From a virus: a stretch of DNA of 64,000 nucleotides. The DNA lies in IMG/VR virus record IMGVR_UViG_3300031576_000009, positions 37,721 to 101,720 of that record; one strand, 5' to 3'. The position numbers were made by a program, and so were the translations under genes. The notes beneath the pieces are model-generated. The model was not told the DNA's origin. It did not search any database and worked only from the letters and a program-made list of their open reading frames with translations. The number at the start of each line of letters is the position of its first letter. Positions within the stretch are counted from its first letter, which is position 1. Positions 1 to 64,000 of the stretch are shown piece by piece.

Positions 1-125
1 GCCATCTCGATCCGCACGTTCATGCGATTGATCAGTTTGATCGCGATCGGCTTGCCGACGTGCTTCGCCACGCGATTGAAGTGGATCGCACGGAGTAGGT
101 TTGATCGGTGTGGTTCGTTCATCAT
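1..125 (-). CDS. hypothetical protein, 5' part only (runs off window)
   Basis: ATG overlaps upstream stop (ATGA); frame MMNEPHRSNLLRAIHF... open to window edge. Confidence 0.6.
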   Translation of the reverse strand, partial: MMNEPHRSNLLRAIHFNRVAKHVGKPIAIKLINRMNVRIEM

Positions 126-547
126 GATCCACCACCTCGACGATCACGCTCGTGTCGCTCTCGATCTGCTTTCTGCAAATTCTCCAGGCGATCCACGAAA
201 CGCTCCATGCCCAACTGGGTCCGATTGTGAAAGTCGCGATCCTGCTCTTCGTGCATCGTCTGTCGAGTTTCCTGCTTGATCATCCGACCATTCAGTTTCG
301 CCATCTCGGTCTGTACTTCACCAATCTTCATCTCGATGCCGGACAGATCGCGACGGTGATCGGCACGAAAGAGATCGAACTCCTGCTTGTTCTCCTTGCG
401 GAGCTCCAAGATCGATCCCTGCATCGCTGACTGGCTATGATCGATCTTCGAACGCAGCTGTCGCGCCATGCGCAGCATGCCGACGAAGCCCGTCGTCATG
501 AAGAACAAGATCAGCCCACTTAGGACTTCGCCCCAGTTGATCGACAT
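122..547 (-). CDS. membrane-anchored coiled-coil protein (holin/spanin-like architecture)
   Basis: Start re-called at MSINWGEVL; N-terminal TM (VLSGLILFFMTTGFVGML) then heptad-rich helix. Confidence 0.65.
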   Translation of the reverse strand: MSINWGEVLSGLILFFMTTGFVGMLRMARQLRSKIDHSQSAMQGSILELRKENKQEFDLFRADHRRDLSGIEMKIGEVQTEMAKLNGRMIKQETRQTMHEEQDRDFHNRTQLGMERFVDRLENLQKADRERHERDRRGGGS

Positions 548-750
548 GCGTTCTCCATACGCTTGATCGCCCGAGCTAGATGGCAGAACTGTGAACGATT
601 GAACTGTCGGTTTTGCAGAATCTCCTGCCGGTTCCTCTGTGACTGTTTGGCGAGCTCCTCCGGCGGATAGGTAACCCGCAGTCCCGTAAGCGTCGCAACA
701 ATAATCAACACGGAGGCGCACGCGATGACGATGATGGTCCAGATCACCAC
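520..750 (-). CDS. small single-TM protein (start uncertain)
   Basis: Hydrophobic VVIWTIIVIACASVLIIVATL followed by helical tail; fills gap between neighbours. Confidence 0.55.
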   Translation of the reverse strand: MVIWTIIVIACASVLIIVATLTGLRVTYPPEELAKQSQRNRQEILQNRQFNRSQFCHLARAIKRMENACRSTGAKS

Positions 751-782
751 CCGCTCGCCGGTCAGCGGGCGCCAACGTCGCG

Positions 783-1616
783 CTACCCCTGGCTCTGCCA
801 ACGATGCGCTTCCAGGCTCTTCTTCCATGCCTCGAATCCCGGTGGGAGGTCGATGTCGATCGGAAAGCGCTGGCCGCTGATCTCCATGTGCCAGCAGAAC
901 ATCCGCGTATCGACGAGGAAGGGGAACCGCTTCGTGACGAGCGACTTCCATCGCGTCTTGGCCAATGCCTTCGACTCGATGACTCTGGTACAGAAGTTCA
1001 GGTCCTCGGTGCCGACCTGCCGTGCCCACATTCCCGTCTCGGGATCACAGAACGTGGCCCGCGGCGTGATGAACACCTGACGGACCTCGCTGCGATCGGA
1101 CAGGCGAATCTTCGACGCCTTCTTCGCCATCGCTATCAGGAGCTCGCGATGAATCATGGTGAAGCCCATGCCCATTCCATCGCACCACACCTGGTCACCG
1201 AGCTTGAAGTCCCGGAACGCCCCGTTGCCGCGCCCGCGGTAGATGAGCGGCTCCGCCGGGTAGCTCTTGGTGTAGTACAGACCGGCGATGATCGGCGTGG
1301 GAGGCTTCCGCATGAACTCGTCCGCCCAGATGAACGTGTTCGGAGGACAGAGCACGTCGTGATCGAGGAAGAAGAGCCACTCCCGTCCGTTCTGCAGGAA
1401 GGTACGCACCAGCAGATTGCGCGCCTCGGCGACGCTGTAGCCCAGCGTCGAGGAAGTCAGCTGGGCCGTGTGCGTCGACTCCCAGTTGGTCGGGATAATG
1501 ATGCCCGAGTTGGCCAGATGCCACTCGTACCGAATGACGCCCGTCGTCGGGATGCAGAGATGCACCCGTGGCCGATGCGGCGTCTTGTTCACCTTCAGGT
1601 CGAGTACTTTTCCCAT
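783..1616 (-). CDS. GT-A fold glycosyltransferase (GT2-like)
   Basis: LCIPT, ARNLLV, LFFLDHD (DxD), GMGFTMIHR, TEDLNFC, WH motifs; start re-called at MGKVLD. Confidence 0.85.
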   Translation of the reverse strand: MGKVLDLKVNKTPHRPRVHLCIPTTGVIRYEWHLANSGIIIPTNWESTHTAQLTSSTLGYSVAEARNLLVRTFLQNGREWLFFLDHDVLCPPNTFIWADEFMRKPPTPIIAGLYYTKSYPAEPLIYRGRGNGAFRDFKLGDQVWCDGMGMGFTMIHRELLIAMAKKASKIRLSDRSEVRQVFITPRATFCDPETGMWARQVGTEDLNFCTRVIESKALAKTRWKSLVTKRFPFLVDTRMFCWHMEISGQRFPIDIDLPPGFEAWKKSLEAHRWQSQG

Positions 1617-1644
1617 CGGTACCTCTACAGACGGAAGCCACTCA

Positions 1645-2031
1645 TCAGTAACCTCGCCGCTGAATGCGCTGTGCGACCCGGCGTTGAATGTCCCGACCGC
1701 GCGCCCGTGCGATGAGGCCCACGCGCCGCGTCCGCGCCTGAGCAACGACCGTTCGCGCGCCGCGCGCTGCGCTGGACATACCGAACTTGAGCCCGCTCGT
1801 GATCGCCTTCGAGATGCCGAGTCGTGACGCTGCTGCGCCGCCGAGCACTCCTGCGCCCAGAACCCCAGCTGCAAGGAGGCCGTATCCGGCCACCCTCCCG
1901 GCCCGGCCGAGATCACGATATGTTGCTCCACTCTTCGTCCGCTTCGTCCCACGGCCACTGCCGCTCTTACCCTCGTTCAGCCGAGCGAACATGGCAGCGC
2001 GCTGCTGCGGAGACATACGAGTAACGGGCAT
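1645..2031 (-). CDS. Arg-rich protein with QRAAMFARL leader and one Gly-rich hydrophobic segment
   Basis: Leader shared with three nearby ORFs; YGLLAAGVLGAGVLGGAAA segment. Confidence 0.8.
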   Translation of the reverse strand: MPVTRMSPQQRAAMFARLNEGKSGSGRGTKRTKSGATYRDLGRAGRVAGYGLLAAGVLGAGVLGGAAASRLGISKAITSGLKFGMSSAARGARTVVAQARTRRVGLIARARGRDIQRRVAQRIQRRGY

Positions 2032-2033
2032 GA

Positions 2034-2621
2034 TCAAATCTCCTGTGATCCCTTCTGCGCGATATTGACCTTACGTTTCACGCCGACCTTGAGGAGCTTC
2101 TTCAAGAGCTCCGGCTCCTTCACGACACGCATGATGACTTCCATGTTGCCGACCACGTTCCATTCCAGCCGCTCCAGGAAGAGCGGCGGTGGCTCGTAAA
2201 TGCGGTACAGGATGTTCGGCTGACCGTTCTGTGGGCGTGGATCGAAGTACTGCCAGGTGGCCTCGTTGAACCCCGGTCGCGTGTGCGTCGGGTCCTGGTA
2301 GGCACCGAACGAGCCTGCGTACGGTACCGAGATCAGCACCTGACAGCCATGCTTCCCGACCCGGTAGATTTCGGCCATGACCGCGAGGAAGTTCCGCGGA
2401 TCGATGTGCTCCAGGATATGGCTGGCGAGGATCGTGATGCAGCTGTCATTCGGGATCGGCCACGGCATCTTCTCCAAATCGTGGATGAAGTCCGCTTCGG
2501 GGATCGGACGCTTGTCCATCCCAACGTAGCCCTGCTGCTTCGCCCGACCACAGCCGATGTCGAGCTGGATGCCGCCCTTCTCATCGAGCAGCTTCTGCAG
2601 TTCGTCGTGTGCGACGGCCAT
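2034..2621 (-). CDS. class I SAM-dependent methyltransferase (type 11-like)
   Basis: LDIGCG motif I, SHILEHI, EIYRV, DPTH. Confidence 0.9.
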   Translation of the reverse strand: MAVAHDELQKLLDEKGGIQLDIGCGRAKQQGYVGMDKRPIPEADFIHDLEKMPWPIPNDSCITILASHILEHIDPRNFLAVMAEIYRVGKHGCQVLISVPYAGSFGAYQDPTHTRPGFNEATWQYFDPRPQNGQPNILYRIYEPPPLFLERLEWNVVGNMEVIMRVVKEPELLKKLLKVGVKRKVNIAQKGSQEI

Positions 2622-3347
2622 TCACGTACTCCTCTGTCGACGACGATCCCGAATCCGCTGCCAGAAGGACAGCGTCGGTGACGCCGTGATGTGGTACAGT
2701 CTGCGAATCTGGTGCGCCTGGCGCGTGGCAGGCAACGCAGTCGACGCGAGCGTGCCGGCCGCGAAGAGGATCGCACCCTTCCCGGAAACCTTTGGCTGCT
2801 CCTCGATGAGCCGCGGCTGACTCCGATGGTGCTGGAGCTTGATGCCGGTGTACGCCGTACCGACAGCTGCCGCCGCGAGCGGGACGACATGCCCGAGCAG
2901 AAAGCCCATGCGGGTGCTGGTCAGATTATTGCGCGACCATATCCGCTTCGGCGTGTAGATCGGAATCGAGTGGACGAGCGCGCGTTCACCTAGAAAGCTG
3001 CTGACGCCCAGCAGGGCTTGCCCCAAGAGCGCCTTCTTCTTCGTCCGCACGGTCTCGGAGGCCGGCTTCCCCCGGAACTTCTGAGCAAAAATTGTGCCAA
3101 TTACCGGTGCGGCGGCGTAGGCGGCCACATACGGACCCCATGCCTTGGGGAACTTCCGCAGGGGGACGTGGGAGACACTCTCACGGATCGCAAAACCACC
3201 CGCCAGGAGGCTCCCAGAGCCCACCAGAGCCATTTGCACGCCGGGGGATAGCTTCCCCCACCGACGCTTCACGACACGGGCTCCTCTGCGGACCTGACGC
3301 AGCCGAGCGAACATCGCCCGCCGCTGGTCGTCCGGGATGAGCCTCAC
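2622..3347 (-). CDS. Arg-rich protein with QRRAMFARL leader, several hydrophobic segments
   Basis: GTGA coupling; leader at residues 8-16. Confidence 0.8.
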   Translation of the reverse strand: MRLIPDDQRRAMFARLRQVRRGARVVKRRWGKLSPGVQMALVGSGSLLAGGFAIRESVSHVPLRKFPKAWGPYVAAYAAAPVIGTIFAQKFRGKPASETVRTKKKALLGQALLGVSSFLGERALVHSIPIYTPKRIWSRNNLTSTRMGFLLGHVVPLAAAAVGTAYTGIKLQHHRSQPRLIEEQPKVSGKGAILFAAGTLASTALPATRQAHQIRRLYHITASPTLSFWQRIRDRRRQRST

Positions 3348-3829
3348 AGGCGGAGCCTCGCCCGGAAGAGCCGCTGGACCCGGCCACTCGACCCGATGAG
3401 CCCTCCGATGAGCTGCGGCCCGACCTTCTCGATCTTCTGACGCTCTGTGCGGCGCCCGAGGATTGTCCGGCGGATGAGGTAATCCCCAAGCACGTAGGCC
3501 GGAATCTCGACCGCGGCCGTACGCAGGATGTTTCCCGCGAGTACGCGCCCACGTACGCGTGTGCGAAAGAGCTTCGTCCCGCGGCCCACGGCCCGCGCGG
3601 AGGCGCGCACGCCGAAGCGGCCGAAGAACTTGGTCACCGGGCGTGCAGCGCCGAGCCTGCTAGTCAGGTAGCCACCCACGGCGAAGGCCGGAATCGCGAT
3701 CGCGGTCTCGGTCACGTACGGATGGCGCTGATAGAACGAACGAGCGATTGCCTGACCTCGTGCGATGGGTCGAGCTCCACGGAGCCGAGCGAAGATTGCA
3801 CGACGCTGTTGTTCGTTCTGGAAGGTCAT
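3344..3829 (-). CDS. Arg-rich protein with QRRAIFARL leader
   Basis: Start re-called at MTFQNEQ (ATGA overlap with upstream stop). Confidence 0.8.
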   Translation of the reverse strand: MTFQNEQQRRAIFARLRGARPIARGQAIARSFYQRHPYVTETAIAIPAFAVGGYLTSRLGAARPVTKFFGRFGVRASARAVGRGTKLFRTRVRGRVLAGNILRTAAVEIPAYVLGDYLIRRTILGRRTERQKIEKVGPQLIGGLIGSSGRVQRLFRARLRL

Positions 3830-4365
3830 GTGAGAAGCTTCAGTACAGGTTGGGTCTTCGCCATCCACACACGCATATTTCGCATGCGGGCCGCAGGCGT
3901 GTAGGTTGGTGCGAAGGTCCGCTTCAGCACCGATCTCATTTTCGCACTCGCTGACCACATCTTTGGGCGAACGCTTCGCGTGACAACACGAACGACGTTC
4001 CGAATACCTCCCGGCCCGAGAGCAGCGATCGGGAGTGAGGCAAGTCCGCCGACAACAAAACCAGCACTCTGCTGCATCGTCGACTTCGTGCTCTTTTGCT
4101 TATCGACATTGAATCTATTCACGCCGCTGAGCGCAAGTGCCGTACCGGTAAGGAATCGCGACATCGACATCCTGGACAACACGACTGGAGCACCGCCGCG
4201 CCGCCGCCGAGCGGACATCATGGCCCGCGCGTTCCCACGCACGAGTATTCCCGTACCGGCTCCATACATCACCCCAGCACTGAAGCCCTTGCCGAAGGGG
4301 GTTGTCCCACGCAGCCGGGCGAACATGGCGCGGCGCTGTCGGTCATCTCGTCGTATGGTTCTCAT
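3826..4365 (-). CDS. Arg-rich protein with QRRAMFARL leader
   Basis: ATGA coupling; leader at residues 10-18. Confidence 0.8.
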   Translation of the reverse strand: MRTIRRDDRQRRAMFARLRGTTPFGKGFSAGVMYGAGTGILVRGNARAMMSARRRRGGAPVVLSRMSMSRFLTGTALALSGVNRFNVDKQKSTKSTMQQSAGFVVGGLASLPIAALGPGGIRNVVRVVTRSVRPKMWSASAKMRSVLKRTFAPTYTPAARMRNMRVWMAKTQPVLKLLT

Positions 4366-4583
4366 CCGCGGCTCGTGCCTGGATTGTGGAACTTGCGGAC
4401 AGCACGGTTGATCATGGTGTAGGCGATGTCGCGTGGTTCAGCAGAACGTGCCATCCGTCGACGATGCTGCTTGCGTCGCTGCTTGTAGGCCTGCTTTTGC
4501 GCAGGGGTCATCGGCTGACGACGCCGTTGAGAAGCGATGGCTGGAGGGCGACGAGTCGTTGTGGCGGATGTGACCCGTCTCAT
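4362..4583 (-). CDS. small basic protein
   Basis: Fills operon gap, coupled to downstream gene, GGAGGG upstream. Confidence 0.65.
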   Translation of the reverse strand: MRRVTSATTTRRPPAIASQRRRQPMTPAQKQAYKQRRKQHRRRMARSAEPRDIAYTMINRAVRKFHNPGTSRG

Positions 4584-4617
4584 CGCTCACCGCCCTCCAG
4601 CCCTGTCCAACAGGACA

Positions 4618-5178
4618 TCACGATACCCGCAGCTCGTACGTGGCGTTGACGTTCTGATCCGAGGTCCACTGCGAAGTCGGGTACGTCGCAGCGCACAGCA
4701 TGCTGCCACCCGACGAGGTGTTGAACGCGGCGATCGCGCCGATCGTCTTCGGACTGTCGGTTCCGAGATCGGCGCCGGCCCACGACGCGATCATCTGCAA
4801 GGTGCCCACCGAGGCGAGCAGCTTGCGGTTCGATCCAGTATCGGTCGTGTCGTTCAGGAGCTTGCGGCCCCCGAACTCTCCCTGCACAGAAGTATCAGCG
4901 GCGGCAGGGGCGGTCGTCTGCGTGGCGATCGCCAGGTGTGACACCGTCTTGTTGGCAGCGATGCCACCGATCGAGCGGACGATATACACGTCCTTCCCGT
5001 GATTGGTGACCTGGTTCTTGCGATAGCCGGAGTCGCCGAGAATCTCGCCGTTGCGCGCATCCGTGAGCTGCACACGCATGAAGCCACGAATGCCGACGAG
5101 ATCGACGTAACGGCCGGCACGACGGCGTGATCGCGATGCGGTGCGCCTGGATACGGGTTGCTTCTTGACACGAGCCAT
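4618..5178 (-). CDS. tail/baseplate structural protein (tail-collar/fibre-attachment-like) with Arg-rich N-terminus
   Basis: NQVTNHG...TAPAAADTSVQGE...FNTSSGGSML...VNATYEL pattern typical of phage tail-attachment proteins. Confidence 0.7.
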   Translation of the reverse strand: MARVKKQPVSRRTASRSRRRAGRYVDLVGIRGFMRVQLTDARNGEILGDSGYRKNQVTNHGKDVYIVRSIGGIAANKTVSHLAIATQTTAPAAADTSVQGEFGGRKLLNDTTDTGSNRKLLASVGTLQMIASWAGADLGTDSPKTIGAIAAFNTSSGGSMLCAATYPTSQWTSDQNVNATYELRVS

Positions 5179-5375
5179 CAGCCACTCACCTTCTTCCCTG
5201 CAGGAGGAGTCGCTGGACTGAGCCCAATGGTCACGGCGTCAGTCACGGATGTGTAGTCATCGGCGGTCGGCTTCTCCTTAAGCCCAAGGGCTTCCAGGAG
5301 CCGATCGCGAACCTCCGCAGGGAGCGCATCCAGCGCTGCCTGATCCAGGACGAGTGCCTTCCCAGTTTTCGCCAT
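5178..5375 (-). CDS. hypothetical protein
   Basis: TGATG coupling on both sides. Confidence 0.7.
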   Translation of the reverse strand: MAKTGKALVLDQAALDALPAEVRDRLLEALGLKEKPTADDYTSVTDAVTIGLSPATPPAGKKVSG

Positions 5376-5734
5376 CAGATTCTCGGGAGGATGAAGATTT
5401 CGATGCGCGTGTCTCCATTGGGAAACGATGACTCCAGACCGGACGGATCGTTAGCGTAGAACACGGCGAGGTATTTGCCCGGATCGTCCGTGTTGGTGAC
5501 CGCCCAGGCATAGACGAGTTGACCGCTGGTTCTCGGTAAGATGAAAGCGGCCGTCACCAGGGAGAGCGTCGACACCGTCTGGTCCTCTTTCCGCATGCTG
5601 AAGCGCGGATTCGTCCAGTCGGTGAAATTGAAGGGCAGCCCCGTGCTCTCCTTGATCACGGTCGCCACCAACACCGGGAGCCGATTGCCGGCGGTCAGAA
5701 AGGCCCGAGGAGTTCGTCCGCCGCTGATGGTCAT
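5375..5734 (-). CDS. BppU N-terminal-like baseplate Ig-fold protein
   Basis: GQLVYAW...DDPGKYLAVF...SFPN pattern. Confidence 0.7.
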   Translation of the reverse strand: MTISGGRTPRAFLTAGNRLPVLVATVIKESTGLPFNFTDWTNPRFSMRKEDQTVSTLSLVTAAFILPRTSGQLVYAWAVTNTDDPGKYLAVFYANDPSGLESSFPNGDTRIEIFILPRI

Positions 5735-6819
5735 GCCGCGAGGATTTCCATCGGTTTGTCATGGTACATCACGCTCGGCACGTCGTCGTACCAGATCACG
5801 TCCCCCAACACGTCTTGCCAGCTCACGTTCACGTGGACTTGGTCGTTCGGGATCGTACCGATCAGCATGGCAATTATATCAGCCAAACCGACGTTCTCAA
5901 CCGCCTGGATGGTGAGGACCGGTACGAATATCTTCAGGTTGTTCAGCAGGTCCTGTACCGTCATCGTCTCGGCCTTGTTGATCAGCAGCGGATTCAGGAA
6001 GAGCCGGGTGATCGCATCTTGTACCGAAACATTTTCCTGTAACCGGACGACGAGCGGGTTCACCAGGAGCTTGGTCACCACATCGGTTGGCGTCACGCTC
6101 TCCTGCAGCGCGATGCGCAGGGGATCGATGAAGAGCTTCGTCACCACATCGGCGAAGCTGAGCGTGTCGCTGACCCGGATCACGAGGCCGATCGAGATGA
6201 TCAGGAAGTCGGCGACCGTGACCGACTCCGCTCGATTGATAATGAGTGGGTTGATGAGGACGCGGACGACCGCATCCTGGAACACGGGCGAATCGGAGAC
6301 CGCGATCAGGAGCGGGCTCACGAAGAGCCTCGACACCACATCCGTCAGCGTCGCGGTATCGGAGACCCGAATGCGCAGCGGCTCGACGAAGAGCTTCAGG
6401 ACCGCATCAGCGATCGCCGGAGTCTCATTCGCCCGCACGAGGAGCGGGTTGATGATCAGCTTGACGACGGCGTCCTGGATACCCTGGTTCTCGATCGCCT
6501 GGAGCAGGAGCGGGCTCTCGAAGATGCGCACCAGGACATCTGTGATCGTCGCGGTATCGTTCGAGCGAATGATGAGTGGGGTGATGACCTCCTTCACCAG
6601 CTGATCGGTGAGGGTGGGATTCTCCATGGCCTGGACGATCAACGGATTGATCACCACCTTCACCACCATGTCGCTCGTCGTGATGGTGTCGTTGGTGCTG
6701 ATCCGCAGCGGCGAAGCGAAGAGCTTCACCAGCTGGTCCACAGCCGTCGCGTTCTCCGCGGCGTTGACTATCAACGCCGTGATGAGCTGCTGCGGAACGA
6801 AGAAGAGGAACCAGCTCAT
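5731..6819 (-). CDS. 22-aa tandem-repeat structural protein (~14 repeats)
   Basis: Units such as PLRISTNDTITTSDMVVKVVIN and PLLVRANETPAIADAVLKLFVE. Confidence 0.85.
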   Translation of the reverse strand: MSWFLFFVPQQLITALIVNAAENATAVDQLVKLFASPLRISTNDTITTSDMVVKVVINPLIVQAMENPTLTDQLVKEVITPLIIRSNDTATITDVLVRIFESPLLLQAIENQGIQDAVVKLIINPLLVRANETPAIADAVLKLFVEPLRIRVSDTATLTDVVSRLFVSPLLIAVSDSPVFQDAVVRVLINPLIINRAESVTVADFLIISIGLVIRVSDTLSFADVVTKLFIDPLRIALQESVTPTDVVTKLLVNPLVVRLQENVSVQDAITRLFLNPLLINKAETMTVQDLLNNLKIFVPVLTIQAVENVGLADIIAMLIGTIPNDQVHVNVSWQDVLGDVIWYDDVPSVMYHDKPMEILAA

Positions 6820-7220
6820 TGACTACCGGTTCTCTTCTTCAGCTTCTTCGTATCGAGATCGAAGATATAGGACGCCGGCACAGTCTTCTTCTCCTTCGTC
6901 ACGCGTGCGGCGATCTGATCGAACTGTCCCTGCAGCTCCTGTAGACGACGCTGGTTCGGCGTCTGGCACTCGACAATCCTTCGCTTGAGGAGCTCCGCCT
7001 CCAGGACGATATTGGTCAACTTCAACTGATCGACCTCAGAGAGGTCAATCTCCGCCGGCCCTGGCAGGGTGGTAGTTGTCGACGATACCGGGTCTGTTGT
7101 CGTACTCGCAATATTCGTCTTGACCGTTGTCATTGTGGTGGAAACTTCCGCCGATTCGCTCGGGCGTCCGCCACCCGATCCAAGAACCAGCAGCATCACA
7201 ATCACTTGGTACTGTCTCAT
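6816..7220 (-). CDS. signal-peptide protein with Thr-rich linker and coiled coil
   Basis: MRQYQVIVMLLVLG; STTTTTLP. Confidence 0.75.
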   Translation of the reverse strand: MRQYQVIVMLLVLGSGGGRPSESAEVSTTMTTVKTNIASTTTDPVSSTTTTLPGPAEIDLSEVDQLKLTNIVLEAELLKRRIVECQTPNQRRLQELQGQFDQIAARVTKEKKTVPASYIFDLDTKKLKKRTGSQ

Positions 7221-7385
7221 TGTACCTCTTCCTTGTCTCTGTACTTGTACATCATGTTATCGAGTACGGCTTCGGTGGGGGTTAATGCTCGGCACCGCTC
7301 CCACCGTTGTTCACGCCCGTCGCCCGAGCCGCCGATGGTATTAATCCAGCAGCAGGGCGCAGAGGATGCCGCCCCAGACACGGCC

Positions 7386-7616
7386 TCACGGCATGACTCC
7401 GACCTGCAGCTCCTCGGGCAGTGTGGTCGTGGTGGTGGTCGAGGTCGGCGGTGTCACCGCAGGCGGCAAGGAACACGCCCACATCAGGCGTCGATCCGCC
7501 TGCACGTGCATGCACATCAGCACCTGCTGGGCGTGCCACGAGGTGAACATCGCGTAGGCGAGCCCCATGGTGGCGAGCAACCCGATCGCTCCGAGTCCGA
7601 CGTACATCCACTTCAC
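7386..7616 (-). CDS. small single-TM protein with Thr-rich tail
   Basis: GGGAG RBS; TM; TSTTTTTTLP. Confidence 0.7.
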   Translation of the reverse strand: MKWMYVGLGAIGLLATMGLAYAMFTSWHAQQVLMCMHVQADRRLMWACSLPPAVTPPTSTTTTTTLPEELQVGVMP

Positions 7617-7627
7617 TCTGATCTCCC

Positions 7628-9817
7628 TCAGAACGCCGTGATGATGACGATGACGCCATCGGCGCCGTTGCCGCCGTTGTTGATCGCATCACCGCTACCC
7701 CCACCACCACCTCCGCCGGGGAAGCCGCCATTGCCACCCGCACCGACGTCGCCACCGCCTCCACCAGAACCCCCGAGGGTGCTGATTCCCGTCGCGGTCG
7801 CGCTGCCGTCCTCCACACCGCCCGCCCCAGCCCCACCGCCGACCCCACCGACACCCGCAGCGCCCGAAACGGTCCCACCACCTCCTCCACCACCGCCGTA
7901 ATTCGAGGTGCCGCCCGTGCCGGCATTGTTCGCCCCGAGGTTTCCCGCACCGCCGGCTGCACCACCGAAGTCTGCGCGACCTCCCGGATTCTGCGTTGTC
8001 GAAGCGGAAGCTGTCGTGGGCGCACCACCGCCCATACTGCCGCTCCCCTGACAGGCGTTAAGTGTCTGACAGGCGGTGTTGGAAAGGGCCGTCGGGAGAC
8101 TCTGCACACTGCCGCCTGCCCCACCATCGCCCGAGTCGTTATTCGCGCCATCCACACCAGCCGACCCGAGATTCGCAGACAGGATGACGATACCGTTGTT
8201 CGTCACCGTGCTTGAAGTCGCCGCAGACTTCGTAGCACCACCGATGCCACGGACCCCGACGCTGAGAGTCAACGTGCTTTGAAGCTCGGAGGCCAGGAAC
8301 ATCGCCCGTTGGTAGGCGCCGCCGCCGCCGCCGCCGCCCCCAGCAGCGGTCCCTGTTGTGTTCCCTGCTCCACCACGACCGCCAGCACCGAGCATCACGA
8401 TGTCGACGTGCTTCGCTCCTTGCGGCTTGACCCACGTGTCGGCCCCCCCGCCACGGAACATCTGGACGTCGGGCGTACGTGGTGTCTGTGAGATCACCTG
8501 CGCAGCGGTCGCCGTCCAGGTGTTCACCTGGGCAAGCGCGATCGTGATATAGGCTTCTGCGGTGCTCGTCACGGTGCCAGTGGTCGCACCGAGATCACCC
8601 GCAGCGGTGTAGAAGCCGGTGAGGATCATAATCCCACCACCGTCCCCATCCGCCGTGCTCGCATCGAACCGCTCAGTGAGCGTCGCGAGTTGCGCGTTCG
8701 CCTGCGACGAGTATTGCGCGCCAGTGCCTCCGTCCACCGCGTGCGCCGCAACCTGCACAATCATCAAGTTGTCGTAGGGCACACGACCACCAGGGATAGT
8801 CATGCTCGTACTTGCTGTCTCTTTGACTCCCGACGAGATGAAGATGGTCGGGTCACCGGCGGCAGCGACGCCGCGGAACGACGCGATGACGACGTAGGTA
8901 TGATCGCCCGAGTCCGCAACGGTCGGGACGGACTCCGCGCCGCTTGAGCGCTTCCAGCAGAGTGTGAGACGAGTCGTTCCTGCGGCCTTCGCAATCCCGA
9001 ATCCTGTCTGCGGACCGCGCGTTGTATAGCCAGCCGGGCACGTCGCTGGATCGTTCTCCGTCTGGATCGCCAGGAGCAGCAGATCGCCAGAGATATTCGT
9101 CGGGAGCGTGAGCCCCTGAGCCGACCCGACGGTGCCCGTCCCGCTGCCCGCTGCCCCGACGCCGATAAAACTCGATGCCGTGCAGCCGGTCGCGGTCGAT
9201 CCGCACCCTGTCCGGTACGCGCTCCCGTACGTCTCGAACGCACCGTCGCTGCCGAAGCCAAAGCGCCGCGTGTACAGCGTCGCACCCGTGATGCTCGACC
9301 ACGCCGTGCAGGTGATGCCGTAGCTCGCGGTCCACGTCTCTGAGGAGTAGCACTCCCAAGCGTACCCGCCCTCGTTCGCCGCGCCTGGTTGCGGATCACG
9401 CATGACGCCGGCACCCTGCCCAGTAATGAAGAATGTCCCCATGGTCTGTCCACTCTGGACGTTCGTCGGGTTGCGCGCGTCGTCTCCGCCACCACGGCGA
9501 AGCCCCATCACGGAGTCAGGGCCAATACTCGACGAGTGTGTCTCCAGTGCAAGACTCGCAACGTTCGAACCACCGTGCTCCACGGCATAGAAGCTCGCCG
9601 TCAGTCCCCATACGGATGGCTCCAGTGAGGACGACGTGAACATGGCTCCGTAGAAGCTATGGACGGGAACAGTCCTCCCCGACGAGTCCGCACCCATATT
9701 CCGTTGGACATACCGCGGGTAGAAGCGACCAACCGGCGAGCCCGGCATGTCCTCCGACGACTGGGCTGCGCCACGTCCGGCACACAAGGCAAACACGAGT
9801 ACGAGGACCGCACGCAT
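7628..9817 (-). CDS. Gly-rich tail-fibre-like protein with N-terminal signal peptide
   Basis: MRAVLVLVFALCAGRGAA|QS; TWVKPQGAKHVDIVMLGAGGRGG...GGNGADGVIVIIT glycine-rich fibre domain; start re-called at TGATG overlap. Confidence 0.85.
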   Translation of the reverse strand: MRAVLVLVFALCAGRGAAQSSEDMPGSPVGRFYPRYVQRNMGADSSGRTVPVHSFYGAMFTSSSLEPSVWGLTASFYAVEHGGSNVASLALETHSSSIGPDSVMGLRRGGGDDARNPTNVQSGQTMGTFFITGQGAGVMRDPQPGAANEGGYAWECYSSETWTASYGITCTAWSSITGATLYTRRFGFGSDGAFETYGSAYRTGCGSTATGCTASSFIGVGAAGSGTGTVGSAQGLTLPTNISGDLLLLAIQTENDPATCPAGYTTRGPQTGFGIAKAAGTTRLTLCWKRSSGAESVPTVADSGDHTYVVIASFRGVAAAGDPTIFISSGVKETASTSMTIPGGRVPYDNLMIVQVAAHAVDGGTGAQYSSQANAQLATLTERFDASTADGDGGGIMILTGFYTAAGDLGATTGTVTSTAEAYITIALAQVNTWTATAAQVISQTPRTPDVQMFRGGGADTWVKPQGAKHVDIVMLGAGGRGGAGNTTGTAAGGGGGGGGAYQRAMFLASELQSTLTLSVGVRGIGGATKSAATSSTVTNNGIVILSANLGSAGVDGANNDSGDGGAGGSVQSLPTALSNTACQTLNACQGSGSMGGGAPTTASASTTQNPGGRADFGGAAGGAGNLGANNAGTGGTSNYGGGGGGGGTVSGAAGVGGVGGGAGAGGVEDGSATATGISTLGGSGGGGGDVGAGGNGGFPGGGGGGGSGDAINNGGNGADGVIVIITAF

Positions 9818-10272
9818 CAGAAGGTCCCGCAAATCGCCACGACGTTGATGACCTCGCTCGTCAGTGCATTGGTGAACGTTGCTTGCAGCTCGTCACCGTT
9901 CTCAAGATAGAAGTATGGGTTACCCTGGCCGTCGATGGGCAGACCGGGCCACGCACTGCCGCTCATGAAATTCACCGCGGGAATAGCGGTAGTGAACCCG
10001 GAGCTGGCGGGCACACTGATCGTTACGCCACCCACCTTCGTCGCACCCTTCTGAATCTGGACCGTCACCGGGTTGGCGGCGTTGTCGTTCGATGTGACGT
10101 AGAGGCCGACGCACTTTACCGTGTTCGTCACGGTGCCCACGACATCGACGTAGGTGCCGGGGCTGGTAGTCATCTGCACTGCGTAGAGCTTTGGCGTGCC
10201 CAGGTAGATCGGCGCAGTGGCCGCATGCGCCAGGGTGGACAGGAACAATAGGACCAAGACGAGACGCTTCAT
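9817..10272 (-). CDS. fibre-associated beta-sandwich protein with signal peptide
   Basis: MKRLVLVLLFLSTLAHA|ATAPIY...; C-terminal LENGDELQA...INVVAICGTF. Confidence 0.8.
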   Translation of the reverse strand: MKRLVLVLLFLSTLAHAATAPIYLGTPKLYAVQMTTSPGTYVDVVGTVTNTVKCVGLYVTSNDNAANPVTVQIQKGATKVGGVTISVPASSGFTTAIPAVNFMSGSAWPGLPIDGQGNPYFYLENGDELQATFTNALTSEVINVVAICGTF

Positions 10273-10275
10273 AAA

Positions 10276-11385
10276 TCAGACTCCTCCGAGAAGGGCATGT
10301 TGCAGAACCTGGACTTCGACGGACGACACGAGTGTCCCCGCGCCGCTGGTGGGCATGGCGAGTAGGCTACCATTGTTGCAGACTTCCATGGTGTCGGTAG
10401 ACCGATCGGCATACTGCGCCCAGGACTCCCCCAACGAACAGCCGGCGCTCGGAGTCGAGAGCGTGAAGTCGAGGAACCCGGCACTCGCCTCGTGCGCACC
10501 AGCCGTCTTGTCGCCGATGTTGAGCGACTCGATGGACGCCGTGCGCGTCTCCAAGTAGTCGGTCGGGTCGCCGGGATCACCGATGCGCGCACCCTTGCTA
10601 GTGCTCGACACCTTGAGGTGACCCGTGGAGACCACGAGGTTGTCCGTGATGTTCGTGTTGCCCGACCCATCAATTACGATGCGGTTCTCCGGCACCGTCT
10701 CGCCGTTCTGCACCGTACCGATCGTCAAGCCGGTTCCACGATCGCTGCCGGTCCATCCGCTGCCCGCCGTGACCGACCACTCGATGTAGCCGCCGCTCGC
10801 GCCCACAGTGCCATCGTGGCCCACCGCCTGGATCGTCATGATGTTGGTATTGAGGGCAATCGCGCTCTCGCTGCCGTGTGTACCACCAGTCCGGTAGCCC
10901 TGAAGGATGGCCGAGTTGCCCGTGCCGGTGCTGTGACTGTGGATCGTGATGGAGCCCTGGCCTGCACCGGGCAGCTCGACGTTGAGTACGCCCGTGTTGG
11001 CGGTGCAGCCGGCCTGACCGATCCCCAGGCAGTTGCCCGACGCATCCCACAGCAGCGCGCTGTCAGCCGCGATAGAGCCAGTGCCAGCCCAGTACGTTAC
11101 CTGCCCAGCCACCCCGGTGAGCGAAATCCACGTATCGGGGCCCGTGCGGGTCGGGATGCCATTGCCGAGCCCGGCGATCGCGACGAGGTCCGCGTCGAGG
11201 GCAACCACGCACCGTCCGCCGGACTTCGTCGCACCGATTGCTGGGGCGTCAAAATCGAGGACGCAGCCCGAGCTCACCAACGCGTTGTCCTGGCGCACCT
11301 CGGCGTCGTGCACTTCCCCAGCCATGTGCGCGTGTGCAAGCGACGCTATGAGTACCAGTACTCCGACTACACTCCACAGGCCCAT
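10276..11385 (-). CDS. tail-fibre-like protein with signal peptide
   Basis: LIASLAHA| signal; DADLVAIAGL, LLWDASGNCLGIG, RIVIDGSGN fibre motifs. Confidence 0.8.
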   Translation of the reverse strand: MGLWSVVGVLVLIASLAHAHMAGEVHDAEVRQDNALVSSGCVLDFDAPAIGATKSGGRCVVALDADLVAIAGLGNGIPTRTGPDTWISLTGVAGQVTYWAGTGSIAADSALLWDASGNCLGIGQAGCTANTGVLNVELPGAGQGSITIHSHSTGTGNSAILQGYRTGGTHGSESAIALNTNIMTIQAVGHDGTVGASGGYIEWSVTAGSGWTGSDRGTGLTIGTVQNGETVPENRIVIDGSGNTNITDNLVVSTGHLKVSSTSKGARIGDPGDPTDYLETRTASIESLNIGDKTAGAHEASAGFLDFTLSTPSAGCSLGESWAQYADRSTDTMEVCNNGSLLAMPTSGAGTLVSSVEVQVLQHALLGGV

Positions 11386-12092
11386 AGCGATACGTTCCCA
11401 GATGAGATCGCCGTGAGCCGAATCTTCGCTCCCAGCGAGGCGCGGGTCTGAGTGGAGATAAGACGACCGTGGTAATAGTTCGTCTCCTCAGTTCCCACGC
11501 CTTGCGCACCCACGTTATCGGGGGTGCGCGATACATCCATGAACCGGATCGCTTTGCGGAAGGCCGGGCTTGCCGCAAGGGTACGTGCATAGTCGTACAG
11601 TGCGACGACGAAGTCGCAGGTAGCACCGCTCGCCGAATACTCGGTCTTCACCAAGAGCTCGGAGAGCCGGAAGAGCTCGACCAACAGGAGATATCCATCG
11701 CCAGTCGACGGCGTGTTCGGGAGCGCGCGGTTGAGGGTCATGGTCCGGCTCGCACCGTGCGTGATGATCCGCCGTGTCTCGCCGATGTTGCCGGCGGTTC
11801 CGCTGATCATGTGGAGCAGCAGACCCTCGGCATTCGCCGGAAGGCCCGCCGTCACGTTGTCGAGCTGGACGATGGTCGCCGACGTGACCGTATCGAGCAG
11901 CCCGTCCCCATCATACGGATAGTCTCGATCGATCGTAGTCACCTGTGAGGCAATCTTGATGAAGTTCGCCGGAGCACCGAAGGGCGCGACGTGTGCCGAC
12001 TTGAAGGTCTGCGGGTTGCCCTCGATGTAGTCATCGCTGGAGATGATCCCGACGGTCTCGGCGCTTGCGGTGGACGCTGTTCCCTTGGCCAT
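11367..12092 (-). CDS. virion-associated protein, paralog A3
   Basis: DDYIEG...GETRRII...ISSGNVSLWACG shared with 14995-15702 and 15702-16430. Confidence 0.8.
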   Translation of the reverse strand: MAKGTASTASAETVGIISSDDYIEGNPQTFKSAHVAPFGAPANFIKIASQVTTIDRDYPYDGDGLLDTVTSATIVQLDNVTAGLPANAEGLLLHMISGTAGNIGETRRIITHGASRTMTLNRALPNTPSTGDGYLLLVELFRLSELLVKTEYSASGATCDFVVALYDYARTLAASPAFRKAIRFMDVSRTPDNVGAQGVGTEETNYYHGRLISTQTRASLGAKIRLTAISSGNVSLWACGV

Positions 12093-12099
12093 CGATCCC

Positions 12100-13089
12100 T
12101 CAGTGCAACGTGCTCAGGTACGGCGGCCGGTCTATGGTCTGCTCGTACCAGATGTAATCGATGTCCCAGGCACGCTCGCTCGCGTCCTGTGAACGCACCA
12201 TCAGGCCCCAGTGCCAGGGTTGCCCATCGTCCTCGACGTTGGATGACTTGAGGCAGCACCCTGTGTTACAGCCCACGCTGGCGGGGCAGGCCGCGTTGTC
12301 GATCTGACACTTGACGACGCCGACGCTCACGAGCTCGACGCGGAAGCGATACGAGGTCCCAATCACGGGGAGGATGTTCAAATCCGAACCGCTGCACGCG
12401 TTGTCGCCACAGGTGTAGCACTGGAACTTCCCGCTATTCTCGGCCCCATCATGCCGAATCCAGATCGCGCCGTTCGGGCAGCTATCCGGGTTGCTGCCAC
12501 CAGTACAGATGTCGATGCCCCAGTTCATCCGATTGTTGGTGAACGGTGATCCGAGCGCAGCAGGATTCTCGGGCTTGACCACGGACTCCAAGAACCACCC
12601 CACCGTGTTACTGAGTCCGTAGAGTGGCATCCCTCCATCACTGTGTTCCAGCTGCGCGGTCGTGTTCGCACTACTCACGCGATGAAAGGACGTGTTGAAC
12701 GAGGTCGCGACCCGCTGCCCTGAACCCGTGACAGCACTCCCACTGACGACCATGGCGTACGGAGCCCCCTGGACGCCATGGTCGTACGCCTGCAGCAGAT
12801 CGTCGAAGGCGATCACCCGTGCAGAGGGATTGAGCGAGCTCCCGCCCGCAATAGTCGCCATCCGCATCTTGCAGGAGCTCGCACCACCGAGCGCAGAGGT
12901 TTGCCCTTTGAAGTTGAGGATGCGCACCAACCCGCGAGAAGTCGAGCCTGCGAGGCATTCGATCCGCGGGCGCTGACCTAGTTGCGGCTGCGCGGAAGCG
13001 AAGGACGCGACGATGATGATGCCGATCATCGTCAAGCCGAACAGCACGATCCCAATCTTCACTACGTCTTTCAGAAAGGTTCGATTCAT
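12100..13089 (-). CDS. secreted Cys-rich lectin(ConA)-like protein, paralog B3
   Basis: Signal ...SFASA|Q; FQCYTCGDNACSG; CQID; DIDYIWY. Confidence 0.75.
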   Translation of the reverse strand: MNRTFLKDVVKIGIVLFGLTMIGIIIVASFASAQPQLGQRPRIECLAGSTSRGLVRILNFKGQTSALGGASSCKMRMATIAGGSSLNPSARVIAFDDLLQAYDHGVQGAPYAMVVSGSAVTGSGQRVATSFNTSFHRVSSANTTAQLEHSDGGMPLYGLSNTVGWFLESVVKPENPAALGSPFTNNRMNWGIDICTGGSNPDSCPNGAIWIRHDGAENSGKFQCYTCGDNACSGSDLNILPVIGTSYRFRVELVSVGVVKCQIDNAACPASVGCNTGCCLKSSNVEDDGQPWHWGLMVRSQDASERAWDIDYIWYEQTIDRPPYLSTLH

Positions 13090-14021
13090 CGGCTCACGTT
13101 CGCGCTATACCAGGCGTAGTCGACGCTGAGGCCGCGGATGCTGGCCGAGAGCGGCTGCACGGCAAGGTACGAGTTGAAGACCACCGAACTCGCCGGAAGG
13201 TTCGTCGTATGCGTCACGACCTCCCCGTCGATGTTGCATCGCAAGGTGGACGTGTTCTGCATGTCGATACGCACCTTCATGTACGTACCAGTACTCGGAA
13301 CGTAGCTTGACGCCGTTCCTGAGCACGTGCTGCTCGCGCAGGCGTAACACCGGACCGTAGAGCCAAGCGACGTATCGAAGAGCACACCGATGAAGTCCGC
13401 TGGCGCCAAGGTGTTGTACGGCGTATCGGCGGTGTCCGGCATGTTGCCGTACATCCCGGCCATGATGCGCACCGTCGTCGTGTTCTGGCGTGGCGCGAAC
13501 ATCCACTCCATGAACCAGTTGCCTGCTTGCCCGGTCAGACCGAAGAACGGATTCGGCACGACACGCGTGTTCTGATCGCGCAGTCCGAGTGTGTGAATGA
13601 TTTTGGCTGCGTTGAGCGTCGCGGGAGTATCCATGAACACGAGGCCGGGATGGTTGTAGTTCGACCCGTCGATACCAGTACAACCCGAACCCGCTCCACC
13701 CGCTCCTGTACAGGACCACCCACCATCCGTGTCGTAGTCCCGATCACCGATTCCTTGCGTAATGAACTCTTCGTACAGGTCGACCTTCGTGATCGGATCG
13801 AACGTGAATGTACAGTTGCAGGTTCCGCCGACCGTGCATCCAGCCGCTGCCAGCCCGAGGTTGAAGTCCATGCGGTTGCAGTCGGCGACCTTCGCGCCGG
13901 CTGAACGCACATCGATCCCCCGCGGGGCACCTGGCGTACGTGGTGCCGGCGGGCCGATGAACGGTGGATCGGCGAAGGCAGTGCTGACGAAGAGCAGAAC
14001 GGCAAGCAGTGATCGAATCAT
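13086..14021 (-). CDS. secreted Cys-rich lectin(ConA)-like protein, paralog B2
   Basis: MIRSLLAVLLFVSTAFA|D; CYACASSTCSG; TNLP; VDYAWYSANVSR. Confidence 0.8.
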   Translation of the reverse strand: MIRSLLAVLLFVSTAFADPPFIGPPAPRTPGAPRGIDVRSAGAKVADCNRMDFNLGLAAAGCTVGGTCNCTFTFDPITKVDLYEEFITQGIGDRDYDTDGGWSCTGAGGAGSGCTGIDGSNYNHPGLVFMDTPATLNAAKIIHTLGLRDQNTRVVPNPFFGLTGQAGNWFMEWMFAPRQNTTTVRIMAGMYGNMPDTADTPYNTLAPADFIGVLFDTSLGSTVRCYACASSTCSGTASSYVPSTGTYMKVRIDMQNTSTLRCNIDGEVVTHTTNLPASSVVFNSYLAVQPLSASIRGLSVDYAWYSANVSR

Positions 14022-14998
14022 CGGCTCACCGTGGCGTGGTACCAGACGTAATCGATGTGCAGCGGCTTCTCTGCCGTCGTCTTCGTCCAGGCACCGAGGC
14101 CCATGGTCAAGGCGATGTTGGACGGCAGGTTCGTGCTCTTTGTCACGGCGGTCGTCGCGTCGATCTGGCCACGCAGGTTGCTGCTATCGCTCATATCGAG
14201 CGTGAACTTGTACCAGGTGTTTGCCGCTACCGTGACGGCGGTGATGTCCGTTCCGCTACATGTGCTCGCCGAGCAACTGTACAGCTGAATGCGCGAGCTC
14301 GCGGATGCTTCGTACCGAAACCCGATGAAGTCGACGGGCGTGAAGAGCGTGGAGATGCAGTTCCGGCTCCCACACACAGCGAGCGTGGCCTCGCTCGTGA
14401 ACCCCATCAGGTAGATGGAGTTCGTCAGATCGCCGAGCTGTACGGCGAAGGTGAGTTTCCAGCCGGTCGTGTTCGCGAGCGCGTAGAAGGCACGCGGATT
14501 ATGGGTATGACTGCCGACGTTGCCCTGGATGTGCAGGAGCATGCAGCCCTTGTTGGTCTCATTGCAGGGCGTGATGACCTGGACACCAGGACGATCGAAC
14601 TCAGTCGCGTTAATCCCACGACTGTTGGTCCGTGAGCAACAGACGGTCCCGCCACCGGTCGCGGTCGCAACTCCTGTGAAGGCGTACTCTGTACCGCTAC
14701 GCTCTTCAGAAGCAACGCTGCCCCAGAAGTCCTCGAAGTAGTCGATCGTGGTGGACGGCGCGAGTCCTCCACTGCACGAGCAGGTACCGTCGATGTCGCA
14801 GGCATCACCGTTCCGTGTTGCGGTGAGGTTCGAACCGAACGCGAGCGAGGCACATGGCCGCTGAAAGACCCCGTTCGAGGACACGCGCGGGAAACTCCCG
14901 ACGCCTGGAGGCAACGGGTCATCACCGAAGGCGTTGATCACCTGGCAGATGAGCAGGAACGGGACGAGGAAGACGAGCAATCGATCCTGCCACTTCAT
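14018..14998 (-). CDS. secreted Cys-rich lectin(ConA)-like protein, paralog B1
   Basis: MKWQDRLLVFLVPFLLICQVINAFG|D; YSCSASTCSG; TNLP; IDYVWYHATVSR. Confidence 0.8.
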   Translation of the reverse strand: MKWQDRLLVFLVPFLLICQVINAFGDDPLPPGVGSFPRVSSNGVFQRPCASLAFGSNLTATRNGDACDIDGTCSCSGGLAPSTTIDYFEDFWGSVASEERSGTEYAFTGVATATGGGTVCCSRTNSRGINATEFDRPGVQVITPCNETNKGCMLLHIQGNVGSHTHNPRAFYALANTTGWKLTFAVQLGDLTNSIYLMGFTSEATLAVCGSRNCISTLFTPVDFIGFRYEASASSRIQLYSCSASTCSGTDITAVTVAANTWYKFTLDMSDSSNLRGQIDATTAVTKSTNLPSNIALTMGLGAWTKTTAEKPLHIDYVWYHATVSR

Positions 14999-15702
14999 GT
15001 GCCACCCGCCCACAGGCTCGTGGTGCCGGCAGAGATCGCCTTCAGGTAGACCTTCCCGCCAACCGCCCCACGCGAGGCGAGCGAGTAGCCCTGCACGTGC
15101 GAGAACGCCGCCTTGGTTACACCGACCGAGTATCCGAGGTTCATCAGGCGCACCGGGGCATCCTGGATACGGCGCGGGCCACGCGTCCCGACGATCGGTA
15201 CATCGAAGAGGGTCATGACGATGTCCAGGTAGTCGGTCTCGTTCACGTTCGAGTGCTCGGCCTTCAGCATCATCTGGTTCAGCTTGAAGAGGTCGAGCAG
15301 CAGGACGTAGTTGACCGTTCCCGTCGGCGTCGTCGTCCAGTTGCGATTGAGGGTCATCACCTGACCAGAGTGCGAGACGATTCGGCGGACCTGTCCGATC
15401 CCGGTCGAGGCTGCGGTGATCGCGACCAAGAGCCCATCGATGTCGATGTTAGTGAGCGGCACCGAGGTCGTGGTGATCGTCCCAGCGGCAACACCCGCCG
15501 CGACACCGGTCCCGTCATCCGGGTATTCCTTCACGGTGTTCACCGCATCGGCGATGCACTGCAGGGAAAGAGGGCTGCCGTACTGCCCAATGAGCTCGTG
15601 CTGAACGCTGGTCGTTCCCTCGATCTCGTCGTCGTACTGGAGAGTGCCCCACAGCTGGGACCCACCAGGATCGACGCGGCTGACGGTTGATCGCGACGGC
15701 AT
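14995..15702 (-). CDS. virion-associated protein, paralog A2
   Basis: Start re-called at MPSRSTV; DDEIEG, GQVRRI, NETDY, LWAGG. Confidence 0.8.
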   Translation of the reverse strand: MPSRSTVSRVDPGGSQLWGTLQYDDEIEGTTSVQHELIGQYGSPLSLQCIADAVNTVKEYPDDGTGVAAGVAAGTITTTSVPLTNIDIDGLLVAITAASTGIGQVRRIVSHSGQVMTLNRNWTTTPTGTVNYVLLLDLFKLNQMMLKAEHSNVNETDYLDIVMTLFDVPIVGTRGPRRIQDAPVRLMNLGYSVGVTKAAFSHVQGYSLASRGAVGGKVYLKAISAGTTSLWAGGT

Positions 15703-16430
15703 CAGAAGCCTCCGGCCCAGAGCACCACAGAACCTCCCGAGATCGTGTGCGCGTAGACCTTGGCCCCGAAGCACCCATGCGTCAGGAGCTCGTAGCGATC
15801 CCCGTGCGAGTAGGACGCCTTGGTCACGCCGACCTGGTTGGCACGGTTGGTGAGCCGAATACGCCGGTCGACGAACGGTCTCGATCCTCGCACGGTCTCC
15901 TGCGGCGTGTCATACAGATACACGTGGATGTCGACGTAGTCCGTCTCGTTGTTGGTAGAGAACTCCGCCTTGATACCGAGATGCGCGTACTTGAACAAAT
16001 CGATGAGGAGCGCGCAGATGCTCCCATCATCTGGGCGAGGGTTGTAGACGGGCGTGACCAGCAACGTGTGGAATGGAATGGCGCCGATCGTGGCCTTGAG
16101 CCCGGTGACCCGACGCACCTGTCCAAGTCCCGGCCCGACCTGTACCACGAGAAGCATGTCTGCGTAGTCGACGAGCACGTTTGAGCCCATCGTCGGGATG
16201 TAGACCTGCGCAGACGTGGCTGCTTCCACTCCTCCGGTCCCGTTGTCGGGGTATAGCGTCCCAGCAACGACCGGGTCACCGATGCACTGGAGGCGCATCG
16301 GCTGGCCCACCTGTCCGTAGATTTCGTGGTGGACGTTACTGGTACCTTCGATCTCATCGTCGAACTTGTAGGTCCCCCACTTCTGTGGGCCGGTCCCGGC
16401 GTCCTTCCGTGTGGCGGTCGCACGGCTCAT
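15702..16430 (-). CDS. virion-associated protein, paralog A1
   Basis: DDEIEG, GQVRRV, NETDY, LWAGG. Confidence 0.8.
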   Translation of the reverse strand: MSRATATRKDAGTGPQKWGTYKFDDEIEGTSNVHHEIYGQVGQPMRLQCIGDPVVAGTLYPDNGTGGVEAATSAQVYIPTMGSNVLVDYADMLLVVQVGPGLGQVRRVTGLKATIGAIPFHTLLVTPVYNPRPDDGSICALLIDLFKYAHLGIKAEFSTNNETDYVDIHVYLYDTPQETVRGSRPFVDRRIRLTNRANQVGVTKASYSHGDRYELLTHGCFGAKVYAHTISGGSVVLWAGGF

Positions 16431-16855
16431 GCCGCGTGCAAGTACTCCACGAGCTGGTACTCGGTGGTGGGAACCTGCTTCTCGGCCAGGAGCGTCCGGA
16501 AGTCGTCAGGCATCCGCCCGATCATGACCTTCAGCACGGCCCCGGGAATACCGTGGAGGATCACCCGACGCACGCAGTCGGGATGCAGGCCCAGGTGCGC
16601 ACAGAGCAGATCGAAGTCGTACCCCCGGACCAGGTCGATCTGTTCAGCGCCCAGGAGCCAGACGAGGTCGTGCCACCATTGCCGGTACATGCTCGACCCT
16701 TTCATCTGCTTCGGCTGCCAGAGGAACCGCTTGGCATCCTCCAGGATGGCCTGTAGCAGGCTGTACTCGCACCGATGGTAGTTGGCATGACGCGGTTCGA
16801 AGGTCGCAGCAACCGAGGGATCGTTGTACCAAATCTCTTCCTCGATGGAGACCAT
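16427..16855 (-). CDS. conserved hypothetical protein (AILEDA...FDLLCAHLGLHP family)
   Basis: Motif pattern recalled from an uncharacterised bacterial/phage family. Confidence 0.75.
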   Translation of the reverse strand: MVSIEEEIWYNDPSVAATFEPRHANYHRCEYSLLQAILEDAKRFLWQPKQMKGSSMYRQWWHDLVWLLGAEQIDLVRGYDFDLLCAHLGLHPDCVRRVILHGIPGAVLKVMIGRMPDDFRTLLAEKQVPTTEYQLVEYLHAA

Positions 16856-16871
16856 CTGTGCACCCTCCCCC

Positions 16872-17111
16872 CTACGCGATTCTTTCGGTAGGGAAGTTCA
16901 CGCACTCCGTGACGTGATCGACGTACTCGGAGGTGCCAATGATGAACCCGACCACAGGTACGTCCTCGTCGCTCTCTGGGATTGCGATGTCCCAGCCGAG
17001 CTCTAGGCACGCAGAGATAATCTGCTCGATGGCGGTTTCCGCCGAGCTGCGAGTCTCACTCACGTTTGTACCTGATCGATTCAAACGAGCCGCTTCTCTT
17101 CCGCTAGCCAC
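16872..17111 (-). CDS. hypothetical protein
   Basis: Fills operon gap; start uncertain. Confidence 0.55.
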   Translation of the reverse strand: MASGREAARLNRSGTNVSETRSSAETAIEQIISACLELGWDIAIPESDEDVPVVGFIIGTSEYVDHVTECVNFPTERIA

Positions 17112-17314
17112 CGCGGAATGATCAGAACACCGTTCGTGTCTCGCTTATACACCTCGGAGTCGTCATGGATCAAGGACTTGGGAATCCAGTACCCATGTCC
17201 ATCGATCATGACCCGGATCGCGAGCTGGCTTTCCCCCACACACACCGAATCAGGGAACTCGACGAGCTCATTGCCATCTTCGCGCTTGTCCTCATCCCGA
17301 TTGTAATCTACCAT
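17081..17314 (-). CDS. conserved phage hypothetical protein (WIPKS motif)
   Basis: WIPKSLIHDDSEV...LIIPRWLAEEK. Confidence 0.8.
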   Translation of the reverse strand: MVDYNRDEDKREDGNELVEFPDSVCVGESQLAIRVMIDGHGYWIPKSLIHDDSEVYKRDTNGVLIIPRWLAEEKRLV

Positions 17315-17339
17315 GTTCGCTCCCTGCTGTTAGAAAGGT

Positions 17340-17368
17340 GACGAGTGGAGGCCAATCCTCCACCCGCC
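17340..17368 (-). terminator. terminator-like hairpin
   Basis: GGCGGGTGGAGG/CCTCCACTCGTC 12-bp stem (G-U on minus strand), weak U tail. Confidence 0.5.
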
Positions 17369-17442
17369 GGTCCTGCCGGACTGTTTACCCCAACATACTG
17401 AATGGACTCAAAAGAGACCAGAGTGTGTTGCAGCCGGCAGGA

Positions 17443-17727
17443 TTACTGTCGTGGGATAGGAACCTTCCAGTCCTCCGGGAGATCACGCTCGGGCTGCCCC
17501 GCCTCGATCCACTTGAGCAGATCGTGCTGGGCGTAGGCGGTGGCGATGATCAGGTTCATCGGATTCGAGTTCACGCCGTTCATGTTGGCGCAGACGACGG
17601 CACCCTCGACCGTGATCATCCCCATGGAGATCGCTACGATGTCGCCCATCTCGACCCGCTCCAGGAGGGAGCGGATCATCTGAATCAACTTCGCCCGAGA
17701 CCGCTCCTCTTCCTCCTTGCTAGCCAT
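17443..17727 (-). CDS. hypothetical protein
   Basis: GGAGG RBS; start re-called at MASKEE. Confidence 0.7.
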   Translation of the reverse strand: MASKEEEERSRAKLIQMIRSLLERVEMGDIVAISMGMITVEGAVVCANMNGVNSNPMNLIIATAYAQHDLLKWIEAGQPERDLPEDWKVPIPRQ

Positions 17728-18319
17728 GTACCACATCCTCCAGGTTCGGCGCAGCAGCCTGATCGATCCAGGCCCGCCAATCCCAGTAGTACAGAATCTC
17801 TTCGATACGTGTCGCGACCCGCACGTGCGGGCGCATGCGCGTGGACCACTCTGCATCCTCACCGGCGTTCAGCGCCTTGAAGGGCTCTCGTAGGGCGAGC
17901 TCCCGGCGCCAGACGCTCGTGTGTTGCGGTACTTCTCCCGTCTTGGTGTTGAAGTCGTAGCGTGTGATCGCTGGCTCCTGGTACTTCCCCCGTCCGTCCG
18001 GCAACCACTCCTGGCTCTGCATAGTGATGCCGCACACGTCGACCGCCATCGTCGAGACCTTGTTGCGGATCAGCTCCACGTAGTTCGGCGCGACATGATC
18101 ATCATCGTCGATGAAGGAGATGTAGTATCCCTTCGCAAGCTGGACCAGAGCGTTCCGCTTCGAGCCGATCGAGCGCTTCTGGTTGTCGAAAAGCATCAGG
18201 ACCTCGACCTCGGGATACGCACTCGCCTGCTGACAAAGGTCGCGCATCAGCTTCGGCATGTACAGCTCCAACCGATTCGGGATGCTGCACACCAGGATCG
18301 ACCAAAGGATGTTCATCAT
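17720..18319 (-). CDS. glycosyltransferase family 2
   Basis: WSILV, IGSKRNALV, GYYISFIDDDD, GED. Confidence 0.9.
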   Translation of the reverse strand: MMNILWSILVCSIPNRLELYMPKLMRDLCQQASAYPEVEVLMLFDNQKRSIGSKRNALVQLAKGYYISFIDDDDHVAPNYVELIRNKVSTMAVDVCGITMQSQEWLPDGRGKYQEPAITRYDFNTKTGEVPQHTSVWRRELALREPFKALNAGEDAEWSTRMRPHVRVATRIEEILYYWDWRAWIDQAAAPNLEDVVHG

Positions 18320-19518
18320 GGAGTCAGCGGCTTCGTGAGGTACTGCGCGCCCGTGTAGGCGTAACAGTCGGCGATCTTTTCGGTACACCCACGGCAGGGC
18401 AGCCGTCCTTTGAAGTTCGACCAGAAGTTCGCGACGAAGTGCCAAAACTGGTGCTCACCATTCCGGCGCACACTACAGCCCCAGAGTCCGAGCTTCTGCG
18501 CTTCGTCCCAACGCTCGTGCGCGATGTGCTGACGCGTCGAGATCGGACACTTCTGCGCGACTGGGACCTTCTTGTGCCACTTCCCACTGAACGGATCGAT
18601 GTGTCGACAGTGCCGCTCTCGTTCACACTGCTCGGGCGTCATCCCCACCTTGCACGCGAAGTCTTCGTACATCATGTGTCGCGCGTGTACTGCTGGGCGC
18701 AACAATCCGGCGTAGAAGATCGGCGCAGGAGCTGGCCCCTGCCCACAGTTGGCGAGATGTTGCTGGTGATGCACCTGGTCGGTCGCTTCGAGGAGGGCAA
18801 GATCGTTCGCGTCGAGCTTCGAGGGACACTTGATCCGTGCGTCGATCTTCCCCACCTGATTGGCGCCCGGTCCTGTACTCGCATAAACCTTCGGCCGCTT
18901 CGGTGAGATCACGAAGGCGGCGGGCCACTCACAGCGCTTGATTCCATCCGTTCCGGTCACGACCCGATGATCGAGGAAGTCCCGCTGATCGTCAGTGAGC
19001 GGGTAGGCCGCACAGGCTCGCTTTGCTGCATCGTTCATTGTGGACGTGTTGCTCATGATCGTGTGCGCGGTACGGATACGAAAGTAGAGCGTCGCCGCCG
19101 CCTGGAGGGTGACCACCCAATCGTCGAGACAGGCTGGCGCTGCACTTAGTTCGCACCCACACCCACAGGGGTCCTTGTACGGCTTGCAACAGTCGAAGCG
19201 GGTCTCGACCTCGGTGACGAAGCCGTCGAACTTGCTGACAGGGAATGAGCTCGCACACGCAGGGATCGACTGGCAGTACTCCATGAGCTCGAAGACGTAG
19301 ACCATCTCCATCTGGACCACGAGGTCCATCTCGGTCTGCGACATCTGCCGATCCTGGATGAACTTCAGGATGGTGTCGTCCGACACGAACCGGTGCGCCA
19401 TGTCCCGTCCGTTGGGACGACAGGCACCCTTTGGATTGCAGTAGGAGTTGTACTGTGCGTTCGCAGTACCGATGCTCATCATGCAGATCAGTACTGCCAC
19501 GATCGCCCTCATTGTCAT
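18316..19518 (-). CDS. secreted Cys-rich protein (~400 aa)
   Basis: Signal MTMRAIVAVLICMMSIGTANA|Q; more than 20 Cys. Confidence 0.75.
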   Translation of the reverse strand: MTMRAIVAVLICMMSIGTANAQYNSYCNPKGACRPNGRDMAHRFVSDDTILKFIQDRQMSQTEMDLVVQMEMVYVFELMEYCQSIPACASSFPVSKFDGFVTEVETRFDCCKPYKDPCGCGCELSAAPACLDDWVVTLQAAATLYFRIRTAHTIMSNTSTMNDAAKRACAAYPLTDDQRDFLDHRVVTGTDGIKRCEWPAAFVISPKRPKVYASTGPGANQVGKIDARIKCPSKLDANDLALLEATDQVHHQQHLANCGQGPAPAPIFYAGLLRPAVHARHMMYEDFACKVGMTPEQCERERHCRHIDPFSGKWHKKVPVAQKCPISTRQHIAHERWDEAQKLGLWGCSVRRNGEHQFWHFVANFWSNFKGRLPCRGCTEKIADCYAYTGAQYLTKPLTP

Positions 19519-19685
19519 TCCTCTCCTGCCACCGGGAGCTTGTGGAAGTACTTGTTCCAGTACTCCTGTTGCGCGACGCGTGTCTGCAGGCTGATCCCCC
19601 AAGAGATCAGCCCTGTGAGAAAGCCGAGGATCGCGAGGATCGGCGTCACGTACGACAACCACTTGGGCATTCCATCTTTGGCCAT
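19515..19685 (-). CDS. small single-TM protein
   Basis: MAKDGMPKW...ILAILGFLTGLISWGI; coupled overlaps. Confidence 0.65.
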   Translation of the reverse strand: MAKDGMPKWLSYVTPILAILGFLTGLISWGISLQTRVAQQEYWNKYFHKLPVAGEE

Positions 19686-19954
19686 CAGAACCTCTGTACA
19701 GTTCCGCAGTTCGGGCAGTACATCCCGCCCGGGGTGACGAAGAATAGATCGCAGCCACAATGGCAGGTCCAGTGCTCTGCCTTTTCGATCTCGCAATAGT
19801 TCACGTAGCGACCTCGCAGCAGCAAGCAGCTTGGACATGCCAGCCAGACTGTACCGACTGGCGAGACGGCCGCCCACTGGTGCTGGCAGGACAGACAGCG
19901 CGCTGTACCAGAGAGGTGTGGACGCTGCGCATCGAGATAGACAACCTTCCCCAT
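19685..19954 (-). CDS. multi-CxxC zinc-ribbon protein
   Basis: CLSC, CPSC, CHCGC, CPNC. Confidence 0.75.
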   Translation of the reverse strand: MGKVVYLDAQRPHLSGTARCLSCQHQWAAVSPVGTVWLACPSCLLLRGRYVNYCEIEKAEHWTCHCGCDLFFVTPGGMYCPNCGTVQRF

Positions 19955-20136
19955 CAGGAGTCGAGGACTTGATTGGGGGCTGGGCGGCATTCGTGAATGT
20001 CCATCCAACCGATCACCTCGGGGGGCGCCTGCTTGGTCTTCGCGACCTCTGCGAAGTACTGCGACAGTTTCAGGAAGCCGTCGACCTCGTCCTCGGCGAA
20101 GAAGTGGAAGTCACCACAAAAGTGTACGCGGATCAT
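19954..20136 (-). CDS. hypothetical protein
   Basis: Coupled overlaps both sides; start re-called at MIRVHF. Confidence 0.6.
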   Translation of the reverse strand: MIRVHFCGDFHFFAEDEVDGFLKLSQYFAEVAKTKQAPPEVIGWMDIHECRPAPNQVLDS

Positions 20137-21425
20137 CGTCCCAGCCTCAGCACTTCGATGTCGTCGGACCAGTCGCACATCACTCCCCAGGGATCGATCA
20201 CGACCGAGCCCTTCGGATAGGCAGACTCCAGGAAGAGACGATGCGGCATGGCGAGGACGTAGATCGCCGGCTTGTAGTAGCACTTGTCGTTGAACAAGTA
20301 GTACTTGTTGTGCCCCTCCACGTACGGATCGAAGAGCTCAGCATGGATGCCACGCTCACGGAGTAGCTCGTTCAGCAACAGGCTAGAACTGCCCACGGTG
20401 AGCCCGATGTCGGGCTTGTAGGCAAGCCCCAAGATCACCACCGGGAGCTCGGTGCGATCCACCGTCTGGGCCACGATGTTCGCGAGCCAATCAGTCTGCC
20501 GCTCCCGCGCCTTCATGATCGCATCGAAGAGGTCGAAGGAGAGATGATGCGTCCGCGCGAGGTAGCTCATCGCGATGTTGTCGCGCGGGTGGCAGCCCCC
20601 GCCGTCCCCCATGCCCGCCTTCAGATAGCGATCGCTGATCACCCGCGCAGTGGCCTGGCCGAGCACGTACGTGACCCGGTCGACGTTACCCCCGATCTTG
20701 TGAGTGATCTCCCGCAAGGTGTTCGCGAACACGATCTTCATGCCGATGAACGTGTTGTATGCGACCTTGGTGAGCTCCGCTTCCTCGATGCCCATCGTGA
20801 ACGTTGGAACACGATCAACCCCGTAAATCTTCGCGTAGAAGTCGTAATAGAAACGGCAGATTGGTTGCGGTGTGAGGTTTGGATCGTCGGTCCCGATCAG
20901 CACGAACTCGGGAAACAGGAAGTCCGGGATCGTCGTCCCCATCGCGATGAAGAACGGGTTGTAGACAGTCTCGATCCCACGATCCTGAAGGATGGGCAGA
21001 ATCTCGCGCCGTATGGTGCCCGGGAGCACCGTCGAGATAACCGCCACCATGGGCGAGACGGTATGCTTCCGTGCCGCCTCGGCGATCTGCAGCGCGGCCA
21101 CCTTCAGGAACGTGTAGTCGAAGTCTTCTCGATCGTGCGGCAGCCGCGAGATGCCCTCGAACTTCTCCTTGTGCGGCGTTTGTACCGCCACGAAGACGAG
21201 ATCACTCTGAGCAACGACATCAGCCACGGCAGGGACGACGTGGATGGTATCCCCATGCTCCAGGTACTCGTTCATCAGCGCTTCCTGGAAGGGGATGTGC
21301 TTGGCTCGCAAGTACTCCTGGACGGCCGTGTTGGTATCCGTCCCGATGACGGCGTAGCCCTCGTGCGCGATCGCCAGCGCACACGGGAGGCCCAGCTTCC
21401 CCAACCCAATGAATCCGATGTTCAC
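20133..21425 (-). CDS. UDP-glucose/GDP-mannose dehydrogenase family protein
   Basis: GLGKLG Rossmann motif, FVAVQTP, STVLPG, AELTKVAYN, GGGCHPRD catalytic Cys, LGLAYKP. Confidence 0.95.
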   Translation of the reverse strand: MNIGFIGLGKLGLPCALAIAHEGYAVIGTDTNTAVQEYLRAKHIPFQEALMNEYLEHGDTIHVVPAVADVVAQSDLVFVAVQTPHKEKFEGISRLPHDREDFDYTFLKVAALQIAEAARKHTVSPMVAVISTVLPGTIRREILPILQDRGIETVYNPFFIAMGTTIPDFLFPEFVLIGTDDPNLTPQPICRFYYDFYAKIYGVDRVPTFTMGIEEAELTKVAYNTFIGMKIVFANTLREITHKIGGNVDRVTYVLGQATARVISDRYLKAGMGDGGGCHPRDNIAMSYLARTHHLSFDLFDAIMKARERQTDWLANIVAQTVDRTELPVVILGLAYKPDIGLTVGSSSLLLNELLRERGIHAELFDPYVEGHNKYYLFNDKCYYKPAIYVLAMPHRLFLESAYPKGSVVIDPWGVMCDWSDDIEVLRLGR

Positions 21426-21622
21426 GGTGCCTCCCGTGCGACGGACTCGGTCACGACCATCCGAAAGCGGGACCAGTCGTTATGCCTGAGCTTCTGTACC
21501 TCCGCATCGATCGTCGCCGCGAGCATGTTGAGATCGTGCTGCCCGAGCTTGATCTCCTTCGCACCCTGGAGGATGCCGCGACTCCGTAGGAATACCTGCA
21601 AGATGCTCTGCCCGATCTTCAT
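21422..21622 (-). CDS. hypothetical protein
   Basis: Coupled overlaps. Confidence 0.65.
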   Translation of the reverse strand: MKIGQSILQVFLRSRGILQGAKEIKLGQHDLNMLAATIDAEVQKLRHNDWSRFRMVVTESVAREAP

Positions 21623-22242
21623 ATGGCCTCCTGTACGGAACGCCAGTCTGCTTGCATCTTAGCGAGCGTCCCGACGCGATCGCGCGTGTAGTGGTGATGG
21701 ATGATGTGCGCCGCGCTCTTCGGAATCTCGTTGCGCACCTGCGGAGACCAGTTCATGGCGTTCTCCAACACCGGTTGAAAGCGCTGGCGGTAGAAGGTCT
21801 CGTTCAAGATGCGCTGAGTGGCACCCCAGTCGTCGCCATCATCGACGCGGGCGAGCTCACTCAGCATGTAATGCATCACGTCTGCTTCGGTACTCCGCCC
21901 CACGTAGACCACACCCCCATTCAGAAGCGGCTCAGGATCGGTGTACCAGAACAACTGCATCCCGAGACGGCTGAACATGGGCGTCGGCTTCACGCAGATC
22001 ACATCAGGCGAAACGATCAGGACGTTGTGCCCGTGCTTCCAGAGCTCAGCGACCCGACGGAACTGATGCTCGATGGCCCGGTGCCAGGAGCGCGGTGGGG
22101 CATCACGCAGGGTCCCGACCAGCAGGAACTCCCAGTCCCCGAGGAGGAAGCGTCGGAAGCTGTCCATGCAGACCAGGCGCATCTGGTCGAGGCGCTCCTT
22201 CGGGTCGTCGAAGGTGAACCGTTCGAGCATGACGAAGTTCAT
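21619..22242 (-). CDS. putative nucleotide-diphospho-sugar transferase (GT-A; degenerate DxD)
   Basis: NVLIVSPDV, LNGGVVY, Q-ILN, N, IIHHH pattern. Confidence 0.7.
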   Translation of the reverse strand: MNFVMLERFTFDDPKERLDQMRLVCMDSFRRFLLGDWEFLLVGTLRDAPPRSWHRAIEHQFRRVAELWKHGHNVLIVSPDVICVKPTPMFSRLGMQLFWYTDPEPLLNGGVVYVGRSTEADVMHYMLSELARVDDGDDWGATQRILNETFYRQRFQPVLENAMNWSPQVRNEIPKSAAHIIHHHYTRDRVGTLAKMQADWRSVQEAI

Positions 22243-22427
22243 GACTTCACCAGCTCGGCATCCACATTAACGAAGGCATAGAAATCGACATGCGATCCGT
22301 CGCTCAGCTGTAGGCGGTGGAGATGTCGCTTCGGGACAATGGCTTCGACCACAATGCCGATAGCCTGACCAACCCGCATCTTGTCTTCTGGATTGGTGAT
22401 GGTCTTATAGAGCTTCTCCAGCGTCAT
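22239..22427 (-). CDS. hypothetical protein
   Basis: ATGA coupling. Confidence 0.6.
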   Translation of the reverse strand: MTLEKLYKTITNPEDKMRVGQAIGIVVEAIVPKRHLHRLQLSDGSHVDFYAFVNVDAELVKS

Positions 22428-23209
22428 CGACGCACCAGCGTGGTGAATAGGTATCGATCGTCGTAGGTGATGTAGTCGCAGGACCTGACCCGGAGGAAGT
22501 CTCCGAAGCGGTGTTGGAGCTTGTCGGCGTTGTACCAGTCCGCATAGTGCCCCACGGAATCGAAGGCCCGCACGAAGCGGCTGAACGCTGGGTGATCACG
22601 CACATCGTCCTCGACGGGCGGCACGGGGGCTTCCGCATACTTCGCCCACCCACGATCCGAGTACAGCATCAATCGGATTTCGCTCTCTTCGTCCAGGTAG
22701 TTCTTGGCAACGAACCGCAACAGGTCCGCGGCATAGGGGAAGTGATGCAGGACACCTGAGGCGTGGAAGATCGAGCAAGTTGTACTGATACTGCTGAAGA
22801 ATGGGGCCTTCTGCCCTAACGCCATCTCCCGCACGAGGAGGCTTTCGAGTGGCTGCCACCCGTAGACGGCGAAGACACGACGAGCCAGGTACAGCGTGTC
22901 CTGCCTGATGTCGGCCTGTACGACCCGGTGCCCGTGCAGGCGGTACTCCAGGCCCTCGATACCGATTCCGCAGCCGAAGTCCAGGACCCAGTTCCGCGGC
23001 TCGTCATCGTAGTGCGCATGCCACACCCACTTGTTCTCCCAGTTTCGCCACCCGTGCGGATTGAAGCGTGTCTGACGCATCCGCTCCACACGTTCCCAGA
23101 GCTGGTTCGGGTGGAGTGCAGCGAGCTCGGCAGGCAAGAAGTACCCTTCATCGTCGATCGGGACGCGGGACCACTCTGCGACGTGGTCTACGAAGCTGTA
23201 CTCGGTCAT
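22424..23209 (-). CDS. class I SAM-dependent methyltransferase
   Basis: VLDFGCGIG, ADI, GVLHH; start re-called at MTEYSF. Confidence 0.85.
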   Translation of the reverse strand: MTEYSFVDHVAEWSRVPIDDEGYFLPAELAALHPNQLWERVERMRQTRFNPHGWRNWENKWVWHAHYDDEPRNWVLDFGCGIGIEGLEYRLHGHRVVQADIRQDTLYLARRVFAVYGWQPLESLLVREMALGQKAPFFSSISTTCSIFHASGVLHHFPYAADLLRFVAKNYLDEESEIRLMLYSDRGWAKYAEAPVPPVEDDVRDHPAFSRFVRAFDSVGHYADWYNADKLQHRFGDFLRVRSCDYITYDDRYLFTTLVRR

Positions 23210-23973
23210 GTTGGGGTACTTCCGTACTTCCGCTTTAACTCTTCCCCCCGAGCGGCTTCCTGCTGCTTGATGAACGACTGGAGCTTCTCCGCATCGGCTC
23301 GACGCAGTGGTGCAGTACTGTGCCACTTCTCATCGATGCGGAACTGCACCCGACGGGCACGTTGTTCATCATGCGTGGCGTCCCGAGGTGACTTCCCGCT
23401 GGACGCATGCAGGTGCTCGGTTTCGAGGTCCGGAATGAAGTGCTTGCGCCCGATGATCTCCGAGACCTCGTGCAGCCAGGAGTCGTTGCAATCGGCCTCG
23501 AAGAGGGGCGGCACGAAGTATCCGACCGTATCCACCCAGTGTTTGTGGATCGCGCCATGGGTCCCGAGCGCTTCGTTCTGGATGCTGTCACGCCCGTACA
23601 CGAATGCGATCCGGTCCGGGTACAAGTAGAAGGCTTCGCGCAGCATCTCGTCCCATCGTGGGGAACGGAAGACGAGATCGTCGGCCCCCATCATGAAGAT
23701 TTCCGCCTGTGCGTGGGCAGCACCCCAGCACTCGTTCCAGAGGTTGCTGAGACAGAGATCGCGCGGACCGACCAGGAGCGTGAACGCCGGTATCTGCCGC
23801 GGGCCAAGGACGGCTTCGAGCTCGCGATAGCCCCCGAGCTGCTCGTCATCCAGATCGACCCTGGCGATGATCTCACACTTGTCGGGACGGACGGCGTGAT
23901 GGAACGCGCTGTCGTAGAAGCGCAGCAGGTCCATCGGCCGTCCACGAGAGGGAGCGAGGAGTGCGATCCTCAT
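23206..23973 (-). CDS. GT-A fold glycosyltransferase
   Basis: LLAPSRGRP, VDLDD, MGADD, WD, EHLH. Confidence 0.85.
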   Translation of the reverse strand: MRIALLAPSRGRPMDLLRFYDSAFHHAVRPDKCEIIARVDLDDEQLGGYRELEAVLGPRQIPAFTLLVGPRDLCLSNLWNECWGAAHAQAEIFMMGADDLVFRSPRWDEMLREAFYLYPDRIAFVYGRDSIQNEALGTHGAIHKHWVDTVGYFVPPLFEADCNDSWLHEVSEIIGRKHFIPDLETEHLHASSGKSPRDATHDEQRARRVQFRIDEKWHSTAPLRRADAEKLQSFIKQQEAARGEELKRKYGSTPT

Positions 23974-24228
23974 TGCTTCACCGGCACGTTCTGGTCGACA
24001 GCAAGGGCATCGAGCATATCGTCATCGTACCCTCCTTGGTGTTCTCAGGCGTGGCCTGGTGTTTCACTGGGCAAGGAGGGCTCTATGCACAGAGCCAAAA
24101 CCCCCGTTGCAGCATCTCGCTGCACACCATAGCCAGGCCACGCCCAAGCCTATTGTACGAGTACTTTGTCCTTCTCCAAGGCTTCTCCAATCGCGGCAGG
24201 GACTCACGAAGCGCCTCCTCGATCTTCG

Positions 24229-24873
24229 TCAGTCCAGGCCCGGCATCTGGTACCGGTACAGGTCCTCGTCCAGGTAGACGTAGGTGTTCACCATCATCTC
24301 CGTCTCCAGTTGCCACTGCAGTTCCTCCATCCGGCTCATGTCGGAGAAGAGGGCGTTCCGTACGAGTGCACGCTGCCACACCGACGTATGTTGCGGACGC
24401 TTCCACTGGACGCCAGGAAAGCGCTCTTCCGTCTGTTGTTGCCGCCAGCGTGGATGGTATCGGTACCGCAGCTCGTTGTTCGTGAGCAGCCGAGGCCCAA
24501 CGAGGTTGAAGCAGACGAGGTCGACGCCTGGGTGATCGCGCAGCGCGCGGTGGATGAGGCGGACGTACTGGTCCGTGACATCGTCATCGTCGTCTACGAA
24601 TGAGATGTACTCGCCGCGGGCACAATTCACAAGCCGATTGCGCTTCGCGCCCGTGCTCATCCGTTGGTTGTCGTACAACAGCTGCACTTCGACATCACGA
24701 AATCCGGCAGAAAGCTCGCACAACTTGTGGAACACCGGCATGCGAGCACCCTGGTCCATGCGCTGCGGAAGACCGCAGAGGAGAATCGACCAGCGCATGG
24801 ACACCAACTCCTTCGGCTGCACCGCTGCGCGCGGGAAGCCGGCACCCAGATCGAAGACGACACCCTTACTCAT
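24229..24873 (-). CDS. glycosyltransferase family 2 (paralog of 17720-18319)
   Basis: WSILL, GAKRNRLV, GEYISFVDDDD, PQHTSVW. Confidence 0.9.
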   Translation of the reverse strand: MSKGVVFDLGAGFPRAAVQPKELVSMRWSILLCGLPQRMDQGARMPVFHKLCELSAGFRDVEVQLLYDNQRMSTGAKRNRLVNCARGEYISFVDDDDDVTDQYVRLIHRALRDHPGVDLVCFNLVGPRLLTNNELRYRYHPRWRQQQTEERFPGVQWKRPQHTSVWQRALVRNALFSDMSRMEELQWQLETEMMVNTYVYLDEDLYRYQMPGLD

Positions 24874-25207
24874 GACGGAGCAGGCGGCCGATGATCCCAA
24901 GGTGGTGTGAGCGGCGAATCCTGGCCAGGCTCTCAAAGTACTCGGCACGTGTCCACCCCACCCAACAACGTGCCCGCTCTGTTTCGAGTTCCTCCGCCAT
25001 GATCTTGATCAACTCACGGATGTCGCTGGCCAGCGTCGACAAGAGACGCATGTCTCCCCAAACATCCCTGTCGAACTCGGTCAGGCACAACATCGCGTCC
25101 TGCACACTGATCGGCTCACGTTCAGGTCTGGCCTCCTCGTGCGGAGGACGATTCGGGGTGCCGCTTGCAGGCGGGGCACTTCCCGTCCCCGGTCGCGTGC
25201 AGCTCAT
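24866..25207 (-). CDS. hypothetical protein
   Basis: GGAGGAG RBS; start re-called at MSCTRP. Confidence 0.6.
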   Translation of the reverse strand: MSCTRPGTGSAPPASGTPNRPPHEEARPEREPISVQDAMLCLTEFDRDVWGDMRLLSTLASDIRELIKIMAEELETERARCWVGWTRAEYFESLARIRRSHHLGIIGRLLRHE

Positions 25208-25236
25208 GTATACTCCTCCCGACGACGTACTAGTAC

Positions 25237-26622
25237 CTATTGGCATACACCGCGGACCTGCCATCGATTCGGCCGGACGCACACGCGAGAGCAACAGCCT
25301 TTCTTGCGCATGCACCGACTCCCTGGTCCCTTGCAGTTGGCCAGCGTCGTCGTGGTCGTTGTCGTGGTGGATGGAACACTGGTAGTCGGGGGATGCGTGG
25401 TCGTGGTTGGGACGATGGTTGTGGTGGGTGGGCTGGTCGTTGTGGAGGGACGCGTCGTGGTGGACGACGCGGTGATCGGAGTCAGGCAGTGTACCGCCGA
25501 CACTTCCCGAAGAACATGACCGACGACGGCCGGCATGAAGAGGAGATCGATGTTGCTGAGCCCACCGGGGCAGAGGTGACAGTAGGACATGATCGCCCCC
25601 CGCGAGCAAGCGACCGATCCCGAGTAACAACCCTGTTCCCTGTTGTAGCAGGCGTTGAGCGGTGGACTGTAGCAGTGCTCGTGTTCACTGCCGAAGTTGT
25701 GTCCGAGCTCGTGGGCGACGACCATCACGTCCCAGATCGCCCGAGGATCAGAGAGGTCGAACGTTCCCCCCAACTGGACCACGGAGTAGCCGTACTGCAG
25801 ATCACAGAGCGCATTGAGCCAGGCGATCCCGCCCGTGACCGTCTTTCCAGAAAGGAACTGCGTCGTGGCACGGGGTACGGTGGTCAACCCGTGGCTCGGC
25901 GTGGTCCAGTACGACTGCACTTCATCGAGAGCATCACTCGTGCTCGTGGCCGTCCACGGATCACTTGTGGTGGCCCAGAGCTTCAGGTAGCCGATCTGCA
26001 ACGTCACGCCGATGTCCCGCTGGTAGAAGCTCGATACGGCAGCGAAGAGGGCACCGATGTAGTCGCGGGTCTCTTCATCGGTTCCGAACTTCACCCAGAG
26101 CTCGTGATCCGTCTCGATGGCGATCGTCGCGGTCGCTGGCACGGTCACGGCGAGGGTAGGAAGACGATGGGGACGTGGAGGCGGTGTGCGCACATCGTTC
26201 TCCAACGAGAACCCCGGTGGCGGATGATCGAGATCGCGCTGGTAGAAGCGTCCAGTCCGTCCAGCGCCGATCAACGACATGATCCCACGAGAAAGGGCAA
26301 ACCCTCCGACACGTCCCCGCTGCCGATCGACGGTGGCAATGAGCAAGGAGGCCGGATCATTCGTGAGGCGCCCACGGTAGTAGCGCATGGTGGGCACGGG
26401 CAGCGTAGCGATCCCCATGTCGCGCTGTACGACGATCTGGGCGTTGGGAGCGAAGGGCGCGATGGGCTCGACGATCGCCTCCTGCTCGATACCGTCCAGC
26501 TGCACCACGATCCTGGTGGGTACGGAGGGGACGAGCAGCCTGCTCCCACGGTCGACCGGCCAGGGCTGGGCGAGGGCAACGGTGGCCCCCCACAAGAGTA
26601 CCAGAACACTTCGTCCAATCAT
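25237..26622 (-). CDS. secreted M12B/reprolysin-like zinc metalloprotease with Thr-rich linker and Cys-knot-like tail
   Basis: Signal peptide; AIETDHE; HELGHNFGSEH; Met-turn IMSYCH. Confidence 0.9.
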   Translation of the reverse strand: MIGRSVLVLLWGATVALAQPWPVDRGSRLLVPSVPTRIVVQLDGIEQEAIVEPIAPFAPNAQIVVQRDMGIATLPVPTMRYYRGRLTNDPASLLIATVDRQRGRVGGFALSRGIMSLIGAGRTGRFYQRDLDHPPPGFSLENDVRTPPPRPHRLPTLAVTVPATATIAIETDHELWVKFGTDEETRDYIGALFAAVSSFYQRDIGVTLQIGYLKLWATTSDPWTATSTSDALDEVQSYWTTPSHGLTTVPRATTQFLSGKTVTGGIAWLNALCDLQYGYSVVQLGGTFDLSDPRAIWDVMVVAHELGHNFGSEHEHCYSPPLNACYNREQGCYSGSVACSRGAIMSYCHLCPGGLSNIDLLFMPAVVGHVLREVSAVHCLTPITASSTTTRPSTTTSPPTTTIVPTTTTHPPTTSVPSTTTTTTTTLANCKGPGSRCMRKKGCCSRVCVRPNRWQVRGVCQ

Positions 26623-26646
26623 GACATACTCCTCCGTGTTTGCTGC

Positions 26647-26763
26647 TTACGATGCATCTTCGTTCTTGGACCGTTTGTGCTTCGGGCTGTCGCAGCTACA
26701 ACCCTTGCCCTTGCACTTGTCGTGCATTCCCAACGCACACATCGGACACTTCTTGCCTTCCAT
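26647..26763 (-). CDS. 38-aa Cys/His-rich peptide
   Basis: Hand translation MEGKKCPMCALGMHDKCKGKGCSCDSPKHKRSKNEDAS; GAGGAG RBS. Confidence 0.6.
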   Translation of the reverse strand: MEGKKCPMCALGMHDKCKGKGCSCDSPKHKRSKNEDAS

Positions 26764-26817
26764 GATCGATCTCCTCTCTCACCTGGTCGACGTGTTCAGT
26801 ACTTCTTGCCGCCCTTT

Positions 26818-27192
26818 TTATTCTTGCCCTTGCCCATGTGCATCACCTCCTTTCGAGCCTTGGTCACTCGACAACTCCTTCCGTCTGGAGCGCAGCAACG
26901 ACACGGACTCGGCAGCCTGTACGATTGCTTTCAATTCGTCGATGAACCACGATGATGGTTGGGCGGCTGCGCTGCGTTCCTCGATCTTCTTTGCCAACCA
27001 CGCTGCGCGATCAGCCAGAATCCTCAGCACGCGCCCGCTGCTCAAGCGCGGCGAATCGCGAAGAGCCTCAACGTAAAAATCTGGTACGAACGTCGCTCTG
27101 CGTTTGCGCATTCGGCATTTGGAGCAGACCCGCTCGCCTCTACCGCAACTTTGCCAATGATGCTGGCAGTTCGCGCCAACCACCTTACTCAT
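26818..27192 (-). CDS. hypothetical protein with N-terminal zinc ribbon
   Basis: CQHHW...CSKC; ATGA coupling. Confidence 0.65.
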   Translation of the reverse strand: MSKVVGANCQHHWQSCGRGERVCSKCRMRKRRATFVPDFYVEALRDSPRLSSGRVLRILADRAAWLAKKIEERSAAAQPSSWFIDELKAIVQAAESVSLLRSRRKELSSDQGSKGGDAHGQGQE

Positions 27193-27767
27193 TCAACGAC
27201 TCCTTCCAGATTGGGAACCTGGGTTTGGCGTTGCGATTCACGATCCTGCCTGAGCAAGCGCATGGCGTTCTGTGCATCCTGATCGGTGAGGGGCACGGCG
27301 CCACCAGCCATGGCCAACTGCTGATTTAGGATGTTGGTCTCGTTCCCTTTGCCAAGCACAGGGAGCTTCCCCAGTGCCTGCCAGAGCATTCTGATCATAT
27401 CGATGGCCAAGGACGGTTGCGCGTTCTTCCCCTTCACATTGCGGATGACCGTTCGCGCACTGCGAATCGAATCGAGATAGAGCCCTTGGAACTGGCGCTC
27501 TGCCCGATCCATAATCTCCGTGGTCATCTGCTCGATGAGGGACTGTACTTCTGGATTCTCTATAAGAGAGGTCAGGGTGTCGTCCCCAAGATCGAGCTCC
27601 CGACCGATCGATTTGTTGGAACGACCGTACGCGACCAAGAACGCGAGCCGTCGTTTCACCCGATGTAGCAGTTGTACTTGACTCTTCTGCTGCTTCTTGT
27701 TGCGGTTCACCTTCCAGGGGGTACTCTCTACGAGAGTACCCCGCTGCTTCTTCTTCCAGGTTGTCAT
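27189..27767 (-). CDS. HTH protein, terminase small subunit-like
   Basis: GRSNKSIGRELDLGDDTL HTH then helical bundle and TNILNQ tail. Confidence 0.55.
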   Translation of the reverse strand: MTTWKKKQRGTLVESTPWKVNRNKKQQKSQVQLLHRVKRRLAFLVAYGRSNKSIGRELDLGDDTLTSLIENPEVQSLIEQMTTEIMDRAERQFQGLYLDSIRSARTVIRNVKGKNAQPSLAIDMIRMLWQALGKLPVLGKGNETNILNQQLAMAGGAVPLTDQDAQNAMRLLRQDRESQRQTQVPNLEGVVE

Positions 27768-27778
27768 GGGGCTGAAGT

Positions 27779-28000
27779 CTACCTGAGGGCTCCGTCCCGT
27801 TCGAGTTCGTGCTGCCGGACGAGATGATCCACTTTGAGATACAGCTCCAGCGGGTTGTGCGCGATGAACGAGAGGAGCCGCAGAGGGCCCACGTGCTGCG
27901 TGGTTCCGTTCCCGATGTTCACGCTGGCGCTCACGATCAGACGATTGAGATGCTCCAACTTCTCGTCGATGGTCTCTGGTGCAGGCTGATGTTCACTCAT
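27779..28000 (-). CDS. hypothetical protein
   Basis: ORF track, GGAAGGGG upstream. Confidence 0.6.
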   Translation of the reverse strand: MSEHQPAPETIDEKLEHLNRLIVSASVNIGNGTTQHVGPLRLLSFIAHNPLELYLKVDHLVRQHELERDGALR

Positions 28001-28231
28001 GAGCGATAGCCCCTTCCTGCGCCTTCCAGGGTGAGCTCGACTTGCATGCCGAACAGTTCACTTCCAGGGATTTGGTGCCCGTCGGTGATGTCGATCCGGA
28101 TGTGCTCTACCCTGGTGCGGATCACCAGGCCGGTCATTGACCAGGTCATGGCCACGGGTGACCGCCTGGAGCGGACAATCGAGATACGCAGGATTCACCT
28201 GTTCGAGTGCGACAAGCAGATCACCGATCAC
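27997..28231 (-). pseudogene. frameshifted paralog of 28228-28440
   Basis: Span is 3n+1; removing one base near 28156-28158 gives one ORF coupled on both sides; shares DL...L...NPAY. Confidence 0.5.
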
Positions 28232-28440
28232 GAAGCGTTTTCATGAAATGATGGTAACTCCACTACGACAATCTCCACCTCGTCACCGTAGTCGTGATGG
28301 ACACTGAGCTGCAAGCGATCGATAGGACACTGGAGCACGGTGCCATCCCACAGGTACACCGTGACGAAGATCAGCTGGTTCGCGTACGCGGGGTTGAGCA
28401 CGTCGAGTTCCGTCTTCAGATCACTGACGGTACGGATCAC
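28228..28440 (-). CDS. hypothetical protein
   Basis: GTGA coupling. Confidence 0.65.
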   Translation of the reverse strand: MIRTVSDLKTELDVLNPAYANQLIFVTVYLWDGTVLQCPIDRLQLSVHHDYGDEVEIVVVELPSFHENAS

Positions 28441-28736
28441 GGCCGGAGTTCCTTGTGCAGCTGCGCCACGATCGCATCCGCGATGTGCTGTGCGAGAGCC
28501 TCGCGCTCGTTGCAGTCCAGGTAAACGCGTGTGTTCGTCCGATCTGCACTAGCGCGCACCATGTCGTCGAACAGGATTTGCGCGCACTGAGTGACGTTGC
28601 GCCCGTACAGATCAGGGCGATCCTTCACGGTGTGTGCGAACTCGTCGTAGAGCTCCTTGCTGACCCTGATCTTCAGGATGCGAAACCGCTTCGTCCCGTT
28701 CTTCTTCGCCTTCCGCTTCCCCTGTTTCATACGCAC
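28437..28736 (-). CDS. ribbon-helix-helix-like DNA-binding protein
   Basis: ILKIRVSKELYDEF...NVTQCAQIL. Confidence 0.55.
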   Translation of the reverse strand: MRMKQGKRKAKKNGTKRFRILKIRVSKELYDEFAHTVKDRPDLYGRNVTQCAQILFDDMVRASADRTNTRVYLDCNEREALAQHIADAIVAQLHKELRP

Positions 28737-29029
28737 TCCTCGTGTAGGCGTTCATCCCGGTTGCCTGCCGCAGTGTTCACCGGTCCGAACGCAGGTTCCC
28801 CCTTGGAGATCGTCTTGCGGCAGTTCGAACAGGGACGATCTCCACGTACTTCGCAGAGGCTCCACATCTGCTTCCCGTGGATCGGGTGCGTGACACCGAT
28901 CAGCTGATCGGAGAGCGTCTTCACGCGGGTGTACTGCCGCGGGGCATGGATTTCCGCTCCGCAGACGGTACAGACCCCGAGCTCGACGGCCCCTTTCGCT
29001 CCGCACAGTGGACACTTCTTCATCATCAT
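28727..29029 (-). CDS. zinc-ribbon protein
   Basis: CPLC, CTVC, CSNC, HEEC. Confidence 0.7.
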   Translation of the reverse strand: MMMKKCPLCGAKGAVELGVCTVCGAEIHAPRQYTRVKTLSDQLIGVTHPIHGKQMWSLCEVRGDRPCSNCRKTISKGEPAFGPVNTAAGNRDERLHEECV

Positions 29030-29241
29030 ACCGGCTTCGTACCGATCGTGATCTCGTACTTCTTCCCGACCGTGTATTGCGCCGCCTCTCGTGGGCTCAC
29101 GTAGTACTTGAATGAGCTCTGCGGGTAGAAGACCTTCCACTCGTCATCAACGAACGTGAGCATGACCACCAGCATCATCTTGCCCATGGCGCCAGGGTCG
29201 CTCCGCTCGAACTCCAGCTTCTTGATCAGTTTGACCTTCAT
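29026..29241 (-). CDS. hypothetical protein
   Basis: ATGA coupling. Confidence 0.7.
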   Translation of the reverse strand: MKVKLIKKLEFERSDPGAMGKMMLVVMLTFVDDEWKVFYPQSSFKYYVSPREAAQYTVGKKYEITIGTKPV

Positions 29242-29621
29242 GACTTCCCCCCAAGTCGAACTCCACGCGGACGCGTACAGAACTCCATTCGCCAGATTGG
29301 AGGATCGGCAATGTCACCATCCCAAATGCGATAGACGCGAGAGATCGCATGCACATCAAGGTTGTGTTCGTGCGCCCAGGCGAGCGCACGAAATCCAACA
29401 GTGCGATCGCCGAGAAAGTCCACAGTCGGCCACTCGTACGAATGCCCCTTGCCACCCTGACAGGACTGACACGTCTCGAACCCACCGACCCGCATGATGT
29501 GTACCGCATGTGCGATACCTGGATCGAGTTTGGCGTCCTTCAGTTCCTTCTGAGAGAGACGCACTCCTTTCGAAAGCAGTCCGTCAAATGGGCGACCGAC
29601 TGGTAACTGCTTCACGCTCAT
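29238..29621 (-). CDS. conserved phage hypothetical protein (LDPGI...ETCQSCQGG)
   Basis: Recognisable motif; ATGA coupling. Confidence 0.75.
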   Translation of the reverse strand: MSVKQLPVGRPFDGLLSKGVRLSQKELKDAKLDPGIAHAVHIMRVGGFETCQSCQGGKGHSYEWPTVDFLGDRTVGFRALAWAHEHNLDVHAISRVYRIWDGDIADPPIWRMEFCTRPRGVRLGGKS

Positions 29622-29881
29622 GAGGTCACGATGTGGATTGAGGCGCCACAGTGGGGGCAGAACTTGGTGTGTAGGATCGAGACTAAGTCCTCATTCGGGT
29701 ACGCGACGTGGAGCACGAACACGAAGCTATCTAGATTATAGTGGACGCCGAACGGCCACTCGTCGTGCAGCAGCTTGCCCATAACCGCGCAGCATGGTGT
29801 GGCGCTCACGATCTTCGCGTCGCAGCAGAACGGGCCGGCGTTGACGGCGTTGCCCTCCCGCGTGACCTTGAGCATGCTCAT
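29618..29881 (-). CDS. Cys-rich hypothetical protein
   Basis: CC...FCPHCG; AGGAGG RBS. Confidence 0.7.
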   Translation of the reverse strand: MSMLKVTREGNAVNAGPFCCDAKIVSATPCCAVMGKLLHDEWPFGVHYNLDSFVFVLHVAYPNEDLVSILHTKFCPHCGASIHIVTS

Positions 29882-30044
29882 CGATCTCAGCCCTCCTTTC
29901 ATTGGCACACCGCGTTACCGCGAAAACGCGAATCGCTCGATCTGAGGCCCCTGGAGGCCCTCCCCTACGTGTGGGGTACCCACCCCCGACAAAACCCCCC
30001 TCTACGAGGCTGCTGGGGGCCAAGAACGGGCACTCCTGAAGGCA

Positions 30045-30284
30045 TCACTTCCCCGGTTCGTCCCGGAAGGCCGGTTCACCCCCCTTGCTGGCATCAAAGA
30101 CGGGGTACTTCCTCCGACGGACCGCGGCCGAGACCTGGCAGTGTAGGTGGTGGTCGATCCGCCGATTGAGAAACTCCAGCGTCTCCATCGGCATCGTGTC
30201 GACGTTGACGTTGAACACGCCAGCTATCCCGTCCAACATCTCACGAAACCAGAAAAGCGTACCGAGCTCTCGTCCTTCACTCAT
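30045..30284 (-). CDS. hypothetical protein
   Basis: AGGAGG RBS, ATGA coupling. Confidence 0.65.
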   Translation of the reverse strand: MSEGRELGTLFWFREMLDGIAGVFNVNVDTMPMETLEFLNRRIDHHLHCQVSAAVRRRKYPVFDASKGGEPAFRDEPGK

Positions 30285-30799
30285 GCCGGCGCCTCCTTCA
30301 GTTTGCCGAGCGTCGCGAAGTCCCCCATCAGCACGTCGGCACGGAGATGCTCGACCACCGTGGTGTACTGCTTCAGCTCAGTGTTGATCGCGTCGATGAA
30401 GGCGTAGAGCTCCACGGCCCGTCCCGCCTCCTGGTAGAAGCGCAGGAGCGGCGCGAAGGACCCATCGCCGGAGGCTACTGCCAGATGGGTGTAGCCATCC
30501 AGGCGTTCGAGCTCCTGTATCTGCAACGCGAAGCCGGCCACCCGCTCCATGTACTCGTACCCGAGTCGCTTCAGGGCACCATGGAAGTTGCCGAGATCGC
30601 GCTTCTCTTCCGGGATGAATGCCAGGCTGTAGATCACGGCGAAGTGCCGCTTCCCGACGATGCGTTCCCGGAGCTTCTTGAAGTCGATGCGGGCCCCACG
30701 CCCGAACATCTCACGGGCACTGTGAAACAGATTGGGCGCGTCCACAACGAGCAGCATGGTGTCCTGCTCATTAGGCTGCCCTGCTCGTCCGGCCGGCAT
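30281..30799 (-). CDS. NYN (LabA/DUF88, PIN-like) nuclease
   Basis: VDAPNL, LAVASGDGSFAPL, G-AVEL. Confidence 0.85.
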   Translation of the reverse strand: MPAGRAGQPNEQDTMLLVVDAPNLFHSAREMFGRGARIDFKKLRERIVGKRHFAVIYSLAFIPEEKRDLGNFHGALKRLGYEYMERVAGFALQIQELERLDGYTHLAVASGDGSFAPLLRFYQEAGRAVELYAFIDAINTELKQYTTVVEHLRADVLMGDFATLGKLKEAPA

Positions 30800-31310
30800 A
30801 GTGCTGTCTCCACAAGCGTCGCCAGTCTGCCGGAGAGGTCTTCTCGAACAGAATGTTCAGGTGGAAGAAGAGCAGCACCCTGGTCTTCAGGAGCGGCTCT
30901 TTCAGTGGAACGATCAACGTCTGGACAGCGAGTGCATCCTGTAGCGCGAGGCACACGATCCATGGCTGCCGATTCTGTCGGTACACGAGGAGGGGAATCT
31001 TGCTCTTCTCCCGTGCGGCCTGGCGTGCCTGACGCCAGCATTCCCACAGGAACGAATCCCGTCCACGGAACAGGTAGCCATCGACCGTGACCTTCTTGTC
31101 GCGCTTCACCTCGACCGCAAATACCCACGGCTTCGCGAGACCACCACGAGCGGGCACGATGTCACCGGCCTGATCAGGGAAGAGCTTGCGGCCCCTCGAA
31201 CCAGGCATGCGCATCAGTGCCCGCTTGTCGCGGTAGTACCACTCACCGAAGAGCTCCGCGGCTTCGTTCTCGCCGCTGTTACCCTTCGCCTTACGACCCT
31301 TCTGGGTCAT
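30771..31310 (-). CDS. Holliday junction resolvase (PD-(D/E)XK)
   Basis: KGNSGENE, GDI, VEVK, W-QA, PLLVYRQNR. Confidence 0.85.
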   Translation of the reverse strand: MTQKGRKAKGNSGENEAAELFGEWYYRDKRALMRMPGSRGRKLFPDQAGDIVPARGGLAKPWVFAVEVKRDKKVTVDGYLFRGRDSFLWECWRQARQAAREKSKIPLLVYRQNRQPWIVCLALQDALAVQTLIVPLKEPLLKTRVLLFFHLNILFEKTSPADWRRLWRQHYAGRTSRAA

Positions 31311-31311
31311 C

Positions 31312-31587
31312 TCATCCCTTAGGCAGGAACGGATCAGAAGACCTCGGGTAGGTGCGCTCGCTCTGGATCACACCGTTCTTCTTGTGGATCACGAGCGAGG
31401 AGGGCTCGGTGTCCTTCGCCAGCGTGATCGCCAGGCGCATGGCGTCCCGCTTGTCGCGAGCGTTCGTGGAGTAGCCCTTCACTCGCCAGACCTTCCACTT
31501 CTTCTCGTAGACCAGGTGGAACTGCTTACGCCGCTGACCGGTGCGCCTTCTTGCGCTTCGTCCGCCGCGGCGGCTCTTCTTGGCCAT
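31312..31587 (-). CDS. DUF2188-like protein
   Basis: HLV...WRVK...LVIHKKNGVIQSERTY...DP. Confidence 0.8.
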   Translation of the reverse strand: MAKKSRRGGRSARRRTGQRRKQFHLVYEKKWKVWRVKGYSTNARDKRDAMRLAITLAKDTEPSSLVIHKKNGVIQSERTYPRSSDPFLPKG

Positions 31588-32038
31588 GCCGCATCTCCTT
31601 CATCGCTGTAAGGGCGCTCCGCAGCGACCAGACGCGGAGACGCCAACGCAGCGTAGCCGGGTGAACACCTACCCGCTCAGCCCATGCCGACAGGCATAGT
31701 GTTTCACCGTTGAACGTAATCAACCGATTGTTTCGCTTGTTGCGACACTGTGCTCGCCGATCGACCCACCTGCAGTTCGTAGGATCATACCCCTTATTGT
31801 TGTCGATTCGGTCAAGCTCTAGGCCAGATGGTCGCTGTCTCATATCGGCCAGAAAGTTCGCAAATGAGCGCCAGCGAACACAGACCGCAATCCCGCGTCC
31901 ACCATACGCCCCAAAGTCTTTGTCAGTCGGACTGTTGCAGCGCGCGATCATGTGTTTCCAGACACGATACGTCGGCGTAGCAATGCCGCGATTCGTGCCG
32001 CCGTGCTTCCAATTACCATGTCGAGCTTGTTCGATCAC
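31526..32038 (-). CDS. HNH homing endonuclease
   Basis: W-HMIARC, YGGRGI, LDRIDNNKGY-P-NCRW; lower GC than neighbours. Confidence 0.9.
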   Translation of the reverse strand: MIEQARHGNWKHGGTNRGIATPTYRVWKHMIARCNSPTDKDFGAYGGRGIAVCVRWRSFANFLADMRQRPSGLELDRIDNNKGYDPTNCRWVDRRAQCRNKRNNRLITFNGETLCLSAWAERVGVHPATLRWRLRVWSLRSALTAMKEMRHGQEEPPRRTKRKKAHRSAA

Positions 32039-32041
32039 TGA

Positions 32042-32602
32042 TCACCGACCTCGCTTGACTCGCTTCCTCTTCTTTTTGGGACGACCTTCAACAGCGCTAC
32101 CAGCAATACGTCCCTTCGTCTGTCGATACAGGCGAGCAATCCGCTTCAGCGCAGCTCGTTCATCTGACGCCGGGCCGAACTTCCTAATCTCCTCCTCGAA
32201 CCGTGGGACTTCGAGATCGTGGAGCCGCAGCTTGTACCGAATCCGACCGTGGTCGTCCTTGATGGGCAGCTGCGCCTCGTCGAGGAAGAGATCGAAGTGG
32301 TACAGCTCGTGCCACATCAGCCGGAGCCTGGCCCGAGGTCCCATGTCCTTCCACAGGTCCTTGGCCATGATCACGGCGCCATCGAAGCCGAAGAGGTCGC
32401 GCTCGCGAGCGGAGAGCTTGCGCGCTTCCCCATGTACGAAGCGCCCGGTGGTGCGGTTGAGTCGCGCGGGGGTCCGCCACCCGTACAGCAACCGCATGTG
32501 CTGCAGGTGCGGGAAGTCGGCCTTGATGACCTCAGCCGCGAGCTTCTGCAGCTCGCGGCTGTCGTCCCGCACGTACCGTGGTCGTGTTGACAGCTCGGTC
32601 AT
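32042..32602 (-). CDS. putative phage metallopeptidase
   Basis: HELYH...HDLE. Confidence 0.8.
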   Translation of the reverse strand: MTELSTRPRYVRDDSRELQKLAAEVIKADFPHLQHMRLLYGWRTPARLNRTTGRFVHGEARKLSARERDLFGFDGAVIMAKDLWKDMGPRARLRLMWHELYHFDLFLDEAQLPIKDDHGRIRYKLRLHDLEVPRFEEEIRKFGPASDERAALKRIARLYRQTKGRIAGSAVEGRPKKKRKRVKRGR

Positions 32603-34298
32603 GTACGTCTCCTTGTACCATTCGGGTTACATCCACCGCTTGCTCGATCTCACGCACGACACGACACCCTTGCAGATGTATCACGCGTGGGAAAAACGAA
32701 TCAAGCTCTGCGCGATGGGAAGTCACGAAGATGGACTCCCGACCACATCGTCCGAGTACCTGCAGGGCCTTCTGAATACCGAGCGGATCGAGGTTCTCGA
32801 ACGGCTCATCGAGGAACCAGCAGTTGGTCGCCTGGGGCATGAACTCCTGGAACGCCATCGCGATCGCGAAGTCCACGCGGCGTCGTTCTCCCCCCGAGAG
32901 GAGGGCGTACTTTCGCCCCCCGGCATAGCGAAGTCGTTGCACGAGGCGATCTCCAGCAACATCAAATAGGCAACTAAGAACACCTTTCTGTGTAGGGAGA
33001 TGACGGAGAGTATGGTCAACAGCTGCATTAAGCCGAGGGACCACACGAGCCAACGCATGAGTCTCGATCCCTCGGGAGGAGAAGCCGTCCTTCCACCAGT
33101 CCCAGTACCGTCCTCGCTCATCGAGCACCCCAACCTGTTCTTCGAGCGCCTTCCGTTCCACCTGGGCAGCCGCCAACCGCGTGCGAGCCCGTTGCAGGCT
33201 CGCGTTGATCGCCTCCACGTTCACGTTCACGTACTTCAGCTGGGCATCGATCTCCTTCAGACGCGTGTCGTACTTGTCGATCTGATCGTAGGCAGCTGTG
33301 AGCGCACGCGGGTCGATCTCCTCCGAGAGCCGCGCCAGGCGATCCTCGTACTCCCGGATGGAGCGCAGCGTGCTCTTCTTCTCCTCCTTGAGATCAGCCA
33401 GGGTCTGCTTCGTGCTCTTCTTGGTCAGCGACTGCCCGCACATCGGACAGGTCTTGGTCGCCGAGAGCTCCTCGATCCGCCGATGTGTTCCTTCGAGCAG
33501 GCTGGAGAGGAGCGCGATCTGTCGCTTGCAGTCGTCGATGTGCTCCTGCTGCGCCTCCCACTGCGATAGGCTATCCGCGAGCCGGCGCTTCCGCTTGGTG
33601 ATCTTGGTCCGCTCCTCGTCGAGAGCCTGCGCGTTGATGGTCCGCTCACGCTGCGCCCGCTTCAGGGAAGACTTCGCCGTGTCGACCGATTCGATGGCGA
33701 CCGTCTCCTGCCCCTTCGCATTCTCCAGGCGAAGGCTGAGCGCGGCGTACTCTTCGCTGATCGCCTTGGCCCGACCCTTCACATACTCGCCGGCCTGAGT
33801 GAACCGCTCGAAGCGGAAGAGCTCGCGAATGAACCGCTTCTGCTCTCGCTCAGGGAGGGTGCTGAACGGCGTGGTGAAGTTGGGGACGAGGGTGTGGATG
33901 AACTGATCGTCGGTGAGACCGAGAACGTCCCGGAGCACTTCATCGGTCCGGGCAGTGTGGCGAGCAGATACTTCGGCGCCATCAACGAACAGACGTACGC
34001 TGTTCTTCCCCACCGCATGCCCACGGTAACGTTCAACAGCGATCTGCTTGTTAAGACGCTCCAGCTCAACTCGTACCCAGGCACCGCCGTGACGGCCTTC
34101 GTCGCGGACCAGATCATCGAGAACCTCCACACGATCGATGAGCCCCTTCAGTGCCCAGCAGATCGCCGTTGGAATCGAACTCTTCCCGGAGCCGTTCGGC
34201 CCCACGACGTACGTGAGCCCACGCTCCGCGAGCGTGAAGTCCATCTTCTCCCAGCCGAGGAAGTTCTCGGCCTGTACACGCTGCAGGCGCAGCATCAC
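32532..34298 (-). CDS. Rad50/SbcC (gp46-like) ATPase
   Basis: GPNGSGKSS, zinc hook CPMC, LSGGE, FLDEPFENLD, TSH. Confidence 0.95.
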   Translation of the reverse strand: MMLRLQRVQAENFLGWEKMDFTLAERGLTYVVGPNGSGKSSIPTAICWALKGLIDRVEVLDDLVRDEGRHGGAWVRVELERLNKQIAVERYRGHAVGKNSVRLFVDGAEVSARHTARTDEVLRDVLGLTDDQFIHTLVPNFTTPFSTLPEREQKRFIRELFRFERFTQAGEYVKGRAKAISEEYAALSLRLENAKGQETVAIESVDTAKSSLKRAQRERTINAQALDEERTKITKRKRRLADSLSQWEAQQEHIDDCKRQIALLSSLLEGTHRRIEELSATKTCPMCGQSLTKKSTKQTLADLKEEKKSTLRSIREYEDRLARLSEEIDPRALTAAYDQIDKYDTRLKEIDAQLKYVNVNVEAINASLQRARTRLAAAQVERKALEEQVGVLDERGRYWDWWKDGFSSRGIETHALARVVPRLNAAVDHTLRHLPTQKGVLSCLFDVAGDRLVQRLRYAGGRKYALLSGGERRRVDFAIAMAFQEFMPQATNCWFLDEPFENLDPLGIQKALQVLGRCGRESIFVTSHRAELDSFFPRVIHLQGCRVVREIEQAVDVTRMVQGDVHDRAVNTTTVRAGRQPRAAEARG

Positions 34299-34504
34299 GT
34301 GCTCTTCTTGTGGTGCTCGGCAACGCAGCCGGCGCAGAACTGTTGGTAGGGTCGACAGAAGTTACTGAGCTGCAGCGTAGTTCGTGGACGATGACCACGA
34401 CGATCGAGGCAGTCGAGGCACTCGGTACAGAACAGGCCACCATGGTTCAGCCGAGACACGTACGTCGTGCTCTCCCCATGACCACAAGGATTGTCGTAGA
34501 GCAT
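34295..34504 (-). CDS. small Cys-rich protein
   Basis: Coupled between Mre11 and Rad50 genes. Confidence 0.6.
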   Translation of the reverse strand: MLYDNPCGHGESTTYVSRLNHGGLFCTECLDCLDRRGHRPRTTLQLSNFCRPYQQFCAGCVAEHHKKST

Positions 34505-35586
34505 CAGCTAGCCCCCCGAAGTGCGAGCTTCCCGATCTTCTTGAGTCGCTTCGCCCGGAGATCGGACTCGTCCGAGAGGTGCTGCTCCACGTAGTCGTCG
34601 ACCACTTCCTCGAAGTTGATCGGGTCCTGGTCGCTTGTCTCCTGCAGCTCTTCCGCGACCTGGGCGCTGTCGACGGCGATGACGAACGGCTCGATCGAGC
34701 GTGGATCGTGTTCCTTCAAGCGCTCGGTGGCCTCACGGATGCGTCGTGGTCCAGTGCGCTGCACCCGCACGAAGTTCCCACGCACCCGCGTGTCGAGCTT
34801 CTCGTCGGGCCAGGTACACACGTCCACGTCGACCAGCGTACGAAAGCGCGGGAACTTGACCGGTACGAACTTGAACTTCGGGCGCTTGCCTGGCCCGCGA
34901 AAGGTGATCTCCCACATGCCCCGCCGCTTCCCTTCGTCTCCCCACTCGTGCTGCATGCAGGCACCCCAGTACCGGAACCAATCGTACTTGATCTCGTCGT
35001 GGTAGTGCCCCGAGGCCATGTAGATACGGTGCTCGAACATCTTATAGCTGCCGGCGCGTCCGATGAGGCGGCCTCGGTACGGCACGTCGGCGAAGTCGTG
35101 ATGGAACCCGAGCAGCTCGCACTGTTGCGTGATATGCTTCCAGACATCGGCCTCGAACAGTCCCTTGGCCTGGTGCATCCAGGGGACCATGGTGATCACG
35201 TGTCCACCGGCCACCGAGCACTCCCGGATGCCGGTATCGATTACGTCGAAGAGGTTGCGGAACGGTTCCAACGCGTGATCGAAGCCCATGAGATCGCGGT
35301 CGTGATTGCCCAGAAGAAAACGCCACACATGCCCACGATCCCGAGCACGCCGAGCCCAACGGGCCAGGCCACCAGCAGCGGTAGCAAGTACGTGATCGTG
35401 TAGGTGAAATACATCTCCAAAGAAAATGCCATCGGTGATCTTCTCCCGGTCCATGTACTCGGTCGCTTGATCGAGTACTGACAGCCCGTCGAGCAACCGA
35501 CTCTGGCCCTTCCCCGGTATGATCTCACCGTACTGCGGCCACTCATGGAGATGCAGATCAGACAGTGCGAGCGCTCGGTCTTCCAT
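34504..35586 (-). CDS. Mre11/SbcD (gp47-like) nuclease
   Basis: DLH, GDVFH, GNHD, HH, GHYH. Confidence 0.95.
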   Translation of the reverse strand: MEDRALALSDLHLHEWPQYGEIIPGKGQSRLLDGLSVLDQATEYMDREKITDGIFFGDVFHLHDHVLATAAGGLARWARRARDRGHVWRFLLGNHDRDLMGFDHALEPFRNLFDVIDTGIRECSVAGGHVITMVPWMHQAKGLFEADVWKHITQQCELLGFHHDFADVPYRGRLIGRAGSYKMFEHRIYMASGHYHDEIKYDWFRYWGACMQHEWGDEGKRRGMWEITFRGPGKRPKFKFVPVKFPRFRTLVDVDVCTWPDEKLDTRVRGNFVRVQRTGPRRIREATERLKEHDPRSIEPFVIAVDSAQVAEELQETSDQDPINFEEVVDDYVEQHLSDESDLRAKRLKKIGKLALRGAS

Positions 35587-35591
35587 CGTGA

Positions 35592-36710
35592 CTACTTGGT
35601 TGCGGCCTCGCCACCGTTCTTCGGCAGCGAGTCACGGATCAGGTTGGCGAGCAGCACGTTCACGAGCCCAGACCCCTGCTCACCAGTACCACCAGCCACG
35701 ACCTCGGGAACGAGCTTGAAGCCGCTGGTCGCGAGCTGTCGCGCGGGTTCATACGCGCCCCTGCGAGTGGCCTATACATTCCGACTGACGGTTCAGTACC
35801 GAGCCTCGGGGAACCAGTAATAGAAGGCGAGCCACGAGAAGCACGCCCCGAGGGCCAAACAACCGAGCGCGCCACCGATCCAAAGGGCCACCTGACGGCC
35901 GGCGACATTCTGGGGGAGGGCGGCGGTACATCGAAGCCACCCGAGCCCGAGCGCAGTGCTTGCAAGCGCAAGTGCAAGCGCTCCAGCCCCGCGGAATGGG
36001 TAACGGCGACGGTCAATTTCGTCGGCGTCGTCATCTTGTTCTTCTATGCGTGCTTCACCCTGTGGCAGGCGCGGGCCAGCGAGAAGGCGGCCATCGCGGC
36101 GAGGGATTCCGCCGATGCCACCAAGCAGAGCGTCGAGGCGCTGTCGCAACCGATCCTGCGCATGCAGGACGTACGAGCTGGAGATGGGACCATGCTCATA
36201 CGGCCAATGTTTGAGGATTTGACGGATGATCAGGCGGGGCCCCCCTATGCGGAGACTCACCGGCAGATAAAGTTCACGGTCACGAATATCGGCCGCGGCG
36301 TCGCTTCGCAGATTTACGTCGAAGGCTATTGGCAGACCTCTCGGGACGTCTCCAAAAATGTTCCGCTTGAGCGCAGTCCCGTTAAGGCGTTCGGGCACCG
36401 AAATCATCTCATGCATGCTCGCATCAGCAGCCAGGTTCTGGACTTTAAGGAGCACACCGAAGGCTGGGGCTACGTGCCGGAGCAGATAGCCAACCTCACC
36501 ACGCAGGGCGACGATCGCCCCATCAGGCAGCGTCTTCGTACTGCCGAACAGGACCCACTTCTTCGTCACGACCCCGATCTGATCCTCGGGCACGATCCAG
36601 ATGCCGAAGAAGCGCAGCACGGAGCGATAGAAGACCGCAGCGAGCAGCAGGATCAGGACCCACGAGTAGCTGAACACGGTCCACAGAACGTCATCGGTGT
36701 TCATGTACAT
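35592..36710 (-). pseudogene. disrupted SPFH/flotillin-like gene; chimeric ORF 35793-36710
   Basis: N-terminal VPEDQIGVVTKK...LPDGAIVALRGEVGY and in-frame C-terminal remnant FKLVPEVVAGG...GLVNVLLANLIRD flank ~0.7 kb unrelated DNA. Confidence 0.65.
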
Positions 36711-36725
36711 CCTCCTTGTTGGTTG

Positions 36726-37070
36726 CTAGTTGTCTTCGTCGATCAAGGTCCCATTCGCGCGCTTCAGTGACTTCGTACGGAAGAAGCCCATGTGCTCCGC
36801 GTACTGCAACATGAAGAGTCGCGCGTAGAACGGGAAGTGACAGTTGCTGATCTTGAAGCCCTGGTACCGCTCAGGGTTGATCGCGGTCTCCCACCGCAGG
36901 CGCTGCAGGATCAGGTGCGCCCCAATGTGCTGATGCCCCGCACGGATCACCTGTCGCGTGAAGCGACAGAAGAGGCTGTACACATCGGCGTGTCGACGAT
37001 GATAGCGGGCGAAGTTGCGGAAGTGCTTCGCCTCGCCGACACGATCCTTCAGCGCCCTGAGCGGCGTCAT
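36726..37070 (-). CDS. conserved phage hypothetical protein
   Basis: VY-LF...RLRWE...FKISN...YARLF...FFR. Confidence 0.8.
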   Translation of the reverse strand: MTPLRALKDRVGEAKHFRNFARYHRRHADVYSLFCRFTRQVIRAGHQHIGAHLILQRLRWETAINPERYQGFKISNCHFPFYARLFMLQYAEHMGFFRTKSLKRANGTLIDEDN

Positions 37071-38185
37071 GCTGCCTCTTCGGTCCCGGTCGGTGAACGT
37101 TCGCCGTCGCTCTCTGCGATAGGTTGCTCTCCTCTCTGGCCGTAGGGGCGCATGAGCCCCTTGCGGCACGCGTAGGCGAGGAACTTCATCCGCGCCTTGT
37201 CAGGGCCACCGAGCTTCACGATAAGTGCAGGCCAGGTCACCCGCGTGCACTCCTCCTTCACCTTGCGCAGACGGAAGAGGTAGCGCGTCTTGCCCGCTGG
37301 GCTCTTCTTCCGCTCCTTCAGGATGCCGAGTTCGAGTGCGCCATCGAACAGGTCCTGGAGCTTGTCGATGCCGTTCACAAACTTCATCGTGTAGATGGCC
37401 TCGCGGAACGGCGGCGCGACCTTGTTCTTGATGATGGTCAGCCTATTGAGAAAGCCGCTCTTGTCCTCCAACCGTTTCCCTCGCTTGATCTCCACACGCA
37501 CCGTCGCGCGATAGCGCGGCACGTTCCCCCCACGCGTCTCCATCTCCGGTCCCATGTGCGCCGGCCGGTAGTTTCCGCTCCCGATCTTTGTGGAGAGCTG
37601 AGAGACGCAGACGAAGAGGCACTTGTACCGTGCCGCCATGTTCACGACCTCGGGAAGCAACAGCGCGATGTCAGCTGCCGCCCGAGCGATCGAGCTCTCC
37701 CCTGGTGCCAGGTTCTGCACCTTGCTGGACGGACGCCCGTCGAGGCTATCGAGAATCAGCGTGTGGATCGCAGTGGGGTTCTCCTTCCCGAACTCCCTGA
37801 TGTGATCTCGTGCTGAACAGAGCGCCTCTTCGAGCGTCCGCGGGTAGACCAGCTCCAGGTCTTCGAGGTTGACGCCGATCTCCTCCGCACGCTCCTCGTC
37901 GAACACGTCCTCAGTGTCGATCAGAGTCGCATGGCCACCGAGCCGTTGGGTCTCAGCGATGATGTGGTGAGAGAGCGTGCTCTTCCCGTGCCCGTCGAGA
38001 CCCATCAACTGGAACATGCGGCCTCGTGGCAGCCCTGGACGCCCGATCGCCAGATCGAGCATCAAGGACTGCGTGGAGATGCCACCAGGGACGTAGCCGA
38101 GCGCCTTGGCTTCCTTCTTCGTCGGGAAGACATCGGCGCCGTACTGCTTACGCAGTTTGTTCCGGTACTTCGTCTTAAACTTCAT
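37067..38185 (-). CDS. recA: RecA/UvsX-like recombinase
   Basis: LDLAIG-PGLPRGR, GLDGHGKST, IDTE, LDS, GG, KNKVAPPFR. Confidence 0.95.
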   Translation of the reverse strand: MKFKTKYRNKLRKQYGADVFPTKKEAKALGYVPGGISTQSLMLDLAIGRPGLPRGRMFQLMGLDGHGKSTLSHHIIAETQRLGGHATLIDTEDVFDEERAEEIGVNLEDLELVYPRTLEEALCSARDHIREFGKENPTAIHTLILDSLDGRPSSKVQNLAPGESSIARAAADIALLLPEVVNMAARYKCLFVCVSQLSTKIGSGNYRPAHMGPEMETRGGNVPRYRATVRVEIKRGKRLEDKSGFLNRLTIIKNKVAPPFREAIYTMKFVNGIDKLQDLFDGALELGILKERKKSPAGKTRYLFRLRKVKEECTRVTWPALIVKLGGPDKARMKFLAYACRKGLMRPYGQRGEQPIAESDGERSPTGTEEAA

Positions 38186-38317
38186 CGTCCTCTTCCTTCA
38201 CGCCCATGATCGTCGGGTTCGGGCCACCCTTCCCTCGCCACCGGCAGTCCGCGCAGTAGAGCAGACACCACTTGATCTCCCGGCGACACCCTGGACACAG
38301 ATGATCGTACCGGCCCA

Positions 38318-39211
38318 TTAGCCCCGTAGCCTCCGGCGGCGCCGCTCGCTCGCACCGACCTTTGACCGCTGCAGCCGGCGCTCCCGCCACACCATCTTGC
38401 AGCGACGGCGCACCGGGCACTCGATGCAAATCGGAAGCCCACGCACACCGTACTTCTCGCGACGGTAGGCACGTGGCTTCTTGTAGGACTTGCCGAAGCA
38501 CGGGTACTTCTCCGAGCGCGAGCTGCGCTCGGTGTCCTCGTCGTCGCGGCGAGTCGCCCCACTGCTCGTTGGCGTCATCCCGAGCGCCGCGCGCATCTCC
38601 TGCGCGTTCGGCAGCGAGATGAACTTGCGGAGGTTCTTCACCTTGCGGAGCCAACGCTTGTTCTGGATGCGGGTCGCGGTGTGCTTCACCTTCGCATCGT
38701 ATAGCGGTGGCGCCTTGCCGCGATCGGTCACGATGATCACGACGTTCTTGCCACGCCGCGGATGGGTGAAGTCGCCACAGTCGGGATCGGCCCAGGCCGT
38801 CAGCATGTCGGTCATGACCTTGTCGCTGTACGTCCGCCACACCTGCACGCCGTGCTCGGGATGATTCAGGTCGACGAGGTTCATGAAGTACACGCTCTTC
38901 GCCTGTATCCGCTCGCTCATCGACACATCTTCCACGTCTTCGCTCGATGCGAGCTCCTCGGCCTTCTCACAGCCGGGGCACGGCTTGTTGGTCAGCTCCA
39001 GGCACGTGTGCACGGTCCCACGGCCCGTCTGCCCACCCCACGGGAAGTAGTGTTGCTTGCCCTCGAAGTAGAACGTCTCGTTGTCGCCCCACGGAAGCAT
39101 CCGGATGGGGTTCTCACCAGCCACGGGCTTCCAGAACCGCTTCCTTTTCTCGTTGAGCTCCTTCAACTTCTTGCGAATGGTATCGAGCCTGTTGCCGGTC
39201 GAAGAAATCAT
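38318..39211 (-). CDS. gp32-like single-stranded DNA-binding protein with basic Cys-containing tail
   Basis: FWKP...IRMLP...H...C...CPGCE...YFMN; position between pol and recA. Confidence 0.8.
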   Translation of the reverse strand: MISSTGNRLDTIRKKLKELNEKRKRFWKPVAGENPIRMLPWGDNETFYFEGKQHYFPWGGQTGRGTVHTCLELTNKPCPGCEKAEELASSEDVEDVSMSERIQAKSVYFMNLVDLNHPEHGVQVWRTYSDKVMTDMLTAWADPDCGDFTHPRRGKNVVIIVTDRGKAPPLYDAKVKHTATRIQNKRWLRKVKNLRKFISLPNAQEMRAALGMTPTSSGATRRDDEDTERSSRSEKYPCFGKSYKKPRAYRREKYGVRGLPICIECPVRRRCKMVWRERRLQRSKVGASERRRRRLRG

Positions 39212-40677
39212 GCCGCCTCCTTCACGTCCTCTGGATAGACCACCTGTGCTGATCGCTCCGCCTCACCCCAACGGTCAGCGGTACCGATCTCCATCGCGAA
39301 GCGGTAGTTGTCGAGCTGAGGAACTGGACGCGTCATCTCCTCAGACATGATCTCGCGCACAGCGCGACGCTCGGCGCGAGGATGCTCCACGATGATGTTG
39401 TCGTACACGAGATTCACCGGCCACGCCTTCATCCTGTACTTCTCGAAGCGCGCACAGATGCGGTTCATGGACCGGAACGTCAACTCCGCTGCTGCGTTCT
39501 GTGGAAAGAAGTCTCGGGCCTGCCGACGCAGGTGATTCAGCTGCGCCTCGTCGTGGTAGTCCGTCACCACGAAGCGACGCTTGCGGCCGAACGGGCTCGT
39601 GATCACCTTCTCCTGGATCGCGAGTTCCGCGATCCCGTCGAGGAAGCCACAGGTGAGCGGGAACTGCCCGGCGAAGCCCTCCATCGCTCCGGCGATCAGA
39701 TCGACGGGCGCTCCGGTGAACGCCGCGATGCCCTCGGCTGAGCCGCCGTACAGGAACCCACCGAAGACGATGCCCTTCGAGAGCGTACGGATGGTCTTGT
39801 TCGGCTTCTCGTTACGCGGGACCTTGAAAACGGTCCAGGCGACCTCGTTGTGGAAGTCACGGCGTTCCCTGAAGATCAGCAGCATCTTCTCGTCGCCCGC
39901 GATCACCGCGATCGCCACGAGTTCCGCCTGCTTCACGTCCGCACTCGTCAGCTCACAGCCTGGTGCCGCGATGAACATATCGCGCAGGCTGAAGACCTCG
40001 TCGTCCTTCAGCTCCAGGAACGGGTAGTCGTTGTGGTCCTTGTCGCGCGGCATGGTCGCGAGTGGCGGCTCCTTCGAGCTGACACGACCGCTGACCTGCG
40101 CGCCCACCTGAAAGAGCGTGTGCACACGGTGAGTCTTGTCGATCCACTTCTCCAGGCCGGGGGCGTAGTTGCTCTGCAGCTTCGAGGCACGCGCCCAGTT
40201 GATGCAGTGGCGCAGGATGGGGTGCTGGTACTTCTCGAACAGCTTCTCCAGGATTTTGCGATCGGTGGTGTACTGGCCGGTAGTCGTGAGGGGAACCTTG
40301 GGATCATCGGTGGGGATGCCCACGACATCGAAGATGACGCGGGCCTTCTGCGCAGGCGCGTTGAGGTTGATTCGCTCTCCGGCGATCTCTTCGATCTTCG
40401 ACTGAATCCGACGCGTGACGGTTTCGAGTCGATCCGCGATCTCGAACATGCGAGTCTTGTCGACGCGCATGCCCATGAGACCGGAGCGGAGCAGGTTGCT
40501 GCAGAGGGGACGCGAGGCGGTGTGGAAGTACTCCTTCATGCCCTGTTCCTTCAGTCGGCGCTTGAGCACCTTCCACACGCGAAACGCCGCATCCGCGTCG
40601 GTCGCAGCGTACTCGTGGAGGATTTCGGGCGGGATCAGGGCTGCATCCCGCGCGCCGAGTAGGCCACGAGATTTCAT
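39208..40677 (-). CDS. family A DNA polymerase, C-terminal piece (ExoIII + polymerase)
   Basis: YAATD (ExoIII), SGRVSS, motif A DVKQAEL, motif B R-LSKGIVFG-LYG, motif C VYD. Confidence 0.95.
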   Translation of the reverse strand: MKSRGLLGARDAALIPPEILHEYAATDADAAFRVWKVLKRRLKEQGMKEYFHTASRPLCSNLLRSGLMGMRVDKTRMFEIADRLETVTRRIQSKIEEIAGERINLNAPAQKARVIFDVVGIPTDDPKVPLTTTGQYTTDRKILEKLFEKYQHPILRHCINWARASKLQSNYAPGLEKWIDKTHRVHTLFQVGAQVSGRVSSKEPPLATMPRDKDHNDYPFLELKDDEVFSLRDMFIAAPGCELTSADVKQAELVAIAVIAGDEKMLLIFRERRDFHNEVAWTVFKVPRNEKPNKTIRTLSKGIVFGGFLYGGSAEGIAAFTGAPVDLIAGAMEGFAGQFPLTCGFLDGIAELAIQEKVITSPFGRKRRFVVTDYHDEAQLNHLRRQARDFFPQNAAAELTFRSMNRICARFEKYRMKAWPVNLVYDNIIVEHPRAERRAVREIMSEEMTRPVPQLDNYRFAMEIGTADRWGEAERSAQVVYPEDVKEAA

Positions 40678-41180
40678 ACGTGGCTCCAAAGCTTCCTGCA
40701 CACGATACGACGGCAGGTTGATGTGCTGACGCCAAAGCGCTTGGCAAGGCTTCCAGTTGATACGCCCTCTCTCGCCAGCACCCGTAGCTGCCGCACCTTA
40801 CGAGCGCTCAATCGTGCCGCTGCATTCCGCTCACCGCGCGGGGCGCGATGAGGGTGCAATCTGAACCCATGACGATCGCCACGAGCAGTTCTTCCCCTCT
40901 CATCACGATCACGCACATTGTCTAGATTACTGCCTTCGCGAAGATGAAGCGGTTGAACACACGGTGGATTGTCGCACGAGTGCAGCAGCTGCCTCATCGG
41001 CCACGTCCCATACGTCAAGTACCAGGCGACGTGCGTTGCACGTCGCATCTTCCCATCATAGCGAACCTGACCATAACCATCTCGATCCATCGACCTTACC
41101 CAAAGCCAACAGCTGTCAGGCGAGTCAGGCTGACGTACGCCTGCCCAAAACTCCTTGGGACCATTCGGACGTTGAGGCAT
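40674..41180 (-). CDS. HNH homing endonuclease inserted in polymerase gene
   Basis: CWLW, GYG, HSCDNPPCVQPLHL, DN, C-terminal HTH. Confidence 0.95.
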   Translation of the reverse strand: MPQRPNGPKEFWAGVRQPDSPDSCWLWVRSMDRDGYGQVRYDGKMRRATHVAWYLTYGTWPMRQLLHSCDNPPCVQPLHLREGSNLDNVRDRDERGRTARGDRHGFRLHPHRAPRGERNAAARLSARKVRQLRVLAREGVSTGSLAKRFGVSTSTCRRIVCRKLWSHV

Positions 41181-42310
41181 TATGCCGCCTCCTTCCGCTT
41201 CTTCTGCTTCCTGAGCTTCGAGAGCTTCTTGGCCATGCGTGTTTTGTAGTTGCCAAGATCGGTGAAGAGGAACGCAAGCGTCTCCAGGTCCTTGAAGCTG
41301 TTCTCGTCGATCAGGTTCATCATGACCAGGAGATCACGGAAGTTGATCTTGTACACGTCGATGTCGATCCGCGAGAGGAACCGTAGGTCGAAAGGTGCGT
41401 TCTGGATCACCCAGATCGTCTTGGGGTCCTCGAACTTGCGCTTCAGTCGACTGCGGATCACCTCCCACTGGTGCGCGGTCCAGACCTCGACGCGCTTAAA
41501 GCCGTAACGTGGTAGCACCCACGCCTCGTACTCCTTCCACGAGAAAGACATGCACTGGATGTTGGCCCGCTGGTAGTCAAGCGCGGTGCCCACGATTCGC
41601 TGGAGCTTCGTACGGAAGGCACTCGTCTCCGAGTCGAACGCGATCACCTTCTGACGATCGAGCTCATCGAGGAACACCAGGGCCTCTCCGAACGTCTGAC
41701 AGATGCGGTACACGACGGGGTGTCGTGGTGTTGCCCGGCCTCCTGTCGCGACGCGGTACGCGCGTTCCAGATCGCGTACGACGACACCCCGGTAGCCTTC
41801 GTTGCCACGGAGTAGGTACGCTGGATGGAAGGTCGGCAGCACCTTCGGCGCCGTTGGGAGGAGGTCGATTGGTTCATGGAGCTCTCCACGCGCCTTGGTG
41901 ATACCTGACTTCCCGACGGTTGAGCGAAGGGCCACGTCCCCGAGCGCCACCAATAACTTCGGAGCGACGCGCCGAATCTCGACATTCAGCCGCTGACGGC
42001 AACAGGCGATCGCCTGGTCGATGTCCTTCCCCTGCTTCTTCATGTCGATGGGGATTTGGCACTTCAACGCGTTGGCGATGTACACCTCGTCTCGGTCGAT
42101 CTTCGGCTCCGTCTCGTCGAGCAGTCCGTTCAAGTACTGCCCGGCTCGTCCGTAGAAGGGGCGACCCGTTCTCACCTCCTCCCAGCTCGGGGCTTCACCG
42201 ACGAACATGATTTTCGCGTCGGGTGGCCCTTCACTCATGACCATCGGGGCACGATAGAGAGGACACTGCTCACAGATGGCAACTTTCTCTTCTCGCAGTA
42301 CGCCGCCCAT
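41180..42310 (-). CDS. DNA polymerase N-terminal piece: family 4 uracil-DNA glycosylase + 3'-5' exonuclease (ExoI/II)
   Basis: CEQC, GEAP, GRPFYGRAG, FHPAYLLR; AFDSET (ExoI), QNAPFD (ExoII). Confidence 0.92.
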   Translation of the reverse strand: MGGVLREEKVAICEQCPLYRAPMVMSEGPPDAKIMFVGEAPSWEEVRTGRPFYGRAGQYLNGLLDETEPKIDRDEVYIANALKCQIPIDMKKQGKDIDQAIACCRQRLNVEIRRVAPKLLVALGDVALRSTVGKSGITKARGELHEPIDLLPTAPKVLPTFHPAYLLRGNEGYRGVVVRDLERAYRVATGGRATPRHPVVYRICQTFGEALVFLDELDRQKVIAFDSETSAFRTKLQRIVGTALDYQRANIQCMSFSWKEYEAWVLPRYGFKRVEVWTAHQWEVIRSRLKRKFEDPKTIWVIQNAPFDLRFLSRIDIDVYKINFRDLLVMMNLIDENSFKDLETLAFLFTDLGNYKTRMAKKLSKLRKQKKRKEAA

Positions 42311-43305
42311 TAGAGCACCCGCTCCATCGCACCACTCACAGACACTTCCCAGATTGAGGACCGATTCCCGTACTTTGAACGGAACGCACGATCCACGAGC
42401 TTCTGAAACAGATGGCGGGCGAAGTGATCTGGCTGCGGCTTCTCCGCTGGCAAGATCAGACCCGCCGTCGGATAGCACTCGCGGAGCTTCTCCCACGCTG
42501 CTCGTGCCGGAGAGACCTTACTACGGCCGGGGGTGTCCCACGCGTCGCGATCCCACGCGAGCACGATCTGTCGGATGTACCGCTTCTGATCAGCCAGACA
42601 CAGCAGTTGCTTCTCGGAGAGCTTCTTCCCAAACGTCGCGAGCCCCTGGTACATGAGCGCGGGGATCACACCTTCGACCAAGATCACGCGCCCCATCGTC
42701 AGGTACGCTTGTGGATATAGGACACGCGCTGATGGGAAGCCCCTCGGGAAGCGGTACTTCGGCTCCTCCTTACCGATCGTGCGCGCCTGGAAGCCGACGA
42801 GCTGATTGCCCCAGACGACCGGAAACACGACCCGTCGCGCGTATGGCCCTGTAGGGCAGTAGCGCAGCTGGAACGTGAGGGCCTCACGGATGCTGAGACC
42901 ACGCTTCTCGATGAACTCGATCGCCTCGGGGAACTTCCACGCGGGATGGCAGTGTGGTGGAAGCTCGCCGGGCAGTAGCCCGTCCGCAGAACGTTGACCG
43001 ACCTCGGTCGTCATGGCTCGCAGGTCCCGCACCTTCGGGGCGGCGTCGAGTTCGAACCGCTTCGGCAAGTTGAGATCGCGAATCAACCGCTCGAACGAGA
43101 AGTTCTCCTTGCAGCGCTGACAATGCCCCAACCGCTTCACCAGGTTGACGTACAGATGCTTCTCTTTACCGCAGTCGGGGCAGTCGAGCATCACCTCGTT
43201 CGAGTGGAACACGTGCTGGTACGGCACATGCGCCGCGTTCAGCATACGCAAGAGGATCGGCGTCTGTCGCGCCGGATCAGCTAGCCGGGTTGCTACCGTC
43301 GCCAT
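42310..43305 (-). CDS. DNA primase (zinc ribbon + TOPRIM)
   Basis: CPDC..H..CQRC, RVVFP, FQAR, KY, ILVEG, WDRD. Confidence 0.9.
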   Translation of the reverse strand: MATVATRLADPARQTPILLRMLNAAHVPYQHVFHSNEVMLDCPDCGKEKHLYVNLVKRLGHCQRCKENFSFERLIRDLNLPKRFELDAAPKVRDLRAMTTEVGQRSADGLLPGELPPHCHPAWKFPEAIEFIEKRGLSIREALTFQLRYCPTGPYARRVVFPVVWGNQLVGFQARTIGKEEPKYRFPRGFPSARVLYPQAYLTMGRVILVEGVIPALMYQGLATFGKKLSEKQLLCLADQKRYIRQIVLAWDRDAWDTPGRSKVSPARAAWEKLRECYPTAGLILPAEKPQPDHFARHLFQKLVDRAFRSKYGNRSSIWEVSVSGAMERVL

Positions 43306-43549
43306 CCTTGATGTCCTCGACCTTCGCGAGCCCCGACATGATGAGCGCCGAGGAACCGATGTCCATCAGGACCTGCAACAGAGGAGGAAGCTCCTTCATG
43401 TTGGCGAGTCCGAGCAGCATCAACATCGTGTCCCGCACGTCGATGATCGCTTCGAGCTTCGCCATCTCCACGTAGTACATCCGATCATCGCCCTTCTTGT
43501 TCTTGGCGACCTTGTGGAGCTTCTGGAAGATTTCCTCCTTGGTATCCAT
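43277..43549 (-). CDS. hypothetical protein
   Basis: Start re-called at MDTKEE. Confidence 0.65.
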   Translation of the reverse strand: MDTKEEIFQKLHKVAKNKKGDDRMYYVEMAKLEAIIDVRDTMLMLLGLANMKELPPLLQVLMDIGSSALIMSGLAKVEDIKDGDGSNPAS

Positions 43550-43550
43550 G

Positions 43551-44870
43551 CTAAACCATTGGTCGGGCATAGAAGGCCCCCTTGCTGAAGTTGGTTCGCA
43601 CCTTCATCGTGTGGCCGTCGCCACCGTGCGTGTACTTGGCTAGGTGCAGACGCGCGACCTCCTTCTTCTTCTCCTCCGGGGTGCGGTTGATGCTGACGAC
43701 CAGGGTTGCCTCCATCACCGCGCCGTACGACTCGGCGGTGTCCTCGACAGTCACGACCTCGTTCGAGCGCGATCCCCGGTTACCCTGGAACGCCGTCCAG
43801 CCGATGAGCCGGTACTTCTGGCAAAAGGCGATCCACTCGGACATCACGGACTGGAGCGCCAGGTAGCGGTTCTCCATCGTCTGCACGGTGTCGTAGAAGC
43901 TCGGGATCATGTAGTTGACAAAGTCGACCACGATCACGTGTGGCGTGAAGCCGTTCGCGATGCACTGCTGTACGTGCGCATCGAGCGTGTGTGGCCCCGC
44001 CTTGTGGCGCTGGAAGTACTTGAGCAGGATGCAGTCGCCGTAGATGCGGCCGAAGCGGGTCACGTTCTTCAGCACCGTCTTCGGCATATGCGCGAGATCG
44101 TGCTGCTTTACCCCACCAAGCGAGGCATCGAGTATCTCGGCGATGTCGTCCTCAGGGAGCTGCAACGTGTAGTAGATCACGTTGCGCCTCTGGAGCGCGG
44201 CTGCCTTCGCCAGGTGACAGAGGAAGCGGGTCTTACCCGCACCAGTAGGAGCGAGCGCGCACCCTGTCTCCCCAGACCGTAGGCCACCGTTGCGCAGCCG
44301 ATCGTCGAGCTGCTGGATCAGCGTTTTGACAACGAGCCGAGGAATCTTCAGCCGATTGCGTACACGCTGGCTGACAGTGGACACGTAGAACGTACCGATC
44401 CCAGTACCGTCCGAATCACCGTTCAGCAGTGCCTTGCCGAAGAGCGTACGAACACCACCGAGATCACCCTTCTCCATCAGCGGGAGCGCGTCGCGGTGGG
44501 CGATGATCAGCTGCTGCATCGAGGCAAAGTCGCGGGCGTGACGTAGCAAGAATTGCACCTCGGACTCACGTTTGATCCTGTGCTTCTTCAGCTTGCGGAA
44601 AATCTCACGGAAGAAGTTGCGTTCTTCACGGTCGGGGAGTTGGGAAAAGATGCGCTCGCGGAGGACGCGGCGCGTGGGAAGGTGGCCGAGCTCCCGGAAG
44701 GAATCCCGAAGCTCCTGCCAGACGAGCGGGATGCCCGGAGTCGAGAAGTGCTCTGGGGCGAGGATATCTAGCGTCGTCGCGAGCCGAGGATCGCCGTCGA
44801 TGATCCCCGCAGCGAGCGCGTACTGAAACCCGTCAGAGAGCGGTACGCGTTTGCCGACGGACGACTTCAT
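43551..44870 (-). CDS. DnaB/gp41-like replicative helicase
   Basis: APTGAGKT, VIVVDF, WTAFQGNR, AES. Confidence 0.92.
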   Translation of the reverse strand: MKSSVGKRVPLSDGFQYALAAGIIDGDPRLATTLDILAPEHFSTPGIPLVWQELRDSFRELGHLPTRRVLRERIFSQLPDREERNFFREIFRKLKKHRIKRESEVQFLLRHARDFASMQQLIIAHRDALPLMEKGDLGGVRTLFGKALLNGDSDGTGIGTFYVSTVSQRVRNRLKIPRLVVKTLIQQLDDRLRNGGLRSGETGCALAPTGAGKTRFLCHLAKAAALQRRNVIYYTLQLPEDDIAEILDASLGGVKQHDLAHMPKTVLKNVTRFGRIYGDCILLKYFQRHKAGPHTLDAHVQQCIANGFTPHVIVVDFVNYMIPSFYDTVQTMENRYLALQSVMSEWIAFCQKYRLIGWTAFQGNRGSRSNEVVTVEDTAESYGAVMEATLVVSINRTPEEKKKEVARLHLAKYTHGGDGHTMKVRTNFSKGAFYARPMV

Positions 44871-45279
44871 CGATGTGCGTTATGAACTTGCTGGTGAACA
44901 CGCCGCTGTTGCGGACGATGGGCCAGACGACGCGCAGCGGTTCAGCACGCGCTGCACAGAGGTGATCGAGCGTGTCTTCTTCGTGCTTCCACCGAACGCC
45001 CTTCTTGACGACCAGCTGACGGCGCTCCTCCCAGGCGAAGTACATCTTCCAGACCTTCTCGCTGACGAAGTGCTCGGGGAAGGTACCAGCGCCAAAGTAC
45101 GAGAATACGGCCCAGGCGAACCGGGCTGTATCAGCAGGGTAGCCGCGCTCCTGTAGCTGCGACAATTTGACGGCTGCGCGCTTGAAGAAAATGACCTTCC
45201 GTGAGCTCTCGCGGAAGATGCGTGGGAAGGAGTCCCCGCACCACCGTCGTTTGAGCTCCGCGTAGAGCTTGAGCAGCAT
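44833..45279 (-). CDS. hypothetical protein (start uncertain; helicase-loader position)
   Basis: Between the two helicases. Confidence 0.6.
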   Translation of the reverse strand: MLLKLYAELKRRWCGDSFPRIFRESSRKVIFFKRAAVKLSQLQERGYPADTARFAWAVFSYFGAGTFPEHFVSEKVWKMYFAWEERRQLVVKKGVRWKHEEDTLDHLCAARAEPLRVVWPIVRNSGVFTSKFITHIDEVVRRQTRTAL

Positions 45280-45331
45280 GGACGCCCGCTGCTGATCGCG
45301 GGGCGAGAGCGCGAAGGCTGTGCGCCTGGCG

Positions 45332-46849
45332 TCATGAAAGAGAACGAGCCGCGTTCTTCGCGGTGTACTGATTGAGGTTCGTGAACGGGATATCTTCGAC
45401 ATCTTCGACACTGCGGATGACATAGCCCTCCTCGCGGTACACCTTGAGCCGATCTCGGCTGTGACGAGCGAAGTACGGACTCATCTGATCATCGAAATCG
45501 ATCAAGTACAGTTCGTTGATAACCTTCTTCTTGCGCATGCCGCGCCCAGGTATCTGCAGGCTCGCGATCTGGGACTTCCCGCCATCAAGTCGGACGATGC
45601 AGCGGATCACCGGCACGTCGATCCCCATGTGGAAGATGCCCGACGCGATCACGATCCGGGTCTCTTCGCGGCGCATCGCATCAAGATAGTGCTTCCGACG
45701 CTCTGCTGGATCGCGGTAGCAGAGGAACGGCACGCGCATTCCGTACGAGCGAAACATGCGACGCAGTACTTCACCGTGCGCCCGCTTCTGAACCAGCAGG
45801 AGCGTAATCCACCCCGACTCGGCTGCATGCAGCGCGGCGGCGATCCCGAGCTTGTTGCGATACTCGTTGTGATGGATCGCGAGCCGCTCGGCAGCCGCGT
45901 AGCGTGCCTGAGTCCGTGGCTGCGTGACCTTGAACATGAACACGGAAACCTTCGAGAGCAGCCCACAGGCCCGGAGCTTGCGTGAGGGGAGATGGTAGAG
46001 CACGTCCCCAAACGTTCCCGTGAGGAACCAGTCGCCCAGGTCCTCGGTCCGACGGAGCAGCGAACCACCAAACGCCAGACGCACGAAGGCTCGTGGGCAT
46101 GCCCGCACGATGTCCTGGTACACGTTGTCTGAAACGAGGTGCGCTTCGTCGACCACGACGGTCCGAATACGATGCAAAAAAGAAAGGACCCGTGAGTCCT
46201 CTTGGCGAACTCGGGGTCCTAGTGTCTGGATCATAGCCATGGTGATCTGCTTCGGGTCCCAGCGGCCCATACCGATCTGTCCGATCTCCTGTCCGGTGAG
46301 CAAACGATACACGTCGGCCCCCTGCAGGAGGAGATCACGGCGCGGGACGAGATAGAGCGAATGACCGCCGAACATTTGGCAGGCCCAGAAGGCGGTCACG
46401 GTCTTCCCCGAGCCGGTCGGCATGGAGATGAGCCCACGCGGCCAAGGGAGCTGATTGCGGCCCACCGTCTGTCGAGCGACAGCGCGGATAGCCAGGTGTT
46501 GCAGTACACACTGTACGGGATGGATGTCGAAGCCACGGCTGCGAAGCAGCGTAGCCCAACGTTCGGGAGGGAGTACTACAGAGGGAGCGTGCAGCGCGCG
46601 ACGATCGATAATCTTCGAGTGCACGTCGTTTTCGGTGAGAACCTCCAGCGCGTATGGCAGGAGGCCCGAAGGGAAGAGCTTGGTAACCTTGTTGTAGAAC
46701 TTTCGGCGGCCGTCCCAGTGATGCTGTTGGTAGGCCTTGGTCCAGTAGTAGTTCGGCTGAGTGAAGGCGAGCGCTTCGGAGAGCGCGTTCTCGCTGCGCT
46801 TGCTCGCAGAGAGTACTCGACAGTCTCCGTTCGTGAGTGCGATCTTCAT
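45332..46849 (-). CDS. SF2 DEAH helicase (UvsW-like)
   Basis: PTGSGKT, DEAH, GIDVP, QIPGRGMR. Confidence 0.95.
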   Translation of the reverse strand: MKIALTNGDCRVLSASKRSENALSEALAFTQPNYYWTKAYQQHHWDGRRKFYNKVTKLFPSGLLPYALEVLTENDVHSKIIDRRALHAPSVVLPPERWATLLRSRGFDIHPVQCVLQHLAIRAVARQTVGRNQLPWPRGLISMPTGSGKTVTAFWACQMFGGHSLYLVPRRDLLLQGADVYRLLTGQEIGQIGMGRWDPKQITMAMIQTLGPRVRQEDSRVLSFLHRIRTVVVDEAHLVSDNVYQDIVRACPRAFVRLAFGGSLLRRTEDLGDWFLTGTFGDVLYHLPSRKLRACGLLSKVSVFMFKVTQPRTQARYAAAERLAIHHNEYRNKLGIAAALHAAESGWITLLLVQKRAHGEVLRRMFRSYGMRVPFLCYRDPAERRKHYLDAMRREETRIVIASGIFHMGIDVPVIRCIVRLDGGKSQIASLQIPGRGMRKKKVINELYLIDFDDQMSPYFARHSRDRLKVYREEGYVIRSVEDVEDIPFTNLNQYTAKNAARSLS

Positions 46850-46978
46850 CCGCTCAACCCAGCAACACTATCACTCCTGGCGACCGCCCCACCACGGTCT
46901 ACCTGCCAGTCCCAGAACTGACTTACGACCGCTCGGAGATGGCGACGAGCGGCGACCGGCTCCCAGATTGTTGCAGTA

Positions 46979-47419
46979 CTACTTCTTCTGACGCTTGGCG
47001 ATCGCGGCAATGAGCGTGTCTTTGTCCTTGCCCATCTTCTTGAGCCCAAGCGCTTTGCCGATGATGCGGAGCTCCGCGGTCTTGAACTTCTTCAGCTGAG
47101 CGAGCTTGTACGGAATGCCCTTCTTCAGCTTCGCGGCGGAAGCAGGAGCATCACCCTCGCCGTCATCACCCTCGCCGTCATCACCCTCGCCGTCATCACC
47201 CTCGCCGTCATCACCCTCGCCGTCATCACCCTCGCCGTCGTCGTCCTCGTCGTCGTCCTCGCCGTCGTCGTCCTCGCCGTCGTCGTCCTCTTCACCCTTG
47301 GTGTCCTCGCCGTCGTCGTCCTCTTCACCCTTGGTGTCCTCGTCGAACTCGTTGACCCATTCGAGGAACGCGTCGGCGAACTGCTTGAACGTGGTCACCA
47401 CCTTCTTGTTCGGCATCAT
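46979..47419 (-). CDS. acidic repeat protein with C-terminal Rho-N/HeH-like domain
   Basis: (GEGDD)n tract; AELRIIGKALGL...KDTLIAAI; GGAGGAGG RBS. Confidence 0.8.
   Translation of the reverse strand: MMPNKKVVTTFKQFADAFLEWVNEFDEDTKGEEDDDGEDTKGEEDDDGEDDDGEDDDEDDDGEGDDGEGDDGEGDDGEGDDGEGDDGEGDAPASAAKLKKGIPYKLAQLKKFKTAELRIIGKALGLKKMGKDKDTLIAAIAKRQKK
47151..47341. repeat. coding tandem repeats (15-bp and 30-bp units)
   Basis: TCACCCTCGCCGTCA x5-6; 30-bp unit encoding DTKGEEDDDG(E) x2. Confidence 0.9.
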
Positions 47420-47483
47420 TCCTCCTCCGGTTGGCGAGAGAGCAGTAGGCCCCTCGCATGTTCACGACGTAATCGAAGGCGCG

Positions 47484-47527
47484 GGTGTACTATCCTCGTG
47501 TAGATGGTGTCAAGGAAAAAAAATTTC
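47484..47527 (-). promoter_or_regulatory. sigma70-type promoter of the replication operon
   Basis: T-tract, TTGACA, 18-nt spacer, TACACC. Confidence 0.6.
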
Positions 47528-47597
47528 GATGTCCTCCCGCGCTCTTATAAGCACCCCTCACGACAACAGGGGATGGTCTTGGGGCGGAGCCGGGTAA

Positions 47598-47885
47598 TCA
47601 GGCGTCGTGGTGGTCGAGGAAGAAGCCGAGCCCGAGCAGGTAGAGGAACTCTTCGCGGGTGATGTCGAAGGCCCATTCACGAAACTTAGAAATCCTGAAT
47701 TGTTGGGCATTATTGGCGATGATCATGACTGCCTGCGTGTCGAGCCCGTAGCAGTTGACCTTCCCTTGAAGCTCGGAGATTTGCTGCCCCTGATCGTCGA
47801 AGACGATCACGTTCCGGTTGGTGAAAAGGTAGACCGTGAACGGCTTCGCGTAGTCTCGCGTCCACGCAATCGCTTCTTCAGTCAT
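47598..47885 (-). CDS. hypothetical protein
   Basis: GGAGG RBS. Confidence 0.7.
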   Translation of the reverse strand: MTEEAIAWTRDYAKPFTVYLFTNRNVIVFDDQGQQISELQGKVNCYGLDTQAVMIIANNAQQFRISKFREWAFDITREEFLYLLGLGFFLDHHDA

Positions 47886-48573
47886 GCGACCTCCAACGTA
47901 ACGACTCGGACCGGACGCCGAGCTTCTGCAGGACGACCTGTATCATCTCAGCTGCCTTGTCGAACTCTGGCATGAGATGCCGATTGGCCAGGACCTCCTT
48001 CGGAATGTACTTGAACCAACCGAACATGACCCCGCTGATCTCGTTGTTCGGCTCCTCAGCAGGGATGTACTTCACTTGCTCCTCACTCCTGAGGAGCCAG
48101 CTTCCCACCACAGGTTCACCGATCGGCTCACCAGATGGACGTTTGATGTCGTACTGCACCCAGAGTGTCTCACCGTCGATGAAGGTACACTCCATGACGA
48201 TGCACTCCTGGCGCGCTGGGTCCTCTGACAGATTGTGCGGATGCTCGTTCCGAACGTCCTCTACCGTCTCGCCGGGAGCTGGACGCCGTGTACGCACGGT
48301 CCATGCTTCCATGATCGAGACGTAGCCCACGACATCGGCCCAGATCAGGACGGCTCTGGCGAGCGCGGCGAAGAATTGGACGCGGTTCTCACGAGGGTTC
48401 TGGAAGCCGATGACGCTGATCACGAAGACAGAGCCATCGTCGCGCTGGCCGAGCGGGAGGAGCATGGGCGTGTGCTCACGCCCTTCGGAAACAATCTGCT
48501 CAGCCTGCTCGGCGAGGTGGTCGATCATCTCCATCAGGGAGATGCGATCGTGCCTGAACGTAAATCCTTTCAT
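47878..48573 (-). CDS. conserved phage hypothetical protein (MEAW...DPARQE)
   Basis: Start re-called at MKGFTF. Confidence 0.75.
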   Translation of the reverse strand: MKGFTFRHDRISLMEMIDHLAEQAEQIVSEGREHTPMLLPLGQRDDGSVFVISVIGFQNPRENRVQFFAALARAVLIWADVVGYVSIMEAWTVRTRRPAPGETVEDVRNEHPHNLSEDPARQECIVMECTFIDGETLWVQYDIKRPSGEPIGEPVVGSWLLRSEEQVKYIPAEEPNNEISGVMFGWFKYIPKEVLANRHLMPEFDKAAEMIQVVLQKLGVRSESLRWRSHD

Positions 48574-48584
48574 CCCCGATCTCC

Positions 48585-49133
48585 CTAGTTCAGCTTCTCG
48601 TCGGTATCGTCCACGACGTAGAAGGGTTTTCCACGGTGCTCGGCGTGATGGTACAGGTACTTGATCACCGGACAGGTCCCCTTGGCCGAACACCCGATGA
48701 TCAAGAGCACTCGTCCACTGGGCTGAAGGCGACAGCCGCAGGCGAAGGCAATCGTACCATTTCTGCTGTACCGAATGATCACGACGCCATCGAGCCTCTC
48801 GCCCCGCAGCGTGAGGTCTGGCCACGTGTCGAACGTCCCATCACCTTCGCGCGCCTCTCGCTGGTGAAAGAGGCCTCGCCGAACCATCGTGAGCGCGTGG
48901 CGGATGTTCTCGGCCATCTTGTTCACGAGGTCGTCGTCTGTGAACTGCCGAACGTGCAGCTCCTTATCGAACCAGAGCCACTCTCCACACCGGAAGCAGA
49001 GCGTGACATCGTTCGGCTCTGGTGCGCGTTTCTTGTCCTCTGCGAGCAGGGCGGAAACCACATCCATCACGACACCACAGTTCGGGCACAGTGAAGGCGG
49101 CACCCTCGTTATGTGTACATCGTTCTCACCCAT
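48585..49133 (-). CDS. zinc-binding hypothetical protein
   Basis: CPNC, CFRC; GAGGAGG RBS. Confidence 0.7.
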   Translation of the reverse strand: MGENDVHITRVPPSLCPNCGVVMDVVSALLAEDKKRAPEPNDVTLCFRCGEWLWFDKELHVRQFTDDDLVNKMAENIRHALTMVRRGLFHQREAREGDGTFDTWPDLTLRGERLDGVVIIRYSRNGTIAFACGCRLQPSGRVLLIIGCSAKGTCPVIKYLYHHAEHRGKPFYVVDDTDEKLN

Positions 49134-50043
49134 CGCTGTCCTCCTCACCGAGCATCGTCACGATCTGATCCCACTCGTTGGAGACGAGCGCAAGCAGTCG
49201 ACGATGCTCTGCCTCCTCGGCCACCTTCACGTCCCACTTGGCGTTGTCGCACAGGTCGAGGACGCGATCACGGATCAACTGTGCGAGCAGGGCAGGCTCC
49301 AGCGCGTCGATCTCCCAGCTCTCGTGACCGAACTCGACTACGTAGCCCTGAAAGCGCGCATCGGTCGTCTTCGCGGGGTTCGGTGGTGGGTTGTATTGCT
49401 CGATCTGATCCATGTTGAGCGCCAGGCGATCGAGCTTCACGCGCACCCCCAAGAAGAGCCGGAGCCGATCCCGGATGTCGCGCGTCATGTCGATCCCACT
49501 CGGGTCGTGATCACCCAAGTGCAGCACGACCGGCGTCTGCCCTTGCTTGCGGAAGCCGACCAGGCGTTGCGCGCTCGACCACATCTCGCTCTGGCTGGTG
49601 TAGCCACGACATGAGAGGAACGGAATCTGGAGCTCGCGGCACACCGGCTCGATGACACCTGCGAGGGCTTCCTTCTCGATCCAGACCTCGGGGCGGAAGT
49701 TCTGATCCACCCACTTGTCGATGCGGAACGCTCTAGCTGCCGAGTCGAGGATGCTCTCGGGAGTGATCCAGCTGGGCGGCATGTTGGTTTCTCGGGTGCG
49801 ATCCTCGATGAACTCCCAGTCGATCAGTCCAGCAAGCCGTGCATCGTTCACGATCGATCCAAGCCGCTTGTAGCTCTTCACGGTGTTGGGCAGGAGGTCC
49901 CTGGCGACGAACTGGTAGTAGAGCTGCCTGAGCGTCAGCCGGAAACCCTGCTGTTGGTACTGGGTGATGATCTCGTTCGCCTTATCGATGATGCGCAGCG
50001 AATCATCGCGGAAGTTGAAGCTCTTGTACTCGATCATCGGCAT
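49126..50043 (-). CDS. TopoVI-A-like (Mini-A type) wHTH-TOPRIM protein
   Basis: TLRQLYY, WIEK, RGY, GDHDPSG, ExDAL. Confidence 0.85.
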   Translation of the reverse strand: MPMIEYKSFNFRDDSLRIIDKANEIITQYQQQGFRLTLRQLYYQFVARDLLPNTVKSYKRLGSIVNDARLAGLIDWEFIEDRTRETNMPPSWITPESILDSAARAFRIDKWVDQNFRPEVWIEKEALAGVIEPVCRELQIPFLSCRGYTSQSEMWSSAQRLVGFRKQGQTPVVLHLGDHDPSGIDMTRDIRDRLRLFLGVRVKLDRLALNMDQIEQYNPPPNPAKTTDARFQGYVVEFGHESWEIDALEPALLAQLIRDRVLDLCDNAKWDVKVAEEAEHRRLLALVSNEWDQIVTMLGEEDSDG

Positions 50044-50046
50044 AGG

Positions 50047-50271
50047 TCACACCGTCAGGCTCAGGATCGCTCGCACGTGCTTGACCGCCGTCTCGACCGC
50101 CTCCAGGTGACGACGGACCGCAGTGAGACAGGTGAGACAGGCAGCGTCGTTCACCGGGTCCTCGGCGATGCTGGCGATCGAGATGCCGTTGTTCTCGATC
50201 GACCCACCATGCTCACGAACCTTCCGCCAGGCGTACGGTGTGACCAACACCTTCTTCTTGCTCGCCGCCAT
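50047..50271 (-). CDS. hypothetical protein
   Basis: ORF track, operon position. Confidence 0.6.
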   Translation of the reverse strand: MAASKKKVLVTPYAWRKVREHGGSIENNGISIASIAEDPVNDAACLTCLTAVRRHLEAVETAVKHVRAILSLTV

Positions 50272-50275
50272 CGTA

Positions 50276-50791
50276 TTAGAGCTTCAGGCGCTCGGCCGCA
50301 GCGATACCGTCGAGTACCCCCTGCACCATCGGAATGCGAGGCCGATTCTTGAACCGCTCGAAAGCCTCCTCGGTCTGCTCGACGGCTTCACATTCACGGT
50401 CGAAGCCCTGAGTGAAGCCCAGCACGTAACTCAATTTGAGCCCGAGGTACTTGGCGATCATCCCCATGCCTATGTTCCTGGGATCGATCCGATCCTTCGC
50501 GAGCTTCTTGAGAATCGTCTTGTGTACAGCGAGCACCATCAACCCACAGGCCTCGCCGTTGAGCTGGACGCCGGGCTTCCAGAGCGGCGGTTTGGGAGCT
50601 TCCTCGCCCTCGTCGTGGGCATCTTCGTAGGCGCTGATCGCAGTCAGGTAGTCATGGAGTAGCTCCAGCTCCAGCCAGTTGCGTTGCGTTGGTGTGAGCC
50701 CAGTGTCCGCATACGCCTTCTCGATACGGCCCGGCTGGACGCGCCGGAACTTCTTGATCGCCTTCGCACGCTTCTTCGTCTTGGTTGCCAT
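50276..50791 (-). CDS. hypothetical protein
   Basis: AGGAG RBS. Confidence 0.7.
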   Translation of the reverse strand: MATKTKKRAKAIKKFRRVQPGRIEKAYADTGLTPTQRNWLELELLHDYLTAISAYEDAHDEGEEAPKPPLWKPGVQLNGEACGLMVLAVHKTILKKLAKDRIDPRNIGMGMIAKYLGLKLSYVLGFTQGFDRECEAVEQTEEAFERFKNRPRIPMVQGVLDGIAAAERLKL

Positions 50792-50824
50792 CCTCAGTCT
50801 CCTTTTCGAGTCAGAAGGGCAGCT

Positions 50825-51115
50825 TCAGTCCTGCTCTTCGATGATTTCTGGCGGCGCGGCGACCGACTTCACGGTCGCGACCCACTTGAAGACGTACACG
50901 TAGTAGATCGAACCGACGTTTTTTTTTACGAAGTCGACCGCACCGGCCATCGAGTCCGCCTTCATGTCCCCCTTATCGAACGCCTTACCGCATGACTTGT
51001 CGGCCCGGCTGACGATAGCCGATAGGTCCTGATCACTCACGTAGTAGAACTCTCGCACGTCCGACAGGCACGCACACTGCTGCTTCCTGGTCTCCTTCCT
51101 TTCCGGCATCGCCAT
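50825..51115 (-). CDS. hypothetical protein
   Basis: GAGGG RBS. Confidence 0.65.
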   Translation of the reverse strand: MAMPERKETRKQQCACLSDVREFYYVSDQDLSAIVSRADKSCGKAFDKGDMKADSMAGAVDFVKKNVGSIYYVYVFKWVATVKSVAAPPEIIEEQD

Positions 51116-51137
51116 CCCTCATTGTTTGGTTGCAAAC

Positions 51138-51181
51138 AAAAAAAAGAGGGAGAGCCTATCTTTCGACCGACCCTCCCTCTT
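51138..51181 (-). terminator. intrinsic terminator
   Basis: AAGAGGGAG/CTCCCTCTT stem followed by T-run. Confidence 0.75.
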
Positions 51182-51204
51182 GGCGGAGCTCCGGGGTGGG
51201 GCTC

Positions 51205-51909
51205 CTACTTTGCGGCAACTGCCGTCTTGCCGTTGGTCTTCGCGCGCTTCAGCTTCTTCCGACGGTGGGGCGCCATCGGGATCACCTTCCCCTTGACGCC
51301 GTTGATCTTGTACTTCCCGTTCTTGCCACGCTCGATCTTCAGGCCACGCCTCTTCAGGCGATAGAGCTGCACGCGAACCGTGTTGCCGATCCCGATCGCC
51401 CCGTGCTTCGGGAACGCCTTCTGCACGGCCGCACACAGCTCGTGATACGTGGCACCCTTCCCCAGCACCTCCGTGATCACCGCGACCTCGGTCCCGTTTC
51501 GCACTCCGTACTTGTTCTGGCCCATCGGTACTTTCCGCTTGGCCGCCTTCTTGTTCTTCACGTCGAGCTCCTCCGTGATCCTTGCGCGGATCACCTCGAA
51601 CTGATCCGCGAACCAATTGAACATGAACGGGCTCAAGAGGCCTAGCGCCGTGAAGATGTGATGCGCCACGCTCAGCTCCATCCACTCGCGCGAGAGGACG
51701 AAGACGCCTCCCGTCGCGAGGAAGTAGAGCCGGCGCAGCTTGCGCTCGGAGATCAACTCCAGGCGCTGCATCACCGCCACCATCGGCACACCAGGTGCCC
51801 ATGGCGGAACGAGGAGTTCCTCGCGGTTCAACCCCAACTCTACGAGGACTGGTCGTAGCCAGCGGCGCGAGGGAATCCTCGCCAGCTTGACCTTGGAACG
51901 ACGCTTCAT
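51205..51909 (-). CDS. basic protein with probable C-terminal winged-helix domain
   Basis: ATYHELC...TVRVQLYRLKRRGLKIER...YKI; AGGAGG RBS. Confidence 0.7.
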   Translation of the reverse strand: MKRRSKVKLARIPSRRWLRPVLVELGLNREELLVPPWAPGVPMVAVMQRLELISERKLRRLYFLATGGVFVLSREWMELSVAHHIFTALGLLSPFMFNWFADQFEVIRARITEELDVKNKKAAKRKVPMGQNKYGVRNGTEVAVITEVLGKGATYHELCAAVQKAFPKHGAIGIGNTVRVQLYRLKRRGLKIERGKNGKYKINGVKGKVIPMAPHRRKKLKRAKTNGKTAVAAK

Positions 51910-51963
51910 CGTACGGCCTCCTTGTACAGGTCTGAGTACACATCGGTTCTATACAAATGGTGC

Positions 51964-52233
51964 TCAGCCTACAAGTACTTTTCGCGCCTGTTCGATCGAC
52001 TGGCGAGCATCGCAGTTGACGCAGGGTGTGCGCCCCAGCTCAGCACATTCACCGCAGGCTGACGATCCAAGGTAGCGTTCGTACGAGCGAATCAGGTCGC
52101 GAATCACCACATCTCGCTGATCGAGCGTGGTGAGCAACCTGCGTTGCTCACTCGGCCAGAGGTCCCTGTGGCCGTAACGCTCGAAGAACACCCTGATCTC
52201 TGTGATCTCCGCACGGGCCAGCGCTGCGCTCAT
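51964..52233 (-). CDS. hypothetical protein
   Basis: ATGA coupling; CGEC, CVNC. Confidence 0.65.
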   Translation of the reverse strand: MSAALARAEITEIRVFFERYGHRDLWPSEQRRLLTTLDQRDVVIRDLIRSYERYLGSSACGECAELGRTPCVNCDARQSIEQARKVLVG

Positions 52234-52472
52234 GAGCGCAACGCCTCATCAAGCTGCCGACCGGCTTCGGCTTCGAGGTAGTCCCGGATGTCGTGCACGA
52301 GCTTCTCGGGCTCCCGCTTCTGCGCCGTACGGTCGAAGTGTATCCGGTAGTAGTCGCCTTCAGTGATCGCGCTGTACATCGCGGCGTTGAGCTCTTCGGC
52401 CAGACGACCGGGCTCCGTCGCGCGCATCAGCTGCATTCGCGTCATGCGTGGTGCTAGTTTGACATTCGCCAT
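52230..52472 (-). CDS. hypothetical protein
   Basis: GGAGGAG RBS; start re-called at MANVKL. Confidence 0.65.
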   Translation of the reverse strand: MANVKLAPRMTRMQLMRATEPGRLAEELNAAMYSAITEGDYYRIHFDRTAQKREPEKLVHDIRDYLEAEAGRQLDEALRS

Positions 52473-52663
52473 TGGATCACTCCTCCACGAGGATGAGAAT
52501 CTGACGAGTGGGCACGCTGCCACAGCGTCCGTCGTCAAAGCTCATCCACATATGGTTCGGTAGCATTGGTTCGGTGCCGACCCGCTCCCGTGCACGACCG
52601 TAGGACGCCGATCGTCCTTTCTCGCTGACCTTCACCCGATACCACTTCGGAGGCCAGTTCGTC

Positions 52664-52855
52664 TTAGGCCGCAGTACGGTGGTTGTTTTGATACTCACGA
52701 CGCCACTCTTCCCGCTCCCGATCACGCTTGAGATCGAACCAGATGAACACGACCACGAGCGCGAGGAATCCGACGACCTCAAACGTACGCCACGGGAAGT
52801 TTCGAGCGAGCATCGCTGCATGCGACGCCGGCTGATTGTTCACCTTGATCTTCAT
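52664..52855 (-). CDS. small single-TM protein
   Basis: VVGFLALVVVFIWF. Confidence 0.65.
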   Translation of the reverse strand: MKIKVNNQPASHAAMLARNFPWRTFEVVGFLALVVVFIWFDLKRDREREEWRREYQNNHRTAA

Positions 52856-52858
52856 CGG

Positions 52859-53311
52859 TCAGTCTCCTGTTCGACGGAAAAAGTCACGAGCGTGCTGTCG
52901 GCACAGGCCGAGGAACTCCGCTCGTTCGGTGCAGTACTCACAGTGTTCGATCTCTTGCGGGTAACCGTGGTTGAGCACGTCCTGCACGACACCGTGGCCT
53001 CTGGTGTGCAGGTACATGCCGATCATGAAGCCATCGATCACCGCGGCTGTAAGGACCGTCATCATCCGGTTGGCGCGTTCCGAGAGCCGCACGGGCGTCA
53101 TCACCGCCTGGCTCATCTTCGTCGGGTCCTGCCCGTCGAGCAGCATCGCTGCACGCATCGCCCGCTGATCCATGATGTAGTGAAAGCCCTGAAAGTCGAT
53201 ACCCATCGTCTCGACAACGAGCTCCAGTGAGCCGAGCTCCTTCGCGGCCTTATCAGACTTTCTCGCCGCCGCTGCGATCTCCACTTTCCCAATCTTCATG
53301 CTGACCTCCAT
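52859..53311 (-). CDS. hypothetical protein
   Basis: ORF track, GGAGG before second Met. Confidence 0.7.
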   Translation of the reverse strand: MEVSMKIGKVEIAAAARKSDKAAKELGSLELVVETMGIDFQGFHYIMDQRAMRAAMLLDGQDPTKMSQAVMTPVRLSERANRMMTVLTAAVIDGFMIGMYLHTRGHGVVQDVLNHGYPQEIEHCEYCTERAEFLGLCRQHARDFFRRTGD

Positions 53312-53549
53312 CTCTAGGCTCGATGACCTGCACGATGGGATCGATCACCTTGCCGTCCTTGTCCCAACGCACGAAGTTCAGCGAGCCGTTATCTTCGAGG
53401 ACGAGGGCACACAGAGATCGACCGTCTCGATTGTAGCTGATGAGCATCCGATCGCCGGGGCCACGTGTGACGTGTAGGTCGAGCTTCGCCTTGCCGCTGG
53501 CGCTCCTGAGCATGCAGAGCGCCTGGTTGTAGTCCCCGATGCGGTACAT
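53253..53549 (-). CDS. hypothetical protein
   Basis: TGATG coupling. Confidence 0.6.
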   Translation of the reverse strand: MYRIGDYNQALCMLRSASGKAKLDLHVTRGPGDRMLISYNRDGRSLCALVLEDNGSLNFVRWDKDGKVIDPIVQVIEPRDGGQHEDWESGDRSGGEKV

Positions 53550-54010
53550 CAGACCTTCTCCTCCAGCATGCTGTTAACCGACTCGACGAATCGATCTCGC
53601 AATGATCGAAGATCGGCGACGGTCATCTTCGTGTCCCAGGCAGTGGTGGCACCGATGTAGGAGATTCCGGTCGATGACACCCACCAGACCGTTCCACCGA
53701 TGTAGCGAAGTTTCTCGTTGCCCGAGACGCTGATCTGACACACGTCGCCCGGCAGGATGTGATTCATGATCAGGTCGAGGAGGTCGTACTCGTTGTAGTC
53801 CTCAGTCTCAGCGTTGTAGGTCTGGATCACGGGACTCGGGTACTGACCGGACCAGCCGAAGGCCCAGTACCCACCCGCCTCTTCTTCGAGGAAACCCTGC
53901 TCCGCCGCCACGGTGTCCGCGAGGACGGCGTACACAGGATCACCAACCCAGGCTGCACGGTCACGAACGCGAAACGAACTGGCTTCGAGGCAACCATTGA
54001 AGTCAGCCAT
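53549..54010 (-). CDS. hypothetical protein
   Basis: GAGGAG RBS; GNEKLRYIGG motif. Confidence 0.75.
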   Translation of the reverse strand: MADFNGCLEASSFRVRDRAAWVGDPVYAVLADTVAAEQGFLEEEAGGYWAFGWSGQYPSPVIQTYNAETEDYNEYDLLDLIMNHILPGDVCQISVSGNEKLRYIGGTVWWVSSTGISYIGATTAWDTKMTVADLRSLRDRFVESVNSMLEEKV

Positions 54011-54012
54011 AC

Positions 54013-54243
54013 CTAGAACTCCTCTTCCGGCATCGGCTCGTAGGCACCGGGCAGGATCGGGTGCTGGTCGAGCCCCTGTCCCTTCCGCTTCTCGTTCACG
54101 CGCGTCATGCAGGCCGAGCAGATCGGCTCGCGACTGTCCCCGCCGGGCGGCGTGAAGCTCGGCACCTTGTGCGGATTGAACATGAATGTCTTCTTACAAC
54201 TCCAGCAGACACCCATCGCGCACACCCAACCATCGTGCGACAT
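54013..54243 (-). CDS. conserved zinc-binding phage protein
   Basis: CWSC...FNPHKVPS...EPICSAC. Confidence 0.75.
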   Translation of the reverse strand: MSHDGWVCAMGVCWSCKKTFMFNPHKVPSFTPPGGDSREPICSACMTRVNEKRKGQGLDQHPILPGAYEPMPEEEF

Positions 54244-54488
54244 CAGTCCTCCTCAGTGAGGTCGTCGAGGAACACGTCGTCGGACTCCTGCAGCACTTCG
54301 CCGACCTCGACGCGAGCGATCAAGGAGTCGATACAGGACTTCTCGATCTTCACTGCGTGCAGGCTGTACCCAGACACGTCGCAGGTACCGTACTCACGGA
54401 GCATCGCTATCAAGAACGCCACCTCTGGGATCACCTCTGGGACCATGGGTTTCACTCCTCTGGTGGATTCACAGGAATGGCAAACCAC
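54243..54488 (-). CDS. hypothetical protein (start likely MVPEVI)
   Basis: TGATG coupling. Confidence 0.55.
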   Translation of the reverse strand: MVCHSCESTRGVKPMVPEVIPEVAFLIAMLREYGTCDVSGYSLHAVKIEKSCIDSLIARVEVGEVLQESDDVFLDDLTEED

Positions 54489-54643
54489 TCCTCGTGGTCC
54501 GCTCGATGCACCTCCCCGTAGGCGATGGCATCGTCCTGCGTCACGAATGGGCCATGCAGAACGATGCCATCGAATGGGTTGCCGAACGCAACGACGAAAC
54601 CCTGCTTCGCCTTACGCTTCCCCTTCTTCGTCTTCGTCGACAC
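54452..54643 (-). CDS. hypothetical protein
   Basis: GNPFDG...GPF motif; AGGAG RBS. Confidence 0.7.
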   Translation of the reverse strand: MSTKTKKGKRKAKQGFVVAFGNPFDGIVLHGPFVTQDDAIAYGEVHRADHEEWFAIPVNPPEE

Positions 54644-54736
54644 GGCTCCTTCCTCCTGGAACGATCACGATGATCTCCTCCACGGCCTGGAAGCGAACCA
54701 GCCGGATCGTCATCGAAGCTAGGCACGCTTCTGCTC

Positions 54737-55201
54737 CTACGCTTCCTTCTGCTGCTCGCTGCAAGTGTCGCTGTCACGGCAGCAACGCTGCGCCTCCTCC
54801 TCCCTGCGGTAGAGCGTCTCGCAGTGGCCACACTCGAAGGTCACCTTCTCGCCGTGATCGGCAAAGAAGTGTTCGATGAATGTATCCCGGTCGTCGAACA
54901 CCTCCTCGCAAGCGAGACAGGTCCAGCCGTGGTTGTACTGCTTGATGTGCTGCCTGTTGTGATTGTCCTCAGAGAGATCGAAGTCCTCGTTATCCTGATC
55001 GGGTTCGCTCTCGTCGTCCTTCTCCTCCTCTGGGTTCTCCTGGAGCTTCCGCAGGCCATCGACGATCCCGTCGATGATGATCCCGTGGTTGGTCAGGTCG
55101 AGATGGCGCAGGTCGAACTCGCCATCGTCGGCGAACCGAAACTTCTCGCCCTGCACCCAATCCCCGTCGTCGACCACGACGGCCAACCGAACTGTACTCA
55201 T
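54737..55201 (-). CDS. acidic C2H2-like zinc-finger protein
   Basis: CLAC...F...H....H; CGHC...CC. Confidence 0.75.
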   Translation of the reverse strand: MSTVRLAVVVDDGDWVQGEKFRFADDGEFDLRHLDLTNHGIIIDGIVDGLRKLQENPEEEKDDESEPDQDNEDFDLSEDNHNRQHIKQYNHGWTCLACEEVFDDRDTFIEHFFADHGEKVTFECGHCETLYRREEEAQRCCRDSDTCSEQQKEA

Positions 55202-55222
55202 CGATGTACCTCCTTCAAACGC

Positions 55223-55262
55223 AAAAAGGCCCCAACCGGACGAATGTCCGATTGGAGCCTTT
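55223..55262 (-). terminator. intrinsic terminator
   Basis: AAAGGCTCCAATCGGAC/GTCCGGTTGGGGCCTTT stem plus T-run. Confidence 0.85.
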
Positions 55263-55297
55263 GCTTTGTTACCAGAAGTATCCCACCGTTTGCCTGA

Positions 55298-55702
55298 TTA
55301 GGACCCGAACGGATCGGCGATCCCGAACTCCTTGCGCACGAAGTCCTCGATGACGGCCGGCGGCATCTTGTCCTTTTCGAGCTCGCCCGCCCGCTTGCCC
55401 ATCTCCGCGACCGTCTGGTTGTCGGGCGGCATCACGCCCCAGAACGGGTGCGCAGCGCCGACGATTGCGTTCCAGAGCTTTCGCGACGCTTCGTCCATGC
55501 CCTCGCCGAACACCCGCCCGATGTTCTTCTTCGCGAGCAGTTCGGCCTCCCCATACGTGCAGGTGTCCCGCTCGATGATCTCCTCGACGTAGTCGTCGAA
55601 GAACTTCTTCACGGCGAACTCATCGAACACGTCCACCCGCAAGACCGCCTGATCGAAGTCTCCGATCGTCGGGTACTTCCATGTCTTCAGCTGCGCTATC
55701 AT
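55298..55702 (-). CDS. hypothetical protein
   Basis: GGAGGG RBS; start re-called at MIAQLK. Confidence 0.7.
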   Translation of the reverse strand: MIAQLKTWKYPTIGDFDQAVLRVDVFDEFAVKKFFDDYVEEIIERDTCTYGEAELLAKKNIGRVFGEGMDEASRKLWNAIVGAAHPFWGVMPPDNQTVAEMGKRAGELEKDKMPPAVIEDFVRKEFGIADPFGS

Positions 55703-55936
55703 GAGCCCTCCTGCTTGATGTCGAGTAGTTCGGTCGGGAGCCATTCCTGCACGTCAACCTCCAGCACGATCTCCCGCTGATTCACATACGGCATCCCATC
55801 CGGCTGCATCAGATACCCGCACTTCCTGGTGTCCAGATCGATACGGTACTTCTTTCCAAGGGGGACGTTGGTCGTGCATCTCAACAACGCCGTCGGCGGT
55901 GATGCGTCGCTTAAGCCTCGCTGTCACGATCTTCAT
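55699..55936 (-). pseudogene. frameshifted small ORF
   Basis: MKIVTARL...EMHD and NVPLGKKY...LPTELL join if one base at 55870-55871 is removed (span 3n+1). Confidence 0.55.
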
Positions 55937-56507
55937 CGTCGTCCTCCGGGCGCTGCTCGTTGCGTACCGGCTCACCCAGGTAGGTTAGCACTACCTTGCT
56001 GGCATTCCAGATGATACCGCTAGCGCAGTCCCAAGCGTTGTACCACAGCAACAATAACCGCAGCATGTTGTAGTAGTACTGCGTGAGCTCGACGCCGTCG
56101 TGGCCTTCGGCGGCGATCCGCTCCCAGTCGATGTGGTCGTCCATGTGGCGCAGCTTCGCCACCGGAAACTCAAACACGTGACGCCACGGCGGATGGACGC
56201 TGTACTTCTCGTGGAACGCCTCCACATCTCGCGCCGTCCTGAGCCGCAGCATGTTGCAGCGGGAGAGATCAACACTGTAGACGTACTTGTAGTTCTGCAT
56301 CCAGTCGGTGTTGCCCTCCACCCATTTCTGCCAGGCGCCGTCGATCTCGTACCAGAAGCCGTTCGGCTTAAGGAAGCCCGCGGCGCGCTTTTCGAGTAGC
56401 ACGGTGCCGTCCTTATCGACGATGTCCTCTTGCGGAACACGAGGACCGCGATCCTCCAGCACCATCGGTTCGATCAACGACCGTGCAAGATGCGTGTACT
56501 TCTTCAT
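55911..56507 (-). CDS. conserved viral protein, possible ADP-ribosyltransferase-like fold
   Basis: YTH...KPNGFWY...IDW...GHDGVEL...WDCASGIIWN. Confidence 0.7.
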   Translation of the reverse strand: MKKYTHLARSLIEPMVLEDRGPRVPQEDIVDKDGTVLLEKRAAGFLKPNGFWYEIDGAWQKWVEGNTDWMQNYKYVYSVDLSRCNMLRLRTARDVEAFHEKYSVHPPWRHVFEFPVAKLRHMDDHIDWERIAAEGHDGVELTQYYYNMLRLLLLWYNAWDCASGIIWNASKVVLTYLGEPVRNEQRPEDDDEDRDSEA

Positions 56508-57055
56508 GAGAGATGCTCCTCGACCTCGATCACTGATGGGTCGAAGCGCTCGTGGTACTCCCATTCGAGATACCGCCAGAGCACTTCACCGCCGTGCTCG
56601 ACGAGCACCTGAAAGACATCCTGCGATCGCAACGCAGAGCCGTCGTAGTAGCAGGGACCGAAGACGTACCGACACTCCTCCTGCGGCTCCTGCCCACAGT
56701 ACTGCGATCGCAGCGAATGATAGCCGATGTCCGCTGCCATCGGTCGATCGAGGAACGAGCAGCAGGTATCCTCGAAGACCTCCAGAATCGGAGTTCCCTC
56801 CAGCTTCCCGTGCTCCAGCTCCGCACGGAGCTTCAACTTGCTCACTCCCTTCATGAAGTCGATCTTCCGCTTCGTGTCTTGCCACTCGTACACGTGCGGA
56901 AGCATCCAGTTGGTGTACACGACGAAGGTGATCGCCCCCATTGGACCGCGGACCATCCAGACCATCTGGACGCCGTGCACGCCATAGTCCTTCGAAGGAT
57001 CGTTTGAGCGGCGATCCCAGGCTGGGGACCAATCGATGCTACGCTCCAGCTCCAT
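56504..57055 (-). CDS. conserved phage hypothetical protein
   Basis: YGVHG...DIGYHS...C...CYYDGS. Confidence 0.75.
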   Translation of the reverse strand: MELERSIDWSPAWDRRSNDPSKDYGVHGVQMVWMVRGPMGAITFVVYTNWMLPHVYEWQDTKRKIDFMKGVSKLKLRAELEHGKLEGTPILEVFEDTCCSFLDRPMAADIGYHSLRSQYCGQEPQEECRYVFGPCYYDGSALRSQDVFQVLVEHGGEVLWRYLEWEYHERFDPSVIEVEEHLS

Positions 57056-57069
57056 TGGCAGTCCTCCTC

Positions 57070-57324
57070 CTAACTTTTCGTGATGGAGCCATCCGGATTG
57101 ATGATTTCCATCTCGACGCGCGTGGTGAAGCGTACGAGATGGATCAGCTTGCCGACGTACTTCGCGAGCTCGATGGCGATCGGGCGCAGGGACTCCAGCC
57201 GCTTCTCGTCCGCCGCGATGAGCGGCAACCAGACCCTGTCGTGAAACATGGCACAGGCGCCTTCATCTTCCGGCCCATTATCCTCGGCGATGAAGGCCCA
57301 GACTGAGTTGATGACCGGCATCAT
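57070..57324 (-). CDS. conserved phage hypothetical protein
   Basis: WAFIAED...EG...PLIAAD...LVRFTTR; start at MMPVIN. Confidence 0.7.
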   Translation of the reverse strand: MMPVINSVWAFIAEDNGPEDEGACAMFHDRVWLPLIAADEKRLESLRPIAIELAKYVGKLIHLVRFTTRVEMEIINPDGSITKS

Positions 57325-57686
57325 GTCCCTCGCTTGCTGATCGGCTTGTCTGGATAGCACGGACCGCTTCGCAAGGTGAAGAAGTTGCCGTGGAGCGACG
57401 CGATGACCGCTTCCAGCGTGGGGAACTTCTCACCAGGGTAGCTATCGAACGATCGCTTCACGAGCCCCATCCGATCGTCTGCTTCGATGAGCGCCGAGCA
57501 CTCATCACACGCGGCCCAGTCGGTGATCGAATCGAGATGCACCGTCTTGCCTTCCGCGTTGGTCATTGATGCCTGGCGGAAGGACTTGCACGGGTAGCCC
57601 CACTTGATGTCCTTCGACGAACAGAAGTCACACTGTTCCTCACCGGGCTTTGGTGTGATGTCGATCTTTTCGACCTTGGCCATCAT
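57321..57686 (-). CDS. zinc-binding hypothetical protein
   Basis: CDFCS...WAACDEC. Confidence 0.75.
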   Translation of the reverse strand: MMAKVEKIDITPKPGEEQCDFCSSKDIKWGYPCKSFRQASMTNAEGKTVHLDSITDWAACDECSALIEADDRMGLVKRSFDSYPGEKFPTLEAVIASLHGNFFTLRSGPCYPDKPISKRGT

Positions 57687-57692
57687 CGCCTC

Positions 57693-58199
57693 CTAGATAA
57701 ACGTTCCCTCCTTCGCACTTGGGCTGAAGGGCGGGTCCCACTGCTGGCCAGGGAATATCTTCGGATCGTTCTGCTCCTCGACGATGAGGCGCACGAGATC
57801 GGCGCTGTACTTCATCCACCGCTCCATTGCGCCTCGGCGGATGGCGATCGGCCGGTTCGGGTCGTAGCATTTCGCCCGCTGACAGCGCAGGAACCAGCAG
57901 ATCAGAACCATGCCGGCGACGGCGGCGAAGCGCATGTTCTCGTCGTGCGGCTCCTTCGGCGAAGTCTTCAAGACCTCGTTGAAGATGTCCCGGACCCACC
58001 GACTCAGGTTGGTGTTCCCATGACCCTTCCACTTCCCTTTCGTGATCGGCTTCGTGTGCTTGGCGATCGCCGCCTGCACGCGCTGCACCCACCAAGTCAT
58101 GTCGTGCTTGGTAGTCAGCTGCAGGAAGTGGGGCTCGCGGATGAGCTTCTTCAGCTTGAACACGAGCTTCTTCTTGATCTTCTTCTTTCGCTTCTTCAC
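57693..58199 (-). CDS. hypothetical protein with Lys-rich N-terminus
   Basis: GGAGG RBS, GTGA coupling. Confidence 0.7.
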   Translation of the reverse strand: MKKRKKKIKKKLVFKLKKLIREPHFLQLTTKHDMTWWVQRVQAAIAKHTKPITKGKWKGHGNTNLSRWVRDIFNEVLKTSPKEPHDENMRFAAVAGMVLICWFLRCQRAKCYDPNRPIAIRRGAMERWMKYSADLVRLIVEEQNDPKIFPGQQWDPPFSPSAKEGTFI

Positions 58200-58504
58200 G
58201 CTCGATCCTCCGGCGGCATCATGACGGCCCAGCGGGTGATTACCTCACCGAATCGCTGCGTCAACAGCGAATATGAATCACGAGGGACGAGATCGAGACA
58301 TACGACCGCGAGGATCATCATCGCGAGGTACTTAGACGCATCGAACGTCGTCAGCGTCTCGTTCTCCATCAACCGCGTGAAGAGCTACGCGTTGTCTTCG
58401 ATGATGCTCGCGAAGCTGTTACCTGCTGGACCGAAGAGGCGAACGATGAGTCGACGTTTCTCGTCGATAAGTTCCTTGAGCCGCGCTTTCTCCTGCTCGT
58501 CCAT
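58196..58504 (-). pseudogene. 102-codon ORF with internal TAG at 58385-58387
   Basis: MDEQEKARL...EDNA*LFTRLMENE...PPEDRA*; ends in overlap with next start. Confidence 0.5.
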
Positions 58505-58834
58505 ATCAACTTCCCCCACAAGCGATGGCTGGGACCGAAGAGGGACATCGCCATCGCTTCGAATGCCACTCGTTCGTCGAATAATTTCTTGCCTGGGATA
58601 CAGAAACGAAACCGCCGGTCGTCGAAGTACTTCAACTTCCGGCGGCACCGCGAACAGCGTGCGGCGTGCTTAGAGAATCGATTCACGAACGGCGTCGCCG
58701 AGCTTCTTGCCATGCTTCTCCTCCCACAGCTTCGTCACGGCGGCGAGCTTGGCTACGATATCGGTCTGCTTCCGCAGTCTCTCCTGACCATCCAGGCACT
58801 CGGGGCAGTAGTTCACCTTCTCTGCGCAGTTTCT

Positions 58835-59020
58835 TCACCGCGTGATCGCACGCTGGTACATCTCCATCACGGCGATCGACACACTAAGCAGCATCGTGTA
58901 GAGCAGCATCAGTAGCTCGCCGGCATCCATCACCTCCAGCTTCGCCTTCAACGATGCTGGGATGTCGCCCAACAACTTATCGATCAGGTCCTTTGCGTCG
59001 AGTTCGATCTCGTCGCCCAT
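58835..59020 (-). CDS. hypothetical protein
   Basis: GGAGGGG RBS. Confidence 0.65.
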   Translation of the reverse strand: MGDEIELDAKDLIDKLLGDIPASLKAKLEVMDAGELLMLLYTMLLSVSIAVMEMYQRAITR

Positions 59021-59021
59021 T

Positions 59022-59202
59022 TTACCCCTCCGACTCGGCCTGCGTAGCCTTCTTCCTAAGAATCCTCGCCGAACAGCCGCACCTGTTCCGGCGAGAAGAT
59101 AAGATGACCACCATCGTCGGTCTGCTCAATGCGCGGGTGGTTGACGACCACATCGCCGCGTCCATTAGTCCCGACCTCCAGCTCACCGGTAACCTTCTCC
59201 AT
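59022..59202 (-). pseudogene. frameshifted small ORF
   Basis: MEKVTGELEVG...FSPEQVRLF / ARILRKKATQAESEG*; span 3n+1. Confidence 0.5.
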
Positions 59203-59366
59203 TAGTCCCCCTTTCGCAGCGCGTCCTGAAATGCCTTGAGCGCGAAGTACCGCAACGTGAGCCCATGTTGCGCGCAGCGCACCTTCATTGCTCGGTGCAG
59301 AGGCTTCGGCATCCGATTGATGACCATACGCCGCTGGCCGTTCTTTCCCAACTTACTCGCGGACAA
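59202..59366 (-). CDS. ParG-like ribbon-helix-helix protein (54 aa)
   Basis: Hand translation ...RRMVINRMPKPLHRAMKVRCAQHGLTLRYFALKAF...; AGGAGG RBS, TTG start. Confidence 0.65.
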   Translation of the reverse strand: MSASKLGKNGQRRMVINRMPKPLHRAMKVRCAQHGLTLRYFALKAFQDALRKGD

Positions 59367-59367
59367 T

Positions 59368-59571
59368 CTAATACCCTCCTTTTGACGGGGTCGTTCCTTG
59401 CTTGCGCAGAATGTCCTCGGTGATCTGCGCCATCTTCTCGACGTGCTCCATATCGTCCAGTCTTCGTTGTAGCTCCTCGCCCGTAATCAAAGCGTCGGGA
59501 TTTGTCGCAATCTCCGCGAGTCGACGACGGGCCACCTTGGCATCGTGTTCGTCTTCATCGTGCGTGCTCAC
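59368..59571 (-). CDS. small protein resembling type II antitoxin C-terminus
   Basis: DAKVARRRLAEI...ITGEEL. Confidence 0.6.
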   Translation of the reverse strand: MSTHDEDEHDAKVARRRLAEIATNPDALITGEELQRRLDDMEHVEKMAQITEDILRKQGTTPSKGGY

Positions 59572-59828
59572 GTTACGTCACCGAAGCGGGCGGTGATCGC
59601 TGCAGCAGCGATCTGGAAGAGCCGCAAGCTCGTCTCGGCGAGTACCACCTTGCCGTCAGGAAGATCGATGCGGAAGGTAACGCTCGGGAGGCCGCTCGTC
59701 ATACCTCCGGTCAGACACGCCACCTGGATCGGTGGCGCATTGTTCCCTAAGTGGATCACGTCCTGCTGGCGCGTACGGATATCGGGCCAGCAGTTGTCAC
59801 CGTCGAGAATCACGCTCAGAACTGGCAT
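59568..59828 (-). CDS. conserved phage hypothetical protein
   Basis: GGMTSGLPSV...LPDG...VLAETS. Confidence 0.75.
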   Translation of the reverse strand: MPVLSVILDGDNCWPDIRTRQQDVIHLGNNAPPIQVACLTGGMTSGLPSVTFRIDLPDGKVVLAETSLRLFQIAAAAITARFGDVT

Positions 59829-59961
59829 TCCCTTCCTCCCGTCGCGCGAGCGCTTCTTCGAGCAGCACGCGCACCATGTTCGAGACTGGCCGTCGTTCGT
59901 CGACTGCCAAACGCTTGATCCTGACGAGCAGCTTCCCGTTGAGCTCGACGTGTTGCCGCAT
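59797..59961 (-). CDS. Arc/CopG-like ribbon-helix-helix protein (54 aa)
   Basis: Hand translation MRQHVELNGKLLVRIKRLAVDERRPVSNMVRVLLEEAL...; very strong RBS. Confidence 0.75.
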   Translation of the reverse strand: MRQHVELNGKLLVRIKRLAVDERRPVSNMVRVLLEEALARREEGNASSERDSRR

Positions 59962-59999
59962 CCTCCCCTCCTCCTTCTAGTTCAGTGCACGAGGTGCAT

Positions 60000-60050
60000 T
60001 GCGTATCTCGATCACGAGCGGGGTGTCAAGTGTTTTTTTTTGCGATCACG
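60000..60050 (-). promoter_or_regulatory. sigma70-type promoter with possible operator repeats
   Basis: A-tract, TTGACA, 18-nt spacer, TACGCA; CGATCACG repeated at 60009 and 60043. Confidence 0.55.
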
Positions 60051-60344
60051 TGGGCGGGAGCGGCGACCAGGGCGCTTCGGTAGCCGCTTGTGGGGGATGG
60101 AGCTGAGATTCGGAGGGGGTTTCTTGCTGCTGTAGGCTACCAGCGCGCCGATCGTTGCCATGCCCAGAGCGGCGAGCATGAAAAGCCTCTTGGGGGGTTG
60201 TGCACGTAGCCAGTTGATCGTGTCGGCCGCTTGTCGTGCAGATTGCGTGACCCGGCCGGCACGAAGAATCTGATCGACTGCCTCCTCGAATCGCTCGAAG
60301 AGCTCGATGATGTCTTTGAACGGATCGTTGTCGTTTTGGTTCAT
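60012..60344 (-). CDS. hypothetical protein with one TM segment
   Basis: GAGGAG RBS; LFMLAALGMATIGALVAY. Confidence 0.6.
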   Translation of the reverse strand: MNQNDNDPFKDIIELFERFEEAVDQILRAGRVTQSARQAADTINWLRAQPPKRLFMLAALGMATIGALVAYSSKKPPPNLSSIPHKRLPKRPGRRSRPRDRKKKHLTPRS

Positions 60345-60374
60345 CGTCTTCGATCTCCTCTACAATGGAACGGA

Positions 60375-60402
60375 AGAGGAGGCTGCCGCGGCAGCCTCCT
60401 CT
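60375..60402. repeat. perfect 28-bp palindrome (terminator-like)
   Basis: AGAGGAGGCTGCCGCGGCAGCCTCCTCT just downstream of the AAA gene. Confidence 0.8.
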
Positions 60403-60425
60403 CTATCTAGGCCGATGCTACTGGA

Positions 60426-61955
60426 CTAGATTCCGTTCCCGCCGGTCGCGGGACGGTCGGCCCTCGGCCCGACGACCGACGACCGAAGCCTCTCGCGGTA
60501 CTCCCGGTGCTGGTCCTTCTCGTCCTTGTCGCCCCACGCGGCGGCCTGCGAATCGAAGAGAACCGCGGTGCGGAGGATGGAGTCCGCGATGACGCCCGCT
60601 GCCTTCTCCGAGTCGGACCGGGTGTCCGGCGGAGTCGGCATGATGAGCTTCAGGTGGTGCATCATCGTATCGGCCGCGATCTCCAGGTCGGAGCCGAGCA
60701 GGATGAGCGGATCGCCCGGATTCGTGTGCGAGATCGCCGCCAGCTTGGCGCGCTCGACGCACTCCCGGATCATCGCCGGCAGATTGCCGGCGAGCTTCTG
60801 ACCGACCATGGTGAGGTCCGCCTCGGGTGTGACCAGACCGCGGCCGTACTGATAGATGAGGTGCTCGACCGCCTGGGAGTCGGGCGGCTCGATGTTGACG
60901 ACGGCGTCGAGGCGGCCGGGCCGGAGCATGGCCGGGTGGATGCGCTCGACGTGGTTCGTGGTCAGCACGACGATCAACTCGTTGTGCTTAGTGTCGACGC
61001 CATCGATCGTGTTCAGGATCGCATTGACGGCGTCATCACGGTGCTCCAGGACGGTGTCGATGTCCTCTGCGAAGACGATGCACGGCTGGAAGCGCTGCGC
61101 GAAGGCGATCGCCTGCGCGAGCTCCCGGACGCTGCTCAAGTAGACGAACGTCCAGCCATTCTCGACCGCCTTCTTCGCGGTGACGTTCGCCGTCAGCGTC
61201 TTGCCGCAGCCGTACGGGCCGCTGAGCAGGACGCCACGCTTGAGCGGCACCTTCGCCGAGCGGCACGACTCCGTGTGCTCGATCGGCGTGAAGAGAGCGT
61301 ACTGGATGAGGCGCCCGGTGTCCTTCGCGAACACCAGCTCCTCCGGGCGAACCCCCGAGAGGTCCATGAAGGACGGCTCGGGCATCTCGACGAGCACGTC
61401 CTGCAGCTTCCCGCTGCGATCAGGCTGGCTCTGCAGGAAGGCGACGCGGATGGCCTTCGCACGGTAGATCGACTCCTCACGGACGATCTGCCGCGTGAGG
61501 CGGGCCAGCGCTGCGATCTCCTCCTTGTGCTTCAGGAGGGTCGTCCCGCTGATCTGGAAGTACCAGGAGTTGCCGCGGCGGTTGACTCCCGTCTCGACGT
61601 ACCCAGAGATGGTGGGAATCTCCATGCGACCCCACGGCACCTGGACCGTCTGGTTGTGGCTGATCGGGATGGCGATGAACTCCGGCGGGTTCTTGCTGCC
61701 CCAGAAACCCGGAGTCGGGATCGGCTGGCTGAACCCGTAGGTCCTCGCGATCGCCTTTGCGAACGCCAGCGCGCCGTCGTACGGCAGCGCGTCGATCTCC
61801 TCGGAGATCGCGACCTCGGTGTTCTCCTGCACGTGCTTCTTCTTGAGCCAGCCGATGGCGGTCGGGATGTCCATCCCCGAAGGCAGGATGATCTGCTTCC
61901 CGTTGTACACCACGTCTGGCATGACCTGCGGACCGGCGGATTGCTGTTCGGTCAT
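60426..61955 (-). CDS. classic-clade AAA+ ATPase
   Basis: KRGVLLSGPYGCGKT, Walker B FAEDID, TTN, MLRPGRLD; start re-called at MTEQQ. Confidence 0.92.
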   Translation of the reverse strand: MTEQQSAGPQVMPDVVYNGKQIILPSGMDIPTAIGWLKKKHVQENTEVAISEEIDALPYDGALAFAKAIARTYGFSQPIPTPGFWGSKNPPEFIAIPISHNQTVQVPWGRMEIPTISGYVETGVNRRGNSWYFQISGTTLLKHKEEIAALARLTRQIVREESIYRAKAIRVAFLQSQPDRSGKLQDVLVEMPEPSFMDLSGVRPEELVFAKDTGRLIQYALFTPIEHTESCRSAKVPLKRGVLLSGPYGCGKTLTANVTAKKAVENGWTFVYLSSVRELAQAIAFAQRFQPCIVFAEDIDTVLEHRDDAVNAILNTIDGVDTKHNELIVVLTTNHVERIHPAMLRPGRLDAVVNIEPPDSQAVEHLIYQYGRGLVTPEADLTMVGQKLAGNLPAMIRECVERAKLAAISHTNPGDPLILLGSDLEIAADTMMHHLKLIMPTPPDTRSDSEKAAGVIADSILRTAVLFDSQAAAWGDKDEKDQHREYRERLRSSVVGPRADRPATGGNGI

Positions 61956-62148
61956 GTACACTCCGTTGTACAGTTGGGGTTGGTCGCTAGCATTACCAAC
62001 CTCGCTGCGCCGCTCGGATAAGTGAGAAACGCCTGTGATTGAGCCAGCTACGAGGTCTCCGAGCGTTGAACCACTCGTGGGGCTCAACCACAGGCCACAG
62101 AACCATGTAGGCATCACCTCCTTTCAATCGGGGATTTTGTAGGACATC

Positions 62149-62502
62149 TTAGTGCCCCTTTCCGTGCACTGGGCAGTCTGGATTGACACATCCGTCCACG
62201 AACGCATTGAAGAGCGCGTACGGATCGCGCACGTGCATCAGCTGGACCGTGAACTGATCCCCACAAGCCTGCAGTTCGAGATGCGCCTGGTGGAGCGGGA
62301 AGTTGGGGAGACACTCGCCGCAGAGGTACTCCTCACAGTCGTCGCAGCACATGTTCGTGGGGCAACCACACTGGTTGCACTTCGGCACGAGCGCTAGCAG
62401 GTCCTCGCATCGCGAGCGCCAGCTACGCATGACTTGGTACAGGATGTAGACGCCGGCCCACCCCGTGAACGCGAGCCAGAAGAACACGTTCGTCTGCGTC
62501 AT
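62149..62502 (-). CDS. TM-anchored B-box-like zinc-finger protein
   Basis: MTQTNVFFWLAF TM; CNQC...CDDCEEYLCGEC...H. Confidence 0.7.
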   Translation of the reverse strand: MTQTNVFFWLAFTGWAGVYILYQVMRSWRSRCEDLLALVPKCNQCGCPTNMCCDDCEEYLCGECLPNFPLHQAHLELQACGDQFTVQLMHVRDPYALFNAFVDGCVNPDCPVHGKGH

Positions 62503-62926
62503 GGCTTCTTCCTCCCTTCCTCTCCTCGTGCCCCATCGGCATCGAAACCAGCGGAGCAGACCGCAGTCCATAGTCGCTGTTCGGTGCTGGTCGGAGTAGC
62601 CCACTCGTGGTGCCGAAACCGACCACGCGCCCCGAGCGAAACCGACCACTCGTCAGCAAACTAGCCCAGCACCCGCTGTTCCTTAGTGCAGCGTTGGCGC
62701 CGTTGACACTGAATGCACTTGCGGCAGTGTGCGATGTACACACCGAAGGCGGCGCGTCGTGACATTCCCATCATCAGTGCCTTCCCTCAGCTTCCACGAC
62801 TGAGTGCAAGATAGGCTGGAAAGCCACCCAGGTGTTCTCGGTCAACTGATTGACGCGCGGAAGTAGCACGGAGAGCATGATGATGGCAAGGAAATATTTC
62901 AGGATCGTGCTCATGAGGTCCCCCTC

Positions 62927-62972
62927 AAAAAAAGCAAAGGGGACGCTCAGCGGTTAGACTGAACGTCCCCTT
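62927..62972 (-). terminator. intrinsic terminator
   Basis: AAGGGGACGTTCAG/CTGAGCGTCCCCTT stem plus T-run. Confidence 0.85.
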
Positions 62973-62977
62973 CGACG

Positions 62978-63193
62978 TTAGGCTGCGTGATGCTTCCCGA
63001 GATGCGACTTGAAGTACGCGATCGCCGCCGCGTAGGTCCGACACTTCCCTGCTCTCACGAGCCGCTCCCACAACGGGCGCAGCTCAGACGCGACCCACGA
63101 CGGCGGATGTGTCGCGATCCGACGGATGGTGACCTTGTTGGCCACCGGATCACCTCCCTCACACGTAGATTCGACGTTGGAGCGTGCCATCAC
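62978..63193 (-). CDS. hypothetical protein (likely start GTG, MANKVT)
   Basis: GGAGGTGAT RBS; ends at terminator. Confidence 0.6.
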   Translation of the reverse strand: MMARSNVESTCEGGDPVANKVTIRRIATHPPSWVASELRPLWERLVRAGKCRTYAAAIAYFKSHLGKHHAA

Positions 63194-63386
63194 AGCCCTC
63201 GCGGACTTCGACGTTGGCCCTCAGCGAGCTCGTCTTCTTGATGTGCGCGCCGGATGGCATCCTGGCCGCTGCCCACGAAACGCGTTCGCCACAGTGCAGG
63301 CAGACGACGCGCGATACGAAGAGTAGCATTCTAGACTTTGTGCGAACCTGTATTGGTTGAATCGCCATCTCTCTCATCCTCCACAA
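63159..63386 (-). CDS. hypothetical protein
   Basis: CLHC...C; GGAGG RBS. Confidence 0.5.
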   Translation of the reverse strand: MWRMREMAIQPIQVRTKSRMLLFVSRVVCLHCGERVSWAAARMPSGAHIKKTSSLRANVEVREGCDGTLQRRIYV

Positions 63387-63389
63387 ACG

Positions 63390-63422
63390 AAAAAAAGCGC
63401 TCCCGCTGTTACGCGGGAGCGC
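63390..63422 (-). terminator. intrinsic terminator
   Basis: GCGCTCCCGC/GCGGGAGCGC stem plus T7. Confidence 0.9.
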
Positions 63423-63429
63423 CCTCGTT

Positions 63430-63603
63430 TCAGGCCTGTGCCTCCTCGTTCGCGATCGCCTGCGCCAGCAGGCGATCCACGGTCTCTGGGGCCTTTCTGA
63501 CCTCCGCCTGGATCGCCATTACCAGGCACCAGCAGGCATCACAGTGATACCGGCGGTGATAAGTACAGCAGCCGTCTGCCTCGTACACTACGGGTGCCGT
63601 CAT
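63430..63603 (-). CDS. small Cys/His protein
   Basis: GAGGAGGGG RBS; MTAPVVY...CCTYH..HCDAC. Confidence 0.6.
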   Translation of the reverse strand: MTAPVVYEADGCCTYHRRYHCDACWCLVMAIQAEVRKAPETVDRLLAQAIANEEAQA

Positions 63604-63922
63604 GGTCCCCTCCTCAGATGCCGAGCCGTTGGAAGGTACGTTCGACAATATCCTCCTCCTCGTCTTGTCGACTCGCGTGGCGTATCTTCATGAACCGTTC
63701 AGGCCGCTCGGTCGGCATTTCGAACAGACGATCATGGGTTCGTGCTGCACGCTCGCCCATCACCATGCGCCGATCCTCTCGGAGACCCTCACGAATCCCC
63801 TGTGGATCGGACTGGACGCGGGCGAGCTCGGCGAAGTCCTCAGTGCGTTCTTCGGAACGACTGCGACCGATGAATGCTACTGCTACAAGTGCTAGCAGGT
63901 GCCACATCGTCGACCTCCAGAC

Positions 63923-63953
63923 AAAAAAAAAGAGGGCCGCTTTCGCGACCCTC
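63923..63953 (-). terminator. intrinsic terminator
   Basis: GAGGGTCGC-GAAA-GCGGCCCTC plus T9. Confidence 0.9.
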
Positions 63954-64000
63954 CCTTTCCCGCGGTCTAGAGCAGGTCCTTCGCGCGGGCGAACCGTATG

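Follow-up and report, generated by a model that had tools for sequence, protein, structure and literature searches.

Short peptides that bring unrelated proteins into a protein shell are known from encapsulins, whose cargo-loading peptides are joined to unrelated cargo by a flexible Gly/Pro/Ser linker and are read by an HK97-fold shell. Phage T4 has a capsid-targeting sequence (CTS), and staphylococcal nuclease is packaged when it is fused to this peptide. Proteins of transcription are also packaged in virions, among them the N4 virion RNA polymerase, T4 Alt and the phiKZ virion RNA polymerase; we know of no packaged sigma factor that has been described. In T4 itself, IPI-III and Alt carry a short N-terminal CTS which encloses small basic proteins in the scaffolding core, and the internal-protein locus of T-even phages is hypervariable (PMC3012670).

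Proteins carried in the head of a phage reach the cell as its first weapons, and they are hard to spot from sequence. The window analysed here is a stretch of 64,000 nucleotides from the genome of an uncultured phage. An earlier note on this stretch had pointed to four Arg-rich proteins with a common N-terminal QR[RA]A[MI]FARL peptide, here called the tag, and had proposed that it targets them to the virion. The analysis supports the tag as a modular element carried by unrelated bodies: basic proteins, a sigma factor, an SNase domain, a protease and a coiled-coil scaffold. Its matches are significant, it occurs in multiple copies at the starts of genes or of protein modules, and its foreign context is phage head modules. 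Tentatively, we suggest that it may mark proteins that are to be enclosed in the phage head.

Tag copies and their carriers

A six-frame regular expression scan of the window for QR[RA]A[MI]FARL recovered the four sites of the earlier note at exactly their positions, all on the minus strand (Table 1), and no more. With the best start codons taken, the Q of the tag is residue 8-10 in all four carriers, proteins A-D. The start of protein A has AGGAG 9 nt 5' of its ATG, and database record P0009 holds protein C in the 161-aa form used here; a longer GTG frame of C, up to 3958, would overlap D. The internal Met of the tag was ruled out as a true start codon because Ile or Val stands there in several copies. 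The copies vary synonymously at four-fold sites (CGC/CGG/CGT, GCC/GCG/GCA, CTG/CTC), so conservation is at the peptide level and not the DNA level, which rules out a DNA-level repeat as the origin of the tag.

The bodies behind the tag had been described as non-aligning, very basic, poor in D and E and provided with Gly-rich hydrophobic segments. The first point was borne out for A-D at the BLAST level only: all-against-all BLASTP of the tag-trimmed proteins gave a best E of 0.019 over 34 residues (A vs C). The composition also holds, with pI 12.0, R+K 27-42, D+E 3-8 and weakly hydrophobic Gly/Ala-rich segments (KD19 1.3-1.6), two of them in protein B. Throughout the phage genome the tag carriers have a pI of 11.5-12 and no similarity beyond the tag that BLASTP detects, and the bodies of the tagged basic proteins are predicted to be disordered. 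Neither Pfam nor PHROG profiles matched A-D or the other basic proteins, and a search for homologues of protein B among 5.8 billion clustered proteins returned only the protein itself. An ESM Atlas look-up of a 393-aa basic protein gave scores below 0.9, with a model pLDDT of 0.36. Phages of Verrucomicrobiota and their relatives are poorly known: when 50,697 deposited phage records were searched by tblastn with protein D and with a two-tag protein, none matched.

The four sites are real, but they are not the full set: the phage genome (101.7 kb) holds five exact copies and one close copy, all N-terminal (residues 4-18). The fifth exact copy lies 140 bases beyond the window on a sigma-70-family protein, and window positions 1..147 are only the untranslated upstream stretch of its frame. 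The sixth significant copy is on an 88-aa protein just beyond the window, and two or three degenerate copies stand at the starts of neighbouring genes. A profile built from foreign copies only and run on the phage genome retrieved exactly these six N-termini, with E from 7.5e-7 to 1.8e-3 (B, 7.5e-7; C, 3.6e-6; D, 9e-6 at 21.9 bits; A, 1.8e-3), and the next two matches, which were not significant, were the N-termini of two more basic neighbours. The sigma factor has both region 2 and region 4 of the sigma-70 family (Sigma70_r2, 32 bits; Sigma70_r4, 28.5 bits; both above cut-off) and matches phrog_351 at E=1.6e-24. A homologue with 48% identity (P0042) keeps S-D-x-Q-R-R-A-I-F near its N-terminus.

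Table 1. Tagged genes and their neighbours; positions are those of the window unless marked as genome positions.
Feature	Position	Strand	Tag copy	Description
Glycosyltransferase-like protein	783..1616	-		untagged; probable start 1616
Protein A	1645..2031	-	QRAAMFARL, 1978-2004	128 aa from ATG at 2031; tag Q at residue 10
SAM-dependent methyltransferase	2034..2621	-		untagged, between B and A; phrog_6636, E=9.5e-10
Protein B	2622..3347	-	QRRAMFARL, 3300-3326	241 aa, GTG start; tag Q at residue 8
Protein C	3344..3829	-	QRRAIFARL, 3782-3808	161 aa from ATG at 3829; tag Q at residue 8
Protein D	3826..4365	-	QRRAMFARL, 4312-4338	179 aa, pI 12.0, net charge +32; tag Q at residue 10
73-aa protein	4362..4583	-		pI 12, net charge +19; no clear tag
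Conserved 186-aa protein	4618..5178	-		upstream border of the inserted tag genes
Tagged sigma factor	genome 36995-37597	-	QRRAIFARL, genome 37556-37582	200 aa; frame runs on from window 1..147
Tagged gene E	genome 36539-36805
Tagged gene F	genome 35846-36535
Tagged gene G	genome 34391-35131
Tagged gene H	genome 33213-34394

Gene neighbourhood

Downstream of the tag cluster, in the same orientation, come the genes for lysozyme, terminase, portal, scaffold and capsid. The 73-aa protein belongs to the cluster's run of very basic proteins. The earlier note had called the genes upstream of the cluster baseplate-like, a name that no profile match supports. Promoter and terminator scans stayed at chance level. 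A single DNA run, from a cave metagenome, contains the phage sequence and is its probable source; no RNA run is listed with it.

Among relatives whose synteny could be read, the nearest is L024 (TerL 61%); the genes on both flanks are present in it, and the tag genes are missing. A homologue of the 186-aa protein is followed there by one unannotated 174-aa ORF and then by the conserved methyltransferase, with no tag gene between, and the glycosyltransferase-like protein is conserved directly upstream of TerL. Since the flanks are present without them, the tag genes are accessory insertions. TerL relatives in metagenomes were found on short contigs only.

The tag in other genomes

A profile of the tag was searched against 1.84 billion proteins and gave 31 significant proteins (E<=1e-3), most of which carry 2-5 copies. 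Multi-copy occurrence per genome, which the earlier note had named as a sign of support, was borne out. The tag consensus is [ST]-[DE]-x-Q-R-[RK]-A-[MIV]-[FM]-A-[RK]-[LM], and its invariant residues, Q, A and A, are small residues on one helix face. In multi-copy proteins L-A-N-x-G-P-M stands ahead of each tag and a Gly-rich linker behind it. Over 79 foreign instances the upstream motif reads L-A-N-[AR]-G-P-[ML]; about 70% of them place its N at -8 to -10, and 49% have a Met at -4. Strict N-terminal restriction, as first worded, fails because most foreign copies are internal to long proteins, where they begin a module. Half of the stand-alone tagged genes (6/12) have their initiator Met 7 residues before the Q; in the L-A-N junction of the polyproteins this place would come directly after the conserved N.

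Context was readable at 12 loci in about 10 genomes of Verrucomicrobiota, Lentisphaerae or Kiritimatiellia, and all of these loci are head modules of Mu-like prophages. The fuller ones have, in order, a portal, a multi-tag giant protein, a Mu-like protease and a tag-SNase protein; in the protease the tag stands ahead of a long coiled coil, as a protease-tag-scaffold fusion. Loci that reach far enough have a scaffold-like protein of about 180 aa after the tag-SNase protein, and in L025 an ORF of about 310 aa at the capsid position is called by position only, without a profile match. Across genomes of 46-69% GC the tag is conserved far better than anything else. Distant SU10-type capsid homologues (22-30% identity) were found in 43/401 Verrucomicrobiota genomes, a count that had no control phylum and so gives nothing firm on the host. 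A PDB profile search with the tag gave no match at E<=10. Literature searches for the peptide itself returned only unrelated papers, and those on capsid targeting and Mu-like proteases led to work on T4, P1 and SPN3US and to nothing on this motif.

Possible roles of the tag

The preferred reading, a tentative one that draws on sequence and analogy, is that the tag may be a portable mark for proteins that end up within the phage head, analogous and not homologous to the T4 CTS. It would act as a short portable helix, an address or anchor, on a run of protamine-like proteins (A-D, the sigma factor and the 88-aa protein) encoded ahead of the genes for lysis, terminase and head. During procapsid assembly it would dock to a head component such as the scaffold core, portal or inner shell, or bundle with other tags, and the tethered cargo would thus be enclosed. 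The cargo would then stay with the packaged DNA, which would explain its extreme positive charge, and would probably enter the cell together with the DNA.

The earlier proposal of a modular address tag stands as to modularity, unrelated bodies, multiple copies and foreign head modules, but no receptor was found. A co-fold of a 44-aa tag, with a 13-row alignment, with the phage capsid and scaffold proteins scored 0.00, a value that speaks neither for binding nor against it. In AlphaFold models, at pLDDT 53 for the sigma factor and 64 for a protease-tag-scaffold protein, the tag is an isolated, low-confidence short helix with disordered linkers on both sides, and no docking is predicted with confidence. 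There are no BLAST-level homologues between the phage head proteins and those of the tag-bearing Mu-like prophages. A receptor specific to the capsid would therefore need to be either generic or non-homologous in the two. The phage scaffold protein has no tag. The position also differs: the phage tag genes are upstream of the lysis and terminase genes, and those of the Mu-like cases are between the portal and capsid genes. The Arg-rich bodies with their weak hydrophobic segments would equally suit functions at membranes or on nucleic acid that have no link to the virion.

A bolder extension, which we regard as improbable, is that the tag can pass between phage lineages which infect Verrucomicrobiota-type hosts but are unrelated, and that in this phage it loads the sigma factor and the protamine-like proteins, so that the sigma factor would be injected with the DNA and seize host RNA polymerase at entry. 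If this were true, the packaged and injected proteins of such phages would be predictable from sequence alone.

Two phage lineages without BLAST-detectable head-module homologues both use the tag, and a search of 185,579 species genomes for the exact DNA pattern gave eight matches, all from a single bacterial group. Both observations would also fit a tag that addresses a common partner outside the particle, either nucleic acid or a host factor of Verrucomicrobiota-type cells (a chaperone, RNA polymerase, a membrane or secretion component). The prophage head-module site would then be incidental or would reflect ejected effectors acting after entry. The peptide is a hydrophobic helix flanked by Arg, and one of its carriers is a sigma factor, which must meet host RNA polymerase. 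However, host genomes of 3-6 Mb hold the tag only in prophage head modules and on none of the cellular proteins, and the invariance of Q, A and A on one helix face, and not of the basic residues, argues against plain nucleic-acid binding. We consider a partner outside the particle unlikely.

Somewhat less credit goes to the tag as a processing element, that is, as a P' side recognition site or exosite of a head-maturation protease, or as a mark of internal translation starts. The earlier note had allowed for a shared docking or processing site, and this fits because the conserved L-A-N-x-G always precedes the tag in the Mu-like polyproteins. There, the fixed distance to the upstream motif and the presence of a tag at every module boundary, also after the Mu-like protease domain itself, are what a tag that sets cut sites would give, and the frequent Met at -4 is like the nested I/Z genes of Mu. 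The phage offers less: neither a PF10123 search of its whole genome (Mu-like_Pro, no match at E<=1) nor PHROG scans of its head module found a head protease, A-D have no Pfam match, and the PF10123 domain was found in foreign tag carriers only. Its six tags stand at true gene starts without the L-A-N junction, so that they would have to be an inherited remnant or serve an unrecognised protease. A pure cleavage signal would also leave unexplained the helix and flexible linker on stand-alone genes and the conservation of the tag in the sigma homologue. A processing role is doubtful on this evidence.

We think it very unlikely that A-D and the others are fast-diverging ordinary paralogues, or a mobile gene family, whose N-terminus is kept for fold or expression and resembles the Mu-like polyprotein motif through shared ancestry without a shared addressing role. 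The genes are adjacent, alike in composition and Gly/Ala hydrophobic segments and weakly matched in A vs C, and the predicted disorder of their bodies means that divergence could be fast. But paralogy with A-D is impossible for the sigma factor, the SNase proteins, the protease and the coiled-coil scaffold, the sigma factor has no fold in common with the others, and the tag is far better conserved than all else. A twin-arginine (Tat) signal, in which Z-R-R-x-phi-phi runs straight into a hydrophobic h-region of 12-20 residues and an A-x-A site, was excluded: R-R-A-M-F fits the n-region, but charged residues follow with no h-region, the weak hydrophobic segments start 25-90 residues later, and one carrier, the sigma factor, is cytoplasmic.

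If the tag is a head address, proteins that travel in the heads of phages of Verrucomicrobiota and their relatives could be recognised from sequence by this one feature of otherwise unrelated cargo. A nuclease is among that cargo, and a sigma factor may be. Foreign proteins could also be brought into capsids by means of this natural handle. Its use by two different head types raises the question of a common receptor that reads it.

Comparison with known systems

The closest likeness is to the T4 CTS. In both cases a short N-terminal peptide is the sole part common to diverse, fast-changing small basic proteins, with six significant copies on unrelated proteins in this phage, and the hypervariable internal-protein locus of T-even phages resembles the accessory tag genes. 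The fusion of the CTS to a nuclease has natural counterparts in the tag-SNase proteins of Mu-like prophages. The two peptides have no sequence resemblance, however: the tag is basic and has no L/I-x-E site, and no T4-type (gp21-type) protease was found in the phage. Unlike the CTS, the tag is also internal, at polyprotein module starts and on a protease-scaffold fusion, and it is common to two unrelated head types.

Mu encodes a protease with a nested scaffold in genes I/Z. The tagged prophage proteins likewise have a Mu-like_Pro domain, a linker and a coiled-coil scaffold part, and their tag marks the border between protease and scaffold, the point at which Z begins in Mu. Mu itself resembles the tag by eye only, at PMNETLRKLLARLG or ITDEQATAALTAL. 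An hhalign comparison of the tag profile with Mu gpI gave no support, and MAFFT aligned the tag with ITDEQATAAL of Mu and not with the start of Z.

Encapsulin peptides share with the tag a conserved short peptide and a flexible linker on unrelated cargo, but they are usually C-terminal and of different sequence. The virion-packaged proteins of N4, T4 and phiKZ suggest what a head address could achieve here: the tagged sigma factor would arrive with the DNA and could redirect host transcription at once.

Tagged genes in the phage genome

The four QR[RA]A[MI]FARL sites claimed in the earlier note were confirmed at their positions, all on the minus strand, and the 64-kb window holds no further copy. 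Genes D, C, B and A, each with the tag at its head, are adjacent, with an untagged methyltransferase gene and an untagged glycosyltransferase-like gene interleaved; with the most plausible starts, the tag Q is residue 8-10. Synonymous codon positions vary among the copies, so selection acts on the tag peptide. The four proteins had been described as otherwise unrelated and very basic, and both descriptions stand, the first at BLAST level: without the tag their pairwise similarity is not significant (best E=0.019), and they have a pI of 12, far above the genome's median of 6.4, with a net charge of +23 to +34. Gly-rich hydrophobic segments had also been described, and Gly/Ala-rich segments are indeed present; their hydrophobicity is borderline. 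No profile supports calling the upstream neighbours of the cluster "baseplate-like".

Across the whole 101,720-base record the tag set exceeds four. A fifth exact tag, QRRAIFARL, lies 140 bases past the window edge, at the head of a 200-aa protein in which regions 2 and 4 of sigma-70 are recognised. A single homologue of this protein was found, 48% identical, and it too has S-D-S-Q-R-R-A-I-F near its start. Downstream of the sigma gene, further very basic proteins have variants of the tag at their N-termini, and beyond these lie lysozyme, a terminase with an intein, portal, scaffold protein, SU10-type major capsid protein and neck proteins. Genome and head-module profile searches detected no head protease in the phage.

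Coordinates of the features discussed (window positions unless marked; L002 and L003 are stretches of the same phage genome outside the window)
Feature	Position	Strand	Remarks
Tagged gene D	3826-4365	minus	
Tagged gene C	3344-3829	minus	
Tagged gene B	2622-3347	minus	
Tagged gene A	1645-2031	minus	
Methyltransferase	2034-2621		
Glycosyltransferase-like gene	783-1616		
362-aa repeat protein	5731-6819	minus	
734-aa glycine-rich protein	7628-9832	minus	
UDP-glucose dehydrogenase	20133-21425	minus	phrog_9148, E=4e-79
SbcC-like nuclease subunit	32532-34298	minus	phrog_77, E=1e-69
Tagged sigma-70-family protein	L003:17995-18597 (genome 36995-37597)	minus	
88-aa basic protein		as sigma gene	SDEQRRAVMASI
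229-aa basic protein		as sigma gene	NQQQRAAVAIAL
246-aa basic protein		as sigma gene	TRQQWRAIFAKA
393-aa basic protein		as sigma gene	TAAQWRAIWAKS
Large terminase	L003:6488-8869		Intein_splicing, E=3.9e-10
1137-aa glycosyltransferase/methyltransferase	L002:15407-18820		multi-domain
2470-aa open frame	L002:5532-12944		
1357-aa open frame	L002:643-4716		

Several other features of the genome were recorded. The sigma factor is unusually basic for a phage sigma-70-family protein (pI 11.8, net charge +26), and its gene, in the middle of a late-looking gene run, has a coiled-coil membrane protein on one side and further basic proteins on the other. The 362-aa protein has protein-level repeats of ~24 residues (NPL[IL][IV]...D..VK[LV]), with no DNA repeat by Tandem Repeats Finder and no family match. 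The 734-aa protein has a signal-like N-terminus and matches Gly_rich_2 weakly, under the Pfam cut-off; it probably belongs to a fibre or to the particle surface. Of the genes sampled elsewhere in the window, only the UDP-glucose dehydrogenase and the SbcC-like subunit are strongly recognisable. The 1137-aa protein matches intein splicing more weakly, at a score under the Pfam cut-off. Two giant open frames lie downstream of the neck genes, the shorter with no Pfam match. The opening ~195 bases of the record are repeated at its end, where a poly-A run is longer by one A. Despite its classification as linear and 79% complete, the genome is therefore probably complete, with circular permutation or terminal redundancy.

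The tag in other genomes

A 32-position tag profile searched against 1.84 billion representative proteins matched 31 at E<=1e-3, mostly with 2-5 copies each; the few with a known domain always had that of a Mu-like head protease. The consensus of 79 foreign instances is phi-L-A-N-[AR]-G-P-[ML]-[TS]-D-[ED]-Q-R-[KR]-A-[MI]-F-A-[KR]-[LM]-[RG]-G-G-G-G, in which the Q and the two Ala are invariant. When one genome from each of 185,579 species was searched with an exact DNA pattern encoding [DE]QRKAMFAK, eight loci were found where ~0.3 were expected by chance, all in Verrucomicrobia, Luteolibacter, Lentisphaerae or Kiritimatiellia assemblies.

Parts of one common architecture occur in seven of these eight loci and in another four; in the eighth, L026, no in-frame tag was found. 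The order is a Mu-type portal, a giant multi-tag protein, a Mu-like protease that continues into a tag and then a long coiled coil, a 580-815-aa protein beginning with the tag and, in loci extending that far, a ~180-aa scaffold-like protein. The large tag-initial protein has a staphylococcal nuclease (SNase) domain in several loci, among them the Verrucomicrobiota-type prophages L025, L028 and L030. In L025 a ~310-aa ORF without profile matches stands at the capsid position and is assigned by position only. The tag profile had no matches outside prophage head modules in those bacterial genomes, and clustered matches occurred in 12 of 401 sampled genomes of the phylum Verrucomicrobiota.

A profile built from foreign tags only was searched across all six frames of the phage genome. 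It gave six matches (E 7.5e-7 to 1.8e-3), all at gene starts: those of A-D, the sigma factor and the 88-aa protein. The next two matches fall at the N-terminal ends of the 393- and 246-aa basic proteins and were not significant (E 2-3). The tie between the phage and foreign tags is statistical and goes beyond visual likeness.

Proposed mechanism and alternatives

In AlphaFold models the tag is a short helix, predicted with low confidence. It is followed by a flexible linker and unrelated cargo, stands at the start of a gene or module, and in Mu-like prophages occurs in the head module. We propose that the helix would address or anchor its cargo to the inside of the head, and that the very basic cargo would travel with the DNA and probably exit with it.

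The main difficulty for an address tag is its receptor. Since the head modules of the phage and the Mu-like prophages have no BLAST-level homologue in common, the reader of the tag must be a structurally conserved element, in the portal or on the inner side of the shell; the tag itself, through homotypic bundling plus one adaptor; or a partner that is not in the particle. A rival explanation is that the partner is not a virion component at all but a host factor or nucleic acid, which the sharing of the tag across lineages favours; we consider this unlikely.

The initiator Met stands seven residues before the tag Q in 6 of 12 stand-alone tagged genes, which is the residue following the conserved Asn of L-A-N in the polyproteins. 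This match suggests that the spacing between a free N-terminus and the tag is important, and that polyproteins may be cut there. Another rival is that the tag is a protease or junction signal, which agrees with the Mu-like polyproteins but does not suit a phage in which no protease was detected, and seems decidedly improbable. Plain paralogy was ruled out for the sigma factor, nuclease, protease and scaffold carriers, and a Tat signal because the RR has no subsequent h-region.

Comparison with known systems

An N-terminal address tag common to phage proteins is of a kind already known from T4. Pfam/PHROG, PDB profile and literature searches found neither a family model nor a solved structure nor a paper that describes this motif. 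The novelty lies in the motif, in its recurrence at each module of the head polyproteins, in its occurrence on two head types that are unrelated, and in a sigma factor that carries it.

From the gene content of relatives, the tag genes are accessory. A TerL search of IMG/VR found only two, at 61-65% identity, both with an intein-free TerL. In L024 a 186-aa gene, an unannotated 174-aa ORF, and the methyltransferase and glycosyltransferase genes are followed directly by TerL, and the tag genes are absent; L023 has one tag gene (MRFTSAAQRKAVMASLRG), placed elsewhere, after head-completion genes. This parallels the variable internal-protein locus of T-even phages, in which the capsid-targeting sequence (CTS) alone is conserved and encloses proteins in the scaffolding core (PMC3012670). 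CTS-nuclease fusions have been engineered in T4, and the tag-SNase proteins of the prophages are a natural counterpart.

Follow-up and report, generated by a model that had tools for sequence, protein, structure and literature searches.

Fibre-tip- and lectin-like proteins with predicted Sec-type signal peptides are encoded as a block in an uncultured tailed phage

The window analysed here is a 64,000-nucleotide stretch (positions 37,721 to 101,720) of the IMG/VR record IMGVR_UViG_3300031576_000009, which derives from an uncultured tailed phage in a cave metagenome. The genes considered below lie on its minus strand and are listed with their predicted features, the evidence used for each being given in brackets:

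6816..7220, minus strand: 134-aa protein with a short N-terminal h-region, a Thr-rich linker, a coiled-coil-like C-terminal half and 1 Cys (SD-like AGGAAGAGG upstream)
7386..7616, minus strand: 76-aa protein with a single N-terminal hydrophobic helix and a Thr/Pro-rich tail, missed by the first-pass annotation (GAGGGAG upstream of the GTG start)
7628..9817, minus strand: Gly-rich protein, 729 aa, with predicted signal MR-AVLVLVFALCAG-RGAA, an N-terminal half of no assigned kind, a glycine-rich C-terminal domain and 8 mature Cys (TGATG coupling)
9817..10272, minus strand: small jelly-roll protein, 151 aa, with textbook predicted signal MKR-LVLVLLFLST-LAHA and 2 Cys (GGAGGAG 8 nt upstream of the ATG; Atlas structural matches)
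10276..11385, minus strand: fibre-like protein, 369 aa, with an h-region followed by LAHA, a Cys-stapled N-module of the L1-L3 type, beta-helix repeats and 6 Cys (phmmer, Atlas)
11367..12092, minus strand: family A paralog 3, 241 aa, lacking a signal and heading the second block of predicted exported proteins (alignment, metagenomic homologs)
12100..13089, minus strand: L3, with an h-region of 19 aa ending in ASA, the architecture of L1 and L2, and 12 mature Cys (alignment, start evidence, rule scan)
13086..14021, minus strand: L2, with predicted signal MIR-SLLAVLLFV-STAFA, architecture as L1, and 10 mature Cys (ATGA coupling, AF2, Foldseek, BFVD)
14018..14998, minus strand: L1, with predicted signal MKWQDR-LLVFLVPFLLICQVI-NAFG, a Cys-stapled N-module, a ConA-like SO2946-like_C domain and 12 mature Cys (ATGA coupling, alignment, rule scan, profile search)
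14995..15702, minus strand: family A paralog 2, 235 aa from the ATG at 15702, lacking a signal (alignment; the database form P0163 begins at the same ATG)
15702..16430, minus strand: family A paralog 1, 242 aa, lacking a signal or h-region and heading the first block of predicted exported proteins (paralog alignment, metagenomic homologs)

Between 6816 and 15013 on this strand, 8 of the 9 genes of at least 60 aa pass a fixed, crude rule for signal peptides (an uncharged 10-residue stretch of mean hydropathy at least 2.2 within the first 25 residues, an n-region of net charge at least 0, and small residues at -3/-1), as against 3 of the 96 other minus-strand genes (hypergeometric P ~5e-9). The same rule is passed by 1.1% of 522 off-frame ORFs and by 2.4% of shuffled cluster proteins. 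All eight N-termini reach a best 10-residue hydropathy of 2.25-3.29 in the first 25 residues, and in seven the h-region is preceded by an n-region of net charge +1 to +2, the one at 10276 having net 0. AxA-type sites follow the h-region in five of the six large proteins (L1-L3 and the 369-aa, 151-aa and 729-aa proteins): the -3/-1 sites are LAHA (9817 and 10276), TAFA (13086), ASA (12100) and GAA (7628), with AFG within NAFG in 14018 and none clear in 6816. A lipobox of the form [LVI][ASTVI][GAS]C was found in none of the annotated frames, the FALC of 7628 having Leu at -1. The start codons are backed by ATGA or TGATG coupling or by a Shine-Dalgarno site, and the h-region is kept in the alignment of L1-L3 even though these are only 21-31% identical. 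By their position and composition, by the evidence for their start codons and by their retention in diverged paralogs, the cluster N-termini behave as Sec-type signals, and on these sequence features we regard export of the six large proteins, taken by itself, as highly likely. The signal of 10276 is the least certain of the set, because its n-region is uncharged and an in-frame ATG directly follows the predicted cleavage site; and the h-region of L3 is of a length typical for transmembrane segments, such that its N-terminus, if not cleaved off as a signal, could serve as a signal anchor.

The first-pass annotation had described seven fibre- or lectin-like ORFs with such signals (6816, 7628, 9817, 10276, 12100, 13086 and 14018, by lower coordinate). 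All seven exist on the minus strand at the positions under which it had listed them, with the cleavage motifs LAHA, TAFA, ASA and GAA that it quoted, and its body motifs were recovered too, namely TWVKP with Gly runs in 7628, and DADLVAIAGL and RIVIDGSGN in 10276. Two of its starts were moved to a coupled ATG: that of 14018 to 14998 (MKWQDR...), in an ATGA overlap with the upstream stop, and that of 7628 to 9817 (MRAVLV...), in a TGATG overlap, a further in-frame ATG lying past the h-region. Six of the seven ORFs hold up as fibre- or lectin-like; 6816 does not, being a membrane or periplasmic protein by its sequence, and an eighth ORF of signal type (7386-7616) joins the set. We also considered 6816 as part of a two-component spanin: a helix and a coiled-coil-like tail are present, but the interval 6400-7700 holds no convincing small lipoprotein ORF. 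A candidate CHAP endolysin is encoded far from 6816.

L1, L2 and L3 are lectin-like paralogs. In the AF2 model of L2 the C-terminal half has pLDDT 70-90, and its best Foldseek match is SO2946 (2a5z; probability 1.0, E 4e-7), followed by galectins and legume lectins, while its BFVD matches include fibres of uncultured phages and proteins described as Mtd_N-containing, 'phage tail repeat like', actinophage minor tail and tail-spike-like, the fold being C-terminal in the uncultured-phage fibres, the Mtd_N proteins and the actinophage minor tail proteins. The corresponding family PF22237 (SO2946-like_C) scores L2 at 17.4 bits, below its 27-bit gathering cut-off, and does not match L1 or L3; a profile search with the three paralogs retrieved 271 proteins at E <=0.001, and 41 of the 116 profile relatives scanned (13/37 + 28/79) match PF22237. 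The L proteins have a ConA-like lectin fold, and it is from this fold alone that glycan binding is predicted. Their tip domain starts ~65-75 residues in, with ~45-55 residues between signal and tip domain, and there would therefore seem to be no room for a shaft or anchor; family searches of the cluster proteins found no known tail-anchor family. The intervening segment includes a module of ~30 residues with a conserved Cys pair that is common to L1, L2, L3 and the 369-aa protein. A signal-less L relative (P0011) has a hydrophilic N-terminal extension of ~70 residues in place of the signal. The idea, raised at first pass as a challenge to its own claim, that homologs are ordinary cellular secreted proteins is true in part, of one signal-bearing L relative, whose surroundings are not a prophage but a Bryobacterales locus for polysaccharide synthesis (flippase, GT4).

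A phmmer search aligned the 369-aa protein with 94 residues of its nearest solved relative, the Bdellovibrio MAT fibre Bd1334 (PDB 8OML; E 0.0026, residues 153-246), the alignment setting RIVIDGSGN against KVVIDQNGN; the domains of its Atlas look-alikes, which we treat as leads, are Mtd_N, PTL_trimer, S74 or Stf. The 151-aa protein looks like the small jelly rolls of viruses, its Atlas matches being to viral clusters aligned from query residue 20-23 on. The earlier suggestion that its signal was appended stands at the level of a lead: the look-alikes are 131, 140 and 153 aa long, and at least the two shorter ones should lack a signal, because an alignment from residue 20-23 leaves no room for one. 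The 729-aa protein matches PF21722 (Gly_rich_2) at E 0.0018, under the cut-off. Fold matches, profile relatives, BFVD and phmmer support, by sequence and structure comparison, a relationship of the bodies to phage fibre tips, as the first-pass annotation had proposed.

That annotation had also pointed to many paired cysteines and to oxidative folding. The mature Cys counts of L1 (12), L2 (10), L3 (12) and the 369-aa (6), 151-aa (2) and 729-aa (8) proteins are all even, the cysteines are arranged as close sequence pairs, and the genome's two further predicted exported proteins contain 14 and 28 mature Cys; in the signal-less genes of the genome, even and odd counts are nearly balanced (35 vs 32). 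This parity fits oxidative folding of the cluster proteins. Among the 147 remote relatives that the L domain has, about a quarter (37) bear signals, and an even mature count is seen in 31 of these 37, whereas only 55 of the 110 signal-less relatives have one. Because parity differs in this way, the comparison suggests that one domain family has switched many times between cytoplasmic and exported forms, and the contrast offers a cheap marker for finding further exported cases.

The genome itself, ~79% complete, is that of a tailed phage: inspection of the rest of it for an HK97 capsid, as had been advised, recovered an HK97-fold capsid protein of the SU10 type (PF17236, 2.5e-65; match to PDB 7z45), a portal (phrog_145, 7e-59), a scaffold and TerL. 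In the textbook picture tailed phages assemble wholly in the cytoplasm and their fibres lack export signals; export of fibre-tip-like proteins from a tailed phage is outside this picture.

We propose, with a probability of roughly 0.45 for the statement as a whole, that the six proteins are Sec-exported, fold in the periplasm and exert their effect on the infected cell's envelope. The block would be a co-transcribed cassette of the late region, from which L1, L2, L3 and the 369-aa, 151-aa and 729-aa proteins would pass, still unfolded, through the inner membrane of a diderm host; signal peptidase I would cut most of them, and folding with disulfide bonds would then take place in the periplasm. 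The bodies would be receptor-binding modules of fibre tips in which a signal has taken the place of the usual N-terminal virion anchor, binding glycans of the host surface or exopolysaccharide, either from the periplasmic side or from outside. Precedents are the signal-bearing L relative of the Bryobacterales polysaccharide locus and Bd1334, an exported fibre. By masking receptors the proteins might prevent superinfection and keep progeny from being lost on debris, or they might serve as adhesins; in either case the tail would not be built with them in the cytoplasm. No outer-membrane targeting signal or lipobox was found that would explain arrival or retention at the surface. The three diversified paralogs, the common N-module and the signal-less block heads recall a branched receptor-binding apparatus rather than the exclusion proteins known so far, each of which is a lone small lipoprotein or membrane protein; this runs against envelope action.

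Envelope action is nonetheless favoured over docking at lysis, a reading we consider doubtful, in which the six are true receptor-binding proteins of the virion that fold in the periplasm and join the tails once holin and endolysin break the compartments, the Cys-stapled N-module docking onto tail-mounted family A to give a branched multi-receptor apparatus. Slightly less likely is the two-compartment scheme of host recognition that it leads to, with family A adaptors on the tails and disulfide-bonded, Sec-exported heads that snap on when lysis merges the compartments. Docking would agree with the homology of the tip domains to virion fibre tips, with the presence of three diverged paralogs and three other binders, as in multi-RBP phages, with the N-module shared by L1-L3 and the 369-aa protein, and with the fact that each block begins with, and is translationally coupled to, a family A paralog that lacks a signal. 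The motif at the centre of family A recurs at the major-tail-protein position in two IMG/VR contigs, in proteins of 412-414 aa, and the closest signal-bearing L relative (P0005) and a family A relative (P0168) both have 54,804 bp as the length of their longest listed contig, which is probably that of one related phage. Yet family searches assign family A to no recognised tail family and its structure model is poor; dilution at lysis would make docking inefficient, and we know of no tailed phage that adds exported parts after lysis. The cluster also sits ~17 kb upstream of the head genes with unrelated genes in between. Because the 79%-complete genome yielded no further clear receptor-binding protein, those of the cluster may be the phage's only ones, but ordinary fibres may be encoded on the missing part.

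The hydrophobic N-termini might instead be uncleaved membrane tethers or helices by which cytoplasmic proteins assemble, or they might stem from wrongly called starts, as the TM-like length of the 12100 h-region and the in-frame ATGs past the h-regions of 10276 and 7628 would allow. This we judge improbable, given that coupled starts and SD sites put the h-regions inside the genes, that AxA-type sites follow in five of the six, that Cys counts are even here and in 31 of the 37 signal-bearing relatives, and that the h-region persists in such diverged paralogs. Somewhat more improbable is that the ConA-like proteins are secreted GH16- or PL7-like depolymerases that loosen capsule or exopolysaccharide for progeny escape. 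The Foldseek list of L2 does also contain GH16 glucanases, kappa-carrageenase and PL7 alginate lyases, the L profile has weak GH16 sequence matches (E 0.03-0.07), processing enzymes are common in polysaccharide loci like that of the cellular relative, and one signal-bearing relative carries a Phage_depo_C domain. However, all three paralogs lack the catalytic GH16 motif ExDxxE, the family alignment conserves few acidic positions, non-enzymatic lectins and SO2946 rank as the best matches, and such an activity would not account for the fibre-like, jelly-roll and Gly-rich members. Display on a membrane-containing particle, one of the possibilities raised at first pass, with the N-termini inserted into a viral lipid layer, would recall PRD1- and PM2-like viruses, which have many clustered proteins with N-terminal hydrophobic helices; in a genome encoding an SU10-type HK97 capsid protein, portal, scaffold and TerL, and with cleavage sites after most of the helices, it is extremely unlikely.

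Known systems share parts of this arrangement. The L proteins have the same ConA-like fold as the SO2946-like_C tips (PF22237; 2a5z) of phage fibres and minor tail proteins; in most PF22237-type relatives a long signal-less N-terminal part comes first, whereas the L domain follows a signal and one short module. In the branched multi-tailspike systems of the CBA120/G7C type, found in podoviruses and myoviruses, binders stand side by side and some, being anchorless, dock by short N-terminal modules on an adaptor; these tailspikes assemble in the cytoplasm and have no signal peptides. The cluster is like them in encoding several receptor binders adjacently, and differs in its signals. The Llp of T5 and Cor are exported single small lipoproteins which, on the infected cell, bind the receptor that the phage itself uses; in contrast, the cluster proteins lack a lipobox and have bodies derived from receptor-binding domains. 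Porphyromonas gingivalis phages carry genes with Sec signals that have been read as host-secretion-adapted and envelope-modifying (Matrishin et al. 2023, PMC10367356). Those genes are few and their function is not known; in contrast to the cluster, they are described neither as having fibre-like bodies nor as forming clusters of paralogs (PMC10367356). The mosaic adhesive trimer (MAT) fibres of Bdellovibrio bacteriovorus are tail-fibre-like, carry a signal peptide and work outside the cytoplasm, Bd1334 being Sec-exported and surface-displayed, and their tips are diversified, with TNF-like and beta-sandwich folds, disulfides and in one case sugar binding (Caulton et al. 2024, PMC10769870). The cluster resembles them in its fibre-like proteins with predicted signals and in the alignment of the 369-aa protein to the beta-helix region of Bd1334. 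MATs, however, are encoded on the chromosome of a bacterial predator, reach lengths of 600-1,100+ aa, have a conserved ~130-aa domain after the signal and in many cases end in S74 (PMC10769870), while the cluster genes are phage-borne, most encode short tip-only proteins, and the cluster domain search found no S74 domain.

The locus points to fibre-tip modules that were fused to Sec signals, diversified and retained as a block in one tailed phage. Either copies of receptor-binding domains have become exported tools on the infected cell, for masking, adhesion or matrix binding, or a virion matures partly outside the cytoplasm; for tailed phages, the literature searched describes neither alternative. 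In practical terms, such proteins would be a source of disulfide-stabilised predicted glycan binders for unculturable hosts, probably soil or cave diderms.

All seven ORFs to which the first-pass annotation ascribed signal peptides exist and follow one another in the same orientation, on the minus strand. The start sites are well supported by translational coupling or SD-like sequences: the start ATG overlaps the upstream stop as ATGA in 13086, 12100 and 14018, 7628 has a TGATG overlap, GGAGGAG stands 8 nt before the start of 9817, and SD-like purine runs precede 7386 and 6816. The overlaps place the start of 14018 at 14998 and that of 7628 at 9817, which corrects two starts. Every gene was scored by one fixed signal rule: a 10-mer close to the N-terminus that is hydrophobic and uncharged, an n-region without net negative charge, and small residues at -3/-1. 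Of the nine genes of at least 60 aa inside 6816-15013, eight pass it versus 3 of 96 elsewhere (P 5e-9), and null pass rates are 1.1% for off-frame ORFs and 2.4% for shuffled cluster proteins. With these corrections the signal-bearing cluster as a whole is confirmed. Of the three genes outside the cluster that pass, two may plausibly encode exported proteins as well:

25237-26622, minus strand: reprolysin/M12B zinc metalloprotease (PF13688, 6e-22), 14 cysteines
L003:11319-13412 (record 30319-32412, left of the window), minus strand: 697-aa protein with a signal-like N-terminus, 28 cysteines and no family match

The reprolysin has a textbook signal ending VALA/QP and is predicted to be a phage-encoded secreted protease; 30 of 301 sampled Acidobacteriota genomes contain relatives of it, with identity reaching 46% (a count that includes the unpublished genome G156, which entered the analysis in this count alone). 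The 697-aa protein is flanked by Arg-rich proteins on one side and a CHAP-domain endolysin candidate (L003:10574-11020) on the other.

Signals excluded, the six large proteins of the cluster contain 12, 10, 12, 6, 2 and 8 cysteines, most of them paired closely along the sequence; among signal-less genes of the genome cysteine parity is random (35 even vs 32 odd). It is very probable that at least five of the proteins, the clearest cases, are exported. The sequence gives good support to the prediction that the six proteins cross the inner membrane of a diderm host via Sec, in most cases lose their signals by cleavage and then fold oxidatively in the periplasm. That the cluster proteins are not exported is improbable. 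Individual N-termini depart from the norm, in that 10276 lacks basic residues ahead of its h-region, which is closely followed by an ATG, the h-region of 12100 is of transmembrane length, and that of 6816 is short with no clear cleavage site. Lipoprotein and PEP-CTERM assignments were ruled out on sequence. The proposed set of fibre- or lectin-like proteins holds for the six large proteins; 6816, like 7386, is instead a small membrane or periplasmic protein and not a fibre. A spanin reading of these two was rejected, as no lipoprotein partner was found.

Three of the large proteins, L1, L2 and L3 (14018, 13086 and 12100), are paralogs with 21-31% identity. A profile of them retrieved 271 relatives at E <=0.001 from 1.84 billion representatives, the matched part in nearly all being the C-terminal 200-250 residues. 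PF22237 (SO2946-like_C) is matched by 13 of 37 signal-bearing and 28 of 79 signal-less relatives, and other domains among the relatives include collagen repeats, Laminin_G_3 and beta-helix. In Foldseek searches the AF2 model of L2, confident in its C-terminal half only, matched SO2946 (2a5z) first, then galectins, legume lectins and GH16/PL7 enzymes. Its viral-library matches are uncultured-phage proteins named SO2946-like, Mtd_N-containing or 'phage tail repeat like', together with actinophage minor tail proteins. The GH16 catalytic motif is absent from L1-L3. By these profile, fold and library matches and the missing motif, L1-L3 are predicted to be lectin-like fibre-tip domains. Nothing but the signal and a short module held together by a Cys pair precedes the tip domain, and the 369-aa protein (10276) has this module too. 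A word-indexed homolog search with the L profile matched this phage genome alone, and a pattern scan of IMG/VR with L2 found no relatives.

The signal rule is passed by 37 of the 147 listed L-domain relatives. Mature cysteines are even in number in 31 of these 37 versus 55 of the 110 others, and cysteines per length are higher in the signal-bearing forms than in the rest, as would be expected if the former are exported and oxidised and the latter are cytoplasmic. The signal-bearing relatives include a cellular one, in a Bryobacterales MAG, where its neighbours are a polysaccharide flippase and a GT4 glycosyltransferase and 12.9 kb of sequence contain no phage genes. The L domain is otherwise rare in that phylum, with one weak match in 301 sampled genomes. 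The ORF following this relative (L004:426-2861, plus strand) starts at about L004:2860 and opens with a signal-like MRALVLLLLGPALW; flippase, GT4 and Mur-ligase-like genes adjoin the two, which may form a cellular exopolysaccharide-associated pair.

In the 369-aa protein 94 residues, including the RIVIDGSGN motif, align to the beta-helix of the Bdellovibrio MAT fibre Bd1334 (PDB 8OML, E 0.0026); language-model and structural comparisons yielded, as leads only, viral clusters with Mtd_N, PTL_trimer, S74 or Stf repeats. The suggestion that the signal of the 151-aa protein (9817) was added to a pre-existing domain finds support at the level of a lead, as similar viral clusters of 131-153 aa align from query residue 20-23; a word-indexed search with this protein returned own-genome proteins only and a pattern scan of IMG/VR no relatives. 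The 729-aa protein (7628) has a weak Gly_rich_2 match, and three cluster proteins had no tblastn match in 50,697 phage records. The 151-aa and 729-aa proteins (9817-10272 and 7628-9817, minus strand) end in a hydrophobic strand with terminal Phe (..CGTF, ..VIVIITAF), which resembles the outer-membrane-protein C-terminal signal but may be no more than the last strand of the fold.

Blocks of exported proteins in the cluster are headed by signal-less paralogs whose central motif, SGTG-G..RRI...P..GDGY, recurs in two siphovirus-like IMG/VR contigs:

15702, 14995 and 11367 (within 11367-16430), minus strand: family A, no signal, 2-3 cysteines, heading each block
L015:9479-10717 and L019:9404-10648: 412-414-aa motif proteins in the position of major tail proteins

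By position only, the latter may be linked to major tail proteins. The triplicated family A has eight metagenomic relatives. One of these, P0168, and P0005, the closest signal-bearing L relative, have the same longest contig value (54,804 bp), which makes it probable that a related phage shares this cassette. Neither family A nor P0005 nor P0168 retrieved relatives in pattern scans of IMG/VR, and metagenome scans with the latter two gave no matches. PHROGs gave no match for 11 family A members and the PDB a single weak one (E 0.067); the family A model (pLDDT 40.7) was left out of the fold search.

The window spans bases 37,721-101,720 of a linear IMG/VR virus record (101,720 bp, ~79% complete by CheckV); GC content is ~61%, and nearly all genes are on the minus strand. 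The head genes of the record, left of the window, encode an SU10-type HK97 major capsid protein (PF17236, 2.5e-65; phrog_1328; solved matches include SU10 7z45), a scaffold protein, a portal (phrog_145, 7e-59) and a 793-aa TerL. Residues 540-790 of TerL match annotated large terminases by tblastn; searches of the genome for the terminase families PF03237, PF17289 and PF04466 gave nothing and phmmer against the PDB no match. By these genes the genome is therefore assigned to a tailed phage; phages in culture that share this capsid family have short tails. The same genes make the membrane-containing particle proposed earlier unlikely, and a lipid-containing virion is extremely improbable; the first-pass interpretation is supported in part, for the signals, the oxidative folding and the fibre kinship. 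A pattern scan of IMG/VR with the capsid protein found no relatives.

As to what follows export, we infer, with a probability of roughly 0.45, that the proteins would act at the envelope of the infected cell. This is favoured over its rivals because the cluster proteins are tip-only, with a signal in place of the N-terminal extension of signal-less relatives, because the cellular L relative works in a polysaccharide locus, and because the solved relative nearest to the 369-aa protein is a surface-displayed adhesin. Docking on virions at lysis, via the shared N-module and family A adaptors, is the main rival; it accounts for the diversification of the paralogs, for their arrangement in blocks and for there being no other clear receptor-binding protein in the ~79%-complete record, but requires a step never shown for a tailed phage, and we consider it rather unlikely. 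Secreted depolymerases, with GH16/PL7 enzymes among the fold matches and the GH16 motif missing, are less probable still. The cassette is akin to exported phage accessory proteins and exported fibre-like adhesins. Exported phage-fibre-like adhesins are described in Bdellovibrio (PMC10769870), Porphyromonas phages have signal-peptide genes of unknown function (PMC10367356), and in one survey 5% of prophage CAZymes have signal peptides (PMC13507307); full-text literature searches yielded no account of tailed-phage fibre-tip proteins with Sec signals.

An acidobacterial host is a guess resting on the relatives of one L homolog and the reprolysin matches, Acidobacteriota being the sole phylum searched. 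Among public sequencing runs the stretch occurs in a cave metagenome alone, which is probably the source sample, and no RNA run is listed; a promoter and terminator scan of 4-20 kb of the window gave no signal above shuffles. The window also encodes a replication module (split family A polymerase, UDG-exonuclease, DnaB-like helicase, primase, RecA and SbcC-like ATPase) and sugar-nucleotide and methyltransferase genes. Glycan-modifying capacity lies at 20133-23326 and L002:15407-18820 (both minus strand), comprising a UDP-glucose/GDP-mannose dehydrogenase, a methyltransferase and, inside the structural region, a 1137-aa GT4-methyltransferase-GT2 fusion with an intein fragment. The cluster is immediately preceded (18316-19758, minus strand) by the gene of a 480-aa protein with 24 cysteines, no signal and no family match. 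Directly downstream (5731-6819, minus strand) a 362-aa protein, free of cysteine and family matches, consists almost wholly of ~14 copies of a 22-residue repeat of the pattern ..D..VK....PL.I., and a 1357-aa protein (L002:643-4716) opens with a similar pattern.

Follow-up and report, generated by a model that had tools for sequence, protein, structure and literature searches.

A family A DNA polymerase split between two genes that flank a free-standing HNH gene in a virus genome

The DNA polymerase of the virus in IMG/VR virus record IMGVR_UViG_3300031576_000009 is encoded as two separately translated pieces that flank a free-standing HNH gene. We consider it probable that this family A polymerase has long consisted of two subunits that jointly form its DEDD site, and that a free-standing homing endonuclease colonised the junction later. 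The analysis covered 64,000 nucleotides of the record (positions 37,721 to 101,720; hereafter, the window), and all coordinates are those of the window.

Under the favoured reading, the UDG-Exo-PolA polymerase of this clade would long have come from a pair of genes with coupled translation, with the break in a surface loop directly before the ExoIII helix. The products, Pol-N and Pol-C, would be made separately and assemble without splicing, and the ExoIII helix of Pol-C would complete the DnaQ-like fold of Pol-N to form a two-chain proofreading site. The foreign HNH gene would have settled later in the pre-existing junction, breaking no codon and keeping stop/start coupling intact on both sides, and would presumably spread by cutting HNH-free relatives near the junction (intronless homing).

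Arrangement of the polymerase locus

Three abutting ORFs on the minus strand encode polymerase piece 1 (Pol-N, 376 aa; 41180-42310, from ATG at 42310 to TAA at 41182-41180), the HNH protein (168 aa; 40674-41180) and polymerase piece 2 (Pol-C, 489 aa; 39208-40677, from ATG at 40677 to TGA at 39210-39208). The same operon contains a primase gene (42310-43305, minus strand; PHROG 47 DNA primase, 1.6e-30), the TAA of which overlaps the ATG of piece 1 as TAATG, and an SSB-like gene (38318-39211, minus strand; PHROG 1192 single strand DNA binding protein, 2.7e-19), the ATG of which overlaps the TGA of piece 2 as ATGA. Piece 1 meets the HNH gene at TAATG (41182-41178), and the HNH gene meets piece 2 at ATGA (40677-40674). 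These overlaps of 1 and 4 bases fit the free-standing gene exactly into the gap, as originally predicted, and so leave zero non-coding room.

A 14-mer, GAAGGAGGCGGCAT, has two copies only in the whole window. The first lies at the 3' end of piece 1 (41182-41195, minus strand), where it encodes ..KEAA and takes in part of the stop as well as the Shine-Dalgarno sequence, and the second lies at the 3' end of piece 2 (39210-39223, minus strand). Joined as an HNH-free junction, the window flanks of the HNH gene read ...GGCGGCATGAAATCT..., and no variant joining across the gene was seen among the contigs of a cave metagenome that is probably the source of this DNA, a result that favours neither reading. 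This metagenome was the one sequencing run found to contain the DNA in full, and none of the runs reported to contain it was of RNA.

Domains and proofreading motifs of the two pieces

Piece 1 consists of a family-4-type UDG and the N-terminal two thirds of a DEDD 3'-5' exonuclease fold. Its match to Pfam UDG (PF03167; 5.9e-26, 91.7 bits vs a cut-off of 24.3) is one to the family 4 uracil-DNA glycosylase superfamily, and DNA_pol_A_exo1 (PF01612; 1.1e-08) was matched over profile positions 5-148 of 173. Piece 2 carries the ExoIII helix together with the thumb, palm and fingers; it matched DNA_pol_A (PF00476; 2.1e-62) over profile positions 6-381 of 381, and the Klenow fragment in a PDB profile comparison (1.3e-85). 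On the PHROG 17 profile, piece 1 covers positions 476-788 and piece 2 positions 800-1233.

The DEDD(y) motif set is full only across both chains. ExoI (D226-S-E228; 41635-41627) and ExoII (QNAPFD, with N304 at 41401-41399 and D308 at 41389-41387) are in piece 1, and ExoIII (Y23 at 40611-40609, D27 at 40599-40597) is in piece 2; the coordinates and motifs confirm the predicted cut between ExoII and ExoIII. The polymerase motifs of piece 2 are motif A (D247), motif B (R297/K301/F305) and motif C (Y425-D426). D247, R297, K301, F305 and D426 are invariant across the split clade described below; together with the profile matches, these residues identify the enzyme as a family A DNA polymerase.

The gene is interrupted and its motif C reads Y-D-N, vs the usual H-D-E, as might be expected of a decaying, non-functional polymerase gene broken by a selfish element. 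Such decay is very improbable, given that both ORFs are intact and that the catalytic residues of ExoI, ExoII, ExoIII and Pol motifs A, B and C are retained across the clade, in 12 lineages of which the most distant is 28% identical. The motif C variant is no private lesion either, with YD[N/S/A/D] found clade-wide, and the two pieces make up the sole PolA of the 101.7-kb contig, within a complete replication operon.

A complex model of piece 1 with piece 2 scored 0.91, vs 0.01 for the best control; of 80 solved complexes, 58 reach the mark applied to this score, as do 2 of 110 mismatched pairs. At least 85% of contacts were shared between runs, partner pLDDT was at least 85, and the modelled interface involves residues 7-67 of piece 2 and residues 199-366 of piece 1. 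The model supports binding between the pieces, although its pass may reflect memory, since single-chain structures of this polymerase fold have been solved. A proofreading site to which both chains contribute, as the original prediction proposed, is the likely outcome. From the model and the residue conservation, we infer assembly of the pieces and activity of both enzymes.

Relatives of the split polymerase and of the HNH gene

Judged from its relatives, the cut in the polymerase is old and common to a clade. At 52 to 28% identity, the nearest 12 piece-2 representatives share the start position of piece 2 without exception. The best matches to piece 2 among 1.84 billion representatives were 463-504 aa long and started a few residues from its Met1, the exception being one 174-aa fragment, and fused forms (800-900 aa) were first seen at ≤32% identity. 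The 12 split forms made one clade (SH-aLRT 98) in a tree of 88 sequences, adjoining fused UDG-exo-pol groups, with branch lengths of ~0.4-1.3 changes per column within the clade.

Alignment to uninterrupted homologs, which had been suggested as a check, showed that both pieces are collinear with fused enzymes. Relative to one of these (P0132), residues 4-371 of piece 1 correspond to 1-367 and residues 8-476 of piece 2 to 370-818; other fused homologs had the same collinearity, with only ~2-10 residues unaccounted for. The basic C-terminal tail of piece 1 (AKKLSKLRKQKKRKEAA; 41183-41233, minus strand) had been taken as new. It aligned in MAFFT with a charged linker that varies among 15 fused homologs, AKK... 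tails also end two related proteins (P0002 and P0003), and the tail is present in HNH-free relatives. By these alignments, the tail is native linker sequence and not an addition.

Genomic context was read for one relative, the metagenome locus L002, the contig of which stops 100 bases into piece 2. Its primase gene is followed by piece 1 and then by piece 2, with no HNH gene. The L002 piece 1 is 51% identical to that of the window and ends ...GNYKTRMAKKAQEARQ; its TGA overlaps the ATG (as ATGA) of an ORF starting MSILGHKDIALVNTKVAYEYAAADADA, giving two out-of-frame cistrons. The original prediction held that the HNH gene made the cut, and had named beforehand, as the observation that would refute this, an HNH-free relative already split; L002, syntenic and split, is such a relative, and a cut made by the present HNH gene is not supported. 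Four other loci in the metagenome scan matched the UDG part only, and one of them, L003, is a cellular UDG gene. No relative was found among viral contigs scanned with the polymerase pieces, their alignments or P0271, nor in the scan of genome contigs, and an exo-region protein search returned the window's own protein and P0002 only.

That a single polypeptide is restored across the HNH gene, by RNA splicing, protein splicing, ribosomal bypass or frameshifting, is extremely improbable. Group I introns with HNH genes occur in SPO1-type polymerase genes (refs 42-43 of PMC10580990), and tightly abutting ORFs could in principle hide a compact element. The Rfam intron search of positions 38500-43000 gave zero matches at E up to 10, and no Hint/intein Pfam domain was found in the pieces, which agrees with the predicted lack of an intron or intein; the junctions have zero non-coding bases, and the collinearity with fused homologs leaves no space for split-intein halves. 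The HNH-free L002 still comprises two overlapping cistrons, out of frame, so that splicing would have nothing to remove. For ribosomal bypass, we know of no precedent spanning 504 bases.

Bypass or splicing had been proposed between two matched 8-mers, CACGCATG (41234-41241) and CACGTATG (40675-40682), which both encode R-M and were thought to mark the insertion point. The 8-mers exist, but at no more than chance level: CACGYATG occurs 8 times in the window vs 5.3 expected, and 17/100 shuffles do as well. This chance frequency rules them out as meaningful sites, and joining them would delete native sequence.

The HNH ORF is intact and has a C-terminal HTH, and we regard it as a putative homing-endonuclease gene. 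HNH_3 (PF13392) was matched above its cut-off in the six-frame search (25.8 bits) and slightly below it on the protein (23.3 vs 24.8 bits); the match to PHROG 1872 endonuclease was 7.5e-25. Residues C24, Y36-G37, H67, C69, D70, C74, H79 and N88 are invariant, and N71 is nearly so. The protein departs from its family in having THV for the consensus AHR, and Q for the N of CVNP found in most members; its activity, as read from these residues, is not certain. The family is common as free-standing phage HNH genes, and the gene is single copy in the contig. IMG/VR relatives of the gene include L012 and L013, and the HNH homolog search also returned a 123-aa HNH_3 protein on a Logan contig (P0380).

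The HNH gene is compositionally foreign: its GC3 of 0.544 ranks third from the bottom among 67 ORFs, whereas the seven genes compared around it have 0.73-0.86. This composition marks only the present copy as young, and an earlier endonuclease could have cut the gene and then been lost or replaced. We weighed a history, modelled like the original prediction on Aeh1, in which an HNH or other endonuclease gene broke a still-fused polymerase gene in the clade ancestor, with L002 having lost it cleanly and the window having kept it or been re-invaded at that hot spot. Endonuclease insertion is the documented route to split phage genes (PMC2988022, PMC3045599), and the position of the HNH gene exactly at the junction fits a cut made in this way. 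The same-site presence and absence, with the gene in the window and an empty junction in L002, would be expected from a cycle of gain and loss. Against this, the split is deep, as the branch lengths within the clade indicate, and the codon usage of the HNH gene has not drifted to that of the host; the best non-self HNH homolog among 5.8 billion protein clusters is only 49% identical, and the tails owe nothing to an insert. At most, a different and earlier endonuclease cut the polymerase gene and left no trace. We rate this history as unlikely.

For the favoured reading of an old split colonised later, we infer that the HNH gene most likely arrived after the split and that it homes. The more far-reaching idea that the split is a working design rather than a neutral scar, in which the UDG and proofreading module form a separate, dissociable subunit onto which the ExoIII helix docks and the boundary is a safe landing site for endonucleases, seems doubtful to us. 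If it holds, proofreading and uracil sensing could be tuned by subunit stoichiometry or exchange. For annotation, pieces 1 and 2 would best be treated as two subunits of one polymerase rather than as a broken gene. For enzymology, the locus would offer a natural two-chain DEDD site with a break-tolerant loop, which could guide engineered split polymerases.

Comparison with known systems

The I-HmuI group I introns of SPO1-type polymerase genes resemble this locus in that their HNH genes target UDG-Exo-PolA-type polymerases (refs 42-43 of PMC10580990). Genes of the I-HmuI type are spliced at the RNA level, whereas the locus described here has no intron core and no spacer. The fractured genes of Dassa et al. 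2009 (PMC2677866) likewise have two gene halves flanking a free-standing homing endonuclease ORF, but their halves carry split-intein parts and are trans-spliced; in the polymerase pieces none were found and there is no room for them.

The arrangement nrdA-a / mobE / nrdA-b of Aeromonas phage Aeh1 shares with the window an essential enzyme whose two separately encoded parts flank a free-standing HNH gene, and no splicing. For Aeh1, a functional enzyme is reassembled from the pieces and the insertion is taken as the cause of the split (PMC3045599, PMC2988022), and the pieces reportedly assemble via interaction domains derived from the mobile element (PMC3045599). The window differs in that its tail is native linker, present without the HNH gene (L002/P0002 and P0003), rather than derived from the element.

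Family A is also the polymerase family in the Listeria phages P70 and LP-114, where by annotation (JX442241) an HNH CDS lies between two 'DNA polymerase' CDS. There, the interruption is inside the polymerase domain, with an extra small ORF and ~117-base non-coding flanks, so that an intron is possible. PolA is uninterrupted in close relatives of P70 and LP-114 (LP-010 and others), and their interruption is a recent polymorphism among near-identical phages, whereas the split in the window is clade-wide.

The closest precedent is gene 43 of Aeromonas phages 25 and 44RR, the split of which was reportedly described by Petrov, Ratnayaka and Karam in 2010. This PolB gene is divided into 43A and 43B, only phage 25 having a seg-like homing endonuclease gene in the gap, and its pieces co-purify and are active (reviewed in PMC2988022). 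Both systems are two-cistron phage replicative polymerases with an endonuclease in the gap of one relative and absent from another, and gene 43, too, may have been split before the endonuclease entered it. The window enzyme is of family A, whereas gene 43 is of family B, and the split sites differ; here a clade of 12 clusters is set apart by a cut that falls within the DEDD exonuclease fold. The endonuclease-free gene 43 has an untranslated spacer where L002 has a 4-base ATGA overlap. With the window, a family A polymerase would join the few essential phage enzymes that are known to be assembled from two gene products and to have a selfish endonuclease gene where the two genes meet. The locus would also illustrate a less appreciated order of events, in which an old split that is stable across a clade serves as a harmless landing site used later by an endonuclease.

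Organization of the two-piece polymerase and its operon

The two polymerase pieces lie in a minus-strand replication operon with genes for an SF2 helicase (45332-46849), a DnaB-like helicase (43551-44870), a primase (42310-43305), polymerase piece 1 (41180-42310), a free-standing HNH endonuclease (40674-41180; Pfam HNH_3 and HTH), polymerase piece 2 (39208-40677), an SSB-like protein (38318-39211) and a RecA-like protein (37067-38185). From the primase through to the SSB-like protein, consecutive genes all overlap at their stop and start codons (TAATG, TAATG, ATGA and ATGA). The window represents bases 37721-101720 of a 101,720-bp IMG/VR viral contig with an estimated completeness of 79%, and its full stretch was matched by one sequencing run only, from a cave metagenome that is probably the source sample. 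Elsewhere in the window, a 274-aa ORF (51119-51943, minus strand) with no Pfam match has the lowest GC3 (0.433; window median 0.72) and may be a further foreign gene.

The anatomy and coordinates of the original prediction proved correct. Piece 1 contains a UDG domain (Pfam, 5.9e-26) and the first 148 of the 173 positions of DNA_pol_A_exo1, including ExoI (D226, E228) and ExoII (N304, D308), and piece 2 contains ExoIII (Y23, D27) and DNA_pol_A (Pfam, 2.1e-62). The PHROG 17 polymerase profile is covered at positions 476-788 by piece 1 and 800-1233 by piece 2. The claim that no intron is involved also holds, as there are zero non-coding bases between the piece 1, HNH and piece 2 ORFs, and Rfam gave no family near significance in 38500-43000, the two matches listed being far under their gathering scores.

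Relative ages of the split and the HNH gene

Piece 2 was searched against 1.84 billion representative proteins. Except for a 174-aa fragment (P0130), the top matches were 463-504 aa long, with their first residues aligned to piece 2 residues 1-10. Identity of these short relatives fell from 52% to 31% (28% with P0135), and fused, single-chain enzymes (about 760-900 aa) were seen only at 32% identity or less. The initial Met of the short proteins falls in one common alignment column, ~20 residues upstream of the Y-x3-D motif. In a tree of 88 sequences based on the piece-2 region (quick IQ-TREE search, midpoint root; P0130, P0143 and P0175 excluded for short coverage), 12 split forms, the window's included, grouped as a single clade (SH-aLRT 98) whose neighbors were fused UDG-exo-pol enzymes. 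The split is old and common to this clade. For piece 1, just two relatives of full length were found, P0002 (51% identity, 380 aa) and P0003 (50%, 391 aa), both ending where piece 1 ends (...LGNYKTRMAKKAQEARQ and ...LGNYKVRLAKKLAEM...REKAG). Scans of viral and genome contig collections detected zero split-clade members. Motif C (39397-39405; piece 2 residues 425-427) departs from the usual H-D-E: the window has Y-D-N, the split clade as a whole has Y-D-[S/A/N/D], and the second acidic residue, Klenow E883, is absent.

The contig encoding P0002 (L002), recovered by a metagenome scan, is a syntenic relative without the HNH gene. A primase related to that of the window is followed by two additional small ORFs (1294-1911, 205 aa; 2053-2406, 117 aa), which the window lacks at this position, and then by piece 1 (2403-3545). 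The stop codon of piece 1 (TGA) and the ATG of the ORF that follows it overlap (caATGAgt, 3542-3545). This ORF is the start of piece 2 (MSILGHKDIALVNTKVAYEYAAADADAAFR...) and continues to the contig end. L002 is seemingly AT-richer, judged by eye over the stretch read. Given its empty overlapping junction, this HNH-free relative was already split at the same site. The original prediction had held that HNH insertion cut the polymerase gene and had named such a relative as evidence to the contrary; the proposal is thus contradicted, by the one relative whose junction was read.

The HNH protein is full length and belongs to a very common family of phage endonucleases that are free-standing and combine HNH_3 with HTH. 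In a tblastn search it matched 1,395 phage records at 34-40% identity, annotated as "HNH endonuclease" in phages such as those of Gordonia, Mycobacterium and Ralstonia. Its closest relatives share 42% identity in IMG/VR and 49% among 5.8 billion protein clusters. The protein retains the family-invariant Cys, His, Asp and Asn, and deviates in having THV for AHR and Q for the frequent N of CVNP. No other HNH_3 gene occurs in the contig. The gene has GC3 of 0.544 (third lowest among 67 non-overlapping ORFs) and GC2 of 0.556, compared with 0.73-0.86 and 0.39-0.47 in its seven neighbors. As its codon usage is far from that of the host, the gene is, on compositional grounds, a recent arrival, and the split that holds it spans roughly one substitution per site. 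These observations favor the order in which the split came first and the endonuclease later; an earlier endonuclease may have made the original cut. The HNH protein is recorded on a 75,521-bp contig and piece 1 on the 101,720-bp contig, seemingly because the same phage was assembled repeatedly or the gene was called otherwise.

Position of the break and matched sites

BLASTP alignments to fused homologs were collinear, with piece 1 residues 4-371 matching residues 1-367 of P0132 and piece 2 residues 8-476 matching 370-818; P0147, P0209 and P0234 showed the same collinearity with both pieces and almost no leftover residues. When the pieces were concatenated end to end and aligned with 15 fused enzymes using MAFFT, AKKLSKLRKQKK..RKEAA fell in the variable-length charged linker that, in fused enzymes, follows the G-x-Y turn and precedes the ExoIII helix, so the basic tail of piece 1, previously considered new, is native. 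In a comparison with the Klenow fragment, position 11 of the piece-2 alignment profile pairs with the I of IALEEAGRYAAEDAD. Together, the linker and Klenow alignments place the break in the loop immediately before the ExoIII helix. P0171 (489 aa), a PolA from another, mostly fused lineage, also has its Met start inside the ExoII-ExoIII linker, ~20 residues upstream of the site at which the window polymerase is broken. Breaks may recur in this linker, or the P0171 start may be mis-called.

The matched sites once taken to mark the insertion occur at chance frequency (CACGYATG, 8 observed vs 5.3 expected), and the proposed join (...TRM-KSRG...) would lose native sequence. An exact 14-mer, GAAGGAGGCGGCAT, has two copies only in the 64-kb window, even with 2 mismatches allowed, at the 3' ends of piece 1 (41182-41195) and piece 2 (39210-39223), minus strand. 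Both encode ..KEAA and the Shine-Dalgarno sequence of the following gene, and notional deletion of the HNH ORF leaves junctions GAAGGAGGCGGCATGAAATCT and GAAGGAGGCGGCATGATTTCT. The pair could reflect gene conversion, a shared endonuclease target or convergence.

Proposed two-chain assembly and known split genes

All exonuclease and polymerase catalytic residues are kept across the split clade and no second PolA was found in the contig, which argue that the two-chain enzyme would be the working replicase. Piece 1 and piece 2 would be produced as separate proteins by coupled translation and would come together with no splicing step. Modelling piece 2 in complex with piece 1 residues 195-376 gave a score of 0.91 (best of three controls, 0.01). 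Of 80 solved complexes, 58 attained that mark, as did 2 of 110 mismatched pairs; these counts apply only approximately here because custom alignments were supplied to the model. The runs shared at least 85% of contacts, with partner pLDDT of at least 85, and the modelled interface joins residues 7-67 of piece 2, which span the ExoIII helix and the part after it, to residues 199-366 of piece 1, including the ExoI and ExoII neighborhoods. The model supports binding of the two pieces; as the pieces are halves of a fold often solved as one chain, the score may reflect that likeness rather than binding of these copies. Sitting at a cistron boundary, the HNH gene would impose no cost on its host and presumably propagates by cleaving the empty junctions of relatives that infect the same cell, as suggested by its family and its presence/absence pattern.

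The closest known parallel is found in Aeromonas phages, in the PolB gene 43. In phage 25 a seg-like endonuclease gene lies between 43A and 43B, and in phage 44RR the gene is split likewise with the endonuclease absent; the pieces were co-purified and active, and reviewers suggested that the endonuclease may have entered an already split gene (PMC2988022). In Aeh1 nrdA/mobE, unlike the window polymerase, the pieces are reported to assemble by means of interaction domains that originate from the mobile element (PMC3045599), and fractured genes rely on split inteins (PMC2677866), of which the window polymerase has none. The PolA of Listeria phage P70 (JX442241, 32111-35166), annotated as CDS gp38 and gp41, is also HNH-interrupted, but at another site and with non-coding flanks (~117 bases) around HNH endonuclease gp39 and small ORF gp40. 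A second HNH gene (gp42) directly follows the P70 polymerase, and in relatives such as LP-010 the polymerase is uninterrupted. Particular to the present case are a cut through the PolA DEDD fold, a cut that defines a clade, and evidence favoring a split before the endonuclease.
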